This document shows positions 1 to 24,000 of a stretch of 24,000 nucleotides of DNA, piece after piece; within the stretch, counting starts at the first letter, position 1; the number at the start of each line of letters is the position of its first letter. The notes below the pieces were generated by a model that saw only the letters and a list, made by a program, of their open reading frames with translations, was not told the DNA's origin and ran no database searches. The position numbers were made by a program, and so were the translations under genes. The stretch spans positions 1 to 24,000 of the forward strand of contig DAOVXH010000004.1 of NCBI GenBank assembly GCA_030636255.1. Reading direction: 5' to 3'. The DNA comes from Methanomassiliicoccales archaeon. GTDB taxonomy: Archaea > Thermoplasmatota > Thermoplasmata > SG8-5.

Positions 1-1055
1 ACAGCACCCAATCCTCGAATCTTTTCCGTTGAAAGAATACCAATCACTGCTTCTGGATATGCATCGCCAGTAGGATGTATCTGGATTGTATCTACATCTT
101 TCAGGTTTGCACCTGCATGATAGGCCATTACAAGGCCATCGCCTGTTGCACCATAGTGATTTGTAGTTGGATAATTGGAGAGATGAAGCCTTCCACTTCC
201 ACCGGTAGCCAGTATGGTAACTTTTGACCGAATAACATAGTATTCATCAGTTTCCATATTGAATGCAATTCCTCCAGAAACAATGCCCTGGTCATCCTTG
301 AGCAATTCAATGACTGGACAGAACTCCAGTACCGGAATCTCAAGGTTCCTGGCCCTGTCGCGGATATTACGCATTAGCTCCATGCCAGTATAGTCCTTGG
401 CACTGTGCATTCGGTTCCTGCTGGTTCCTCCACCAGAAAGTTCCTGGAACTCGCCATTCTCCATACGGTCATACATAACACCCAGACCAAGATGCCATTT
501 TATTATCCCGGGAGCATCCATTGCCAGTGCTTTTGCCAGCTCTGGTTTATTGGTGAAATGACCGCCACCATAAATGTCAAGATAGTGCATTTCAGGATTG
601 TCAACTGGCCTGTCTGCGGCTTGAATTCCGCCCTGGGCCATCATTGAATTGGCATCACCATGTCTGAGCTTGGTTGTTATGAGAATTTTATCTAATGGAA
701 CCCCGCCTTCCTCGTGGGCGAACAATGCAGCCACGGTTCCAGCTCCTCCCCCACCGATAATGAGTATGTCTACATCATAGTCTATCTTTGTGAGGTCAAC
801 ATCCTTTGTTTCCAGTATGGATTTTGATTCCAGAAGATCTACAATGCCATTGTAAATTTTTTCACCCTTGTTTGGACCCAGCGCGACTTCCCGTATTGTG
901 CTGTCCATGAAATCAGGGTGGTACTTTTTGAGTACTTCTGCCCTTCCCTCCATTGACAAGGCAGGTACGTCTGTCTTGAGATTTTGTACCCGTTTCTCCT
1001 CAACAAGTTTTATTGATTCCATCATGTAATCCGGATAACCGTCTATGGTCTTCAT
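1..1055 (-). CDS. FAD-dependent oxidoreductase of the succinate dehydrogenase/fumarate reductase flavoprotein family (5' part only; gene runs off the left edge)
   Basis: The minus-strand frame is open from ATG 1055..1053 to position 1. It is absent from the ORF track because there is no stop in the window. My translation reads MKTIDGYPDYMMESIKL...DVDILIIGGGGAGTVAALFA...TGGSGRLH...IQIHPTGD...LSTEKIRGLGA. The GxGxxG FAD fold begins only about 95 residues in; the later motifs are FrdA/SdhA-type. GAGGAGGTGG precedes the ATG, and the start overlaps the upstream Fe-S gene's stop as ATGA. Confidence 0.75.
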   Translation of the reverse strand, partial: MKTIDGYPDYMMESIKLVEEKRVQNLKTDVPALSMEGRAEVLKKYHPDFMDSTIREVALGPNKGEKIYNGIVDLLESKSILETKDVDLTKIDYDVDILIIGGGGAGTVAALFAHEEGGVPLDKILITTKLRHGDANSMMAQGGIQAADRPVDNPEMHYLDIYGGGHFTNKPELAKALAMDAPGIIKWHLGLGVMYDRMENGEFQELSGGGTSRNRMHSAKDYTGMELMRNIRDRARNLEIPVLEFCPVIELLKDDQGIVSGGIAFNMETDEYYVIRSKVTILATGGSGRLHLSNYPTTNHYGATGDGLVMAYHAGANLKDVDTIQIHPTGDAYPEAVIGILSTEKIRGLGA

Positions 1056-1804
1056 TGGTCCACCTCCTCATCCAGGTCACCCTTGGCCTCTATTTTTCTC
1101 TTCTTATATAGGTCAAGAATAGTATCCTTGTCCATGGACATCATTTTATCAACCTCGTCCAGGTATTTTCCTTTGTCCATTTCTTCCATACGGGCATTGA
1201 GTTCCTTTGATTCCGGGTCTATGTACTTTCCTCTCAATCTACGTGCAAGCTGGCCAACATGATAATGTTTGATATCGGCTGGACATCTCATTGCACACAA
1301 TCCGCACTGAATACAGTCAAATGAAATTTCGGCAGCCTTTGTAATATTGCCACGAAGTGCATTCTGGATATACATCATTACATTGATATCCTGGGGACAT
1401 GATTTTGTGCAGGTATTACATGATACACATCTGGCTATCTCGGGATAGATTGAAAGAATTATATTATCTTCAGGAGCCAGGTCATTGATGTCATACTTGG
1501 CTTTGTATGCTGGGACAAAAGGTATCTGGACCAGGTACATACCATCCTCAACAAGGGCTTGACAGGCAAGGGCAAAGTGCAATTTTTGCTCTTTCTCCTT
1601 TCTGTAGACCGTAGCACATGCCCCACAGAAGCCTGCTCGGCAACCGCAGCTTCTGACATACTGATAGCCAGCATATTCTATTGCCTTCATTATGGTGAAG
1701 CCCACAGGCACTTCATATCTTTTGCCCATGATGAAAATCTCCACATTACCAGCTTCCTGGATAGGTTCGTCTTGCTTTGCACACTCGACATCTGTCTCGG
1801 TCAT
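1052..1804 (-). CDS. Iron-sulfur subunit, SdhB/FrdB-like (2Fe-2S ferredoxin-like N-domain plus two 4Fe-4S motifs)
   Basis: Track ORF 1052..1831. Cysteine motifs are CGCRAGFCGAC, CVSCNTCTKSCP and CIQCGLCAMRCP. I moved the start to ATG 1804 (MTETDVE...) because GGAGGT lies 6 nt upstream. A start at 1831 would overlap the upstream gene. Confidence 0.75.
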   Translation of the reverse strand: MTETDVECAKQDEPIQEAGNVEIFIMGKRYEVPVGFTIMKAIEYAGYQYVRSCGCRAGFCGACATVYRKEKEQKLHFALACQALVEDGMYLVQIPFVPAYKAKYDINDLAPEDNIILSIYPEIARCVSCNTCTKSCPQDINVMMYIQNALRGNITKAAEISFDCIQCGLCAMRCPADIKHYHVGQLARRLRGKYIDPESKELNARMEEMDKGKYLDEVDKMMSMDKDTILDLYKKRKIEAKGDLDEEVDQ

Positions 1805-1823
1805 TTCAAAACCTCCGATGTAA

Positions 1824-2702
1824 TCAATCAATCACCCCTTTCTTCTTAAGAATTGGATTGGGGTCAACTGCATTTAAATCTAATCCCAGTGACTCGGCAT
1901 CCAGGCCAAGTGCAAGGGCAATAAGTTGAGTGAAATATAATGTTGGGAGCTGTCTGTATCCATCATACATGGATTCTGCTTCCTTTCCTCTGACATCCAG
2001 ATTATACTTGCACAGAGGACATGAAAGCATTATTACATCTGCATCATGTTCCAGGGCAAAGCTTGAGATGTTCTTGGCCCTCCTGGATGTTAGCTCTTTC
2101 TGGTCAATAGTCCTGTAGGAACCGCAGCACTCAATATTGAAGGGATTGTTCACAACCTCGGCTCCCAGTGCCTTAATCAGATCGGAAAAAATCTTTGGGT
2201 CTTCAGCATCATCAATGGCTACTTCCCTTGGCCTCAGCAACATGCATCCATAGTAGGGCATTACTTTAAGACCTTTCAGAGGTTTTTTCACCTTCTTCTT
2301 CAAAGTAGCAAAACCAACTTCATCTCTTAAGAATTCCAGAAAATGCATTATATTAACTGTATTATTATAATCATTCTCTTTATCCATAAAATCATTAAGT
2401 GTGTCCAGGTCGCTTTGACTTTCCTTGACCCTGATATCTGTCTGCTTCAATGTATTGTAACACATATCACATAGCACCACAACTTTATCTTGCTTCTGAT
2501 CCTCAATATGAATAAGATTTCTGAGAGGGGCCAGATGATGCATCAAATCATCACTTGTAAGGGATGCAACAACCCCACAACAATTCCATTCTTCCATCTC
2601 CACAAGCCTGTAGCCAAGTTTCTCGGCTATTGCCATGGCTGATGTTTCCAGATTTTTCGCGGAAGTCTTCAGAGTGCATCCAGGGTAATATAGCATGTCC
2701 AT
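1824..2702 (-). CDS. HdrB-like protein with two CCG domains (HdrB / SdhE / TfrB C-terminal family)
   Basis: Two CCG-type cysteine signatures: YYPGC...WNCCGV...LCDMC and YYGCM...IECCGS...LSCPLC. The track start at 2717 is TTG. ATG 2702 (or 2696) is the more likely start. Confidence 0.75.
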   Translation of the reverse strand: MDMLYYPGCTLKTSAKNLETSAMAIAEKLGYRLVEMEEWNCCGVVASLTSDDLMHHLAPLRNLIHIEDQKQDKVVVLCDMCYNTLKQTDIRVKESQSDLDTLNDFMDKENDYNNTVNIMHFLEFLRDEVGFATLKKKVKKPLKGLKVMPYYGCMLLRPREVAIDDAEDPKIFSDLIKALGAEVVNNPFNIECCGSYRTIDQKELTSRRAKNISSFALEHDADVIMLSCPLCKYNLDVRGKEAESMYDGYRQLPTLYFTQLIALALGLDAESLGLDLNAVDPNPILKKKGVID

Positions 2703-2709
2703 AGTATTC

Positions 2710-3144
2710 TCAACCAATATTTTTTCTAAATAGGCTCACAAATGCCATCTGGGGAATGTTTTTCTTTTCTTCCTCGGAAAGACATGTGATTTCTGTTTCA
2801 TCGATACTTAATCTTAATACTATCTGGCGAAGTGCCTCCATGAGAACTGTTATGTTAATATCCCTGGGACATCTCTCAGCGCAAATAAAGCAAGTGGAGC
2901 AAAGCCATATCGTCTTTGAATTCAATACCTCTTTCTTATCAAGGATAATATGCCGTATAACCTCGTCCGGCGTTAGGTCCATCTCCTCTACAAAAGGGCA
3001 GCCTGAAGCACATGTGCCGCATTGATAGCATCCAAAAACATTCTCGTCACAAAGTTCAAGAACCTCATCAACCAGCTTACCTGCCAGTTTAATTTCCTTT
3101 GATGTTTCAGGATGTTCACAATCATTCTCAGACTCTGTTGACAT
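2710..3144 (-). CDS. HdrC-like 2x[4Fe-4S] ferredoxin-domain protein
   Basis: Motifs CYQCGTCASGCP and CSTCFICAERCP. ATG 3144 (MSTESEND...) is preceded by a G7 run on the coding strand. The track start at 3165 is TTG. Confidence 0.7.
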   Translation of the reverse strand: MSTESENDCEHPETSKEIKLAGKLVDEVLELCDENVFGCYQCGTCASGCPFVEEMDLTPDEVIRHIILDKKEVLNSKTIWLCSTCFICAERCPRDINITVLMEALRQIVLRLSIDETEITCLSEEEKKNIPQMAFVSLFRKNIG

Positions 3145-3326
3145 TATACCCCCCCATAAAAACAAAAAGTTTTATGAGCGCTATGAATCATGGGAATAAT
3201 AATAAGATATATAAATGTTAAGTCAATTAATTTTATAAGCCCGTATATTCAAAGAATAATTATGTGAATAAAATCAAAAATAAAAAATATGTAAAAATCC
3301 TAATAATCAAGTATAAATTCGTAATA

Positions 3327-4430
3327 ATGGTAACTATTTCTGACGAAAAGTTCTTATCTATCCGATATATGCACCTCAACATGGTATCGAATATTTCGAA
3401 AAACGAGGGGCTAGTTCTCTGGGGGCTCACTGTTTACCCCGAACTTACTGATATAGAGATTTCCAAGAAACTGGACATGCCACATTCCACTTTCAGCACA
3501 ATAAGAAAAAGACTTCAGAAGAATGAGTATTACACCACTGTAAAGGTTCCAATGGTGCAGAATCTGGGTGCAGAGATGCTGGCGGTTCTTTATACATTTT
3601 TTAACCCGGCAATATCAGTGCAGCAACGGGCAACCATCACAACCAAGACAATTGAAATTTTTGAAGAAATATTCTATTCTGTAGGTGAGACACATAAGGG
3701 ATTTTCTGTATCATTTTCCGGCAATTATACTGCAATTGGCCAGATTACCGAAAGAAGAATAGAAACATTCGCCAAAGAAGGCCTTCTGGACATCCAGCAG
3801 CCCAAGGAAGTTATCTTTCCGTTCAAGATTAGCAAGATTCCATTGTTTTTTGATTTTGACGCACTTATCGCTGATGCCTTTGATATTGATCTAGAAGTTG
3901 AGGGAAAAAGAGGGATTGACCCCTCGGTGCACAATGTTGAACTCTCCAAAACCGAAAAGATTATACTACTGGCCATGGTTGAAAATCCAGATGCCACCGA
4001 CCTTATGCTTTCAGATATTGTTGATATGTCCAGGCATACAGTTTCCAAGGTAAAGCACAAACTGGAGGAAGCAGGTCTCATAACAAAGAAACGAATTCCA
4101 AATCTGGAAAAATTAGGATTCAAGATTATGACTTTCAATCATATAAATTTTAATCCACGCAAACCACTAGATAATGAACTTCTGGAATCCAATGTCCTGA
4201 ACAATCCATCCAGCATATTCCTGGCTGCCCGGAGCTTTGAATGTGTTCTCCTGTCAGTGTACAAGGACTACGAGGCATACCGGGAGGACCACGGAATGAG
4301 ATTGCAGCACCTGAAAGAAAATAATTATCTGGCTGACATGCCTGCTACTGGAAAATACATGATACCCAGTATGGTCATTATGAAGGATATGAATTTTGGG
4401 CCTATTTTGAAGAAGACGCTGATGTTGTAA
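3327..4430 (+). CDS. Putative transcriptional regulator with two tandem winged-helix modules (internal duplication)
   Basis: Track ORF 3264..4430 (GTG start). Module 1 is EGLVLWGLTVYPELTDIEISKKLDMPHSTFSTIRKRLQKNEYYTTVKVPMVQNLGAEMLAVLYTFFNP. Module 2 is EKIILLAMVENPDATDLMLSDIVDMSRHTVSKVKHKLEEAGLITKKRIPNLEKLGFKIMTFNHINFNP. The two are clearly parallel. The start is uncertain: GTG 3264, ATG 3327, ATG 3369 or ATG 3381. Confidence 0.5.
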   Translation: MVTISDEKFLSIRYMHLNMVSNISKNEGLVLWGLTVYPELTDIEISKKLDMPHSTFSTIRKRLQKNEYYTTVKVPMVQNLGAEMLAVLYTFFNPAISVQQRATITTKTIEIFEEIFYSVGETHKGFSVSFSGNYTAIGQITERRIETFAKEGLLDIQQPKEVIFPFKISKIPLFFDFDALIADAFDIDLEVEGKRGIDPSVHNVELSKTEKIILLAMVENPDATDLMLSDIVDMSRHTVSKVKHKLEEAGLITKKRIPNLEKLGFKIMTFNHINFNPRKPLDNELLESNVLNNPSSIFLAARSFECVLLSVYKDYEAYREDHGMRLQHLKENNYLADMPATGKYMIPSMVIMKDMNFGPILKKTLML

Positions 4431-4456
4431 CAATCGGCCAAGGCCGGATGTTACAA
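4425..4456 (+). terminator. Symmetric stem-loop overlapping the stop codon of the regulator gene
   Basis: TTGTAACA-at-CGGCC-aa-GGCCG-ga-TGTTACAA gives 13 bp of pairing. No T-run follows, so a terminator role is uncertain. It could instead be the 5' hairpin of the structured segment that follows. Confidence 0.35.
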
Positions 4457-4458
4457 TT

Positions 4459-4660
4459 CCGGCAGCCGTACAACCTAATTTTCTCGAAATCCAGATGATT
4501 TCGAGTTCCTATGACGGAAAATGTACGGTGCACGGCGGCTATTCCCCAAGGGTGATAAATATCGGGAGGGCTGACGGAAGGAAGCCCGAACGAATCATAA
4601 TAAGAGCGGGATGCAGTCTCCAGACTGGTAATCTGAATAATGCTTAGATGATTTCAAACC
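4459..4660. other. GC-enriched, hairpin-dense intergenic segment; candidate structured ncRNA of unknown class
   Basis: Nested pairing: CCGTACA (4466..4472) with TGTACGG (4522..4528) encloses a perfect 9-bp hairpin, CTCGAAATC-cagat-GATTTCGAG (4483..4505). A second hairpin, GGGCTGAC-GGAA-GGAAGCCC (4568..4587), has a GGAA tetraloop and tandem G.A pairs. CAGTCT/AGACTG pairs near 4615..4630. The 10-mer AGATGATTTC occurs twice (4494..4503 and 4646..4655). Other intergenic regions in the window are AT-rich. Confidence 0.3.
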
Positions 4661-4663
4661 GCT

Positions 4664-5359
4664 CTAGTCAGTTACAACCTCAAATCCATCTTTATCGAAA
4701 ATTAGTGGCAGATAACTCCTGCTGTGATGGGTCTGGCGCATTTTCACAATACTGAACCAGAGCTTGACATCATTTTCATCACGCCTTAGGTCCAGATGGA
4801 ATATTCCGTCTGCCAGGAAATCTTCGCTATTGCTGCAGAATTTGTCCGAGCCCTGTTCCATTTCAGTTATTAGGAATGCGGTAACGTCCATGTCCCTGAG
4901 CCATTCGAAAAAGTGGAATAATTCTTCTCTGGGGCTGTCGAACCTGGCCATTACTTCAAGAATCGGAAGAGAGTCGATAACTACCAAATCTATATCCATA
5001 TTCTTCTTGAGGTTCTTCAAATACATCTTGAAGACCTCCATCCAGGTCTGGTTGGTTAGCTGCACAAGTTTCTTACGGATCATGCCCAAATCAAGAACAC
5101 TTATTTCTTTTTCCAGGCCGCCTAGCTTCATTCCCAGGCCGTCCATATTGGTTAATAAACTATCACGGCCCTGCTCCAGGGTGACATAAACTCCTGCCTT
5201 GTCCTCCCTGTTTGCATTGTGATACAAAATATTGAATGCAAATGATGATTTCATGGTTCCTGGTTTTCCAGCTACAAGTATAACTGAACCTTCTGGAATA
5301 CCGCCCTGCATTACCTCGTCCAGTCCTTTAACATAGGTGTTGACTCTATTTACCTTCAT
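4664..5359 (-). CDS. KaiC/RadA-like RecA-superfamily ATPase (single domain)
   Basis: Walker A is GKPGTMKS and the Walker B-like strand is DLVVIDS. The N-terminal VKGLDEVMQGGIPEGSVILVAG is typical of KaiC-like proteins. GGAGGGG lies upstream of ATG 5359. Confidence 0.7.
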   Translation of the reverse strand: MKVNRVNTYVKGLDEVMQGGIPEGSVILVAGKPGTMKSSFAFNILYHNANREDKAGVYVTLEQGRDSLLTNMDGLGMKLGGLEKEISVLDLGMIRKKLVQLTNQTWMEVFKMYLKNLKKNMDIDLVVIDSLPILEVMARFDSPREELFHFFEWLRDMDVTAFLITEMEQGSDKFCSNSEDFLADGIFHLDLRRDENDVKLWFSIVKMRQTHHSRSYLPLIFDKDGFEVVTD

Positions 5360-5510
5360 ATCTGTGCCCCTCCGTTACTGTACCCATACTTCATTTAACC
5401 GTTATAAACATTTTGTAGGTTAAGGCCAGAGAGAGCCTATAGAGTGTATATATTTTATAAAACACAGTTTTTTATATTCCTCATATATCTCTATTACAAA
5501 AGGTGATGAC

Positions 5511-6128
5511 ATGACAGAGATGAAGAGCATTGACAGTATTGCCACAAGGGCACTTGAGCTCAAGCAGAGCGGAATGAACAATAAAGAGATAGCCAGGGAG
5601 CTGCATTTATCAGAAAATACAATATCCTGGTTGCTTACAAAGGGCGTGAAGTCCAAGAAACCAGAAGGAGACGCTCCAGTTGACGTAAAGATTGGCTGGA
5701 CATCTGTTGGTGTCTATGGTTCACGTATATCATTGATGTCTTCCATATTGGCAGATATACTGATGGAAGAGGCAGGGAAGAAAAAATTCGAAGTTGATAC
5801 CGTGGTTGGAGTTGCCATTAACGGAATACCACTGGCCACCCACATATCAGAAGAGCTGGATTTAGAATTCGGCGTTTATAGACCTCCATATAACATGGAA
5901 GGACCAGGAGCAATGAGTTCCAATTATGCCAGCATAAAGGGCAAGAAAATTGTTATGGTTGATGATGTCATTGGCACAGGAGAGACAATGATTCATACAA
6001 TCAAGGATCTCAAAAGCCAGGGTGCAAAACCCCAGTTGATTTTAACCATTGTCAACAAGACCGATATGAAGGAAATCGAGGGCGTTCCAGTCCGTGCACT
6101 GGTAAGAGCCTTAAGCCTTGCAGATTGA
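5511..6128 (+). CDS. gfcR: GfcR-type regulator (PyrE-like: N-terminal HTH plus phosphoribosyltransferase domain)
   Basis: The HTH is NKEIARELHLSENTISWLL. The PRPP-binding loop IVMVDDVIGTGET sits in the C-terminal PRTase fold. Overall layout matches archaeal PyrE-like/GfcR proteins. AGGTGATGAC lies directly before the ATG. Confidence 0.7.
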   Translation: MTEMKSIDSIATRALELKQSGMNNKEIARELHLSENTISWLLTKGVKSKKPEGDAPVDVKIGWTSVGVYGSRISLMSSILADILMEEAGKKKFEVDTVVGVAINGIPLATHISEELDLEFGVYRPPYNMEGPGAMSSNYASIKGKKIVMVDDVIGTGETMIHTIKDLKSQGAKPQLILTIVNKTDMKEIEGVPVRALVRALSLAD

Positions 6129-6137
6129 GGAAATTCC

Positions 6138-7712
6138 ATGCACTGGGTTGACGTTTACGCAGAAAAGCTCTTAGAGCAAGGTAAGTCACATATTATTGAG
6201 AGTGGAACCTCTATTTCCGGACAGCCGCATCTTGGCAGCGCCGAGGACATAATAATCTGTGATGGAATTCTGAAGGCCATAATCGAGAAGGGCGGCCAGG
6301 CAAAAGCAATCTGGGCCATGGATGACATGGACGGCCTTAGAAAAATACCAGCTCAACTTCCAAAGGAATTTGACAAATATCTTGGACAGCCAGCTTATGT
6401 TTTACCATGTCCGGACGGATGCTGCGGTTCTTTCAGAGAGCATTTTACAAGACCATTCCTTGAAAGCCTGGAAAGAATAGATGTCAAGCCAGAGCCAATA
6501 TCTGTGGCGCAGATGTACCAGGACGGAAAGTATGATGAAGTTGTCACAATCGCACTGACCAGGGCCCAGGAAATTAAAGACATCATGAAAGAGGTTTCAG
6601 GTAGCGAACGAGATGATGACTGGCTGCCGTTCTTTCCCATATGTGAGAACTGCGGAAAAATACTCAGTACAAAGGCCTATGAGTTTGACGGCAAGATGAT
6701 AAAATACACTTGCAAGGGCGGCATTGCCGGTAAAAATTTGATTCCTGGCTGCGGTCATGAGGGAGAGGCAGGCATTCGACAGGGCAAGCTTCCATGGCGT
6801 GTGGAATGGGCAGCAAGATGGAGTCATTTGGGGGTAACCTGCGAGCCAATGGGCAAAGATTTAATGGCTGCCGGAGGGACCTATGAAACAGGAAAGGCCA
6901 TTTGTGAGAAGATATTTGACAGTCCAGCGCCGATGCCAGTACCCTATGAGTGGATAGTCATAGGCGGCGGAAAAAGACTTGGAAAATCTGCTGGCACAAT
7001 TCTAACAATTGGCGAGATGATTGACATTATCACTCCAGAAATCGCCAGATACTTCTTTTTCAGAACCAACCCTGCCAGCCACAAGGAGATTGACTTCGAG
7101 CTGGCAATTCCCAAGCTTGCCGAAGAGTATGAGATTGCCGAGAAAATTTACTTTGATATTGATACTGGATTACCGGAAAAAGAGCTTGACGAAATGAAAA
7201 GAAAATACGAAGTAGCTCAGTTCCAAGGAATACCTGAAAACTTCAGCCAGGTATCTTACTCGCATTTAATTTCAACAGTTCAGACAGCCCAGGATTGGGA
7301 CCATATCTTGAAGAAACTGGCCAGAACTGATGATTTAAGCCAGATGACACCGGAGCATGAGCGTCGCCTGAAAGAAAAAGTTCAGGCTGTAAGAACCTGG
7401 CTTGACACCCACGCACCAGAAAACATGATTTTCCAGCTCCAGATGGAGCACCCGAATGTGGAAATTACCCCGGAGCAAAAAGAAGTACTGGCCACACTTT
7501 TATCCAAGATGGGAAGCATAGAGTGGACTGCGGAAAATGTCCACAGCAGCATTTATGATACTTCCGTGGAATCAGAAATAAAGGCTGGCCAGATGTTCAA
7601 ATTAATTTACCAAATATTCCTGGCCCGAAGCAAGGGCCCCAGACTGGGACATTTACTGGCATCGTTGGAAAAGGATTTTGTGCTTGAAAGAATAAAGTAT
7701 TTTTCGGCTTAG
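6138..7712 (+). CDS. lysK: Lysyl-tRNA synthetase, class I (archaeal type)
   Basis: MHWVDVYAEKL...SGTSISGQPHLGSAED carries the HIGH-like element. Also present: GKLPWRVEWAARW, EPMGKDL and a KMSKS-like GKRLGKSAG. It is collinear with the methanogen LysK sequence as I recall it. The start is 9 nt after the gfcR stop, preceded by GAGGAAA. Confidence 0.9.
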   Translation: MHWVDVYAEKLLEQGKSHIIESGTSISGQPHLGSAEDIIICDGILKAIIEKGGQAKAIWAMDDMDGLRKIPAQLPKEFDKYLGQPAYVLPCPDGCCGSFREHFTRPFLESLERIDVKPEPISVAQMYQDGKYDEVVTIALTRAQEIKDIMKEVSGSERDDDWLPFFPICENCGKILSTKAYEFDGKMIKYTCKGGIAGKNLIPGCGHEGEAGIRQGKLPWRVEWAARWSHLGVTCEPMGKDLMAAGGTYETGKAICEKIFDSPAPMPVPYEWIVIGGGKRLGKSAGTILTIGEMIDIITPEIARYFFFRTNPASHKEIDFELAIPKLAEEYEIAEKIYFDIDTGLPEKELDEMKRKYEVAQFQGIPENFSQVSYSHLISTVQTAQDWDHILKKLARTDDLSQMTPEHERRLKEKVQAVRTWLDTHAPENMIFQLQMEHPNVEITPEQKEVLATLLSKMGSIEWTAENVHSSIYDTSVESEIKAGQMFKLIYQIFLARSKGPRLGHLLASLEKDFVLERIKYFSA

Positions 7713-7767
7713 CTGGTTCAAAAAGTTTAATATGAACCTATCAATACCCGCAAAATGCGTAACGGCT

Positions 7768-7813
7768 CTCGACAAAATATTGTCGAGGCTGCGTGGAATG
7801 CAAAGCATTCCAC
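7768..7813 (+). other. Two adjacent perfect stem-loops between lysK and tRNA-Gln
   Basis: CTCGACAA-aata-TTGTCGAG (7768..7787) and GTGGAATGC-aaa-GCATTCCAC (7793..7813). Neither is followed by a T-run. Function unknown. Confidence 0.5.
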
Positions 7814-7856
7814 TGGCCCCAAGTCTATTCGGCCATTCGTGAACTCATAACCTCAT

Positions 7857-7928
7857 AGCCTTGTGGTGTAGCGGCTATCATGGGAGACTCTGGATCTCTC
7901 GACTCCAGTTCAAATCTGGGCAAGGCTA
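7857..7928 (+). tRNA. tRNA-Gln (anticodon CUG)
   Basis: Manual cloverleaf. Acceptor AGCCUUG pairs perfectly with CAAGGCU. Anticodon stem is GGAGA/UCUCU and the loop is CU-CUG-GA. The variable region is 4 nt. T-stem is UCCAG/CUGGG with loop UUCAAAU. Discriminator is A and no CCA is encoded. A1:U72 plus A73 is the archaeal tRNA-Gln pattern. Confidence 0.9.
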
Positions 7929-7948
7929 TTTAATTATTTTATTATCTG

Positions 7949-7976
7949 AGCCTTGCCCAGATTTAAGAGGAATCGC
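7949..7976 (-). repeat. Inverted partial copy of the tRNA-Gln 3' end (T-arm 3' half plus acceptor strand)
   Basis: 7949..7964 (AGCCTTGCCCAGATTT) is the exact reverse complement of tRNA positions 7912..7927 (AAATCTGGGCAAGGCT). Weaker similarity continues for about 11 nt: cgaTTCCtcTT versus cgaCTCCagTTc. The two arms are separated by a 21-nt AT-rich spacer. Confidence 0.8.
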
Positions 7977-8038
7977 TTGCGAGACGAATAATCAAGAGAA
8001 ATCCTTATAACATAATCCCCTATGCCAGAACTGATAAC

Positions 8039-9703
8039 ATGGAGCAGCCAAAAGACTTCATCAGGGACATTGTGGCCGAAGACAATAAAACCGGCAAGTT
8101 CAAAGGTAGAGTGCATACCAGATTTCCTCCAGAGCCTAATGGATATCTCCATATTGGGCATGCCAAGGCTTTCATGCTGAGCTATGGTGTTGCCAAAGAG
8201 AATAACGGAAAATTCAATCTTAGATTCGACGATACCAATCCAGTCAAGGAAGAAACCGAATACGTGGACGGAATAATCGCCGATGTCAAGTGGATGGGAG
8301 CGGACTTTGAGGACCGTTTGCTGTTTGCTTCTGACTATTTTGGACAGTTATATGATTATGCCGAGGATTTGATAAAAAAAGGCAGGGCATATATTGATGA
8401 CCAGACACCCGAGGAAATGAAATTAAATCGGGGCGACTTCGAGAAGCCAGGCAAAGATAGTTCATTTCGAAACAGGTCAGTTGAGCAAAACCTTGGTTTA
8501 TTCCGACGCATGAAGGCCGGAGAATTCGCAGACGGTGTAAGGGTGCTTCGAGCCAAGATTGACATGACACATCCCAATATGAACATGCGTGACCCTGTAA
8601 TATACAGAATTCTCCATGCCAGTCATCACAATACCGGGGATGAATGGTGCATTTATCCAATGTATGATTGGGCACATGGGCTTGAGGATTCAATTGAGGG
8701 CATAACCCACTCACTTTGCGATGTTTCATTTGAGAATCATCGACCGCTTTATGACTGGTTTCTGGATCAGCTGGGGGTCTATCATCCGCAGCAGATTGAG
8801 TTCGCCAGACTCAATATGACCTACACTATCATGAGCAAGCGCAAGCTGCTGGTTCTGGTGGAAAATGGTCATGTAAAGGGCTGGGACGACCCCAGGCTGC
8901 CAACACTTCTGGGACTGCGAAGGCGCGGTTATACTCCACATTCAATTCAGGACTTCCTGAACAGGGTAGGCGTGGCCAAGAAGGAAAATTGGATAGCCAT
9001 CGAGCTTTTAGAGCACTGCATCAGGGAGCATCTGAACAAGATTGCTCCGAGATATATGGGTGTTCTTGACCCTCTGAAGATTGTAATTACCAATTTGCCA
9101 GATGGCCATGAGGAGTTCATGGAGGCCATTAACAATCCAGAGGATGAGAGTGCCGGCACCAGGCAGATTCCTTTCTCCAAGGAGATTTACATTGAAAGAG
9201 CAGATTTCATGGAAGAGCCAGTGAAGAAATTTTTCAGGCTTGCTCCAGGCAGGGAAGTACGGCTTCGATATGCCTATTTCATGACATGCAATGATATTGT
9301 GAAAGATGACGCTGGCAATATTATCGAGCTGCATTGCACAGTGGACCCGGAGACAAAGGGCGGCAATGCCCCTGACGGCCGAAGGGTAAAGGCCACAATG
9401 CACTGGGTCAGCGCAAAACATGCCATTGATGCCGAAGTTCGATTATACGATAAATTATTCACTGTGGAAAACCCACTGGCAGAAGATGGGGTCTTTGAGA
9501 GCTATGTTAACAAGGACTCACTGGAAATCCGGACGAACTGCAAGATTGAACCGGCTGTGAAAGAACTTGGTATTGAAGATAAAATTCAGTTTGAGAGGAC
9601 TGGATATTTCTGTGTTGACAAGGACACTACGCCTGAGAAGATGGTTTTTAATCGGACTACTGGGTTGAGGGATACCTGGGCAAAAGTGAAAAACCAAAAT
9701 TGA
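8039..9703 (+). CDS. glnS: Glutaminyl-tRNA synthetase (bacterial-type GlnRS)
   Basis: [20 protein letters not shown] holds the HIGH motif. Also present: [45 protein letters not shown] (KMSKS), [20 protein letters not shown] and the C-terminal [14 protein letters not shown]. It is collinear with E. coli GlnRS as I recall it over the whole length, including the GlnRS-specific C-terminal anticodon-binding domain. Confidence 0.92.
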
Positions 9704-9951
9704 TTTTCAGTCCAACATAATATTTCTCAAAAAATCTAGCTAGTGTATTGATAATGATTGTTGAACGCAAAGCGTTCGACCACGACATGGCATCAAATAT
9801 ATACAAAATTTAATGTCGTACTGCTCACAATAATCTACTGGCAATGGTTGGATGCGAGGACAAAATATAAACAGATAGAGTATCCGACATGATTGAGCAA
9901 TTTCTCAACAATCGCAATCAAAAATTCCGCAATCGCATGGCATTTAGCAGC

Positions 9952-9999
9952 GGATTGCGGAGAGATACCTGGGCGAAGGTTCAGAAACAGCAAAAGTAA
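9952..9999 (+). pseudogene. Relic of a second glnS 3' end (last ~15 codons plus stop)
   Basis: gga ttg cgg aga gat acc tgg gcg aag gtt cag aaa cag caa aag taa encodes GLRRDTWAKVQKQQK*. The intact gene ends [13 protein letters not shown] (9661..9703). Differences in the conserved block are mostly synonymous third positions. Weaker similarity (F.NR) lies just upstream, inside a 36-codon ORF at 9889..9999. Confidence 0.55.
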
Positions 10000-10032
10000 T
10001 ATATCATTATCTTCATGTAATCAATTGTGTGG

Positions 10033-13000
10033 ATGAAGAGAAATTATGTAGCCTGGATATGTGCGTTTTTGATGCTCAGCAGCGTGTTTGTTGGATTGCA
10101 AGTAAATGAAAATGCTGAAGCCAGGATAGCTGAGGGAGATGGAGTATTGTATACACCTCATGCGCCAATTAGAATAGATTCGGATGCGGATTTTCCTGGG
10201 ATTGCGTCTGGAGGTGACGGAAGTGCTGGTTCTCCCTGGATAATAGAAAATCATGAGATAAATGGCACGGGTCATGGATATTGCATTTACATTGGGAATA
10301 CTACTGAGCATTTCATTGTGAGAAATAGTTTTGTACACAATGCAGATGGATTACTAAGTTGGCCGTATTATACAGATTCAGGATTGACATTATATAATGT
10401 TCAAAATGGAGTAGTCTCAAACAACACCGCAGCTTCAAACCTTCGTCAAGGATTTTTGCTCCACACCTCCTCCAATAACACTATTGTTGACAACAATGTA
10501 TCTTCATTAAATTTGGATGGTATTTTACTCTACTCCTCCTCAAAAAACACCATTAGAAATAATACTGCAACTTTTAACAATGACTTTGGAATTTGCCTTA
10601 GCCTCTCCAACAATAATACAATATCAAGCAATAATGTGTCATTCAACAATAACAATGGCATGTACATAGTCTCTTCCACAAACAACACATTTTCAGGTAA
10701 TTATGTTGCATCGAACAATGACAATGGTATGCACCTAATTTCTTCGAGTAATAATTCTCTTGCTAATAATTCTATTATGAACAATGATGATTATGGAATC
10801 TTAATTGAGACCTCAATCAATAACACTCTAACTCATAATACCATGTACATGAATCTTTTGAGGTGCTTAACCCTCCGGTTTTCAAATAGCAACTATATAA
10901 CGAATAATAATTTATTTTCAAACAACGGTTGTTCTATTATGCTTGATTCGTCTTATAATAATTCAATTTATCATAATAACATAATCAATAGTGCTTTCGC
11001 CTTTGATAACACAGGATTTAACTCCTGGGACAATGGCTATCCGGACGGCGGCAATTACTGGAGTACATTCAACACCAGCCTTTATGTTGGAAACGAGAGC
11101 TTCTTCGCCTCTGGCGGCGAGGAGGGTTTCTATCTGGATCAAAACGAGAACACACCAGGATTCCAGGGTATCCAGACATTACATGAGATCAGATATGTTT
11201 GGGACAATGACTGGTCCTTTGTCTATGTATTGGTCGAGGGTGTAGATTTTGATATAAATATTACCACTGGCTGGGTTCAGGTTTACTGGGGAGGATTTGT
11301 TCTAGGCGATCAGCTCTATAGTGAATACACTTGTCTTGTAAACCCACCAGACCTATTCTGGGGACCAAATCAAGATATTCCTGACTCTGACTTTATTTAT
11401 GATATGCCATACCCAATTTTGGGAGGAACCAATGAGGATTCATATCCACTTGCTTACCCAATCATCAACGGAAGGTTCCAGCGTGGCCCAATAAGGATAG
11501 ATTCCAATGCTGATTTTGACCAAGCTCACGGTGTAATCAATTGGGATTCTGGAGATGGAAGTATTGACAATCCCTGGATAATCGAGAAATGGGATATTAA
11601 TGGAACTGGCCATGAATTTTGTATTTATGTTGGGAATACTACGGACTATTTTGAGGTGAGGGGCAATAGTTTTCACAATGCAAGTGGATTCGGGGTCATA
11701 ATACGCAATTGCTATTATGGAATAATTCTTGACAATGAAATAATTTACAATAATAACAATGGAATTTACTTACCGCTTTCATTTTATATCACAATTCAAA
11801 ATTGTAAGATATTATACAATAGCAATTCAGGCATTTATTTGAATGAGGCTTCTCGTCTAATCACAATTGAAAATAACACTATAAGTTACAATGCTGGCAA
11901 TGGTATTGAAACTTTTTATTCCTGGGGCAATAAAATATATAACAATGTGATAAGTAATAATGACGGTTCAGGTATCGGAACTTTTGCAGGTAGTAAAAAT
12001 ATAATAAAACAAAACACTATCTCAAATAATCAATATGCTATCGCACTCTTACTTTTTGATGGCAATGGAAGTATAATCAAACAAAACACTATCTCAAATA
12101 ATCAATATGGAATTTATACGGTCTTTTCTTCAAGTAATATTAGTTATTATCATAATAATTTCATTAACAACACCATCCAAGCATATGACGATGGCACCAA
12201 CAATACCTGGGACAATGGCTACCCAGATGGAGGGAACTATTGGTCTGACTATTCCGGTGTTGATTTGAATAGTACACCCTCCCAGGATATACCACCACCA
12301 GACGGAATCGGAGACACACCATATACAGACATTGACGGAGTGGCTGGAACCATAGACAATTATCCATTGATGGAGCCCTGGATGCCGCCCCCTATACTCA
12401 CCTATGACATAGACCTCACAACAGGCTGGAACCTAATCTCCCTGCCCCTTGCCCAGTCTGATGAAGATATTTATTCTGTATTATCCAGTATTGACGGTGA
12501 CTGGGACAGAATTAAGCTCTATGATTCACAGAGTGTGAATCACTGGTTATCGAGTTCCATATACAGTCCAGACCTGAGTGAAATTGACCAGTTGAACCAC
12601 ACAGTAGGCATCTGGATACACATGGTGAATGCAACAACTCTCACTGTGGAAGGAATAGAACCAGTGTTCACAAATATAACATTATATGCTGGTTGGAATC
12701 TGGTAGGCTATCCATCATTGTTTCCTGAAACTGTGGCAAATGCCCTCTGGGGAACTGGAGCAGACCGGGTGGAGGTATGCGACCTTGAAGAACCAGGCTT
12801 GATAAAAGAGGTGGGGCCAACTTATATCATGCAGCCAGGAGAAGGGTACTGGGTTCATGTTCCGGCTGATACTGTCTGGACAACTGAAAAGACTGTAGGA
12901 AATCCTCAAATTGTTGTACGAGGGGACAACCCTGACACTGGCGGTTATGAATACATTAGATTTAACAACACAGAACCAGTAAATGGTGATACAATTTCAA

Positions 13001-14442
13001 TAACAGCTACAATCCAGAATCTTGGTGGAGGTTCTGCAGCGGTTGATGTGAAATATTATGATGGTGAGGAAATATCGAGCCAGCTCATTGGAACCGATTA
13101 CTTGTTATTACCTGCACAGGGTGAAATAGATGCTGTAATAAACTGGAAAGCAAGTCCTGGTGGAGCTCACTCAATTATTGTTACAGCAGAGGTAAATGCC
13201 ACATATGCACTTGTAAATGATATTTATGACCCGTATCTTCCTGACAATCGAAACAGCACAGCCATCTTGGTGATACCAAAAATATTACTGGTTGACGATG
13301 ACAACCACACAAATGACTATTCCCTAGACGACACAACCTCGTATATGAGAGACGCCTTGAGAAATGCAAATTTTGAATATGACTTTGTAATTGTTGGGCC
13401 TGGTGACGGACCTGGCTATGATTACGGTGATTATCCCCTTGAGGATTATGACATCGTTATATGGATGACTGGCCATACCGAGACAAACACCCTCACACGA
13501 CCACTGAACCCTGCAGAACCAATGGCCACCAGAACCGATGATGTCGCAAACCTTATGAGATTTCTTGATGGGGAGTCCACAGGAGGAAATGGCGGTAGTT
13601 TGTGGCTGATTAGTGAGGGATACTGGGACGATGCTATCGGAGACCCGGTACACGAACCATTCTTTATGAATTACTTGCACCTGAGCGATATTGCCACAAC
13701 ACCCATGCCATCCCTAAAGAACACACTCCCCACAGAACTCTGGGGCAGGGAGAATCATACAATTACCAATAACTATGCAGATAATCCAATAAACACCGAG
13801 ATTAAGGTTGCTGGAACCGATGCGGCCTGGTCATGGGCCTCCGGTGATTTTCCGGACACCAGTGCTATTGCTCTCAATAATAGCGATAATTCCCGGGTTT
13901 ATGGTGTGACCTATGATTCAGATGATTATCCAGCTGACCCAATAGCAGATTCAAGAATATTTGTCCAGACCTGGGATTTTTCAAGGATACAGGACACTGC
14001 AACGCAGGCACAGTACGCCTATAGAGCTTTATTTTGGCTTGGAAACTATTCTATGATGTTCGGAAGAGATGTTGCATTATCTCAGCAGACTATTGAGCCA
14101 ACCACTGTTACAATTAATGAAACAATAAACATAACTGCCATTGTTCGAAACAACGGGTTCAATGACTATAATTCTTCCCAAGGCGATAATCTGTGGTATC
14201 TTCTGAGGATTACAGATGAATATAACAATGATATTACCGTGCCACATCTAGAGCGGATAGATTATTTGGGAATTGGGTCTAACAATGAGTTTATTATTAA
14301 TCATCAATTTACTTTTCATGAGATTGGAAACTTCACTGTCTGGATAGAAGTGGACCCATACAATTACATTATTGAAACCAATGAACTCAACAACCAGGCA
14401 TCTGAATATTACAATACATTTGAAATTGAGGTTTTGCCCTAG
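10033..14442 (+). CDS. Large secreted surface protein: two right-handed beta-helix (PbH1/NosD-like) modules plus C-terminal CARDB-like domains; probable glycoprotein/adhesin
   Basis: Track ORF 10027..14442 (GTG). ATG 10033 gives MKRNYVAWICAFLMLSSVFVGLQVNENAEA, a signal-peptide-like N-terminus. Long runs of ~22-24-aa N/S/I-rich coils are present (NNT.., SNN.., G.Y/I). A duplicated head motif PIRIDS.ADF...PWIIE..(I)NGTGH.(Y/F)CIY(I/V)GNTT and tail motif WDNGYPDGGNYWS occur twice. Two CARDB-like segments carry ..I.A.(I/V).N.G.. strands. Several dozen N-x-S/T sequons are visible by eye. I found no C-terminal TM or PGF-type anchor. Confidence 0.7.
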   Translation: MKRNYVAWICAFLMLSSVFVGLQVNENAEARIAEGDGVLYTPHAPIRIDSDADFPGIASGGDGSAGSPWIIENHEINGTGHGYCIYIGNTTEHFIVRNSFVHNADGLLSWPYYTDSGLTLYNVQNGVVSNNTAASNLRQGFLLHTSSNNTIVDNNVSSLNLDGILLYSSSKNTIRNNTATFNNDFGICLSLSNNNTISSNNVSFNNNNGMYIVSSTNNTFSGNYVASNNDNGMHLISSSNNSLANNSIMNNDDYGILIETSINNTLTHNTMYMNLLRCLTLRFSNSNYITNNNLFSNNGCSIMLDSSYNNSIYHNNIINSAFAFDNTGFNSWDNGYPDGGNYWSTFNTSLYVGNESFFASGGEEGFYLDQNENTPGFQGIQTLHEIRYVWDNDWSFVYVLVEGVDFDINITTGWVQVYWGGFVLGDQLYSEYTCLVNPPDLFWGPNQDIPDSDFIYDMPYPILGGTNEDSYPLAYPIINGRFQRGPIRIDSNADFDQAHGVINWDSGDGSIDNPWIIEKWDINGTGHEFCIYVGNTTDYFEVRGNSFHNASGFGVIIRNCYYGIILDNEIIYNNNNGIYLPLSFYITIQNCKILYNSNSGIYLNEASRLITIENNTISYNAGNGIETFYSWGNKIYNNVISNNDGSGIGTFAGSKNIIKQNTISNNQYAIALLLFDGNGSIIKQNTISNNQYGIYTVFSSSNISYYHNNFINNTIQAYDDGTNNTWDNGYPDGGNYWSDYSGVDLNSTPSQDIPPPDGIGDTPYTDIDGVAGTIDNYPLMEPWMPPPILTYDIDLTTGWNLISLPLAQSDEDIYSVLSSIDGDWDRIKLYDSQSVNHWLSSSIYSPDLSEIDQLNHTVGIWIHMVNATTLTVEGIEPVFTNITLYAGWNLVGYPSLFPETVANALWGTGADRVEVCDLEEPGLIKEVGPTYIMQPGEGYWVHVPADTVWTTEKTVGNPQIVVRGDNPDTGGYEYIRFNNTEPVNGDTISITATIQNLGGGSAAVDVKYYDGEEISSQLIGTDYLLLPAQGEIDAVINWKASPGGAHSIIVTAEVNATYALVNDIYDPYLPDNRNSTAILVIPKILLVDDDNHTNDYSLDDTTSYMRDALRNANFEYDFVIVGPGDGPGYDYGDYPLEDYDIVIWMTGHTETNTLTRPLNPAEPMATRTDDVANLMRFLDGESTGGNGGSLWLISEGYWDDAIGDPVHEPFFMNYLHLSDIATTPMPSLKNTLPTELWGRENHTITNNYADNPINTEIKVAGTDAAWSWASGDFPDTSAIALNNSDNSRVYGVTYDSDDYPADPIADSRIFVQTWDFSRIQDTATQAQYAYRALFWLGNYSMMFGRDVALSQQTIEPTTVTINETINITAIVRNNGFNDYNSSQGDNLWYLLRITDEYNNDITVPHLERIDYLGIGSNNEFIINHQFTFHEIGNFTVWIEVDPYNYIIETNELNNQASEYYNTFEIEVLP
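12001..12109 (+). repeat. Near-identical 37-nt direct repeat, 72 nt apart (one beta-helix coil duplicated)
   Basis: ataataaaacaaaacactatctcaaataatcaatatg (12001..12037) versus ataatcaaacaaaacactatctcaaataatcaatatg (12073..12109) differ at 1 position. Both encode IIKQNTISNNQY. Confidence 0.85.
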
Positions 14443-14447
14443 GATAA

Positions 14448-15080
14448 TCAAAATAATTCAGCAAACTGCAGAATATTATTCAGCATCATCTGAACTCCAA
14501 TAGATGCTATCAGAATTCCCATGATTCTCATGGTTGCTGTTATGCCGAGATTACCCATCTTTTCATAGATATACTGGCTCTCCATGAGAAGAATATAGGT
14601 TATCAATATTGTTATTACCAGGCAGAAAACAATAAATCCCCATTCCAGGACGTTCACAGACTGGCCCATGTAGATCATCGCAGTAATCATTGCGCCAGGA
14701 CCGGCCATCATTGGTATTGCCAGTGGGACAACGCCTACCATGCCTTTCTCGATTGCCTCATCCTTTTCTTCCTGGGAACTTTTAAACTGAGGTATCTGGC
14801 CCATTAACATGTCCGAGCCAATTTTAATTAGAACAGCAGCACCAACGAACTTGAGTGCTAGAAATTCAACATTGAACGCATCAAATAGATACTTTCCGAA
14901 CAATGCAAATGGAATGAGAACTGACAGACTGACCTTCACAGCATTGAGAATTACTTTTTTCTGCTGCTCCCTGGTATATCCCTGTGTCAGCAAAATAAAA
15001 AACGGAACCTTGCTGATAGGATTGATGGTAATGAATATGGCCGCGAAGGCCGCTATCATCAGGGTTATGTTGAAGTCCAT
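14448..15080 (-). CDS. MarC-family (UPF0056) integral membrane protein
   Basis: About six hydrophobic segments. The N-terminal ...FITINPISKVPFFILLTQGYTREQQKKV... matches the MarC-family NPI..P.F..LT signature. Confidence 0.7.
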   Translation of the reverse strand: MDFNITLMIAAFAAIFITINPISKVPFFILLTQGYTREQQKKVILNAVKVSLSVLIPFALFGKYLFDAFNVEFLALKFVGAAVLIKIGSDMLMGQIPQFKSSQEEKDEAIEKGMVGVVPLAIPMMAGPGAMITAMIYMGQSVNVLEWGFIVFCLVITILITYILLMESQYIYEKMGNLGITATMRIMGILIASIGVQMMLNNILQFAELF

Positions 15081-15295
15081 GTTGCCCCAGATATAATTAT
15101 TCTATTTAAATATATCATTTGGAAAATATTAATGAGTGGTTTTTCGGGGTGACGGGGTGTGGATTGGCTAAGTTGGTGAGGTAATTATATCGGTGAAAAA
15201 ACTCAAATTATTTATTTAGTGAATACGCATTTTCACCGTCTTGGATGAATCATAGATTCATCCGATTTTAAAATTCACACAGTGAGTTTTAAAAA

Positions 15296-15417
15296 GTGGC
15301 TGACAGCGTTCTGCGGTTCCCGTGGACTCTCGTACCACAGTACCGCGCAGAACGCAGGTGGACTTTACTTCTGGGTTCGGAAAGAGACCAGGTGTGGCCC
15401 CACCGCTGTGACCGTCA
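15296..15417 (-). rRNA. 5S ribosomal RNA (stand-alone)
   Basis: The reverse complement reads GACGGUCACAGCGGUGGGGCCACACCUGGUCUCUUUCCGAACCCAGAAGUAAAGUCCACCUGCGUUCUGCGCGGUACUGUGGUACGAGAGUCCACGGGAACCGCAGAACGCUGUCAGCCAC. Conserved 5S blocks are CCACACC, CCGAACCC.GAAGU.AAG, GUACUG and GGGAAC. The 5' and 3' ends pair as helix I. A TTTATA box lies ~26 nt upstream and a T5 run follows immediately downstream. Ends are good to about 3 nt. Confidence 0.9.
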
Positions 15418-15525
15418 AACCAAACCATGGATAGCCATGCTGTATAAATAGTTTTCAGTTTAATCGACTCAATCACGATAGATTTATATCAACATCTACA
15501 ATACCAGGCCAAAAGGTGCAATATC

Positions 15526-16224
15526 ATGGTTACGGCAGTCAATATTATAGGGAATGATGCGAGTCTTCAGGATCACTGGCTTAAACGATTTCTTGCAATC
15601 GTCATAGACTATCTCATATTCTGGGTCCTGGGAACCGTGCTTACCATCTTTGTTTTCCAGAACTGGCTTGGATGGAATATTCCTTTCTTGTGGACATTCT
15701 TCCAGCCGCTACTTTCAGGTGGGATATTTTTCCTCTATGCATTCATAATGGAGGCAAGCTCCGGAGCAACAATAGGCAAGAAGGCCATGAATCTGAGGGT
15801 TATTTCCTTAAGTGGACCATTGACAACTGGCCAGGCAGTCATGAGAAATATTTCCAAAATTTACGGGCCGTTCCTTTTCATTGACTGGCTCATAGGTTTT
15901 ATCAGCGAGGGAGACCCCAAACAAAAGTGGCTTGACCGCTCGGTTGGAACAACAGTTGTGCTGACAACATCTCTTTCAGACCAACAGCAGCACACATATC
16001 AGAGCCAGCAGGCAAGTTATGCTCCACCACCACAGGAGAACTACCAGAGGCATGAACAGACCTATCAATATCCACCGCCTCCACCATCAAATGCTCCTCC
16101 ACCACCACAGCAACAGGCACCACCCCCAGGGCAGACAGAACAGGTTTGTGCGTCCTGTGGCGGAAGAATGTCCATGACAGGTGGCGGAAGGCTTCAGTGT
16201 ATCAGATGTGGAAAAATACAATGA
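15526..16224 (+). CDS. RDD-family membrane protein with Pro/Gln-rich linker and C-terminal zinc ribbon
   Basis: LKRFLAIVIDYLIF... plus three hydrophobic segments give the RDD-domain layout. A PPPP/QQQ low-complexity tract follows. The zinc ribbon is CASCGG...CIRCG. AGGTG lies 8 nt upstream of the ATG. Confidence 0.6.
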   Translation: MVTAVNIIGNDASLQDHWLKRFLAIVIDYLIFWVLGTVLTIFVFQNWLGWNIPFLWTFFQPLLSGGIFFLYAFIMEASSGATIGKKAMNLRVISLSGPLTTGQAVMRNISKIYGPFLFIDWLIGFISEGDPKQKWLDRSVGTTVVLTTSLSDQQQHTYQSQQASYAPPPQENYQRHEQTYQYPPPPPSNAPPPPQQQAPPPGQTEQVCASCGGRMSMTGGGRLQCIRCGKIQ

Positions 16225-16247
16225 ATTAAGATAAAAAGGTGTTAAAA

Positions 16248-17015
16248 ATGATTGATGACGTAGAAGTAACAAGAAAGATTTTCGAACGCTACTCCAGAGA
16301 ATTTCTGGACAATACCCAGGTGGATGTAATTATTGCCGGGGCTGGCCCAGCCGGTCTCACCGCTGCAAGAATACTGGCCAAAGCCGGGAAAAAAATCTTG
16401 ATTGTTGAAAGAAAGCTTGCCCCAGGAGGAGGAATGTGGGGCGGTGGAATGAATTACCCGGTCATTGTCATACAGCCAGAATCAAAACATCTCCTTGATG
16501 GAATCAATATACCAGTTCAGGATGCTGGTGATAATTATTACACTGCAGATTCAGTGGAATGTGTTGCAAAACTTTTGGCCAGCGCAATCGATGCTGGTGC
16601 AAAGGTCTGGAATGCTGTTACAGTCACAGATGTCATGATACGCCAGGAAAAAGTTGCTGGCGTTGTCATAAATTGGACCGGCGTGGACCTCACTGGAATG
16701 CATGTTGACCCATTGACCATCGGTGCAAAATATGTTCTTGATGGTACAGGCCATGATGCCAGCGTCTGCGAGGTTACCCACAGGAAGGCTGGAAAATTGA
16801 ATACACCTAGTGGGGGTGTTGAAGGAGAACGCTCCATGTGGGCCGAAGTGGGTGAGCAGACTGTGGTCGAAAATACCAAGGAAATATACCCTGGCCTCTA
16901 TGTTATTGGCATGGCTGCTAATGCAGTAATGGGAGCCCCAAGAATGGGGCCCATATTCGGCGGCATGCTCCTTTCCGGAGAAAAGGCAGCCAGGGAAATC
17001 CTGGAGAAATTATAG
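16248..17015 (+). CDS. thi4: Thiamine thiazole synthase, Thi4 family (archaeal type)
   Basis: DVIIAGAGPAGLTAARILAKAG is the FAD/NAD fold. Also present: ERKLAPGGGMWGGGM, DGTGHDASV and GMAANAV.GAPRMGPIFGGMLLSG. The start is set at ATG 16248, with GGTG 6 nt upstream; the track start GTG 16239 is possible. The stop overlaps the convergent radical-SAM gene's stop by 6 nt (TTATAG). Confidence 0.85.
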   Translation: MIDDVEVTRKIFERYSREFLDNTQVDVIIAGAGPAGLTAARILAKAGKKILIVERKLAPGGGMWGGGMNYPVIVIQPESKHLLDGINIPVQDAGDNYYTADSVECVAKLLASAIDAGAKVWNAVTVTDVMIRQEKVAGVVINWTGVDLTGMHVDPLTIGAKYVLDGTGHDASVCEVTHRKAGKLNTPSGGVEGERSMWAEVGEQTVVENTKEIYPGLYVIGMAANAVMGAPRMGPIFGGMLLSGEKAAREILEKL

Positions 17016-18071
17016 ACCCAGTTCCTTGGCAACTTCCCTTGCAGTATCTATGAAGCAATAATCACCATTTACACGCTGGAGCCAGCATGCTCCACGGCAC
17101 AGGTCTAAAACGTCACAATCCTTGCAGTCCTGGGGCACATCATCGAAGAGTGTTTCCCTGAATCGGGTGAAGCCCTTCCACCACATGTCTGCTATTGGAA
17201 CTTCCTTGACATTTCCTTCTGAGTATAATTCCGGGAACTCAAGTGCCGGACATCCCATAACCTCTCCGTCTGCCATTATTGTGAATGTGTTCCATCCGCA
17301 ACCGCAGAAGAATGGTGGCCTAATAACGCCATCCAGTGGTCCAAGATAACCGTGACCTTCGCAAACTTCGATATTGTGGCCTTTCTGCTTCATCTCATAG
17401 ACATACTTGAAGACCTTCTTCATTATCACAGGGTCATTCTTCATGCCAACTGCTCGGCCTTCTGGAACTATTGTCTGAATCCTGTGGCGCATACTTCCAT
17501 GTGCTACGCAATCATCGTAAATCAGAGGTATCTCGTCCACATTTTCTTCCATGTAAACTGTTGCTGTTGCAACCACTGGAAGTTCCATCTCTGTGAATAT
17601 ATCCAGGGCTTCCATGGCCTTTGCATAGGCTCCCTTTGTTCCCCTTATCTTGTCGTGATTGTCCCTGTAACCGTCAAGGCTCACCATAACGGAGAATGGC
17701 TCTGCTTCTTCAATCATCTTTCTGTTTTCTTTGATTGCAAATCCATTGGTAACAAAACCAGTCATTATGCCGCGTTCTTTGCATCGCTGCATGACCTCTG
17801 GAAAGTCAGGCCTTAGTATGGCCTCTCCACCGGTCAAGGACAGTACCTTGGTTCCCATCTCTGCCAGTTGGTCAATAACATTCAATATCTGCTCGGTTGT
17901 GAGCTCGTCGGGCTTTGCCTCGTCAGCAGCTGTTCCACAATGCGGGCATTTGAAATTACACTTGTGTGTGGCAATCCACTGGACATAAAATGGTGCCAGT
18001 GTTTTGTTCTCAAACTGCGTTCTGTATTCTTCCTCTGCTCTTATCTGTAAAGGTCTGTCATCATCTTTCAT
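17010..18071 (-). CDS. Radical SAM/SPASM-domain enzyme 2 (no N-terminal peptide-recognition domain); putative peptide maturase
   Basis: The radical SAM motif is C-NFK-C-PH-C, about 38 residues from ATG 18071. The full SPASM pattern is CGWNTFTIMADGEVMGC ... CKDCDVLDLCRGAC ... C. ATG 18071..18069 lies 1 nt after the stop of the upstream radical SAM gene, with GAGAGGGA upstream. The track's longer start at 18146 would overlap that gene by 74 nt. Confidence 0.8.
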   Translation of the reverse strand: MKDDDRPLQIRAEEEYRTQFENKTLAPFYVQWIATHKCNFKCPHCGTAADEAKPDELTTEQILNVIDQLAEMGTKVLSLTGGEAILRPDFPEVMQRCKERGIMTGFVTNGFAIKENRKMIEEAEPFSVMVSLDGYRDNHDKIRGTKGAYAKAMEALDIFTEMELPVVATATVYMEENVDEIPLIYDDCVAHGSMRHRIQTIVPEGRAVGMKNDPVIMKKVFKYVYEMKQKGHNIEVCEGHGYLGPLDGVIRPPFFCGCGWNTFTIMADGEVMGCPALEFPELYSEGNVKEVPIADMWWKGFTRFRETLFDDVPQDCKDCDVLDLCRGACWLQRVNGDYCFIDTAREVAKELGL

Positions 18072-18072
18072 A

Positions 18073-19473
18073 TTAATCCCTCTCTTCAATTTTTTCATTA
18101 GCTTCAAAATCATTGACCATCTTCTGCCAGCGCTGGTCAACGTCATACTTTCTTCCCATCTTTTTCATGGTTGAGGTCCAGATGGATTCTTCAAACAATC
18201 TCTTGTGCATATCACAGAATATATCAGGTGCTCTTATGGTATCATGCTTCGAGTATGCATGCATTCTGCATCCTCCAGCACAATAATAGCGCCACTCACA
18301 GTCAGAACATTCCTCTATGGTCTCCACGCTTGTTTCACGCCATTCATGGAACACCGAAGAATTATCCCAGATGTTTTGAAGGCTATCTTCTCTGATATTG
18401 CCTGCAAGAAACTCTGGAAGCTGTGATGCCTGACATGGATAGATGCTTCCATCGGAGTCCAGGCTGATACTGTTTATTGCAGCACCACAATTATAGCCAT
18501 ATTTAGTAATGACTGGCCCTGCGGCTGACTTCTTATTGTCCAGAGGAACATCTGAGTTTAATTCCCTGCTGGTCTTGTCAATATCCCACCATGCATTCAG
18601 CAGCTCCAATACAGTGGGCTGGCTGCTGTTCTCGCCCTTCCCGATGGCCATCAATGGAGGGCTTTTCACACTGGCAAGGCCGTACTTGTTTGCCACCCTC
18701 ACCAGATGATCCAGTTCATTGCAGTTTTTATTGGTAACCACCGCATTGATATATGGATTGATGCCAGCATTAACAAAGTTCTCTATGGCCTTAATGGCAG
18801 CATCATAGGAACCTTTTCCTCGCATCTCATCGTGTATCTCTCTTGGACCGTCAAGGCTCACCTGTACAGAGCAGAAATTGTTCTTGATTCGCTCTGCCAT
18901 CTCCTCATCTACCAGAATACCATTTGTGGCCATTATTAGTGATATGTCATACTTTTGAGCATGCGCCACAATATCCCAGAAATCCTCCCGCATCAGAGGT
19001 TCACCGCCACTAATGGCGATTGTCTGGTTATCTCCACCCATTTCATGGAACTGATCAATGAAATTGAAAATCTCCTCGGTGGTAAGCTCATTTTCCATTT
19101 CCTGGCCTGCGGTAATGTAGCAGTACTTGCAACGTAAATTACATCTGTGGGTTATATGCATCCAGGCCATCTGAATGGTTATGTCTGGTGGGGTAGCCTC
19201 AAAGGTCACTCCAGAGCCTTCAAGCATTCCCATTCCTTTCAGGGTTTCAATAAGAGCTCCCAGGTCCTTCAATAGTTCCTCTTTTGGCAAATCATACTTC
19301 TGGGCCAAAGAAGAAACAATGTCATCCAGGGAATTCTGGCCGTCCATCATCTCAATGGAAAAAATTGCCTTTTCGAAGGCCACAAACCAATCTGGCTTAT
19401 CCGGGTTCAGGCACAGAAATAAATCCTCGTAATTCTTTATGACTATATCGTCAATAACTTTTGGTCCATTCAA
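18073..19473 (-). CDS. Radical SAM/SPASM-domain enzyme 1 with N-terminal PqqD-like (RRE) extension; putative peptide maturase
   Basis: C111-NLR-C-KY-C is the radical SAM motif. The SPASM pattern is CGAAINSISLDSDGSIYPC ... CSDCEWRYYCAGGC ... C. Residues 1..~95 (..FSIEMMDGQNSLDDIVSSLAQKYDLPKEELLKDLGALIETLKGMGMLEG) resemble PqqD/RiPP-recognition elements. The start is TTG 19473, with GGAGAGGG ending 5 nt upstream. There is no in-frame ATG or GTG after the upstream TAG. Confidence 0.8.
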   Translation of the reverse strand: MNGPKVIDDIVIKNYEDLFLCLNPDKPDWFVAFEKAIFSIEMMDGQNSLDDIVSSLAQKYDLPKEELLKDLGALIETLKGMGMLEGSGVTFEATPPDITIQMAWMHITHRCNLRCKYCYITAGQEMENELTTEEIFNFIDQFHEMGGDNQTIAISGGEPLMREDFWDIVAHAQKYDISLIMATNGILVDEEMAERIKNNFCSVQVSLDGPREIHDEMRGKGSYDAAIKAIENFVNAGINPYINAVVTNKNCNELDHLVRVANKYGLASVKSPPLMAIGKGENSSQPTVLELLNAWWDIDKTSRELNSDVPLDNKKSAAGPVITKYGYNCGAAINSISLDSDGSIYPCQASQLPEFLAGNIREDSLQNIWDNSSVFHEWRETSVETIEECSDCEWRYYCAGGCRMHAYSKHDTIRAPDIFCDMHKRLFEESIWTSTMKKMGRKYDVDQRWQKMVNDFEANEKIEERD

Positions 19474-19503
19474 TTCATCCCTCTCCTAAATATTTTAAAT
19501 ATC

Positions 19504-19550
19504 AAAAATAAATATTAAAAGGGGCTTGAGTGTAAAACACCCACCGCCCC
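19504..19550 (-). terminator. Possible attenuator/partial terminator between precursor ORF and maturase genes
   Basis: Minus-strand RNA is GGGGC-GGUGG-GUGU-UUU-ACAC-UCAA-GCCCC, followed by UUUUAAUAUUUAUUUUU. The hairpin is imperfect, but oligo-U runs alone can terminate archaeal transcription. Confidence 0.3.
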
Positions 19551-19579
19551 AATTTTATGTTTTTTATTCTCTAACGAGT

Positions 19580-19699
19580 TTATGGCTTGACACCAATGAA
19601 AATTCCGTATTTCATTCCAATGTCTGTGCATGGTGGTTTGCCGCCGTTGCAGCCGTTGTAACCACCGGCATTCTCGCTCTGATTTACTATATCGCTCAC
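19580..19699 (-). CDS. Small Cys/Gly-rich peptide, candidate RiPP precursor (39 aa; not in ORF track)
   Basis: The start is GTG 19699..19697, with GGAGGTG (19711..19705) 5 nt upstream. The stop is TAA at 19582..19580. Translation is MSDIVNQSENAGGYNGCNGGKPPCTDIGMKYGIFIGVKP. It lies directly upstream of, and co-directional with, the RRE-bearing radical SAM gene. An in-frame ATG at 19753 would give 57 aa. Confidence 0.6.
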   Translation of the reverse strand: MSDIVNQSENAGGYNGCNGGKPPCTDIGMKYGIFIGVKP

Positions 19700-19763
19700 T
19701 TTTTCACCTCCAACATATTTCGTGGATTGTAGGTTCAATCCTGTCCCTTGCATTGCCCTATCG

Positions 19764-19771
19764 TATATAAA
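19764..19771 (-). promoter_or_regulatory. TATA box (TTTATATA) for the peptide ORF
   Basis: Minus-strand TTTATATA matches the consensus archaeal TATA element. It predicts a transcript start near 19740. That leaves a ~40-nt leader containing the GGAGGTG site. Further TATA-like AT-rich boxes lie at ~19790..19835. Confidence 0.45.
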
Positions 19772-19842
19772 GCTGCCGAAAAATTACTATATAAATTTAA
19801 CTATGATTTGAGCGTGAAATAGAGTATATTATATAAAATGTA

Positions 19843-19867
19843 AAAATAGCCCTCGGAATGCTATTTT
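19843..19867 (-). terminator. Stem-loop plus T-run downstream of the ABC permease gene
   Basis: AAAATAGC-(9 nt loop)-GCTATTTT is a perfect 8-bp stem. On the minus strand it runs into CTATTTTTAC, 23 nt after the permease stop. Confidence 0.4.
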
Positions 19868-19889
19868 ATTTCGTATTTTCATATAATAA

Positions 19890-20783
19890 TCATGCGCCCC
19901 ATTTCGCCAGGTTGCCGTCCCTCTCTGCCTTGTGCATGCCTTTCCTGAACAAGAATATGCCTATTGACAGGAATATAACAGTAAATATCAATAACATGAA
20001 AATATCATTCATTATTATGGGCATGTCCGTGGCCTGATTCATTGCAGGGTTCAGAAGACGCCTGAAGGCATCCAGTGCATATGTATGTGGGAATATTCTG
20101 GACAGGTAGTACATGGGAGGAAATACCTCAAGATATACCTCAGGAGGGAAGAACGAGCCAGAGACAAGGCCAGCAAATGTTGCAAAGAACCAATTAACAG
20201 GTTCAGCGCCACCCTTCACATCCAATAATAGGAAAGTACTGGCTGAGATAAGTCCCAGACCACTTATGGATAAAATTGCAAGTAATAGGACAGTAATCAG
20301 AATAAAAATATTAGATGGCACGGCAATTATGGCACCAAGTAGGGAAACCCCAACAAGAATGTAAAACAGGATATTGAGCGTGGAGGAAATCAGTGCCCTT
20401 ATAAGTACCACAATCAGATAATTGTAGAACTTAACTGGTGATGATAGAATAATCTCCAGCCAGTTATTGAAATATGTCTCGGAAATTACACTACGCACCG
20501 CTATGAGACAAACATTTGCATATGCAAAGAAGGCCACACCAATAAGAACGAATGTAAAGAAATCACCGCCGTACTCTGCAAAATAAGTTGCATCTGGCTG
20601 TATCACATAATTTAGAAAGAAAAATGACAGTATGGCCACAATGGATGAAATAGTTCCAACAATGGCACTTATCTTGAACCTCATCCATAGATAATAATGG
20701 CGGGTGTACATGGCCCTAACAAAGTCTAGCTTACCCCTGAATGACATTGAGGTCTTAACTGGAACAATTGCCTTTTCGCTCAT
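19890..20783 (-). CDS. ABC-2 type transporter permease
   Basis: The 297-aa protein has about six hydrophobic helices and an N-terminal cytoplasmic segment (..FVRAMYTRHYYLWMRFK..) typical of ABC-2 permeases. Its start overlaps the ATPase gene's stop as ATGA. Confidence 0.75.
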   Translation of the reverse strand: MSEKAIVPVKTSMSFRGKLDFVRAMYTRHYYLWMRFKISAIVGTISSIVAILSFFFLNYVIQPDATYFAEYGGDFFTFVLIGVAFFAYANVCLIAVRSVISETYFNNWLEIILSSPVKFYNYLIVVLIRALISSTLNILFYILVGVSLLGAIIAVPSNIFILITVLLLAILSISGLGLISASTFLLLDVKGGAEPVNWFFATFAGLVSGSFFPPEVYLEVFPPMYYLSRIFPHTYALDAFRRLLNPAMNQATDMPIIMNDIFMLLIFTVIFLSIGIFLFRKGMHKAERDGNLAKWGA

Positions 20784-21808
20784 GCCTCACCTCTTTCTTT
20801 CATTACCTGAACAAATATATCATTCAATGTTGGAGTTTGTATATCCACTCTATGAACCTTGCAAAATTCTTTTGAAATGTCAATAATATGTGGAGCTAAG
20901 CGATGCATTTCTTTGCCATAAATCGCAAGTCTGCTGGCCCCAGGAATGATGTCTTCGGGGTCTTTTTGAAACTCAACATGAAGTATCAAATCCAGTCCAA
21001 TTAGCTCTTTGGCCAGGTCTTTGATATTGCCAGATATATCAAGCAATAACAAATCATCTGATAACTGTTTTCTAAGTTCCTCGGCTGTCCCAACCTTCAC
21101 TATCTGGCCCTTGTCTAGAATTACCACTCTATCGCATACCTTCTCTGCTTCCCACAGATTATGTGTTGCCAGGACCACAGTAGTACCTCTCTTGGCCAAA
21201 TTTTCCCTGATAAAATTACGAATAAATTCACTTGAATAGGGGTCAATATTGGTTGTTGGTTCATCAAGCAGATAAATCGGCCTATCAATCATTAAGCATC
21301 TGGCAAGGTTGAGCTTTTGTCTCATTCCTGCACTGAGATTTTCAGTGAACTCTTTCTTTTTGTCACCGAGACCTACCGTGTCCAGTGCCTTGTCGGCTGC
21401 CTTAATTGCCTCATCATGTCTCAGGCCCATGAAAACGCCCCAGAACAGGAGCAGCTTGTCAAGAGGATACTTGTAATCAAAAATGATCCAGCCACCGGCC
21501 CTCAGGAAATTGCAGGAGCAGCGCACTTCATGCCTATCTTCCACAATATCAAGACCATTAACAAGAACTTTACCACTATCTGGGTACAGGAACCCGGCCA
21601 TAACCTTCAACATGGTAGTCTTGCCTGCTCCATTTGGCCCCAAAATACCAATAACCTCGCCTTTTTTCACCTGAAGATTAACACCATCCAGGGCATCAAT
21701 ATATTTTCTCTTGTCCTTGCTCATGCTCTCCTTAAAATTATCCAGCCAGTTATTTTCTGGATCTTTTTTCGGATACCGCTTGTGAAGCCCTCTTATGTCT
21801 ATCATCAT
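20780..21808 (-). CDS. ABC transporter ATP-binding protein
   Basis: Walker A is GPNGAGKTT, the signature is LSAGMRQK, Walker B is IYLLDEPT and the H-loop is ATHNL. The start is set at ATG 21808 (MMIDIRGLHKRY), a typical ABC N-terminus. The track's GTG 21895 start would leave only 39 nt to the divergent gene. The region between Walker A and the signature is divergent; I could not recognise a Q-loop Gln. Confidence 0.8.
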   Translation of the reverse strand: MMIDIRGLHKRYPKKDPENNWLDNFKESMSKDKRKYIDALDGVNLQVKKGEVIGILGPNGAGKTTMLKVMAGFLYPDSGKVLVNGLDIVEDRHEVRCSCNFLRAGGWIIFDYKYPLDKLLLFWGVFMGLRHDEAIKAADKALDTVGLGDKKKEFTENLSAGMRQKLNLARCLMIDRPIYLLDEPTTNIDPYSSEFIRNFIRENLAKRGTTVVLATHNLWEAEKVCDRVVILDKGQIVKVGTAEELRKQLSDDLLLLDISGNIKDLAKELIGLDLILHVEFQKDPEDIIPGASRLAIYGKEMHRLAPHIIDISKEFCKVHRVDIQTPTLNDIFVQVMKERGEA

Positions 21809-21934
21809 TCTTTCGGCCAAATTCCCTTCTCCGTTGAGTGCCGAAATCCGGCCACCTTTAAATTGTTTGTCATTAGTGATAATACTCCACATCACCCCAA
21901 GATTTATAGTGAAGTTGAACTATGGGCTGCCAGC

Positions 21935-22321
21935 ATGACTGATGAAATTGAATATCTAGCCAAACGCATAAGGGATCGACCGGACAATGTTCTTTCGGTT
22001 TCAGATTTAGCTTCCGAGCTACAGCTTCCAGAATTGCAGGTGGCCAGGGATATCAAGGATATTGTCAAGCGCGACGGATTCTTTGACATAGGAGACCACA
22101 GCATCATGTTCACTGGAAATACCGAGCTGGCAGCCTTCGAGATATTCAAGACCGCAGCAGCAAATATCACATTTGACGAGTTCATCAAGCACCAGGAACA
22201 GCCACACCTTCTCATGAGACTCTCCAGGGACAGAACAGTGGCATGCAAGAACAATCCAGAGAAATTACTTCAGGATGCAATAAAAGAGAAGGAAATCAAT
22301 AGGGGGAATACAGTTAGCTAG
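21935..22321 (+). CDS. Small hypothetical protein with probable winged-helix HTH (candidate regulator, divergent from the ABC/radical-SAM cluster)
   Basis: This is the 128-aa C-terminal part of track ORF 21317..22321. The upstream 206 codons are antisense to the ABC ATPase. NVLSVSDLASELQLPELQVARDIKDIVKRDGFF resembles DeoR/HTH_11-type helix-turn-helix segments. ATTTATAG at 21902..21909 would fit a near-leaderless transcript. Confidence 0.45.
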   Translation: MTDEIEYLAKRIRDRPDNVLSVSDLASELQLPELQVARDIKDIVKRDGFFDIGDHSIMFTGNTELAAFEIFKTAAANITFDEFIKHQEQPHLLMRLSRDRTVACKNNPEKLLQDAIKEKEINRGNTVS

Positions 22322-22454
22322 AAGAAGAAGTGCCCCCCCCAGGAAGAGAGGCGCCAAGGCTTATAAAAGACCGCAAAAGAAGGTTCAGACACCAAAGAAG
22401 AGACGGCTTAATCTGAGAAAAACTATAGAGTTCAAGTATGAGCTGGACAAGGTT

Positions 22455-22637
22455 TTGGTAGGACTTGATGAAACAATTATTGGCACACTCAGAGGTTCCA
22501 TATATGCAAAAGCCGATAAAATGGAGCAGACTGTGGCCATAGAGTTCATAGAGTCCAAGGTTGAAGAGAAGATAATTGACAAGGAAATTGGAGATGAACT
22601 TTCCAGGCTTGTTAGAAAATATTGTACCTACCGATAG
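22455..22637 (+). CDS. Small protein of unknown function; minimal TTG-start version of a probably longer basic protein
   Basis: Track ORF (TTG start). The same frame is open from 22284 and encodes a very basic tract (..RKRGAKAYKRPQKKVQTPKKRRLNLRK..). That stretch has no ATG, GTG or TTG. See the C8-tract finding. Confidence 0.4.
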   Translation: MVGLDETIIGTLRGSIYAKADKMEQTVAIEFIESKVEEKIIDKEIGDELSRLVRKYCTYR

Positions 22638-22657
22638 ACTCTATCGATAGTTTTTTT
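22632..22657 (+). terminator. Stem-loop plus T7 run
   Basis: CGATAG-act-CTATCG (22632..22646) overlaps the TAG stop. TTTTTTT follows at 22651..22657. Confidence 0.6.
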
Positions 22658-22754
22658 ATCTCTTGATACTATTACTATACAGTGAGAATGTTAATATCCG
22701 CAAAAGCAAGTTTTGTGGACTGCGCGGAGACCCTTTGGGTCTACGCTGGCCTTA

Positions 22755-22779
22755 ATCAACGATGCGTGGCATCGTTGAT
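22755..22779. promoter_or_regulatory. Perfect 11+11 bp palindrome upstream of the MBL-fold hydrolase gene
   Basis: ATCAACGATGC-gtg-GCATCGTTGAT ends 3 nt before the GGAGGG ribosome-binding site and 15 nt before ATG 22795. Confidence 0.5.
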
Positions 22780-22794
22780 ATTGGAGGGAATACA

Positions 22795-23439
22795 ATGAGA
22801 ATAAGGTGGCACGGACACGCATGCTTTGAGTTTGAAGATGAGAATGAAATAGTACTGGTAACAGACCCACATGATGGAAAATCCATCGGAATAAAACAGC
22901 CAGTGGTAATTGCAGACATAGTTACAATGAGCCATGACCATTTTGACCACAATGCAGAAAGGATTGTCCAGGGCAATGACAAGAAACTTGTAACTGGCTC
23001 CAGGGCAAGAACAGTAAAAGGCATTCCAATCAATGGAGTGGACAGCTTCCATGACGAGGAAAAAGGAGCCAAGCGCGGTGAGAATGTCATGTACAAGTTT
23101 GAAATGGACGGCCTCAATATCTGCCATCTTGGGGATCTGGGCGAATTACTGGATGAAAAGCAAGTAAGCCAGATTGGCGAGGTCGATATACTATTCATAC
23201 CGGTAGGCGGAACATTCACCCTGGATGCAGAAGGGGCCTGGAAGACCATTAAAGAAATTAACCCGAGAGTTGTGGTGCCGATGCATTTCAGAGTTGGCGG
23301 ATTATCCCTGTCCATATCATCGGTTGATGGGTTTTTGGAGATGGTGGATTCAGATCTGGTTGTCAAGGTTGGTAATGAAATAGAACTGACAAGGGATGAT
23401 TTTCCTGAAGGGCAGGAAGTTTGGGTTTTTTCGCTGTAG
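22795..23439 (+). CDS. Metallo-beta-lactamase-fold metal-dependent hydrolase (UPF0173-like)
   Basis: MRIRWHGHACFEF is the N-terminus and MSHDHFDH is the metal-binding motif. The CHLGDLG and VVVPMHF strands are also present. The start is set at ATG 22795, with GGAGGG 6 nt upstream. The track start at 22762 lies inside the palindrome. Confidence 0.75.
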   Translation: MRIRWHGHACFEFEDENEIVLVTDPHDGKSIGIKQPVVIADIVTMSHDHFDHNAERIVQGNDKKLVTGSRARTVKGIPINGVDSFHDEEKGAKRGENVMYKFEMDGLNICHLGDLGELLDEKQVSQIGEVDILFIPVGGTFTLDAEGAWKTIKEINPRVVVPMHFRVGGLSLSISSVDGFLEMVDSDLVVKVGNEIELTRDDFPEGQEVWVFSL

Positions 23440-23465
23440 AAAATTAAGTATCTGGGAATCTAAAA

Positions 23466-24000
23466 CTAATACAACAAAAGCCCTTCCTCAATCTTCCCAA
23501 GCTCGATTGGAGTGGTGGTCTCCCCAACAACCGCACCCTTGGAATTGGCAATTAAACATGCACCGACCTGGCCGGTTCCGTAATTGGCTGTGCAAATTTG
23601 TGGTTTCACTCCAAATATTTTTTCAATAACTTCCATTTCATAGGTTGATGTGTGGGGATGGACTATTGCTCCCTTGTTTGTTACGACTGCCGATGAACCG
23701 ACAGTCTTGTATCCTGCAACTGTGCCTTTTTCTACTGGCACTCCCAGAGCATCTGAAATTTCCTTGATGGATTCTGGGCTGAAACTTGGGTGGACCAGTG
23801 CTCCTTTGTCATTGGCCAGGATATTGTTTCCCATGGCATTGAACTTCTGTGGAATTCTGAAGACCTCTATGTGATCCTCAAGCTTTTTTACCTCTGTCTC
23901 TGCCATGAACTCCGAGGCAATTGCCCCATTGGAATTTGCCCTCATGAGGGCTCCGATTGTGCTGCTTCCATCAACTGATATCTTGATGACATGCTCAATA
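23466..24000 (-). CDS. eif6: Translation initiation factor 6 (aIF6/eIF6), 5'-truncated by the window edge
   Basis: Repeated eIF6 pentein motifs are present: GNNILANDKGALVHP, VGSSAVVTNKGAIVHP and VGACLIANSKGAVVG. The frame stays open upstream of the track's Met (..IEHVIKISVDGSSTIGALMRANSNGAI) to position 24000, so the true start is outside the window. Confidence 0.85.
   Translation of the reverse strand, partial: IEHVIKISVDGSSTIGALMRANSNGAIASEFMAETEVKKLEDHIEVFRIPQKFNAMGNNILANDKGALVHPSFSPESIKEISDALGVPVEKGTVAGYKTVGSSAVVTNKGAIVHPHTSTYEMEVIEKIFGVKPQICTANYGTGQVGACLIANSKGAVVGETTTPIELGKIEEGLLLY

Follow-up and report, generated by a model that had tools for sequence, protein, structure and literature searches.

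A bacterial-type glutaminyl-tRNA synthetase encoded beside an archaeal-type tRNA-Gln in a clade of Thermoplasmatota

A 24 kb stretch of archaeal DNA (24,000 nucleotides in full, hereafter the window) carries glnS, the gene for a bacterial-type glutaminyl-tRNA synthetase (GlnRS), directly downstream of a tRNA-Gln gene of the archaeal type, and we find that possession of glnS is the ordinary, normal state for the window's clade. We assign a probability of about 0.75 to the following explanation: a bacterial glnS was transferred once, long ago, into the Thermoplasmatota, it has since been inherited by vertical descent, and its enzyme charges the native archaeal tRNA-Gln directly.

Reviews from 2021 and 2022 state that GlnRS is missing from all, or nearly all, archaea (PMC9499178, PMC8007984), and the reason they give is that archaeal tRNA-Gln co-evolved with GatDE and is consequently unrecognisable to GlnRS. 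Our literature searches for a description of GlnRS in archaea or in Thermoplasmatota returned nothing specific, and Di Giulio (2020) may list archaeal occurrences. NCBI already annotates such proteins in Thermoplasmata MAGs, and the presence of the enzyme contradicts the reviews. An earlier note on this DNA, made from its letters, held that the gene would be unremarkable if many related archaea carried a vertically inherited GlnRS; we find that they do in the sequence databases, but not in the literature.

Results

An intact bacterial-type GlnRS follows an archaeal-type tRNA-Gln

The 554-aa product of the intact glnS reading frame matches the Pfam families PF00749 (E 6e-104), PF03950 and PF20974. 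It exceeds the cut-off of the NCBIfam glnS equivalog TIGR00440 (716.9 bits versus 425.8), while the glutamyl-tRNA synthetase (GluRS) models score lower, with gltX_arch at 361.1 bits, short of its cut-off of 401.75, and gltX_bact at 71.5 bits. The HIGH motif occupies residues 38-41 (nt 8150-8161) and the MSK motif residues 265-267 (nt 8831-8839). Aligned to E. coli GlnRS, the protein is 55% identical over 542 aligned columns (PDB match E ~1e-200), and the top PDB match is 1QRS, the E. coli D235N mutant. Residue 3 of the window protein aligns to E. coli residue 6, with no eukaryotic N-terminal appended domain, and the human and yeast enzymes align only from about residue 250 on, scoring 400-444 bits versus 670 for E. 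coli. Judged by its sequence, the protein is a standard bacterial-type GlnRS, and not a eukaryotic-type one.

ARAGORN finds one tRNA only in the window, a tRNA-Gln(CTG) at 7856-7929, which Rfam RF00005 places at 7857-7928 with a score of 53.2 bits (gathering score 29). Numbered according to Rfam, the tRNA has the acceptor stem AGCCUUG/CAAGGCU, giving A1:U72, G2:C71, C3:G70 and the discriminator A73; the tRNA also has G10 and the anticodon loop CUCUGGA. The bases after A73 are TTTAAT, so that no CCA is encoded, and the register of A73 is confirmed by a relative (L013) whose tRNA gene encodes A73 and then CCA. Classical work in E. coli gave the bacterial identity set as U1:A72, G2:C71, G3:C70, G10 and an anticodon (U/C)UG. 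The window tRNA has A1:U72, C3:G70 and A73 instead, and its bacterial-like points are G2:C71, G10 and an anticodon loop that is the same as in several bacterial tRNAs. The discriminator of tRNA-Gln is reported to be A73 in archaea and G73 in bacteria, and an A1:U72 first pair is an archaeal feature (PMC9499178); the window tRNA combines A1:U72 and A73 with one of the two anticodons, CUG or UUG, of the archaeal type.

The earlier note had described a full-length GlnRS with HIGH and MSK motifs, 110 nt downstream of a tRNA-Gln(CUG) that has A1:U72 and A73 and lacks an encoded CCA. All of this holds, with the tRNA ending at 7928 and the ATG at 8039.

Table 1. Features of the locus, in window coordinates
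Feature	Coordinates	Strand	Evidence or remarks
Phosphoribosyltransferase (PRTase) gene	5511..6128	+	part of the conserved PRTase-lysS-(tRNA-Gln)-glnS block
lysS, archaeal class I LysRS	6138..7712	+	conserved upstream synteny partner; host phylogenetic marker
tRNA-Gln(CUG), archaeal-type body	7857..7928	+	ARAGORN; Rfam RF00005; sequence
Perfect 16-nt inverted repeat	7912..7964	+	repeat search, folds
T-rich spacer TTTAATTATTTTATTATCTG	7929..7948	+	right after the tRNA; loop of the 7912..7964 hairpin
TATA-like element CTTATAACAT	8004..8013	+	~31-35 nt upstream of the glnS ATG; sequence
glnS, bacterial-type GlnRS, 554 aa	8039..9703	+	ORF, Pfam, NCBIfam, alignment
Unpairing-loop coding region	8426..8455	+	residues 130-139 = E. 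coli 132-141; alignment columns
Decayed glnS 3' relic, last ~45 codons (..VGCEDKI, stop, ...MAFSSGLRRDTWAKVQKQQK, stop), in-frame stop	9847..9999	+	tblastn

The gene entered the Thermoplasmatota once and has been inherited vertically

We found glnS at 12 distinct Thermoplasmatota loci. Its reading frame is intact at all 12, despite a within-clade divergence of 64-89%, which argues for long purifying selection. The order PRTase-lysS-(tRNA-Gln)-glnS recurs in L081, L082, L085 and L088, and separately produced assemblies from NCBI, ENA and JGI contain the PRTase-lysS-glnS block as well, one of them being a closed chromosome of 5.16 Mb (CP070751.1). In the window, the GC content, GC3 and codon usage of glnS resemble those of its neighbours (r = 0.81), and composition is uniform.

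A phylogeny of GlnRS, which the earlier note had proposed as a check, was built by neighbour-joining from bacterial and archaeal sequences only and rooted on E. coli, with 11 of the 12 archaeal loci represented. The 11 archaeal sequences form one clade nested within the bacterial radiation (bootstraps 192/200 and 90/100). The closest sequence outside this clade, L003, comes from a bacterium, since a gltX of bacterial type overlaps its glnS; a sister grouping of L003 and L024 appears in only 34/200 replicates, and the tree does not fix the donor phylum. The GlnRS and LysRS trees are concordant, both resolving two sub-clades, and LysRS identity between the two GlnRS-bearing sub-clades is 37-47%.

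The single clade, the shared synteny and the host-like codon usage indicate one old transfer from bacteria to archaea, followed by vertical inheritance, and the concordant trees together with the LysRS identities place this transfer before a deep split within the Thermoplasmatota. The earlier note had supposed that this lineage acquired glnS horizontally; the acquisition was horizontal, but it occurred before that split, and not in this lineage.

Linkage to tRNA-Gln is a clade state, and the linked tRNAs vary at the acceptor end

A tRNA-Gln gene lies within 1 kb of glnS at 10/12 archaeal loci, compared with 9/155 bacterial loci among the matches listed (Fisher p = 1.6e-9, phylogeny not corrected for). 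The bacterial controls include glnS loci from a metagenome scan, where all of the matches listed are bacterial-type. In L015 and L029, the glnS ATG is only ~21 and ~35 nt past the tRNA, and in L002, L015, L081, L082 and L088 glnS lies between two tRNA-Gln genes; past the end of glnS in the window, a search for a further, decayed tRNA-Gln found none. The tRNA-glnS junction is absent from the closest relatives. By LysRS these are L089 and L090, where lysS has no glnS downstream, and by GlnRS it is L091, the contig of a 92%-identical homologue, where glnS has no adjoining tRNA. The linkage had been called unusual; across the archaeal loci it is a conserved state of the clade and no peculiarity of this contig, and it also occurs at ~6% of bacterial loci.

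The discriminator divides the linked archaeal tRNAs. A73 is found in one sub-clade (the window, L084, L082, L085 and L013), and G73, the bacterial base, in another (L081, L002, L015, L029 and L088). Nearly all of these tRNAs keep A1:U72, with a G1.U72 pair in L029. In the G73 sub-clade, three genomes (L081, L002 and L088) possess a further tRNA-Gln(CUG) shortly after glnS, which is divergent and has A73; the extra copy in L002 contains a C2.C71 mismatch (48 bits), and the one in L088 scores under the gathering threshold of Rfam and has UCCUGCA as an unusual anticodon loop.

These patterns bear on a dual route, in which GlnRS would operate beside a non-discriminating GluRS and GatDE and serve only some tRNA-Gln species or conditions, leaving a distinct A73 tRNA to transamidation. 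The extra A73 genes would supply such a tRNA, GatDE reads the A1:U72 pair that nearly all linked tRNAs keep (PMC2330236), and a passage of PMC4206432 describes an amidotransferase kept alongside GlnRS in some bacteria. We consider this arrangement possible but doubtful. The extra A73 copies in L002 and L088 look degraded, the tRNA of L029 has lost A1, and no gatD- or gatE-like sequence was seen at the archaeal loci searched, an absence that weighs little: the 24 kb window contains neither of them, and rough GatB and asparaginase (AnsA) probes had no match in the 14 archaeal loci searched.

The glutamine pocket is kept and the acceptor-end loop is remodelled

The glutamine pocket, formed by E. 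coli Arg30, Tyr211, Cys229 and Gln255, is fully kept in the window protein (R28, Y209, C227 and Q252). The anticodon-reading residues R341, R402, R410, Q517 and R520 are likewise conserved, and the nine archaeal sequences that were aligned first show no variation at them. Asn233 (nt 8735-8737) stands at the position of E. coli Asp235, a residue that reads the G2:C71 and G3:C70 pairs and whose replacement by Asn (D235N) is a known relaxed-specificity mutation. The bacterial relatives also have Asn at this position (22/75) and His at position 180 (11/75), so that neither residue is archaeal-specific, and the change of Asp235 to Asn is ruled out as an adaptation particular to the archaeal clade.

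The unpairing loop (E. coli residues 132-141, with Leu136) opens the 1:72 pair (PMC2978374). In the window protein, it has no deletion and has diverged from the bacterial consensus YRGTLTEPGK, with Thr135 changed to Asp, Leu136 to Phe, Thr137 to Glu and Glu138 to Lys; among archaeal GlnRS, Leu136 is replaced by Phe, Tyr, Val or Trp. Among stretches of 10 residues, the loop ranks second in archaeal specificity, at an equal overall conservation (0.73 versus 0.76). The A73/G73 division and the pattern at residue 135 each correspond to one split of the tree; each counts in effect as a single evolutionary event, and they are consequently weak evidence of covariation.

We propose that an ancestor gained a bacterial glnS once, and that the gene was from then on mostly located beside the host's own tRNA-Gln, near lysS. 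The enzyme would most likely form Gln-tRNA-Gln directly on the native archaeal tRNA-Gln. Recognition would proceed mainly through the anticodon loop CUCUGGA, which is the same in the tRNA-Gln(CUG) beside glnS of bacterial relatives, and further through G2:C71, G10 and a first pair that is weak and easily melted, being A1:U72 in the window and U1:A72 in bacteria. Three accommodations may have eased the fit: Asn in place of E. coli Asp235, already common in bacterial relatives; a remodelling of the unpairing loop, which acts on the 1:72 pair; and, in one sub-clade, a change of the tRNA itself from A73 to the bacterial G73. These changes in enzyme and tRNA are plausibly adaptive, and GlnRS probably charges the window tRNA in vivo. 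The earlier argument, by which the enzyme has to act on a tRNA that carries identity elements of the transamidation type, is plausible for the window; in its relatives the tRNA shifts towards the bacterial identity set (G73), and the acceptor-end loop of the enzyme is remodelled.

The divergence of this loop, including the replacements of Leu136, could also be expected of a GlnRS-like protein with some other activity (a role outside translation, or the charging of tRNA-Gln in the manner of GluRS), or of a neutral passenger unable to use the archaeal tRNA, and a claim of orthogonality from work of 2000, as cited in a passage of PMC8762117, points the same way. We judge this improbable, because the glutamine-pocket and anticodon-reading residues are kept, the archaeal GluRS models stay under their cut-off, the reading frame has remained intact at 12/12 archaeal loci under long purifying selection, and the tRNA has converged at its discriminator on G73, the bacterial base.

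Flanking elements and the origin of the tRNA

The T-rich spacer behind the tRNA resembles an archaeal oligo-T terminator and may serve as one. It forms the loop of a hairpin in which the T-stem and 3' acceptor strand of the tRNA (7912-7927) pair with their complement at 7949-7964, and analogous flank hairpins are present in L085, L013, L084 and L082. The TATA-like element is conserved, the L091 locus having CTTATAA about equally far from the start codon; it is a putative archaeal promoter, from which glnS would be transcribed on its own as a leaderless or near-leaderless mRNA. Downstream of glnS, the decayed relic matches GlnRS residues 510-553 by tblastn (E 3e-4 locally, 0.18 over the whole window), and it ends much as the 92% homologue, P0002, does. 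The relic region is absent from L091, which marks it as an insertion.

The flanks hold inverted fragments of tRNA ends, two-sided tRNA-Gln genes surround glnS at the five loci named above, and a tRNA-Gln(CUG) lies immediately beside glnS in the bacterial loci L046, L157, L014, L065, L067, L075, L098 and L105. All three would be in keeping with a cassette, perhaps a tRNA-targeting element, that brought glnS and a foreign tRNA-Gln together from a bacterial donor. However, nearly all linked archaeal tRNAs have A1:U72 on a AGCCCCGUGGUGUAGCGG-type body, whereas every linked bacterial tRNA has U1:A72, a UGGGG-type body and G73, and the window contains no integrase gene near the locus. The tRNA sequences rule out that a bacterial tRNA was transferred along with glnS, and we hold a cassette origin to be very improbable.

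The contig is archaeal

Profile searches of the 24 kb window find an archaeal-type class I LysRS (TIGR00467), aIF6, a sulfide-dependent Thi4, KaiC and TrmB, and a stand-alone 5S rRNA is also present on the contig. The LysRS relatives that bear a name are all archaeal, the majority from Thermoplasmata or Thermoplasmatota. The archaeal genome context that the earlier note had assumed is borne out by aIF6, Thi4 and LysRS. Although the nearest non-archaeal GlnRS are bacterial and their 65-73% identity is about equal to within-archaeal identities, an artefact of assembly or binning, against which a check had been advised and in which either bacterial DNA with glnS would have been fused into an archaeal contig or the whole contig would be bacterial, is effectively refuted by the archaeal genes on both flanks of glnS, the archaeal-type adjoining tRNA, the uniform composition and codon usage, and the repetition of the block in independent NCBI, ENA and JGI assemblies.

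Discussion

An archaeal clade that has long kept a bacterial GlnRS beside an archaeal-type tRNA-Gln contradicts the explanation, given in the reviews, that such a tRNA is unrecognisable to the enzyme. The A73 and G73 sub-clades, with their differing unpairing loops, are natural variants that could reveal the real identity barrier to transfer, and archaeal GlnRS/tRNA-Gln may supply new synthetase-tRNA pairs for genetic-code engineering. A more speculative extension, which we advance tentatively and think rather unlikely to hold as a whole, is that the clade has replaced, or is replacing, GatDE by the bacterial GlnRS, with living lineages preserving the change from A73 to G73, the change from A1:U72 to G1.U72, the remodelled loop and decaying A73 copies, and that the recurrent hairpins have a function (in terminating or processing transcripts, or in coupling the expression of tRNA-Gln and glnS) and are not recombination scars.

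Comparison with known systems

The window GlnRS resembles E. coli GlnRS (PDB 1GTS/1QTQ; TIGR00440) in length, in domain order, in its HIGH and MSK motifs, in the presence of the unpairing loop, and in having the same glutamine-pocket and anticodon-reading residues. It differs in its archaeal host and in its presumed substrate, which has A1:U72, C3:G70 and A73 where that of E. coli has U1:A72, G3:C70 and G73. The best-scoring NCBIfam model (810 bits) is that of the Deinococcus-type GlnRS with a C-terminal YqeY domain (NF011291; PDB 2HZ7), a name that Thermoplasmata proteins carry at NCBI. Of the 769 profile positions the match spans 12-561, and the protein is complete at residue 554; it is no GlnRS/YqeY fusion, and without the YqeY extension the NCBI product name overstates.

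Bacterial tRNA-Gln(CUG)-glnS loci, such as those of Planctomycetia (L046) and Chloroflexi (L014), similarly join a synthetase to its cognate tRNA, several of them with the loop CUCUGGA. Unlike the archaeal loci, they are sporadic (9/155 among the matches listed) and vary in orientation, and their tRNAs differ from that of the window in having U1:A72, G3:C70, G73 and a mostly encoded CCA. The archaeal indirect route, through a non-discriminating GluRS and GatDE, arrives at the same end, Gln-tRNA-Gln in an archaeon, and the window tRNA keeps the A1:U72 pair; in contrast, the window encodes a dedicated GlnRS, and its relatives carry G73 and, once, G1.U72. Finally, GlnRS genes beside cox genes in Heimdallarchaeia (Asgard) are also glnS on archaeal genomes, but they belong to another phylum and another neighbourhood than those of the Thermoplasmatota, and their report (bioRxiv 10.1101/2024.07.04.601786) does not mention a linkage to tRNA.

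Identity and genomic context of the window's glnS

The window's glnS encodes a protein with a class I E/Q catalytic domain and both beta-barrel anticodon-binding domains, which scores 717 bits against the glnS equivalog model TIGR00440 (cut-off 426) and stays below threshold on the archaeal GluRS models. Among solved structures it matches E. coli GlnRS best (E ~1e-200; 55% identity over 542 aligned columns), and it keeps HIGH, MSK, R30, Y211, C229 and Q255 (E. coli numbering) together with the anticodon-reading residues R341, R402, R410, Q517 and R520. By every sequence criterion, the protein is a bacterial-type GlnRS, without the YqeY extension that the NCBI product name implies. A CTTATAA element ~35 nt 5' of the ATG, both here and in L091 (the locus of a 92%-identical homologue), suggests that glnS has its own archaeal promoter. 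The upstream tRNA-Gln(CUG), the sole tRNA that ARAGORN calls in the window, has the acceptor stem AGCCUUG/CAAGGCU, which in the Rfam register makes A1:U72 the first pair and A73 the discriminator; the tRNA-Gln end of another glnS locus (L013), encoded as ...GGGGCU-A-CCA, fixes that register independently. CCA is not encoded in the window's tRNA because TTTAAT comes next.

Genes for archaeal-type class I LysRS (TIGR00467), aIF6 and a sulfide-dependent Thi4 are among those flanking glnS, and the window also has genes for KaiC and TrmB and a 5S rRNA gene that stands alone, between MarC and an RDD-family gene and with no adjoining 16S or 23S. All named LysRS homologues are archaeal, almost all with Thermoplasmata or Thermoplasmatota labels. 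GC content is even throughout, and glnS is indistinguishable from neighbouring genes in GC, GC3 and codon usage (r = 0.81). The PRTase-lysS-(tRNA-Gln)-glnS block is found again in independent assemblies (see table); with the archaeal flanks and uniform composition, this recurrence practically excludes a chimeric or bacterial contig. The earlier note's description of a full-length GlnRS with HIGH and MSK, downstream of an A1:U72, A73 tRNA-Gln(CUG) without CCA in an archaeal genome, therefore stands.

Features of the window and of glnS/lysS loci from other genomes
Locus	Feature	Coordinates	Strand	Details
Window	tRNA-Gln(CUG)	7856-7929 (ARAGORN); 7857-7928 (Rfam)	+	Rfam 53.2 bits
Window	tRNA-flank inverted repeat	7912-7927, 7949-7964		T-rich 21-nt spacer
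Window	glnS	8039-9703	+	554 aa, intact; starts 110 nt 3' of tRNA-Gln
Window	Asn233 codon	8735-8737		E. coli Asp235 position
Window	glnS relic	9847-9999		
Window	NosD/beta-helix/CARDB gene	10027-14442		1471 aa
Window	5S rRNA	15298-15419	-	87.8 bits
Window	radical-SAM/SPASM genes to ABC-transporter ATPase	17010-21895	-	putative RiPP-type cluster
L081	PRTase-lysS-(tRNA-Gln)-glnS block			closed 5.16 Mb chromosome CP070751.1
L082/L083	same block			ENA and JGI contigs
L085	same block			450 kb ENA contig; identical TrmB-KaiC-PRTase-lysS prefix
L088	same block			distant genome
L081	type 2 tRNA-Gln(CUG)	11872-11946		
L002	type 2 tRNA-Gln(CUG)	7080-7155		
L088	type 2 tRNA-Gln(CUG)	11165-11237		
L002	Rfam tRNA match	4395-4517		123 nt, 48.7 bits
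L015	tRNA-Gln/glnS junction	1741-1834		spacer ~21 nt
L029	tRNA-Gln/glnS junction	6889-6997		spacer ~35 nt
L085	tRNA-trailer hairpin	~7652-7664		
L013	tRNA-trailer hairpin	554-564		
L084	tRNA-leader hairpin	9615-9661		
L082	tRNA-leader hairpins	8777-8822, ~11711-11757		
L084	NosD/beta-helix/CARDB gene	1-8891		>4100 aa
L003	gltX-glnS	8565-11674		overlap 4 nt
L082	small GTPase gene	9028-9846	-	
L086	small GTPase gene	2859-4224		

Beginning ~145 nt and ending ~300 nt past the stop of glnS is a decayed copy of the final ~45 codons of a glnS gene (GlnRS residues ~510-553), with an in-frame stop and the ending ..GLRRDTWAKVQKQQK*. This ending is similar to the one in the 92% homologue, whose own locus (L091) lacks the segment; the relic is therefore a window-specific (lineage-specific) partial duplication. 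A very large secreted NosD/beta-helix/CARDB protein is encoded directly after glnS, and one of the same kind directly before glnS in L084, with MarC nearby in both. Further along, on the minus strand, an adjacent pair of radical-SAM/SPASM genes, one of which encodes a PqqD-like N-terminal domain, precedes a 297-aa ORF lacking annotation and a gene for an ABC-transporter ATPase, in what looks like a peptide-modification cluster.

Origin and descent of archaeal glnS

Scanning one genome per GTDB species yielded 80 glnS loci, five of them Thermoplasmatota-labelled and the others bacterial; L081, L082, L084, L085, L088 and L091 were added through exact-protein look-ups. A GlnRS phylogeny was built by neighbour joining, using 84-86 sequences plus E. 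coli. Archaeal GlnRS is monophyletic in 192/200 bootstraps with nine archaeal sequences and in 90/100 with eleven, and the clade sits inside a bacterial part of the tree with poor resolution (Planctomycetota, Chloroflexota, Fermentibacteria and others). Its nearest outgroup, L003, is truly bacterial; there, a bacterial-type gltX (GluRS) overlaps the glnS start, forming an operon.

The archaeal clade divides into sub-clade gA (window, L085, L084, L082 and L001; 94% support) and sub-clade gG (L088, L029, L015, L081 and L002; 77% support), with L013 branching near gA. The LysRS tree of the same genomes has an identical division, and the split is deep, because LysRS is only 37-47% identical between the two. 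Taken together, the trees argue that the glnS of this archaeal clade is the product of a single old transfer from bacteria, followed by vertical descent. The deep split common to both trees places the recipient at the ancestor of a broad Thermoplasmatota group; consequently, the horizontal gain proposed earlier is upheld, but its assignment to the window's own lineage is not. In two Thermoplasmatota genomes, the lysS-glnS locus has small-GTPase genes of the Arf/Ras/Roc family as neighbours.

Linkage and identity of the adjacent tRNA-Gln

Among the matches listed, 10 of the 12 distinct archaeal loci have a tRNA-Gln no more than 1 kb from glnS, versus 9 of 155 bacterial loci (Fisher p = 1.6e-9, with every locus counted as independent regardless of relatedness). 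The linkage, which the earlier note called unusual, is thus rare in bacteria but usual in the archaeal clade. At L002, L015, L081, L082 and L088, a tRNA-Gln precedes glnS and another follows it. The short spacers in L015, which has a GAGGAGG motif, and in L029 imply co-transcription of tRNA and mRNA there, unlike the window's 110-nt spacer with its own TATA-like element. Upstream of the L002 cluster, a tRNA match that ARAGORN does not call is probably an intron-containing archaeal tRNA gene.

Nearly all linked archaeal tRNAs have an archaeal body (AGCCCCGUGGUGUAGCGG...) with A1:U72, G2:C71, C3:G70 and G10, whereas all linked bacterial tRNAs have a UGGGG... body, U1:A72 and G73. The archaeal tRNAs are therefore native, and co-transfer with glnS is rejected. 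The anticodon loop CUCUGGA is common to the archaeal tRNAs and several bacterial tRNA-Gln(CUG) genes, and this identity would be a simple reason why a transferred GlnRS could function at once.

The discriminator division follows phylogeny: A73 in the window, L084, L082, L085 and L013, and G73 in L081, L002, L015, L029 (additionally G1.U72) and L088. As tRNA-Gln is reported to have A73 in archaea and G73 in bacteria (PMC9499178), one sub-clade has converged on the bacterial identity base, which is the strongest indirect hint that the adjacent tRNAs are indeed used by GlnRS. In three gG genomes whose main tRNA-Gln genes have G73 (L081, L002 and L088), a divergent type 2 tRNA-Gln(CUG) with A73 lies just 3' of glnS. 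Two of the three copies look degraded, by a C2.C71 mismatch in L002 and by an abnormal anticodon loop, under the Rfam threshold, in L088. They could be decaying ancestral A73 genes, or tRNAs retained for another route.

The last 16 nt of the window's tRNA form a perfect inverted repeat with downstream sequence, and predicted folds indicate that readthrough RNA favours this hairpin over the cloverleaf. The hairpins of L085 and L013 are arranged likewise, the tRNA 3' strand pairing with the trailer over a T-rich spacer of ~20 nt, whereas it is the tRNA 5' end that pairs with the leader in L084 and L082. The arms co-vary, matching their own tRNA's acceptor sequence in each locus, and among the 28 further tRNAs examined in the collected loci, complementarity of this kind is rare.

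Enzyme residues near the acceptor end

An unbiased sliding-window comparison found equal overall conservation, with matches to the bacterial consensus of 0.73 for archaeal and 0.76 for bacterial GlnRS. The second most archaeal-specific 10-residue stretch (E. coli 130-139) coincides in part with the unpairing loop, in which Leu136 serves to open the U1:A72 pair (PMC2978374). The window departs from the loop's bacterial consensus, YRGTLTEPGK. At position 135, GlnRS of the A73 group has D or N and that of the G73 group usually T, a suggestive pattern that reflects one split in the tree. The position of E. coli Asp235, the site of the classic relaxed-specificity mutation D235N, holds Asn in all archaeal GlnRS and in 22 of 75 bacterial relatives, of which many are Planctomycetota; other residues seen there include Ile, Val and Ala. 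At most, this Asn would be a pre-adaptation.

Comparison with known systems

Neither the window nor the archaeal glnS/lysS loci contained gatD, gatE or a non-discriminating GluRS, with the loci searched by approximate gat probes (GatB, asparaginase). A survey of ~2,500 genomes published in 2016 reported no archaeal GlnRS (PMC5388404), and reviews of 2021-2022 hold it to be missing from all known archaea, giving the distinct archaeal tRNA-Gln as the reason (PMC9499178, PMC8007984); another says "almost all archaea" (PMC8762117). Our literature search found no paper on GlnRS in this Thermoplasmatota clade, on its linkage to tRNA-Gln or on the change of discriminator. A transfer of GlnRS to Archaea is mentioned in passing (PMC8879553), a 2024 preprint places glnS beside cox genes in Heimdallarchaeia (bioRxiv 10.1101/2024.07.04.601786), and NCBI already annotates Thermoplasmata MAG proteins of this kind. 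The window's glnS is ordinary for its clade and belongs to a known family, and it is the clade-level pattern that is under-described.

Follow-up and report, generated by a model that had tools for sequence, protein, structure and literature searches.

Integrative elements can duplicate the 3' ends of genes, as do e14 and phage 21 at icd of Escherichia coli and the elements that target tRNA genes. After integration of the e14 and phage 21 type, the intact gene carries a replacement end and the original end lies beyond the insert; the two ends share a short identical core, and their other differences are mainly silent. In homology-facilitated illegitimate recombination, known from natural transformation of Acinetobacter and Streptococcus, one side is homologous, the other joint has 0 to 1 nt of microhomology, and gene stubs remain. 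REP/BIME sequences, MITEs, and PATEs are multicopy repeats of about 200 nt that have hairpins near both ends and often lie just past stop codons, and PATEs have no terminal inverted repeats. Intron or endonuclease homing with co-conversion proceeds from occupied to empty alleles by repair copying and takes donor flank along.

The locus that we analyzed shares features with these systems. In the window (the whole 24,000-nt stretch examined, which is part of contig C77 in a 1.7-Mb source genome that is 77% complete), an intact glnS is followed 260 nt downstream, on the same strand, by a relic of a glnS end that terminates in a stop codon. As with e14 and phage 21, the replacement end is on the intact gene, the original end is beyond the insert, and the short identical core is accompanied by mainly silent differences; unlike in those cases, the insert is 293 nt, no integrase was found in it or in this assembly, and the repeated sequence differs from locus to locus. 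As in homology-facilitated illegitimate recombination, one side is homologous, the other joint has little microhomology, and a gene stub remains, but here the joint recurs at one point, the foot of the hairpin that ends a repeat element. That element is multicopy, about 200 nt long, and often just past stop codons, like REP/BIME, MITEs, and PATEs, and shares with PATEs the absence of terminal inverted repeats. It differs from all three in its six helices, its compensatory changes, and its one-strand G-U pairs, and the duplications around it are 12 to 118 nt long, not 2 to 10 nt. The likeness to homing is that repair copying would carry the element, and donor flank with it, from occupied alleles into empty ones; the differences are that no nuclease was identified, that the element stands behind the gene, and that the target is duplicated, not split.

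The left part of the locus consists of a class I lysS (6138 to 7712), a tRNA-Gln (CUG) gene on the plus strand (7856 to 7929; found by ARAGORN and matching the Rfam tRNA model at 53 bits), and a perfect 16-nt inverted copy of the tRNA 3' end (7949 to 7964, plus strand), which forms a hairpin with 7912 to 7927. The intact glnS (8039 to 9703, plus strand) encodes a bacterial-type GlnRS of 554 aa with Pfam tRNA-synt_1c domains, and its working tail, the left copy (9668 to 9703, plus strand), aligns with 9961 to 9999. Downstream on the plus strand follow a linker of about 53 nt (9704 to 9756), one copy of a dispersed six-helix structured repeat element of about 204 nt (9757 to 9960), and the relic proper (9961 to 9999), 39 nt comprising the last 12 codons and stop of a glnS allele (RDTWAKVQKQQK, stop). 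The element closes with a terminal 3' hairpin at 9927 to 9960, plus strand (CCGCAATC ... GATTGCGG). A TATA-like box (TAATATAT; 9997 to 10004, plus strand) overlaps the relic stop codon and is the probable promoter of a surface-protein gene (10033 to 14442, plus strand; 1,470 residues with NosD/beta-helix repeats) that occupies a hypervariable slot. The gap from glnS to this gene is 329 nt. A MarC-family gene on the minus strand (14448 to 15080) forms the conserved right border of the slot.

An earlier note on this DNA took 9952 to 9999, which reads GLRRDTWAKVQKQQK followed by a stop, for a second, diverged glnS 3' end, the working gene ending at 9703. A repeat search paired 9667 to 9696 with 9960 to 9989 (77% over 30 nt), and local DNA alignment of the two tail units scored 32, compared with 15.7 ± 2.4 for shuffled sequences, which is 6.8 SD above; none of 2,000 shuffles reached 32. 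The 11-nt identical core GATACCTGGGC that the note described is present at both 9671 to 9681 and 9964 to 9974. We took 99 GlnRS from relatives and bacteria and searched their last 25 residues against all six frames of the whole 1.7-Mb genome; 9961 to 9996 was the best nonself match (29.3 bits; E, 9e-4), found by 86 queries. With the neighboring glnS tail as the only query, the genome-wide E was 0.3, which is not significant, so it is mainly location and relatives that identify the relic. A profile of 97 GlnRS C termini ranked it second in the six-frame genome, at 3.8 bits, a score too weak alone. The relic carries the conserved C-terminal motif LRDTWAK, a basic tail, and a stop, collinear with the orthologous gene end. 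In the RDTWAKV codons, the relic and the working tail differ at four sites, none of which changes a residue (P about 8e-4 for random sites), and the mismatches (G/A, A/G, A/G, and G/T) go in both directions. By these measures, the similarity is real and no chance resemblance.

The borders of the relic differ from those first proposed. The "GLR" codons GGA TTG CGG (9952 to 9960) are the 3' arm of the terminal hairpin of the element, so the extra "R" is no inserted codon; the claim of a second glnS end therefore stands for 9961 to 9999 and falls for "GLR". An "F.NR" match to glnS, reported upstream, lies inside the element, in the 5' arm region of the hairpin, and is homologous to other element copies instead. 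BLAST would extend the relic back to 9847 ("EDKI"), an extension that we rejected because that stretch, too, belongs to the element. As drawn from these alignments, the relic starts at 9961, exactly at the foot of the last hairpin. A 36-codon ORF (9889 to 9999, plus strand) has its first 24 codons within the element. In the relative L190, its ATG is CTG and 5 of about 15 common codons differ nonsynonymously (read directly), and stops interrupt the frame in the element copy on contig C1. Since neither start nor frame is conserved, the ORF is most likely an accidental frame in which element and relic are fused, and probably no gene.

Relatives identify the allele from which the relic came. A cluster of GlnRS about 92% identical to the window enzyme was found in a protein collection; JGI metagenome contigs and species genomes contained no relative above 70% identity. 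GlnRS P0126 and P0132 end in DTWAKVQKQQK, P0002 and P0129 end in VQKQQGK, and three GlnRS of the window's own species end in VKNQN. The QKQQ-type tail is also present in more distant archaeal and bacterial GlnRS, which makes it the older type and KNQN the derived one. Of its 39 nt, the relic has 37 (95%) in common with the working tails of glnS in L185 and L186, and both differences are silent. This agreement with the tails of enzymes about 92% identical bears out the earlier view that the synonymous pattern reflects a once-working, diverged allele. On this comparison, the relic is the displaced original last 12 codons of glnS, from such an allele, and no fresh copy of the neighboring tail. 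It is identical in three other assemblies of the same species, and no assembly of this species is missing the 293-nt block in front of it. The relic itself appears to be no gene; it may persist because it is young, because its last bases lie in the promoter of the surface-protein gene, or both.

We searched the genomes of the order with 9704 to 9960 as the query. The element at 9757 to 9960 had 7 matches in the window's genome (G000), 26 in G001, and 8 in G002, which puts its occurrence in this genus at 7 to 26 per genome, and there were weaker matches in the family. Copies measure about 200 to 230 nt; those in G000 are also on contigs C1, C15, C36, C101, C135, and C191, and further element loci are L201 to L212 and L235 to L238. 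They often lie a few nucleotides past a stop codon, in the same orientation as the gene upstream, and some are in tandem. Thirteen aligned copies share six helices with 39 pairs, 99.6% of the cells being paired, and 11 pairs show compensatory changes; none of 500 shuffles equaled this structure, and sliding the pairings by 1 to 3 columns lowered the paired fraction to 27 to 41%. A pattern search found the terminal hairpin CCGYAATC...GATTRYGG in 17 of 18 copies examined, with covarying C-G/T-A pairs. G-U pairs occur on this strand only, which points to an RNA or single-stranded form of the element. Rfam 15 gave no covariance-model match over 9757 to 9960 at an E of ≤1, the exact 26-nt element core had no match in viral contigs, and no conserved motif was seen to the left of the element or of the duplicated copies. 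The linker is shared by the window and L190 and absent from other element copies, whose flanks are unrelated to it. The element represents a previously undescribed structured repeat family of uncultured Thermoplasmatota, well supported by its covariation.

The two sides of the relic joint match different relatives. A single BLAST match aligns L190 positions 1041 to 2943 with window positions 8036 to 9934, taking in glnS, its tail (AAT TGA TTTTC), and most of the gap, so that the working tail and the DNA downstream of it are homologous to the L190 glnS end. In L190, the same block of tail, linker, and element follows glnS; it abuts MarC there, and the relic is absent. Window positions 9960 to 10326 match the glnS tail, promoter, and gene start of L185 and L186, and L188 also matches from 9960 on; the 5' region of the surface-protein gene is only 77 to 79% identical to any sampled relative. 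Between the body of glnS and the relic stands the 293-nt block (9668 to 9960), which consists of the replacement tail, the linker of about 53 nt, and the element of about 204 nt. The breakpoint that the earlier note put near 9950 can be placed at 9960|9961, where microhomology is 1 nt (read directly); each flank is homologous to a different parent, as in scars of homology-facilitated illegitimate recombination. The left half being L190-like and the right half L185-like, we regard the window, on balance, as a recombinant of an element-bearing (left) and an element-free (right) glnS allele, joined without homology at the foot of the element's last hairpin.

Such a recombinant could have arisen if the glnS tail of an element-free chromosome broke and an element-bearing allele served as the template for repair, with homology on the glnS side. 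DNA synthesis, or an incoming fragment, would have stopped at the terminal hairpin, and the copied end would then have been joined to the other broken end. The recombinant reading draws on the differences between left and right copies, which are all silent, as expected of two working alleles, and on the match of the relic to the relatives' working tail, the empty sites in L185 and L186, and the same geometry at other element copies. Against it we count the lack of any donor-tract step in glnS, the unresolved glnS tree, and the coding-like right copies at C1 (see below), as well as the roughly 12 of 18 element copies without duplication and the absence of any nuclease, transposase, or reverse transcriptase tied to the element. 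Sliding identity along glnS showed no switch near the 3' end and no step marking a donor tract; the tree, with support of 52 to 66%, made no foreign 3' part visible. GC3 of glnS (0.51) is like that of lysS (0.48) and MarC (0.49), and the codon comparison suggested earlier thus lends no support to a foreign glnS. A tandem duplication of tail plus promoter was rejected because the 56 nt after the glnS stop are unlike the DNA after the relic. An older glnS stub in the L190 spacer was also rejected, its similarity being nonsignificant and due to a hairpin arm. A weak 12-nt duplication of the MarC end in L190 (P about 0.02) also speaks against the recombinant model, which has no need of it.

In relatives, lysS is followed by tRNA-Gln with its inverted arm, then by three small genes and glnS, and beyond a variable gene come MarC and a methyltransferase gene. 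Between glnS and MarC, L185, L186, and L188 carry a different NosD-type gene, L187 carries an amidase/glycosyl hydrolase family 18 gene, L181 and L189 have a different surface gene, and the slot is empty in L190. The MarC protein of the window is 92% identical (aa) to that of L190, and the genes also match at the nucleotide level. In L185, L186, and L188, the glnS stop overlaps a conserved TAATATA box, and the ATG of the surface-protein gene lies 30 to 40 nt further on; L185 and L186 keep this order of stop codon, TATA box, spacer, and ATG, and L188 has it two times. Box, spacer, and signal-peptide start recur in the window immediately 3' of the relic. The earlier remark that the relic stop abuts a TATA-like box can accordingly be sharpened to an overlap, in an arrangement kept in those three relatives. 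In the synteny comparison, glnS stop, TATA box, and surface-protein gene in L185 and L186 represent the element-free state of the site.

In L188, its own glnS tail (RKKA, stop) is followed by a first promoter module, in which the signal-peptide ORF is truncated, and by a NosD gene of 699 residues. The module of glnS tail end, TATA box, and signal-peptide start occurs there twice, at 3751 to 3935 and 6175 to 6340, and the second promoter module is preceded by a glnS stub of about 25 nt (VQKQQK, stop, and TATA box) with no element nearby. This stub is a second, independent glnS relic, which makes the border between glnS and the surface slot a repeated site of illegitimate joints. Since the promoter overlaps the end of the essential glnS, no recombinant can retain the downstream promoter without the final glnS codons, which explains the repeated occurrence of glnS stubs at this place.

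Five of about 18 independent element loci are flanked by a direct duplication of neighboring DNA, and about 12 of the 18 copies have no flanking duplication. The right copy begins 0 to 5 nt past the 3' hairpin at the glnS, C1, C191/L211, L201/L238, and L202 loci; the left copy lies 11 to 60 nt before the conserved element core, and the flanking duplications range from 12 to about 118 nt. On C1 (about 2981 to 3330; L222/L227), the last 36 codons of an FAD-dependent oxidoreductase gene of the geranylgeranyl-reductase family stand on both sides of the element at 91% identity, and contig C166 of G001 (L228) has the same arrangement. The oxidoreductase site is empty in the close relatives L239 and L241 and in the family-level relatives G012 and G003. 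L242 shares its left junction with C1, but its right copy starts only 40 nt before the stop (versus 110 nt), and it holds a second, partial element (1.7 tandem elements).

The C1 locus has four copies in all, a left and a right one in each of G000 and G001, and they specify one and the same run of 35 residues. Their nucleotide differences, 10, 12, and 23 of 108 nt, bring no amino acid change (P < 2e-5 for random sites). Copies within a genome are 89 to 91% alike, versus 79 to 82% for orthologues, and the right copies of G000 and G001 have the same junction and differ at 23 of 108 nt. They are unlike a dead scar inherited from a common ancestor, which should have decayed. Their joints may be recent and recurrent, or the copies may be refreshed by element-free alleles, or they may still be used after element removal. 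At glnS, the silent differences are few, with 2 between the relic and L185 and 4 between the relic and the working tail. With the same left junction in L242 and C1 and different right ones, the left side looks inherited or copied and the right joint looks made anew. The pattern agrees with an occupied allele having been the source of repeated one-ended copying, with end joining at the hairpin as the second step; a transposase-type duplication fits poorly, given the varied lengths, the lack of terminal repeats and of a target motif, and a linker outside the element family.

The tRNA end of the locus was the other place where a breakpoint had been proposed, near 7949. In BLAST comparisons of relatives' loci with the window, tRNA-Gln with the inverted arm is kept at 91% in L186 and 98% in L189, which contradicts that proposal; the L187 match covers only 7959 to 7982 (100% over 24 nt), just past the inverted arm. 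The spacing from tRNA to glnS is about 60 nt in the window, about 180 nt in L189, and three genes in L186 and L187, and the point of presence or absence of these genes is at about 7983 to 7994. Given this conservation, the inverted arm, which lies outside the relic event, is a feature of the tRNA locus and no breakpoint of a glnS event. The tRNA-Gln 3' end pairs with its inverted copy in a hairpin (7912 to 7964) that is kept across the genus, so it is likely functional, in processing, in termination, or as an attachment site, and no scar.

Apart from the recombinant reading, the duplicated tail might have been made in place, linker and element having inserted into the glnS tail, flanked by a long target-site duplication of about 39 nt, and the left copy then having diverged under protein-level selection. 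Right copies that start 0 to 5 nt past the 3' hairpin at five or more loci, clean empty sites in relatives, and the greater likeness of C1 copies within a genome (89 to 91%) than of orthologues (79 to 82%) would all suit such an event. We nevertheless think it unlikely. Duplication lengths vary between 12 and about 118 nt, the core is separated from the left copy by 11 to 60 nt, and we know of no transposase with such variable duplications and offsets; the linker is outside the element family yet continuous with glnS in L190; and identity between the relic and the L185/L186 tail is 95%, whereas 4 of 7 third positions are changed in the working tail. Neutrality of the right copy also predicts nonsilent changes, of which there are none among the 10 and 12 differences at C1, and the same left but different right junctions of L242 and G000 point against it as well. 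The surface-protein gene could instead have been imported as a cassette into an L190-like genome, by homology in MarC and illegitimately on the left; the donor's glnS stub would have come along because the promoter overlaps it. This is suggested by the different slot gene in nearly every relative and none in L190, by the second stub of L188 before a second promoter module with no element nearby, and by the GC3 of the surface-protein gene, 0.38 compared with 0.44 to 0.51 in its neighbors. Such an import is improbable in our judgment, however, as the joint falls exactly at the element end, as it does at unrelated, cassette-free loci, and a 5' region 77 to 79% identical to any sampled relative allows no donor to be named.

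Continued use of the relic, either as the end of glnS once 9668 to 9960 has been excised from RNA or DNA, or through translation of the ORF at 9889 to 9999, would account for four C1 copies in two species that encode the same 35 residues despite 10 to 23 differences in 108 nt (P < 2e-5); loss of 9668 to 9960 would keep the reading frame, and the element ends in G. It is very improbable all the same, because the ORF start is unconserved and other copies interrupt its frame, inspection by eye showed no splice-type motif and Rfam gave no match, the working tail already has its own stop codon, and every assembly of this species carries the block. Still more remote is a replacement of glnS itself as a cassette, with the inverted tRNA fragment (7949) on one side and the relic (9950) on the other, which the earlier note had favored on the strength of relics on both sides. 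The left flank does vary, with three small genes present or absent, but their presence/absence point is at about 7983 to 7994, the tRNA hairpin is kept in relatives whatever comes next, in contradiction of a left bracket by locus BLAST, and glnS is as close to all relatives as its neighbors are. What was inserted is 293 nt, and the variable cassette is the downstream surface-protein gene. As for a chance likeness of a short lysine- and glutamine-rich ORF to a GlnRS tail, which the own-tail E of 0.3 and the 3.8-bit profile score might seem to allow, its probability is negligible: it is contradicted by the relic being the best match in the genome, adjoining glnS on the same strand with a stop codon, and the relic is collinear with the relatives' tail, promoter, and gene.

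Searches for enzymes that might move the element covered incomplete genomes. The PF00589 integrase profile had no match in G000 (77% complete), and 9704 to 9960 contains no integrase-type ORF. PF07282 (TnpB/Cas12f-type nuclease) was absent from the incomplete G000, G001, and G002, with 8 of 14 control genomes positive, and PF00078 (reverse transcriptase) had no match in the same three incomplete genomes. Y1 transposase genes are present in G001 and G002, and their loci (L213 to L216) have neither sequence nor hairpin pattern in common with the element.

Several known classes were considered and set aside on these and other grounds. Attachment-site duplication by a site-specific integrase does not suit flanking repeats that are locus specific (glnS tail, oxidoreductase tail, and promoter region), and no integrase was found in the insert or in the 77% complete G000. 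A MITE with target-site duplication would not have two different local hairpins as its ends, without a terminal inverted pair, nor a duplication that varies in length and is often absent. The element does have the hairpins near both ends and the lack of terminal repeats of PATEs, which derive from IS200/IS605, but it shares no ends with a Y1-bearing IS and has no conserved left target motif. The scaffold of a TnpB or IscB omega RNA was rejected for want of a TnpB-type nuclease in the incomplete G000 to G002, and target-primed reverse transcription was rejected for want of a reverse transcriptase in these genomes. A diversity-generating retroelement disagrees with mismatches that go beyond template adenines and in both directions, and no reverse transcriptase was found for it in these genomes either; by eye, nothing convincing beyond the terminal G spoke for such a retroelement, a bulge-helix-bulge intron, or a group I intron.

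Taken alone, the relic is an ordinary recombination scar. Its value lies in giving a date and a direction to a rearrangement that borders a hypervariable surface-protein slot, and in having brought to light a structured repeat family of uncultured Thermoplasmatota that had not been described. Several members of this family stand behind duplicated gene ends, and at one locus both copies evolve as if translated; to our knowledge, no class of prokaryotic mobile element or repair scar predicts such coding-like duplicate ends. We speculate that the element could be a mobile structured RNA or DNA element of Thermoplasmatota that passes from one related genome to another, copying itself into element-free alleles together with a "rescue" gene end diverged at silent sites, the displaced ends staying under coding constraint through regular removal of the element at the DNA or RNA level. 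We hold this to be decidedly unlikely. If it were true, such a mobile, removable element would be a natural counterpart of engineered "home-and-rescue" gene drives, and an element that is removed or homes would have a new way to sit harmlessly, as a selfish element, at essential genes.

Other observations concern the surroundings of the relic. Within glnS, 8291 to 8560 is a mosaic patch in which L181 and L189 are 82 to 90% identical to the window while L185, L187, L188, and L190 fall to 68 to 80%, a pattern that suggests that lineages recombined within the gene. The nearest contigs with a GlnRS gene belong to genomes labeled Thermoplasmatota or Thermoplasmata. The enzyme, 60 to 66% identical to those of Fermentibacteria, Planctomycetota, Chloroflexota, and others, is of the bacterial type and is present throughout this archaeal order, and tRNA-Gln genes often adjoin glnS, in either orientation. 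The three small genes between tRNA-Gln and glnS in most close relatives comprise two of 97 to 110 aa without a family and a third that carries a NikR C-terminal domain; neither the window nor L189 has them, and no orthologue was found in the incomplete source genome. On the right, the methyltransferase gene that L186, L187, and L190 have between MarC and an RDD-family gene is missing from window positions 15081 to 15525, and L190 positions 4261 to 4429 match window positions 15456 to 15288 at 90%, in inverted orientation.

Follow-up and report, generated by a model that had tools for sequence, protein, structure and literature searches.

Predicted radical SAM maturation cassette for a 39-residue peptide in a Thermoplasmata archaeon, with a probable tyramine splicease

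A compact gene cluster in a Thermoplasmata metagenome-assembled genome (MAG) from a deep-sea cold seep of the South China Sea very probably serves the manufacture and export of a chemically modified 39-residue peptide in an archaeon. Within the window, i.e., the whole stretch of 24,000 nucleotides analyzed, five co-directional genes occupy positions 17010-21808 of the minus strand and encode an ABC ATPase, a permease, a 39-codon open reading frame (ORF), and two radical SAM enzymes, referred to here as rSAM1 and rSAM2. All five were found where the initial annotation had placed them, archaeal housekeeping genes flank them (5S rRNA, tRNA-Gln, class I LysRS, GluRS, Thi4, and aIF6), and no leader peptidase or other peptidase gene is encoded within the cluster. 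The arrangement is beyond chance: at least six further contigs (L010, L011, L014, L015, L097, and L100) carry the cassette of peptide, rSAM1, and rSAM2, and the full five-gene layout, including the ABC pair, is also found in L013 and L100. Conservation of the genes and of the peptide, as well as the presence of cofactor motifs, was observed directly. The best explanation, with a somewhat better than even chance of being correct, is a maturation cassette for a ribosomally synthesized and modified peptide (RiPP), in which rSAM2 would splice the peptide backbone, rSAM1 would form thioethers, and the ABC pair would export the product. The RiPP pathway proposed in the initial annotation is thus supported with two refinements, namely the affinity to spliceases and their X-Tyr-Gly (XYG) motif, and an exporter that is not a constant part.

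The precursor peptide gene (19580-19699, minus strand) begins with GTG and comprises 39 codons, (M)SDIVNQSENAGGYNG-CNGGKPPCTDIGMKYGIFIGVKP, including eight Gly and two Cys; a leader of approximately 16 residues (MSDIVNQSENAGGYNG) precedes the core CNGGKPPCTDIGMKYGIFIGVKP. On the same strand, a Shine-Dalgarno-like GGAGGTG (19705-19711) lies 5 nt 5′ of the GTG and is identical in L013, and a TATA-box-like TTTATATA (19764-19771) upstream of the gene is a possible archaeal promoter. L013 retains the block CTTTATATAC as well as the 45 nt preceding the start codon, amid intergenic DNA that varies. The intergenic region that separates the precursor gene from rSAM1 contains a G+C-rich minus-strand hairpin (GGGGC...GCCCC followed by TTTT, 19517-19550) with a folding energy of -21.8 kcal/mol (z = -3.05), which none of 200 shuffled sequences equals; it is also kept in L013 and is possibly a terminator or attenuator.

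The small ORF is a real gene. It is conserved beside rSAM1 homologues at 38-86% enzyme identity despite divergent DNA, as expected of the precursor that the initial annotation had proposed, and related peptides are encoded 5′ of the rSAM1 homologues in L013, L010 (two copies), L015, L011, and L100. Fifteen relatives were called, several of which begin with ATG at MSDIVN, and a 1-nt upstream indel in L013 disrupts the longer 57-aa frame; these two observations fix the 39-codon reading. The relatives follow the pattern G-C...C-x-[DE]-[IV]-G-x-x-Y-[GA]-x-F, in which G16, C17 (codon 19649-19651, minus strand), C24 (codon 19628-19630, minus strand), G28, and Y31 are invariant and F34 is near-invariant (13-15 relatives), and Gly or Ala follows the invariant Tyr in all of them. 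All proteins returned by a profile search were short and built like the precursor, and the family is very rare, with six clusters among 1.84 billion representative proteins. A chance ORF, with a non-peptide substrate or a protein encoded elsewhere as the target of both enzymes, would accord with the absence of any Pfam or NCBIfam match for the peptide and with the NCBI annotation of two MAG contigs (L004 and L005), which leaves the ORF uncalled. The conservation data, together with the shared ATG starts and Shine-Dalgarno sequence and the outcome of the profile search, effectively refute this reading, which retains scarcely any probability.

In bacterial spliceases, tyrosine is cut from the peptide backbone, which yields a protease-inhibitor warhead. 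The rSAM2 gene (17010-18071, minus strand; 353 aa) encodes a radical SAM and SPASM protein without an RRE, which is probably a PlpX-related tyramine splicease. Its ATG lies 1 nt past the rSAM1 stop (TAA-T-ATG), and CNFKCPHC and a full SPASM pattern are present, with Pfam matches to Radical_SAM and SPASM, as the initial annotation had read both junction and domain. Its family is a tight one and comprises approximately 45 clusters at 38-69% identity in archaea and bacteria. The best NCBIfam match is TIGR04133 (162 bits, under the cut-off), followed by TIGR04103, the PlpX class (156 bits against a cut-off of 725), and among annotated proteins rSAM2 comes closest to GDL-motif and nif11-class-3 (PlpX-type) maturases (31-33% identity), the precursors of which carry LYG, PYG, LYA, or MYA. 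In PLSDB, rSAM2 scored 162-176 bits against these maturases versus 102 bits against PqqE, the BLAST ranking is reciprocal, and there are seven shared-derived columns, including CxxxCxxC-G and GYLGPL. Neighbor-joining support for the sister grouping of rSAM2 was 89/100 when 21 outgroups were included and fell to 26/50 with 97 outgroups.

The peptides encoded beside this family point in the same direction. The XYG motif is the target of spliceases and the hallmark of spliceotides (PMC11414181, PMC11626197), and Lys30-Tyr31-Gly32 of the precursor (codons 19604-19612, minus strand) is therefore the likely splice site. The initial annotation had stated that the peptide fits none of the precursor signatures that it listed; it does fit the spliceotide site, a class missing from that list. 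ORFs with X-Y-[GA] adjoin rSAM2-family genes (43-69% identity) in 16 loci, X-Y-G being single or repeated: nine YG ([KM]YG) in L099, six P[LVM]YG in L104, four PMYG in L106, and three RPLYG in each of L101 and L102, while a Diapherotrites MAG has IIRPMYGVEPMYG; no XYG-rich ORF was found directly upstream in three rSAM2-family loci (L103, L107, and L110). Adjoining YG-rich or YG-repeat precursors are the criterion by which spliceases were defined (PMC10849128). Furthermore, GMKYGIFIGV of the window and IRPLYGVYP of L101 resemble the core of PlpA3, AVAAMYGVVFPW, and the PIRPGYGLPI splice tag. The archaeal relatives L011, L100, and L097 have Y-A in place of Y-G; no documented case of splicing at Y-A was found in the splicease literature available for search, although DUF1843 peptides of Aureibacter have either Y-A or Y-G at one and the same site.

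Compared with the spliceotide systems of the X proteins PlpX, PcpX, and RhaX (TIGR04103/IPR026482), rSAM2 is likewise a radical SAM-SPASM enzyme lacking an RRE, its nearest annotated relatives are the PlpX and GDL-motif classes, its family adjoins YG-rich or YG-repeat precursors, and hydrophobic residues follow the XYG (MKYGIFI in the window, AMYGVVF in PlpA3). By contrast, rSAM2 shares just 31-33% identity with these enzymes and scores far under the cut-off of TIGR04103, its host is an archaeon, the leader differs from the Nif11, NHLP, and DUF1843 types, no separate Y protein is present, X is Lys with Y-Ala in some relatives, and the window couples rSAM2 to a second, RRE-bearing radical SAM-SPASM enzyme and a Cys pair. 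Among annotated plasmid genes, the GDL-motif/DUF1843 "trio" maturase (TIGR03913) is the top BLAST match of rSAM2 (176 bits), and the peptides of its system carry X-Y-G or X-Y-A; however, this maturase, 48% identical to the PlpX class, is about 480-516 aa long, its peptides bear the site at the extreme N-terminus before a helical DUF1843 domain, and it has no rSAM1 partner.

The low identity to canonical spliceases, the scores below all NCBIfam cut-offs, and the weak grouping with the large outgroup would also suit a RiPP without backbone splicing, in which rSAM2 modifies Tyr otherwise, e.g., by a C-C or C-O cross-link of the cyclophane or ryptide/darobactin-like kind, and rSAM1 forms thioethers or another cross-link. 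The conserved Y-[GA]-x-F spacing makes an aromatic cross-link conceivable; however, Phe34 is not kept in the repeat-type precursors, which thus share no common cross-link partner. Since X-Y-G repeats in Pro-rich spacers match published splicease substrates, including the tag PIRPGYGLPI, and the families of the nearest annotated relatives all have XY[GA] precursors, this alternative is considered possible but rather unlikely.

The rSAM1 gene (18073-19473, minus strand; 466 aa, TTG start) encodes a CteB-like protein with a PqqD-like RRE, a radical SAM domain, and a seven-Cys SPASM domain. Motif reading (CNLRCKYC; Cx12Gx4C...Cx2Cx5Cx3C...C) and Pfam matches to PqqD (30.9 bits over residues 38-83; cut-off 23.4), Radical_SAM, and SPASM bear out the domains originally described. 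In the AF2 model (pLDDT 92), the N-domain at residues 11-80 comprises three strands and three helices, and CteB is both the top Foldseek match (TM 0.68-0.74, full-length alignment) and the nearest PDB sequence (5wgg, 7e-32), so Pfam and structure agree on an RRE and a CteB-like fold. NCBIfam ranks StsB first (192 bits, cut-off 625) and MftC second (186 bits, cut-off 265), with 129 bits for the SCIFF maturase (cut-off 425) and 114 bits for PqqE (cut-off 381). Neither rSAM1 nor rSAM2 reaches a curated NCBIfam threshold, and neither falls in a non-peptide family; the best matches of both are peptide maturases, all far below cut-off.

The Cys of the peptides track rSAM1. At least two Cys occur in all nine peptides from loci with an rSAM1-type gene, in the eight of these that have a Y[GA] site the Cys lie just N-terminal to it, and Cys is absent from all seven XYG-repeat regions without rSAM1; the peptide adjoining rSAM1b, where rSAM2 is truncated, has two Cys and no YG. 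This correlation, together with the fold similarity, suggests that rSAM1 may form thioether cross-links, whereas CteB-like folds (SuiB, TigE, and anSME) also serve C-C, C-O, and other chemistries, which counts against a thioether reading. CteB, the SCIFF ranthipeptide enzyme, and StsB, the streptosactin sactipeptide enzyme, share the build of rSAM1 and act as its best PDB and NCBIfam matches, respectively, and the substrate here carries Cys that follow the enzyme; by contrast, rSAM1 scores far under their family cut-offs, its precursor has two Cys rather than six and lacks any signature of the SCIFF or GGG type, and its thioether formation is putative.

The two Cys may instead be joined in a disulfide, as proposed for the two Cys of Rheinheimera spliceotide cores (PMC11626197). 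Type I spliceases require a separate RRE-like Y protein (PMC11414181), and here the RRE is on rSAM1 and none is on rSAM2. This alternative has rSAM2 splicing at KYG, the Cys free or in a disulfide, and rSAM1 catalyzing epimerization or another C-H functionalization or acting mainly as a leader-binding partner analogous to the Y protein. It is unlikely: the radical SAM and seven SPASM Cys of rSAM1 are invariant across seven relatives at 37-86% identity, which indicates selection as an active enzyme, rSAM1 tracks the core Cys even for the peptide devoid of YG, and rSAM2-family enzymes from bacteria and DPANN do without an rSAM1 neighbor.

The matches to MftC and PqqE, and a C-terminal half unusually conserved for a RiPP core, raise the alternative of a precursor to a small redox cofactor rather than a secreted peptide; the mycofactocin and PQQ systems likewise pair an RRE and a radical SAM-SPASM enzyme with a conserved small peptide. 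However, both matches are below cut-off, the peptide has neither C-terminal Val-Tyr nor Glu-x3-Tyr, MftB/D/E/F and PqqB/C/F genes are absent from the window and related loci, three loci include an ABC exporter, L010 carries two precursor copies that differ in their tails, and several cassettes occur per genome. A cofactor role is thus highly improbable.

The exporter consists of a DrrA-type ABC ATPase (20780-21808, minus strand; 342 aa from the ATG of MMIDIRG) and its partner permease (19890-20783, minus strand; 297 aa), which overlap by ATGA. Gene callers also give 346 or 370 aa for the ATPase, and the mechanical ORF extends to 21895. It matches PF00005 at 100 bits and DrrA1-3_C weakly and scores 215 bits against TIGR01188, the drrA subfamily (under the 312 cut-off), with homologues of 47% and 89% identity at the same position in L100 and L013. 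The permease has five to six hydrophobic segments and itself matches nothing in Pfam or NCBIfam; its L100 homologue (40% identity) matches PF01061 ABC2_membrane, which points to an ABC-2 type. The initial annotation had made the exporter a defining part of the system; the window, L013, and L100 have one, but L010, L011, and L097 do not.

Archaeal radical SAM RiPP clusters have been predicted, and only archaeal lanthipeptides have been characterized (PMC12144867), in agreement with the earlier statement that no characterized archaeal product of this class is known. In the favored maturation cassette, rSAM2 would abstract hydrogen at Lys30-Tyr31-Gly32, excise the tyramine equivalent of Tyr31 (C8H9NO, -135.07 Da), and rejoin the backbone; the mass loss reported for spliceases is 135.06 Da (PMC11414181, PMC11626197, PMC9811515). 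More tentatively, rSAM1 would bind the leader through its N-terminal RRE and, like CteB, join Cys17 and Cys24 by thioethers to carbons of other core residues (-2 Da each), bridges that would constrain the peptide. The same RRE may present the substrate to rSAM2, a role that a separate Y protein fulfills in cyanobacterial systems. Finally, the DrrAB-like ABC pair would send the product out of the cell or protect the producer.

The five genes of the cassette at 17010-21808 all lie on the minus strand and in one direction, as the initial annotation had proposed and the ORF table bears out. The ABC ATPase, which matches Pfam ABC_tran and the NCBIfam DrrA subfamily, occupies an ORF at 20780-21895 (-), and its ATG start (MMIDIRG) at 21808 is the end coordinate of the cassette in that annotation; the permease, a 297-aa membrane protein, is encoded at 19890-20783 (-), the 3′ end of the precursor ORF is at 19580 (-), the 466-aa rSAM1 (Pfam PqqD, Radical_SAM, and SPASM) is encoded at 18073-19473 (-), and the 3′ end of rSAM2 (Pfam Radical_SAM and SPASM) is at 17010 (-). 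The tight junctions described earlier (GGC-ATGA-GC between ATPase and permease, TAA-T-ATG between rSAM1 and rSAM2) were recovered, as were the archaeal housekeeping flanks (5S rRNA, tRNA-Gln, class I LysRS, GluRS, Thi4, and aIF6), together with RDD and MarC genes. Sampling was at the Site-F cold seep of the South China Sea (SAMN182004xx), and identical proteins were found on contigs of two MAGs, one of which is GCA_023140495.1. No island is visible in the base composition of the window; its lowest G+C content (0.35) falls at the 5′ end of a gene at 10027-14442 (+) whose 1471-aa product combines NosD, right-handed beta-helix, and CARDB domains and is probably a surface protein. In the related locus L010 (1115-3017, compared with L001 2982-4921), the cassette, a 43%-identity relative, lies within approximately 5 kb of a string of S19e, dsDNA-binding protein, L31e, and aIF6 genes, as on the window's contig, and this shared neighbourhood hints at vertical inheritance of the cassette rather than recent transfer. 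Two small ORFs of 128 and 60 aa, at 21935-22321 (+) and 22455-22637 (+), diverge from the ABC ATPase and are called in all related contigs; neither matched a family significantly, the one weak hit being PF0610-like and N-terminal (E = 0.036), and they may represent a regulator.

The permease matched no Pfam or NCBIfam family; it has five to six hydrophobic segments, and its homologue in the related locus L100 (40% identical) carries PF01061 ABC2_membrane. The cassette is accompanied by the DrrAB-like pair in the window and at L013 and L100, whereas the pair is absent from the related loci L010, L011, and L097 and is therefore regarded as an accessory module. No peptidase gene is present in the cluster. 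Double-glycine leader cleavage (…AGG|Y) was considered and dropped, because the GG is not conserved among relatives and a C39 peptidase domain is lacking in the transporter.

Conservation of the small ORF beside homologues of the enzymes, on which the initial annotation had made its reading depend, is borne out by peptides upstream of rSAM1 homologues in L013, L010 (two copies), L015, L011, and L100, and the precursor has 15 called relatives. The peptides end in or contain …GCNSNKPPCTDIGMKYGIFIGVLP in L013 (rSAM1 identity 86%), …HGCCVSSCTEVGPKYGVFLGT in L015 (46%), …HGCCTSSCTEVGPKYGVFIG… in both copies of L010 (43%), …GGCGNCVEVGSIYAAFLPIPE in L011, a paralogous locus of the window's own MAG (38%), and …TGCGCVEVGSIYAVFDPQPV in L100 (38%). 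Residues G16, C17, C24, G28, and Y31 are invariant, and F34 is nearly so. Gene callers predict a longer product of 57 aa that begins at an ATG further 5′; it was set aside for the 39-codon GTG version because GGAGGTG lies 5 nt 5′ of the GTG, because the relatives P0129, P0130, P0132-P0134, and P0138 begin with ATG exactly at MSDIVN, and because a 1-nt deletion just upstream interrupts the longer frame in L013. When 1.84 billion representative proteins, among which small ORFs are often uncalled, were searched with a profile, only six genuine clusters emerged, all of 39-57 aa, so that the family is real and rare. Two apparent members were rejected as spurious, namely P0137, a translated satellite repeat, and P0139 (221 aa), a secreted, eukaryote-like protein whose four repeats (…AEAEPQWGGCGGNGGPPCWKKDALPEAEPEVV…) superficially resemble GCNGGKPPC of the window peptide and which is probably an unrelated repeat precursor. 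The dN/dS ratio between the window and L013 is uninformative, since the entire intergenic block is approximately 91% identical, and conservation across distant loci was used in its place. A TATA-like TTTATATA at 19764-19771, read by eye, is conserved in L013, as is a G+C-rich hairpin followed by TTTT at 19517-19550 (-) between the precursor gene and rSAM1 (z = -3.05), which may set the precursor-to-enzyme transcript ratio; a sigma-70 promoter and terminator scan gave counts at shuffle level and was discarded as unsuited to an archaeon. Pfam and NCBIfam assigned no family to the peptide or to the precursors of related loci, except DUF1843 for the Azospirillum and Aureibacter peptides. The earlier view that none of the precursor signatures considered fits holds for SCIFF, C-terminal VY, and E-x3-Y, which are all absent, but gives way at one point, since an X-Tyr-Gly motif is present.

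The RRE proposed for rSAM1 is supported by a PF05402 (PqqD) match of 30.9 bits (cut-off 23.4) at residues 38-83 and by an AF2 model (pLDDT 92) whose residues 11-80 form the three strands and three helices of RRE architecture. Foldseek places CteB, the SCIFF ranthipeptide maturase, first over the full length including its RRE (TM 0.68-0.74), followed by SkfB, SuiB, anSME, and TigE; CteB is also the nearest solved structure by sequence (5wgg, 7e-32). Both rSAM1 and rSAM2 have the cofactor motifs (CxxxCxxC, Cx(10-12)Gx4C, and Cx2Cx5Cx3C with a further Cys); CxxxCxxC and the seven-Cys SPASM motif are invariant in both family alignments, and every cluster-binding Cys is invariant in the rSAM1 family. 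Close relatives of rSAM1 are few, seven at 38-99% identity before a fall to approximately 30%, and among the matches listed in a scan of GTDB genomes based on the alignment of the rSAM1 family, only generic rSAM-SPASM relatives (24-37% identity) were found.

No curated family threshold is attained by either enzyme or by the precursors that accompany the rSAM2 family. The best NCBIfam matches of rSAM1 are the streptosactin maturase StsB (NF045574, 192 bits, cut-off 625) and MftC (186, cut-off 265); among sactipeptide and ranthipeptide models, it is likewise below the cut-offs of the SCIFF maturase (TIGR03974, 129 vs. 425) and PapB (NF047865, 125 vs. 340), and rSAM2 is below that of SkfB (TIGR04403, 94 vs. 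300). The core Cys donors of sactipeptides and ranthipeptides have counterparts in the invariant Cys17 and Cys24. A SCIFF peptide has six conserved Cys in approximately 45 aa; the window peptide has two and no NCBIfam match. A mycofactocin or PQQ assignment is disfavoured by the MftC score, by PqqE at 114 vs. 381 bits, by a peptide that ends in …GVKP, and by the absence of Mft or Pqq accessory genes within the window. In line with the peptide-maturase reading of the initial annotation, neither enzyme falls inside the non-peptide families of NCBIfam (AhbD 156 vs. 500, anSME 124 vs. 349, NirJ-type 140-150 vs. at least 500), and an adjacent conserved precursor, a PqqD-like RRE, and the maturase Cys motifs, three hallmarks of the generic RRE-dependent rSAM-SPASM RiPP class, are all present.

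The rSAM2 family is tight and wider than that of rSAM1, comprising approximately 45 clusters at 38-69% identity in MAGs labelled Thermoplasmata, Methanobacteriota, Diapherotrites, Elusimicrobiota, Omnitrophica, and Nitrospirota. Neighbouring ORFs of its members were tabulated from the encoding contigs and one metagenome scan. The window precursor contains K30-Y31-G32, and in relatives the Tyr is invariant and followed by G or A; an X-Tyr-Gly (or X-Tyr-Ala) ORF, with the motif single or repeated, adjoins an rSAM2-type gene in 16 loci. Repeats of the motif within Pro-rich spacers characterise the bacterial and DPANN loci: nine YG in L099 (EKYGPGP…/PMYGIEP…), six P[LVM]YG(V/I)E in L104, four VPMYGVQPP in L106, three [LM]YGVEPPPE in L105, three (I/M)RPLYGV in L101 and L102, two HPMYGVETP in L185, and IIRPMYGVEPMYGVPMPAPEYGVG in L184. 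No X-Tyr-Gly ORF lies directly upstream in L103, L107, and L110 (40-50% identity). The repeat proteins of L104 (2918-3877), L105 (1289-2701), L106 (2879-3859), L099 (6332-6856), and L184 (4544-4975), encoded beside the rSAM2-family genes, are secreted or membrane proteins of 140-470 aa with a shared conserved N-domain, three to nine Pro-rich repeats, and no Pfam or NCBIfam match; the rSAM2 family flags uncurated repeat proteins of this kind in Elusimicrobiota, Omnitrophica, Nitrospirota, and DPANN archaea. A 151-aa TPR protein is often encoded 3′ of the enzyme gene in bacterial and DPANN loci. On L097 (421-612 (-) and 9755-9952 (+)), a JGI contig of 98 kb with genes for three rSAM2 paralogues (P0164, P0169, and P0174), one precursor has an L010-like leader end (…NSALHG) and a different core (GPVYQMYYGWFGGPCPDP…); the common end with differing cores suggests a leader/core boundary immediately after that Gly. 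The rSAM fusions of 770 aa (roughly 700-800) in L112-L127, common in freshwater and sediment metagenomes, have an rSAM2-like rSAM-SPASM N-terminal part (approximately 33% identity) and a long C-terminal extension and were set aside as a different family.

The distribution of cysteines follows that of rSAM1. At least two Cys occur in 9/9 peptides of loci with an rSAM1-type gene, and in the eight of these peptides that have a Y[GA] site, Cys lies just N-terminal to it; in loci without rSAM1, Cys is absent from all seven X-Tyr-Gly repeat regions, the Cys of L104 and L106 being confined to an N-terminal signal-like segment. Furthermore, the third rSAM1-type gene of L011, beside a truncated rSAM2, is accompanied by a separate peptide that contains two Cys but neither YG nor YA (…HGEECVVAPGGVICIPINIIY). 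The paralogous multi-cassette locus in question (L011 4823-10478; also L012) comprises this minus-strand gene of 452 aa, its 43-aa peptide at 6482-6613, the truncated rSAM2 (254 aa, 6788-7552) without the radical-SAM half, and then a full peptide, rSAM1, and rSAM2 cassette. Because of the association between Cys and rSAM1 and of the Cys-only peptide, these sequence comparisons support a division of labour in which rSAM1 would act on Cys and rSAM2 on Tyr-Gly. Since the nearest relatives of rSAM1 are CteB, StsB, and SkfB, thioether formation is, by analogy, the most economical guess for its activity. A CteB-like fold leaves the chemistry unfixed, and a disulfide of the Cys pair is possible, as has been proposed for Rheinheimera spliceotide cores (PMC11626197).

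Occurrence of YG-rich precursors beside rSAM-SPASM genes is the criterion by which tyramine spliceases were mined (PMC10849128), and X-Tyr-Gly, the target of these enzymes, is found in the precursors of the window and of the rSAM2 family. Both the core of PlpA3 (AVAAMYGVVFPW) and an engineered splice tag (PIRPGYGLPI) resemble GMKYGIFIGV of the window and IRPLYGVYP of L101. In published models of spliceases, X-Tyr-Gly sits in the active site. The NCBIfam matches of rSAM2 are TIGR04133 (162 bits) and, second, TIGR04103 (nif11-class maturase 3; 156 bits, E = 1e-45, cut-off 725), both far below cut-off. We take the TIGR04103 model to be that of PlpX (IPR026482; PMC11002830), and a PGAP-annotated member from a Nostoc plasmid served as a stand-in for PlpX. 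A tblastn search of annotated plasmids with rSAM2 retrieved GDL-motif maturases (TIGR03913, 176 bits), the Aureibacter enzyme (175), and the Nostoc nif11-class peptide radical SAM maturase 3 (162), with PqqE (102) after them. The three canonical enzymes are 48% identical among themselves, with the rSAM2 family as the next-best group in a reciprocal ranking; rSAM2 is 31-33% identical to the TIGR04103 member and the GDL-motif maturases. Their precursors contain the motif in …SIALYGLPPELF (Nostoc, Nif11), MSTAPIRMLYGGAM and …SIKPYGVAI (Azospirillum, DUF1843), and MYQVLYAAGI, MYLPMYAASI, and MIIQPYGAGI (Aureibacter), so that Y-Ala and Y-Gly interchange at one position. The Aureibacter tunicatorum plasmid pAT1 (L183 2192-2905) encodes three tandem DUF1843 peptides that share one N-terminal position for the motif (LYA, MYA, and PYG, respectively), and its adjacent enzyme, annotated only as "radical SAM protein," is 48% identical to the TIGR04103 member.

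Seven alignment columns (CxxxCxxC-G, G241/G244 in GYLGPL, R251, G273-C-P275, and R333) are common to 44/44 rSAM2-family members and the three canonical enzymes and rare in 21 outgroup rSAM-SPASM proteins. A neighbour-joining tree with 21 outgroups united both groups exclusively in 89/100 replicates, in a run that carried a numerical warning, but when the analysis was repeated with 97 outgroups and distances safely capped, only 26/50 replicates did so. The affinity of rSAM2 to spliceases is accordingly suggestive rather than proven, and the precursor association is the stronger argument for the link. No small gene like that of the separate RRE-like Y protein is present in the cluster, whose sole RRE is the N-domain of rSAM1; Y proteins belong to type I splicease systems only, and binary systems without Y are known (PMC11414181), so that its absence is compatible with the splicease family.

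As the initial annotation had remarked, rSAM-RiPP clusters are widely predicted in archaea and uncharacterised, lanthipeptides being the only characterised archaeal RiPPs (PMC12144867). Native-host spliceotide end products were still described as elusive in 2022 (PMC9811515), and according to PMC11626197, an earlier study identified spliceotide clusters in genomes of both bacteria and archaea. In the literature searched, no splicease-like enzyme was found to be coupled with a Cys pair and with a CteB-like RRE-rSAM enzyme dedicated to it. The general cluster logic is known, as is its probable key chemistry; what is distinctive is the rarity of the system, its archaeal host, its hybrid design, and its direct testability. 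We tentatively propose, as a possible if rather doubtful reading in its entirety, an archaeal hybrid RiPP in which a divergent splicease would install a backbone-spliced alpha-keto-beta-lysine warhead and a dedicated CteB-like RRE-rSAM enzyme one or two thioether rings beside it, and which, after DrrAB-like export, would inhibit trypsin-like serine or cysteine proteases of cold-seep communities in a constrained form. The cassette (a 39-residue peptide and enzymes of 353 and 466 aa) is small enough for a direct test, the predicted mass shifts being -135.07 Da for the K30-Y31-G32 site and -2 Da for each cysteine; ketoamides are reported to react with o-phenylenediamine, hydrazines, or tetrazine. 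If true, this would be the first rSAM-modified peptide of an archaeon to which a chemistry can be assigned and the first combination of splicing with rSAM cross-linking, and it would yield a Lys-derived ketoamide scaffold, a motif prized in protease-inhibitor design; furthermore, the range of backbone splicing to beta-amino-ketoamides would come to include archaea, and the cooperation of an RRE-less splicease with an RRE-bearing rSAM partner would be revealed.

Follow-up and report, generated by a model that had tools for sequence, protein, structure and literature searches.

Genetic organization of the locus

The window, as we call the whole 24,000-nt stretch analyzed here, belongs to contig DAOVXH010000004.1 (assembly GCA_030636255.1) of an uncultured Methanomassiliicoccales archaeon and was compared with about 60 related loci (labeled L0xx to L1xx). 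It carries a gene cluster with the order ABC ATPase, ABC-2 permease, 39-aa peptide and two radical-SAM/SPASM enzymes, E1 and E2, all on the minus strand, to which the features described below also belong. The first gene (20780..21895) encodes a DrrA-like ABC transporter ATP-binding protein (Pfam ABC_tran, 1.6e-28, and DrrA1-3_C; 215 bits with the NCBIfam drrA subfamily, which is under the cutoff) and has an ortholog at the equivalent position in L017 and L126. Its stop is overlapped by 4 nt by the start of a gene for a 297-aa ABC-2-type permease (19890..20783). The Pfam search with the window permease gave no match; its homologs adjoin E2-family genes in L017, L048 and L125, the L125 copy being annotated as ABC2_membrane.

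The putative precursor peptide (19580..19699) starts with GTG, is preceded by the Shine-Dalgarno (SD) site GGAGGTGA, and consists of a leader ending in NQSENAGG, a core with C-x6-C, and the continuation TDIGM-KYGI-FIGVKP. A GC-clamped hairpin (GGGGC...GCCCC) with a T-run, read from the sequence between the peptide and E1 (19517..19550), may be a partial terminator. E1 (18073..19473) starts with TTG 5 nt downstream of GGAGAGGGA. The same TTG and GTG starts are found in the 95%-identical ortholog locus L126, in line with the initial annotation, which had assigned these codons and an SD-type site to each gene; in L010 and L127 an ATG stands at the position of the TTG. The L126 peptide also retains both cysteines and TDIGMKYGIFIGV.

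The stop codon of E1 (TAA, 18075-18073) is separated by 1 nt from the ATG of E2 at 18071, and the SD site of E2, GAGAGGGA, lies within the 3' end of E1, so that all elements of the translationally tight junction proposed earlier are present; the junction (18071..18085) is identical in L126. E2 (17010..18071) is directly followed at its stop by a terminator-like hairpin with a T-rich tail (16990..17004), detected by a consensus scan as a pattern match only.

Domain structure of E1 and E2

E1 has 466 aa, and 109 of them precede the CxxxCxxC cysteines (C110/C114/C117), close to the approximately 110 estimated initially. Pfam identified PqqD (residues 38-83; 30.9 bits at a cutoff of 23.4), Radical_SAM (106-245) and SPASM (329-393). 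In the AlphaFold2 model (pLDDT 88.9), strands 10-14, 17-22 and 27-32 are followed by helices 33-41, 48-59 and 63-79, and residues 10-79 therefore have the topology of an RRE, which we defined as a PqqD-like (PF05402) N-terminal winged helix-turn-helix of about 80-90 residues with three strands and three helices. By both the Pfam score and the model such a domain occupies residues ~1-85 of E1 and is lacking in E2. E2 has 353 aa and its radical-SAM cysteines are C38/C42/C45; the preceding 37 residues, in agreement with the initial estimate of about 37 as too few for a recognition domain, have no Pfam match to PqqD and contribute one helix (8-21) ahead of the barrel in the AlphaFold2 model (pLDDT 93.8). 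The Pfam domains of E2 are Radical_SAM (33-187) and SPASM (256-320), and both enzymes score above the Pfam cutoffs for PF04055 and PF13186.

As SPASM enzymes we considered proteins with CxxxCxxC and a C-terminal seven-Cys motif (CX9-15GX4C ... CX2CX5CX3C ... C) binding two auxiliary [4Fe-4S] clusters. The full cysteine sets ascribed to both enzymes were recovered, with two predicted auxiliary clusters each: the E1 family has seven invariant cysteines (C328, C346, C388, C391, C397, C401 and C419), and E2 has eight (C256, C258, C274, C316, C319, C325, C329 and C339), C258 being present in 27 of 31 aligned sequences. With seven cysteines, one of the auxiliary clusters of E1 would have three Cys ligands, as in CteB, in which the substrate Cys binds at this place; the comparison of eight with seven cysteines builds on the CteB and anSME structures.

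The closest characterized relative of E1 is CteB, the SCIFF/thermocellin thioether maturase (PDB 5WGG/5WHY, TIGR03974), which has the same RRE, radical-SAM and SPASM architecture and can be aligned over the full length. It was the best match both in the PDB sequence search (5wgg, 7.1e-32) and in Foldseek (450-462 aligned columns including the RRE, TM 0.68-0.75). E1 further resembles CteB in its seven conserved SPASM cysteines and in the Cys-bearing short peptide encoded just upstream, but this peptide bears no relation to SCIFF, having two cysteines in place of six, and E1 is archaeal and paired with a second SPASM enzyme. SCIFF maturases were recognized by the TIGR03974 cutoff and an adjacent six-Cys SCIFF precursor; E1 has no such neighbor and, with 129 bits against a cutoff of 425, is not a TIGR03974 member. 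Membership in the MftC (TIGR03962) and StsB (NF045574, sactipeptide maturase) families, judged by the curated cutoff and by the matching precursor (StsA, or an MftA with Val-Tyr at its C-terminus), was also rejected: E1 and E2 score 186 and 136 bits with MftC (cutoff 265) and 192 and 108 bits with StsB (cutoff 625), and the peptide ends in FIGVKP rather than Val-Tyr. E1 reaches no NCBIfam cutoff.

The best Foldseek folds for E2 are SkfB, SuiB, PqqE and CteB. Its best NCBIfam model is TIGR04133 (rSAM_w_lipo, by its name a radical-SAM/SPASM enzyme linked to a lipoprotein), followed by TIGR04103, and neither E2 nor the tested relatives reached the cutoff of any curated NCBIfam model. TIGR04133 describes RRE-less enzymes of a length similar to E2, scores highest among the curated models with E2 and with nine of ten tested family members or partners, and shares with the bacterial E2 homologues the proximity to lipoprotein-like proteins; we found no paper on it in the open-access literature. 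With 162 bits (145-209 for six other family members) against a cutoff of 425, E2 lies outside this family. Judged by its sequence, E2 is a member of a small, undescribed radical-SAM/SPASM family outside the curated models.

The E2 family and its genomic partners

About 45 clusters have at least 38% identity to E2, after which identity falls to 30%, and the core clade, which includes the window E2, has an SH-aLRT support of 100. A profile search of 1.84 billion representatives yielded a continuum of relatives with no sharp family boundary, among them many proteins of ~700 aa with an unknown C-terminal domain; these were checked for the tyrosine motif described below as possible enzyme-substrate fusions, and none was found. 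Across the 43 E2-family proteins with CxxxCxxC (P0044, an N-terminally truncated fragment without this motif, was left out) 28-61 residues precede it, which rules out an RRE throughout the family; two longer N-terminal stretches look like mis-called starts. Our provisional definition of the family asks for a place in the core clade, an N-terminal stretch of less than ~60 residues ahead of CxxxCxxC, and a neighboring ORF with [PVA]-[MLK]-Y-[GA]-[VIP]; the window E2 is included, lying in the SH-aLRT-100 clade, with 37 residues and a peptide containing G-M-K-Y-G-I.

An E1-type partner was found only in seven distinct loci: the window, L126, L127, L010, L017/L040, L009 and L012/L013. Where E1 is followed by E2 in other loci, the spacer is +27 nt in L127 and otherwise 0, -23 or -26 nt; in L012/L013 the gene order is reversed and the spacer is 18 nt. 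In L124 a different RRE-bearing radical-SAM enzyme, which forms a long branch with the outgroup and is not an E1 ortholog, directly abuts E2 (spacer 0 nt). No RRE-bearing enzyme accompanies E2 in L125 (a Cys-free 38-aa peptide, E2 and an ABC-2 exporter), L014, L045-L047, L019 and L023, part of the E2-only loci being on short contigs, where a partner beyond the contig end is possible. Other E2 homologues, from bacteria and DPANN archaea, are solitary or next to other enzymes, and the partners vary by lineage: a B12-rSAM enzyme with a stand-alone PqqD, an ACGX-like radical-SAM enzyme, or none. The E1 and E2 trees are only broadly congruent; the groupings (window, L126, L010) and (L017, L009a) are found in both, and L127 changes its position.

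These observations bear on one of two proposals made initially, that E2 borrows the RRE of E1. In an obligate E1-E2 heteromer, E2 would use this RRE for the leader and both enzymes would make Cys-based links (thioether or other), one per Cys. Such a complex would be consistent with spacers of at most 1 nt or overlaps in most E1-to-E2 loci, with an SD site for E2 located in the E1 gene, with the recurrence of the two groupings in both trees, with the presence of two core cysteines and two enzymes, and with known two-enzyme sactipeptide clusters, for example, RumMC1/RumMC2 (PMC8188230). The reversed order in L012/L013, the 18- and 27-nt spacers and the changing partners of E2 argue against it. 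By the test set for this proposal, borrowing is weakened, since a clade with SH-aLRT support of 100 unites E2 with enzymes that occur without E1 or any other RRE enzyme (no RRE protein in the 7-17 kb flank) and adjoin repeat lipoproteins or a Cys-free peptide. We consider the obligate heteromer improbable, and the sequence comparisons disfavor a dependence of E2 on the RRE of E1; with the tight junction and the broadly congruent trees, a physical association of the two enzymes in this lineage is conceivable.

The same occurrence of relatives without E1, along with the absence of a curated family naming E2, could be explained if E2 were a cofactor or protein maturase outside peptide maturation that is merely downstream of E1. 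However, only two of the 22 genomes from the order and two of 401 genomes sampled from the phylum contain the family, which is therefore not housekeeping; all ortholog loci have E2 coupled to E1, the E2 tree broadly tracks that of E1, and most family members are accompanied by motif-bearing ORFs. An unrelated function of E2 hence appears very improbable.

Cysteines and a tyrosine motif in the neighboring proteins

Peptides of a design like that in the window are encoded upstream of E1 in L010, L127, L017 and L009, and upstream of the different RRE-bearing enzyme in L124. At least two cysteines were found in the short peptide in 11 of 11 cases where E2 is accompanied by a second radical-SAM enzyme, be it E1-type, ACGX-like or the other RRE-bearing one of L124, and in none of nine cases lacking such a partner. 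These tallies are not fully blind, some candidate substrate ORFs having been picked partly by the Tyr motif described next.

In most loci an ORF adjoining the E2 homologue contains P-[MLK]-Y-[GA]-[VIP]. The pattern [LMK]YG[VIP] occurs 40 times in 76,601 residues of same-strand flanks and 12 times in the remaining 451,130 residues of these loci, an approximately 20-fold enrichment (Fisher p = 1e-23) in counts that include repeats and related loci and are thus not independent. In 56 instances of the motif the Tyr is invariant; position +1 is Gly in 46, Ala in nine and Ser in one; position +2 is Val, Ile or Pro in 49 (Val or Ile in 41); and position -2 is Pro in 36. The proteins carrying it are unrelated to each other: small peptides in archaea, membrane proteins of DPANN archaea with the motif in the C-terminal tail, and lipoprotein-like repeat proteins in bacteria. 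There was no convincing instance near E2 in L015/L016/L044, in L020/L022/L028 and in the Desulfobacterota sister clade, and a search of the open-access literature for the repeat motif strings (e.g., PMYGV and PLYGV) found nothing relevant. Instead of being modified, the motif could also serve as a signal for recognition, cleavage or export.

The genome that harbors L009 contains a third E1 (L009:10867-12225), which adjoins a truncated E2 copy, and the candidate peptide there has two cysteines and no Y-G/A-x motif; this locus was taken as a natural control.

The prevalence of Val and Ile at position +2 raises the possibility that E2 modifies this residue, for example, by epimerization or formation of cyclopropylglycine, with Tyr-Gly serving for recognition only. 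The cyclopropyl synthases TvgB and TigE indeed work RRE-independently on repeated Val/Ile motifs (PMC9062424, PMC10878394), and TIGR04103 is the second-best model for E2. Nevertheless, in 15 of the 56 instances another residue (Pro, Ala, Phe or Trp) occupies position +2, with Tyr invariant, and TigE is absent from the PDB sequence matches of E2 and from its best 50 Foldseek matches. Cyclopropyl synthases combine a repeated Val/Ile core motif with a strictly conserved GYW ahead of SPASM (PMC10878394), whereas E2 has G-[Y/F/W]-L instead: in E-G-x-G-[Y22/F5/W2]-L-G, 29 of 31 sequences have Leu where Trp is required. E2 was thus rejected as a cyclopropyl synthase, and a modification of Val/Ile in general seems unlikely.

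Possible roles of the two enzymes

The second initial proposal, that the enzymes install two different modifications on one peptide, gains comparative support, as the Tyr motif is usual whatever the partner and the Cys pair is present only with a second radical-SAM enzyme. Given the diversity of the motif carriers and this distribution of cysteines, we prefer the interpretation with two modifications of a single peptide. We estimate a probability of about 60% that the cluster is of the RiPP type and that E1 and E2 have different targets within one peptide, the Cys pair and K-Y-G-I, respectively.

Clusters with two SPASM maturases and a single precursor had been called uncommon, which is fair, but there are precedents with more than one radical-SAM maturase per peptide cluster, namely TigD/TigE (TIGSVS) and HxsB/HxsC (His-Xaa-Ser) (PMC10878394, PMC9062424) and RumMC1/RumMC2 (PMC8188230). 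In several of these two-radical-SAM RiPP systems the targets are short core motifs that recur within the peptide (PMC10878394, PMC9062424, PMC8188230). Their enzymes and motifs are unrelated to those described here, where HxS/TIGSVS repeats and GYW are missing, and, unlike in these systems, the window enzymes match two distinct motifs that are found apart in other genomes. RRE independence is known from the radical-SAM/SPASM maturase DarE (darobactin), which, like E2, has no RRE and which binds its substrate another way (PMC10705402).

In the proposed two-modification pathway, the N-terminal RRE of E1 would bind the leader, and E1, being CteB-like, would act on both core cysteines, probably making thioether cross-links. 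E2 would act on K-Y-G-I, nine residues past the second Cys, and would recognize this short core motif directly and without an RRE, in the way required of its stand-alone relatives, whose substrates would be Cys-free peptides and repeat proteins. The 1-nt junction would keep E1 and E2 co-produced, and the ABC exporter would then remove the product. The domain architectures, the cysteine sets, the coupling, the distribution of the family and the co-occurrence of the motifs are observations, whereas in this scheme we infer the target residue of each enzyme and the bond formed.

By analogy with triceptide cyclophanes, our leading but tentative suggestion is that E2 forms an intramotif Tyr-centered cross-link, for example, between the Tyr ring and C-beta of the +2 residue, although we regard this specific chemistry as doubtful. 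The motif Y-[GA]-[VIP] has the aromatic-X-X form of triceptide substrates, and an Aro-Xaa-Asn motif is mentioned for cyclophane formation (PMC9062424), but here a hydrophobic residue at position +2 takes the place of Asn, Lys or Arg. ChlB (PDB 9GM3), a triceptide enzyme, is among the fold matches of E1 and absent from the best 50 of E2; the criterion for a 3-CyFE is an aromatic-X-X core cross-linked ring-to-C-beta and a placement in the 3-CyFE clade.

New cross-link chemistry in peptides comes mainly from radical-SAM/SPASM enzymes, whose archaeal representatives are, to our knowledge, barely explored. The locus shows a clean split, the RRE enzyme pairing with cysteines and the RRE-less enzyme with a four-residue Tyr motif, which is also found by itself in other genomes. 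It is conceivable, although we put this forward with less confidence than the division of labor itself, that E2 founds an undescribed class of RRE-independent radical-SAM/SPASM enzymes making a new Tyr-centered modification on P-[MLK]-Y-G-[VI], a portable module repeatedly joined to different Cys-modifying radical-SAM enzymes. If so, this modification would span RiPP peptides, repeat lipoproteins and membrane-protein tails in archaea (Thermoplasmatota-like and DPANN) and bacteria (Elusimicrobiota, Omnitrophota and others), and E2 together with E1-type or ACGX-like enzymes would build doubly cross-linked peptides. Surface lipoproteins of bacteria and membrane proteins of DPANN archaea may then carry a post-translational modification for which, as far as we know, nobody has looked so far. 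A Cys-free 38-aa peptide with a single enzyme, as in L125, would be a minimal test system, and the short recognition motif might be grafted onto other peptides. More generally, multi-enzyme RiPP pathways could then arise from separable enzyme-motif modules.

Gene organization of the cluster

Five genes run in one direction on the minus strand of the window: a DrrA-like ABC ATPase (20780-21895), an ABC-2-type permease (19890-20783), the 39-codon ORF of a candidate RiPP precursor (19580-19699; GTG start preceded by GGAGGTGA), E1, a radical-SAM/SPASM enzyme bearing a PqqD-type peptide-recognition domain or RRE (18073-19473; 466 aa; TTG start preceded by GGAGAGGGA), and E2, a shorter RRE-less radical-SAM/SPASM enzyme (17010-18071; 353 aa; ATG start). 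The E1 stop codon TAA (18075-18073) is followed after one base by the E2 ATG, with GAGAGGGA within the final codons of E1, and a terminator-like hairpin lies 3' of E2. The gene coordinates, starts, N-terminal lengths, cysteine sets and one-base junction all agree with the initial annotation; the TTG start of E1 is kept in a 95%-identical ortholog locus (L126; L-numbers denote compared loci), and ATG stands at the equivalent position in L010 and L127.

A GC-clamped hairpin with TTTT directly after it (19517-19550, minus strand) separates the stop codon of the peptide from the ribosome-binding site of E1 and could have a role in fixing the ratio of peptide to enzyme transcript. A Thi4 thiazole synthase gene (16239-17015, plus strand) is convergent with E2, their 3' ends overlapping by 6 nt (17010-17015), and the same layout is found in L126.

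Domain structure of E1 and E2

Pfam identified PqqD (residues 38-83, above the cutoff), Radical_SAM and SPASM domains in E1, whose radical-SAM cysteines are C110/C114/C117 and whose seven SPASM cysteines are invariant across 24 relatives. In its AlphaFold2 model (pLDDT 88.9) residues 10-79 form three strands and then three helices, the topology of an RRE. The thioether-forming CteB is the closest solved structure both by sequence (7.1e-32) and by fold (450-462 aligned columns, N-terminal domain included). E1 falls below the cutoff of every NCBIfam model (best StsB, 192 vs 625; MftC, 186 vs 265; SCIFF, 129 vs 425).

E2 has 37 residues ahead of C38/C42/C45, modeled as a single helix (pLDDT 93.8), and a Pfam search for PqqD in E2 gave no match; the proposal that its N-terminus is too short for a recognition domain holds. 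This stretch comprises 28-61 residues in the 43 members that carry CxxxCxxC, two exceptions looking like mis-called starts, and the short N-terminus is a trait of the family. Eight SPASM cysteines are present (C256, C258 (27/31), C274, C316, C319, C325, C329 and C339). SkfB, SuiB, PqqE, CteB and anSME match the fold about equally well, and E2 is below the cutoff of every NCBIfam model (best TIGR04133, 162 vs 425). With about 45 clusters at 38% identity or more and the next relatives down at 30%, the family is, judged by its sequences, small and discrete. E2-like relatives (P0177, P0182, P0173, P0198 and P0213) include two rSAM/SPASM modules in one polypeptide and a Band7(SPFH)-E2 fusion; many others, about 700 aa long, combine a transmembrane segment with an unknown C-terminal domain.

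Distribution of E2 with and without E1

An E1-type partner adjoins E2 only in the window, L126, L127, L010, L017 (= L040), L012/L013 and L009, several of the compared loci being short contigs. The spacing in E1-E2 loci is +1, 0, -23, -26 or +27 nt, and E1 contains a Shine-Dalgarno-like site; L012 has the opposite gene order and 18 nt between the genes. The groupings (window, L126, L010) and (L017, L009a) recur in the trees of both enzymes, which are not fully resolved. In L124 another RRE-bearing radical-SAM enzyme abuts E2, and the tree rejects it as an E1 ortholog. L009, from the same genome as the window (contig C16:12000-25595; elements at 6570-9261 (-), 9496-10260 (-) and 10435-12225 (+)), holds a second complete peptide-E1-E2 set, its E2 and E1 being 49% and 37% identical to those of the window.

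The majority of E2-clade members lack E1. In L125 the entire cluster consists of a 38-aa peptide, E2 and an ABC-2 exporter; in L122 and L123 the genes after E2 encode B12-dependent radical-SAM enzymes and stand-alone PqqD proteins; in Omnitrophota-type L025, L026 and L052 its partner is an ACGX-like rSAM/SPASM enzyme, joined in L025 and probably L026 by an HprK-like protein; and E2 is unaccompanied by another enzyme, next to a non-enzymatic ORF, in L014 (Elusimicrobiota), L018 and L042-L047 (bacteria), and L019, L021 and L023 (DPANN archaea). The initial annotation had considered that E2 might borrow the RRE of E1; by its own criterion, E2 relatives that occur without E1 weaken the idea, and dependence of E2 on E1's RRE is disfavored.

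The clusters L025:8001-11824, L026:2-3599 and L052:3800-7740 also encode a small secreted protein and a Lys-rich peptide ending ..VYGACS(S)CG.., a two-enzyme design that is convergent with E1-E2. Downstream of the stand-alone E2 homolog in the Elusimicrobiota MAG, a 317-aa protein (L014:9156-10109) joins an N-terminus resembling a winged-helix/RRE fold to an M50-like membrane metalloprotease that contains HELGH; the Pfam matches are weak.

A tyrosine motif near E2 and a cysteine pair near its partners

A short Tyr motif is present in most ORFs neighboring E2-family genes, some candidate substrate ORFs having been chosen with the motif in mind. It reads ..CTDIGM-KYGI-FIGVKP in the window, ..CTEVGP-KYGV-F.. 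in L010/L127, ..CVEVGS-IYA[VA]-F.. in L017/L009, ..P-LYG[IVF]-P.. in L124, ..IA-LYGV-MV.. in L125, ..AWY[AS]V.. in L123 and ..RPMYGVEPMYGVPMPAPEYGV.. in L019; membrane-protein tails end in ..PLYGVYSR and ..AMYGVRMP (L023/L021), and lipoprotein-like or repeat proteins carry 3 to 9 copies of P-[LM]-Y-G-[VI]-[EQ]-P (L042-L047, L014). A sister group with L030, L033 and L056 also has the motif in adjacent large proteins; it was not visible near E2 in L015/L016/L044, L020/L022/L028 and a Desulfobacterota sister clade. A blind six-frame count of [LMK]YG[VIP] gave 40 occurrences on the same strand within 1.5 kb of E2 (76,601 residues) and 12 in 451,130 residues from other parts of these loci, an approximately 20-fold enrichment (Fisher p = 1e-23, inflated by repeats and related loci).

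The conserved lipoprotein-like family of L042-L047 (metagenome contigs; e.g. L045:4918-5877) has a lipobox-like ..FFC(V/I)SP and 3-7 P-[LM]-Y-G-V repeats; its members have the N-terminal domain in common, and the tail ..EKQ.NDR.EL..KGIK.VP is conserved at the C-terminus. In every case the gene immediately precedes E2 and the gene of a small secreted TPR protein.

All 56 motif instances have the Tyr. It is followed at +1 by Gly in 46, Ala in 9 and Ser in 1; +2 is occupied by Val, Ile or Pro in 49, and -2 by Pro in 36. The invariant Tyr, small +1 and variable +2 residues point to a Tyr-centered change by E2, perhaps a three-residue cyclophane. Two features make cyclopropylglycine formation unlikely: E2 lacks the GYW signature of enzymes that catalyze it (PMC10878394), and residues other than Val and Ile also occur at +2.

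At least two cysteines occur in all 11 short candidate peptides from loci in which E2 has a second radical-SAM enzyme as partner (E1-type for six, the different RRE-bearing enzyme of L124 for two, ACGX-like for three) and in none of nine without such a partner. A natural control comes from the window's genome, where a third E1 (L009:10867-12225), on the opposite strand, lies beside an E2 copy devoid of the N-terminal radical-SAM half; the candidate peptide upstream of this E1 has a Cys pair and no Y-G/A-x motif. By analogy with CteB, which has an open iron site for the substrate thiolate, the seven SPASM cysteines of E1 suggest such a site and the eight of E2 a fully ligated cluster, which fits the Cys pair as the target of E1.

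Directly ahead of the core, the leader motif N-x-N-S-A-[LI]-[HQG]-G is found in peptides of L010:3994-4548, L127:~150-300, L122:4751-4942, L123:1581-2201 and L125:1650-1766. These loci include some that have E1, some that have stand-alone PqqD and one that lacks any RRE protein; the motif may signal cleavage or export instead of being what the RRE recognizes.

Proposed division of labor and relation to known systems

The best-supported reading is that the two enzymes divide labor on one peptide: E1, held on the leader by its RRE, would work on the Cys pair, and E2 would directly recognize the Tyr motif. Of the alternatives posed initially, two modifications on one peptide gains from the co-occurrence of motif and cysteines, and reliance of E2 on E1's RRE is disfavored. 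E1 and E2 may also form a physical complex in this lineage, which would be compatible with division of labor.

RiPP clusters with two radical-SAM enzymes include TigD/TigE and HxsB/HxsC (PMC10878394, PMC9062424) and RumMC1/RumMC2 (PMC8188230). DarE is an SPASM maturase likewise without an RRE (PMC10705402), and characterization of archaeal SPASM thioether enzymes is only beginning (CrpC, PMC13692751).

The E2 family was found in 2 of 22 genomes of the host's order and in 2 of 401 sampled from the phylum, and this rarity suggests an accessory, mobile cluster; the nearest named genome carrying it is labeled 'Methanobacteriota archaeon'. No description of E2's family or of the associated Tyr motif was found: the family is covered by no curated model, and a search of the open-access literature gave no match for the motif. 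E2 has a fair chance of defining a new enzyme-motif module.

Follow-up and report, generated by a model that had tools for sequence, protein, structure and literature searches.

A short open reading frame on the minus strand of the window (the whole 24,000-nucleotide stretch of DNA analysed here) is a real, strongly conserved gene of 39 residues, and it probably encodes a translated RiPP precursor that forms a cassette with two radical SAM (rSAM) genes, designated rSAM1 and rSAM2. The peptide founds a small precursor family, of which the curated databases hold no description, and the cassette is specific to one lineage of uncultured sediment Thermoplasmata.

The 39-residue gene and its start codon

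The features of the gene and its surroundings are as follows.

19764..19771, minus strand: proximal TATA-like box TTTATATA, conserved in 6 of 8 loci
19751..19753, minus strand: upstream in-frame ATG, not a conserved start (5' UTR or promoter-proximal)
19724..19741, no strand assigned: perfect palindrome GGATTG-N6-CAATCC, downstream of the TATA box and upstream of the Shine-Dalgarno (SD) sequence
19705..19711, minus strand: SD-like GGAGGTG, 5 nt upstream of the GTG start
19580..19699, minus strand: precursor peptide gene (start GTG at 19699, stop TAA at 19582-19580; 39 codons plus stop)
19517..19550, minus strand: G+C stem-loop (GGGGC...GCCCC) followed by a U-run, 30 nt past the peptide stop

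The minus-strand layout described in the initial annotation was found (ATG, 19753-19751; GGAGGTG, 19711-19705; five A's; GTG, 19699-19697; TAA, 19582-19580), with the claimed 5-nt spacing between GGAGGTG and GTG 19699 and with the TTTATATA box at 19771-19764. Translation from the GTG gives MSDIVNQSENAGGYNGCNGGKPPCTDIGMKYGIFIGVKP, of which the composition (8 Gly, 2 Cys in a CX6C arrangement, 2 Tyr, 1 Phe, 3 Lys, and 3 Pro) was also as claimed. About 19 distinct homologous peptides were obtained, and metagenomes were the source of all of them; near-identical enzymes carry the name "Thermoplasmata archaeon". The search for stops and frameshifts in homologous loci, proposed as a check of whether the gene is genuine, gave neither: the frame was open in all 12 DNA copies. 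Conservation at the amino-acid level, the other check proposed, was evident from a sense-frame pN/pS of 0.25 overall (0.215 for residues 2-10, 0.535 for residues 11-23, and 0.076 for the C-terminal block, residues 24-37). The differences at codon positions 1, 2, and 3 numbered 400, 282, and 971, respectively, the third position contributing 59 %. Comparison of the NCBIfam precursor models with 14 family members gave zero matches at E <= 10. The mtrG matches to the hydrophobic tail (E, 0.05-0.12) were weak and were regarded as noise, and two proteins from the exhaustive profile search (P0017 and P0018) were rejected as unrelated low-complexity repeat proteins. The sole match of the peptide profiles in the JGI metagenomes (L022) lay inside a 400-aa protein and was a chance match.

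If the conservation came instead from the antisense ORF (19526-19732, plus strand) or from an RNA element, the sense frame would not be a protein-coding gene. The in-phase antisense frame is indeed also open in 12 of the 12 copies; it is open because the peptide does not use TTA, CTA, and TCA codons. However, the antisense pN/pS was 1.18 overall and 2.14 in the C-terminal block, versus 0.25 and 0.076 in the sense frame, and it is the minus strand that carries the SD sequence, the start codon, the terminator-like hairpin, and every neighbouring gene. No match was found with Rfam at the peptide locus. The codon-based pN/pS comparison effectively refutes the antisense or non-coding reading, to which we assign next to no probability.

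The start is GTG 19699 and the product is 39 aa, not 57 aa. A 57-aa form starting at ATG 19753, with a 31-residue leader, was considered in the initial annotation; it is already in the public protein collection (NCBI, ENA) as a called protein without a name (P0001), and ATG 19753 is the start chosen by the gene callers (P0001-P0004). This ATG is in frame in the window, L016, L011, L013, L014, and P0099, the frame being kept in three of those copies by two compensating 1-nt indels, and a second, distal TATA-like box (TTTATATAG, about 24 nt upstream of the proximal box) could put the transcription start upstream of it. However, the comparison of homologous loci makes a 57-residue product very improbable. 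The ATG of L005 is out of frame, its reading ending at a TGA inside the SD sequence, and no extension is present in L015, L009/L010 (both copies), L017 (both copies), P0096, P0097, and P0101, which start with ATG-MSD (the first residues of P0016, P0096, P0097, and P0101 are exactly MSD). From the ATG to the GTG, the amino acids change with the frame (KYVGGEK, NMLEVNK, and KKLEVKT), whereas the nucleotides are conserved; the DNA identity of this segment (98 %) is far above the synonymous-site identity, which indicates a constraint at the nucleotide level and not on coding. The SD sequence precedes the GTG, not ATG 19753: all eight loci compared have GGAGG 5-8 nt ahead of the aligned G/ATG, as do both copies of L017 and L010. 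Note that the aligned start codon is ATG, not GTG, in at least 10 copies.

The position of the transcription start can be predicted from the TATA-like boxes. Between the proximal box and the SD sequence, the palindrome GGATTG-N6-CAATCC, which occurs only once in the window, is a strongly constrained non-coding element, a candidate for an operator-like site or a small UTR hairpin; the 25 nt around it showed 98.4 % identity in 5 loci, in which the third codon positions showed 62 %. The folding of this palindrome as an RNA hairpin in the 5' UTR was no better than that of shuffles (z = -0.4), and that reading was set aside. The stem-loop past the peptide stop folded with z = -3.7 (0 of 200 shuffles were as good), and its outer stem and T-run are kept in 6-7 of 8 loci; no compensatory changes or covariation were found in the stem among the 8 loci. 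It separates the precursor gene from the maturase genes, resembles a terminator or attenuator, and, together with the TTG start of rSAM1, may lead to production of the peptide in excess of the enzyme.

Genomic context and the two radical SAM enzymes

The genes that flank the precursor gene are as follows.

20780..21895, minus strand: DrrA-type ABC transporter ATPase (ABC_tran, DrrA1-3_C; 370 aa according to the gene callers, start approximate)
19890..20783, minus strand: membrane protein with about six transmembrane segments by hydropathy, putative ABC-2-type permease (ATGA overlap with the ATPase gene)
18073..19473, minus strand: rSAM1, RRE(PqqD)-radical SAM-SPASM maturase, 466 aa, TTG start (domains above cut-off)
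17010..18071, minus strand: rSAM2, radical SAM-SPASM protein without RRE, 353 aa (start 2 nt past the rSAM1 stop)

A 128-aa ORF (21935-22321) is encoded divergently. The ATPase scored 215 bits with the drrA subfamily model TIGR01188, below the cut-off (312), and no family was found for the permease in Pfam or NCBIfam, even at E <= 10. The gene order permease-peptide-rSAM1(-rSAM2) was observed in every locus long enough to show it. In the close family, the peptide gene lies between the ABC ATPase and permease genes and the two rSAM genes wherever the contigs reach; one short contig (L015) has the peptide without recognisable neighbours. Tandemly duplicated precursors were found in L017, L010, and L019. 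The peptide(s), rSAM1, and rSAM2 are kept together even in loci with only 38-43 % enzyme identity, of which the peptides have unrelated N-termini and share the motif G-C-Xn-C-x-[DE]-[IV]-G-x-x-Y. In rSAM1 of the distant loci, the identity was 20-28 % in the RRE domain versus 44-50 % in the catalytic domains; rSAM2 is better conserved than rSAM1 (69 % identity in L019 and 49 % in L020). The ABC genes are missing in the distant loci L019 and L020; thus, export does not belong to the conserved components of the system. In L019, no more than about 5 kb separates the cassette from the S19e-L31e-aIF6 block; the block is near the cassette in the source genome too (as seen in the near-identical locus L002), and this shared vicinity suggests that the cassette was inherited vertically.

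The adjacent enzyme with an RRE, as proposed in the initial annotation, was recognised in rSAM1: residues 38-83 matched Pfam PqqD (PF05402) with 30.9 bits (cut-off, 23.4), and the scores for Radical_SAM and SPASM were 104 and 44.5 bits, respectively. In the AlphaFold model (pLDDT 89 overall), the RRE consists of three strands (11-33) and three helices (34-80) with a pLDDT of 86-95. The CX3CX2C motif (C111, C115, and C118) and seven C-terminal Cys residues are all invariant. Among solved structures, the nearest relative is CteB, a SCIFF maturase that forms thioethers (E = 7e-32); CteB also ranked first by fold (TM, 0.66-0.74; full length, about 458 columns). The top NCBIfam matches of rSAM1 were StsB (NF045574; 192 bits, cut-off 625) and MftC (TIGR03962; 186 bits, cut-off 265); lower scores were obtained with the SCIFF maturase model TIGR03974 (129 bits, cut-off 425) and PapB (NF047865; 125 bits, cut-off 340). 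The second of these matches, MftC, is a non-thioether enzyme, which is a point against a thioether reading. For rSAM2, the best PDB matches were SkfB (1.8e-22), which likewise forms thioethers, and then PqqE (8e-20), the score with the SkfB model TIGR04403 was 94 bits (cut-off, 300), and the second-best NCBIfam match was TIGR04103, a nif11-class peptide maturase model (156 bits, cut-off 725). The PqqE model TIGR02109 (cut-off, 381) gave 114 bits with rSAM1 and 108 bits with rSAM2. Eight C-terminal Cys residues of rSAM2, among them the linker Cys237, are invariant. Since both enzymes are far below every curated family cut-off, their chemistry is not transferable by homology. The sole genome-contig match for rSAM1, found in L001 (Ca. 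Methanoxibalbensis ujae), is a stand-alone 398-aa AhbD/NirJ-like rSAM protein with neither a PqqD domain nor a peptide, and was regarded as irrelevant.

Leader, core, and readings of function

The proposed leader comprises approximately residues 1-13/16 (MSDIVNQSEN...), and the proposed core approximately residues 16-37, GCNGGKPPCTDIGMKYGIFIGV; the C-terminal tail is variable (0-8 residues; KP in the window peptide). The initial annotation had described the product as an RRE-dependent RiPP precursor with a leader, a Gly-Gly cleavage boundary, and a Cys/Tyr core. The leader and the core are borne out. The leader-like N-terminus is wholly replaced in the loci where the RRE domain of the enzyme has also diverged most, and the C-terminal part with Cys and Tyr is the conserved block (pN/pS, 0.076), in which the expected Cys/Tyr spacing is kept: Cys17, Cys24, Gly28, and Tyr31 are invariant across the family. 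The acidic position 26 is not invariant (two members have Ala or Ser instead of Asp26), and K-Y-G is present in 18 of the 19 members, the most distant one (L020) having I-Y-A. The Gly-Gly boundary, on the other hand, did not hold. GG is found at positions 12-13 in only about 11 of the 19 members; L005 has SG there, and GG is absent or shifted in L009/L010, L017 copy 1, P0097, P0101, and the L019 peptides. Neither a C39 peptidase nor any other peptidase was found among the scanned ORFs of the window. That no leader peptidase was found nearby is a point against a RiPP precursor. The conservation of the core is extreme, which is unusual for an antimicrobial RiPP and is a further such point.

The peptide is the best candidate substrate of the adjacent rSAM1: the gene order holds, precursors are duplicated in tandem, the cassette persists at 38-43 % enzyme identity, and the leader is replaced, with the core kept, where the RRE has diverged about twice as much as the catalytic domains. 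We infer the following pathway. The strand-like MSDIVNxS would be a short leader that is bound by the N-terminal PqqD-type RRE of rSAM1, with SDIVN pairing with strand beta-3 of that domain and with Cys17 or Cys24 placed near Aux I. The Aux I site of CteB is open, in contrast to the fully ligated site of anSME, SuiB, and PqqE (PMC6231123); in rSAM1, which is CteB-like in having seven SPASM Cys residues only, Aux I is probably open to a substrate Cys. rSAM1 would then bond Cys17 and/or Cys24 through the thiol to a carbon in the invariant downstream block CT[DE][IV]G-x-K-Y-G, so that a thioether of the sacti or ranthi type would form. rSAM2, which has no RRE and resembles the fully ligated SuiB, PqqE, and anSME type in its eight C-terminal Cys residues, might add a further modification: the other thioether, or a cross-link at the invariant Tyr31. 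The product would thus carry a thioether with or without a Tyr cross-link. In the close clade, the DrrAB-like ABC system just upstream may export the product or protect against it, and the leader would be removed.

A different fate of the peptide, namely that of a sacrificial scaffold like PqqA or MftA, from which a small redox-active or metal-binding molecule would be built around Tyr31 (with Cys, Asp, or Glu) inside the cell instead of an exported cross-linked peptide, is unlikely in our estimation, although several observations agree with it. The core is near-frozen and retained at 38-43 % enzyme identity, the S19e-L31e-aIF6 vicinity suggests vertical inheritance, L019 and L020 lack the ABC genes, MftC (186 bits) and PqqE are the second-best NCBIfam match of rSAM1 and the second-best PDB match of rSAM2, respectively, and eight Cys residues are conserved in rSAM2 as in the fully ligated PqqE type (PMC6231123). 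However, no PqqB/C- or MftD/E/F-like tailoring or peptidase genes were found, the peptide has neither a C-terminal Val-Tyr nor E-x3-Y, and Asp26 has given way to Ala or Ser in two of the peptides. Neither enzyme reaches the MftC or PqqE cut-off, the nearest structural relative of rSAM1 is a thioether enzyme, CteB, and the ABC system always adjoins the peptide in the close family.

Two further readings were considered. One of the rSAM enzymes might excise a tyramine unit at K-Y-G to leave an alpha-keto-beta-amino acid residue, as in spliceotides. The invariant Tyr31 and the K-Y-G of 18 members fit X-Y-G, the splice-site motif, and binary splicease systems that lack a Y protein are known (PMC11414181). 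The second-best NCBIfam match of rSAM2, the nif11-class maturase model TIGR04103, is another point in favour. We consider this reading very unlikely: the most distant member has I-Y-A instead of X-Y-G, the two invariant Cys residues are left without a role, there is no NHLP- or Nif11-type leader, and the match of rSAM2 to TIGR04103, at 156 bits versus 725, is no stronger than general SPASM-level similarity. We presume that the TIGR04103 model may correspond to the splicease (PlpX/RhaX) clade; nothing was found in the literature on the accessions TIGR04103 and TIGR04133. It is still harder to regard the peptide as an unmodified small membrane-active or transporter-associated peptide that is linked to the ABC genes and only incidentally adjacent to the rSAM genes, and we hold this to be very unlikely. 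Its hydrophobic C-terminus (YGIFIGV) and, in the close family, its position immediately after the ABC genes would agree with such a role, but at L019 and L020 it is the two rSAM genes, not ABC genes, that accompany the peptide, the hydrophobic stretch of about 7 residues is too short for a transmembrane helix, and the invariant Cys, Cys, and Tyr together with a fused RRE in the neighbouring enzyme are as expected of a substrate.

For the preferred reading, a peptide modified by rSAM1 and rSAM2, a stronger form is possible, although we give it only a low chance: the core, with its four invariant residues, may be processed by one CteB-like and one fully ligated SPASM enzyme into a doubly cross-linked product without precedent, for example, with a thioether and a Tyr-based C-C or C-S link, that has a conserved physiological role. 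Because of the apparent vertical inheritance and the near-frozen core, a role in sediment Thermoplasmata as a cofactor, metal ligand, or signal, rather than a bacteriocin, would be possible. If such a product were confirmed, it would be the first characterised radical-SAM RiPP from archaea. A survey of archaeal genomes predicted 3,599 RiPP clusters, rSAM-dependent ones among them, and the archaeal RiPPs validated experimentally so far are lanthipeptides of Haloarchaea only (PMC12144867). The cassette offers a well-defined target in this respect, with a 39-aa substrate of fixed start, two enzymes, and four invariant residues that can be mutated; natural variants of leader and core are on hand, and the whole set is compact enough to be co-expressed directly in a heterologous host. 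Given how little the core varies and that its place in the genome is conserved, one may also ask whether certain rSAM peptides of archaea serve housekeeping functions and are not weapons.

Comparison with known systems

Among known systems, SCIFF/thermocellin (CteA/CteB, ranthipeptide-type, of Clostridia) shares with the locus the length of the precursor (about 40-45 aa), its short leader (18 residues in CteA; PMC6231123), its highly conserved Cys core, and a maturase with an N-terminal RRE, a radical SAM domain, and a full SPASM domain. The seven SPASM Cys residues of CteB and rSAM1 are in register, with no eighth ligand at Aux I. In contrast, SCIFF has six Cys residues in about 45 residues versus two here (three in the L019 peptides), the precursor model TIGR03973 was unmatched, the identity of rSAM1 to CteB is about 22 % with the TIGR03974 cut-off missed, and the invariant Tyr and Gly of the locus peptide have no counterpart in SCIFF. 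A second rSAM-SPASM enzyme as obligatory partner and an archaeal host also set the locus apart.

The sactipeptides (streptosactin, StsB/GggB; SkfA/SkfB; subtilosin, SboA/AlbA) are similar in having Cys donors upstream of the acceptor region and ABC genes beside the precursor gene, and StsB and SkfB are the top NCBIfam match of rSAM1 and the top PDB match of rSAM2, respectively. However, the scores are far under the cut-offs (192/625 and 94/300), there is no similarity between the peptide sequences, no leader or cyclisation protease is present at the locus, and the Twitch domain of SkfB contrasts with the full SPASM domain of rSAM2. Note that a subtilosin-like cluster was reported in Thermococcales archaea (bioRxiv 10.64898/2026.07.27.741052).

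PQQ (PqqA/PqqD/PqqE) and mycofactocin (MftA/MftB/MftC) resemble the locus in the small precursor with a near-frozen core and an essential Tyr, the PqqD-type recognition, the rSAM-SPASM enzyme, and the chromosomal context that looks vertically inherited. They differ from it in that two invariant Cys residues and adjacent ABC genes are present here; PqqA has E-x3-Y, whereas the locus peptide has [DE]-x4-Y, and MftA ends with GVY, whereas the locus peptides end with IGV(xx). Neither pqqB/C/F nor mftB/D/E/F neighbours were found. The double-glycine leaders of class II bacteriocins are similar in the short polar N-terminus ending with GG (in the window sequence) and in the adjacent ABC genes, but the GG of the locus is not conserved, and the transporter is a split DrrA-type ATPase and 6-TM permease without C39. 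The features of a generic RRE-dependent radical SAM/SPASM RiPP system are present in the locus, namely a co-oriented adjacent precursor gene, CX3CX2C with a 7-Cys SPASM domain, and a PqqD-like RRE.

A small peptide gene upstream of two radical SAM genes

On the minus strand, genes for an ABC ATPase, a 6-TM protein, the candidate precursor peptide (the small ORF), and the radical SAM enzymes rSAM1 and rSAM2 follow one another in this order.

Features of the cassette (minus strand unless no strand is given)
20780-21895, minus: DrrA-type ABC ATPase
19890-20783, minus: membrane protein of about six TM segments (permease), without family match; ATGA overlap with the ATPase gene
19771-19764, minus: TATA-like box TTTATATA / TTTATATAC
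19753, minus: upstream ATG
19724-19741: perfect palindrome GGATTG-N6-CAATCC, with the TATA box on one side and the SD sequence of the peptide gene on the other
19711-19705, minus: GGAGGTG, then five A's before GTG
19699, minus: start GTG; stop TAA at 19582-19580
19517-19550, minus: GGGGC...GCCCC stem-loop, then a U-run, 30 nt past the peptide stop and before the rSAM1 start
18073-19473, minus: rSAM1, PqqD-radical SAM-SPASM enzyme, 466 aa, TTG start
17010-18071, minus: rSAM2, radical SAM-SPASM enzyme without RRE, 353 aa, starting 2 nt past the rSAM1 stop

The GTG-initiated product is MSDIVNQSENAGGYNGCNGGKPPCTDIGMKYGIFIGVKP, with 8 Gly, 2 Cys (CX6C), 2 Tyr, 1 Phe, 3 Lys, and 3 Pro; when the minus strand was re-read, the motifs, coordinates, and composition listed in the initial annotation were all correct. 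Relatives of the peptide were collected with a word-indexed search of 5.8 billion proteins (seven), an exhaustive HMM search of 1.84 billion cluster representatives (two further; two other matches were discarded as spurious repeat proteins), and a broader profile (five more). Counting the second copies in loci L017 and L010 and the peptides of the distant loci L019 and L020, about 19 distinct sequences were obtained, all from metagenome assemblies. The peptide frame was open in 12 of 12 DNA copies, and pairwise differences at codon positions 1, 2, and 3 numbered 400, 282, and 971; pN/pS by residue range was 0.215 (2-10), 0.535 (11-23), and 0.076 (24-37). The in-phase antisense frame was also open in every copy, solely because the peptide gene is without TTA, CTA, and TCA codons; its pN/pS (1.18 overall, 2.14 in the C block) excluded it as the gene. 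Since pN/pS was low in the sense frame and above 1 in the antisense frame, the minus-strand ORF is almost certainly a real gene. Stops, frameshifts, and an absence of amino-acid conservation, named beforehand as signs against it, were looked for, and the ORF showed none of them. The order permease-peptide-rSAM1 was kept in every contig long enough to show it. The 504-bp contig L015 carries a family peptide gene without the upstream permease or downstream rSAM1 within its short length, and is either an orphan copy or arranged differently.

Start codon and leader

In the DNA alignment, GGAGG was found 5-8 nt upstream of the aligned GTG/ATG in every locus; the aligned start is ATG in L015, L009, both copies of L010, and both copies of L017, as well as in the matching proteins P0095, P0096, P0097, and P0101. 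The initial annotation had considered a 57-aa form from ATG 19753, which is in frame in six variants. Against this form, the counterpart in L005 is out of frame and ends at TGA within GGAGGTGA, and no counterpart was found in L015, L009/L010, or L017 in the same alignment. Compensating 1-nt indels distinguish the loci between ATG and GTG, so that the same conserved nucleotides read KYVGGEK, NMLEVNK, or KKLEVKT; the conservation of this segment is at the DNA level. Thus ATG 19753 falls in a non-coding leader under constraint, the product very probably being 39 aa long. The longer form had been noted as giving a more typical leader; however, the CteA leader is 18 residues (PMC6231123), to which a leader of 13-16 residues is already close, so that the extension is not needed. 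The proposed Gly-Gly leader boundary was not upheld either, because only about 11 of 19 members have GG there and the ABC transporter, a split pair of DrrA type, lacks a C39 peptidase domain.

Around the palindrome, a 25-nt stretch reached 98.4% identity in five loci, against only about 62% at their third codon positions. The palindrome has no second occurrence in the window, is absent from L009, L015, and L017, and as RNA folded no better than shuffles; it could be a repressor operator, the regulator perhaps being the divergent 128-aa ORF at 21935-22321. Two TATA-like boxes, TTTATATAG (~19788-19796) and TTTATATAC (19764-19771), about 24 nt apart, lie upstream of the peptide gene; both are kept in 6 of 8 loci, including L017, and the choice between them decides whether ATG 19753 is transcribed. 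For the stem-loop downstream of the peptide gene, the folding z score was -3.7, and its outer stem and T-run occurred in 6-7 of 8 loci, with no covariation or compensatory changes; this element and the TTG start of rSAM1 would jointly favour making more precursor than enzyme. The rSAM1 start is TTG in the window, all close loci, and L017, and ATG in L019 and L020.

The two enzymes and their predicted substrate

rSAM1 scored above the Pfam thresholds for PqqD, Radical_SAM, and SPASM and below every curated NCBIfam cut-off (best scores against cut-offs in bits: StsB, 192/625; MftC, 186/265; WgkB, 160/650; the SCIFF maturase model gave 129/425). In the AlphaFold model (pLDDT 89, pTM 0.86), strands at 11-15, 18-23, and 28-33 and helices at 34-42, 49-60, and 64-80 give residues 11-80 the predicted fold of an RRE, which with the PqqD match bears out the RRE that had been expected in the adjacent enzyme. 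The closest solved relative was CteB by sequence (E 7e-32, residues 50-435) and by fold (Foldseek E 3e-24, TM 0.66-0.74, ~458 columns), followed in fold by SuiB, SkfB, anSME, TigE, and PqqE. All seven SPASM cysteines align with those of CteB, and when 29 family sequences were aligned, these seven and the CX3CX2C triad proved to be the complete set of invariant cysteines. At the aligned Aux I site, anSME has two ligands, and rSAM1 and CteB have one; Aux I of CteB has an open site binding the substrate cysteine, whereas that of anSME, SuiB, and PqqE is fully ligated (PMC6231123). The closest solved relatives of rSAM2 were SkfB (1.8e-22) and PqqE (8e-20), and its orthologues share eight invariant C-terminal cysteines, linker Cys237 included, which suffice for two fully ligated clusters. 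From these relatives and ligand patterns we infer a division of labour, in which rSAM1 would form a Cys-derived thioether and rSAM2 a second cross-link, possibly at Tyr31; formation of at least one Cys thioether has roughly an even chance.

Identity of rSAM1 homologues fell from 99, 86, and 73% to 46, 43, 39, and 38%, and then to a generic background of 30%. L019 (rSAM1 43%) carries two tandem peptides ending ...HGCCTSSCTEVGPKYGVFIGV and ...CTEVGPKYGVFIGGAPPQIIDL, and L020/L021 (rSAM1 38%, Thermoplasmata MAG) a peptide ending ...GGCGNCVEVGSIYAAFLPIPE; in both, the peptide genes precede rSAM1 and rSAM2 orthologues, and the ABC genes are absent. In their N-terminal halves, these peptides bear no relation to MSDIVNQSEN. 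Among the 14 members aligned, only Cys17, Cys24, Gly28, and Tyr31 are invariant besides Met1, with exceptions at each of Thr25, Asp26, and Lys30. In the diverged loci, rSAM1 has changed most in its RRE domain (20-28% identity vs 44-50% in the catalytic domains), and rSAM2 is better conserved than rSAM1 (69% vs 43% in L019, 49% vs 38% in L020). This correlative pattern is as expected if an N-terminal leader co-evolves with the RRE and the C-terminal core is seen by conserved active sites, and the peptide is likely the substrate of the adjacent enzymes.

Tandem precursor copies are common in RiPP clusters. L017 and L010 each have two paralogous peptide genes, all of which have an SD and an ATG of their own; P0095 and P0097, on one 702-bp contig, are probably a third pair. 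The tandem genes lie at 184-632 in L017, 205-646 in L010, and 7387-7941 in L019, and the paralogues differ chiefly in the stretch from the leader motif to the second Cys. A second, divergent cassette is present in the Thermoplasmata MAG (L020 4823-7552, equal to L021 1-2702): its PqqD-rSAM-SPASM gene lies on the opposite strand, the peptide belonging to it, MIEVITPKGNEVGQQNGNGPQFHGEECVVAPGGVICIPINIIY, has 43 aa with two Cys and a C-terminal Tyr, and a 254-aa rSAM2 paralogue is without the N-terminal radical-SAM cluster region.

Relation to known systems and gene neighbourhood

With the threshold relaxed to E <= 10, the peptides still matched no family in Pfam or NCBIfam. The cassette resembles an RRE-dependent rSAM/SPASM RiPP pathway, SCIFF/CteB being closest, but belongs to none of SCIFF, mycofactocin, PQQ, the double-glycine bacteriocins, and those sactisynthase families that have been characterised. 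For spliceotides, the comparison covered the core motif, and X-Y-G occurs in 18 of the 19 members. Many archaeal rSAM RiPP clusters have been predicted and none characterised (PMC12144867), and a subtilosin-like cluster has been reported from Thermococcales (bioRxiv 10.64898/2026.07.27.741052). We therefore place the cassette within the known RiPP kind, as a new, very small precursor family with paired rSAM enzymes in Thermoplasmata. Such a gene is what a specialist would predict beside a PqqD-rSAM-SPASM gene; as a target it is clean and well suited to experiment, and the frozen core and apparent vertical inheritance make it intriguing.

ABC adjacency in the close family points to export of the product, a prospect we regard as evenly balanced; no peptidase was found among the scanned ORFs of the window. 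Near-identical rSAM1 copies are named "Thermoplasmata archaeon" at NCBI. The flanks are housekeeping (Thi4, an RDD protein, 5S rRNA, MarC, two aminoacyl-tRNA synthetases, and aIF6). The 5S rRNA gene (15298-15419, minus; Rfam 87.8 bits) stands alone between the MarC and RDD-family genes, with no adjoining 16S or 23S. The 1471-aa protein encoded at 10027-14442 (plus) combines NosD/right-handed beta-helix repeats with a CARDB domain at its C-terminus and is probably surface or adhesin-like. Three overlapping co-oriented genes at 1052-3165 (minus) encode ferredoxin-like (2Fe-2S and 4Fe-4S), CCG-domain (HdrB-like), and 4Fe-4S dicluster (HdrC-like) proteins.
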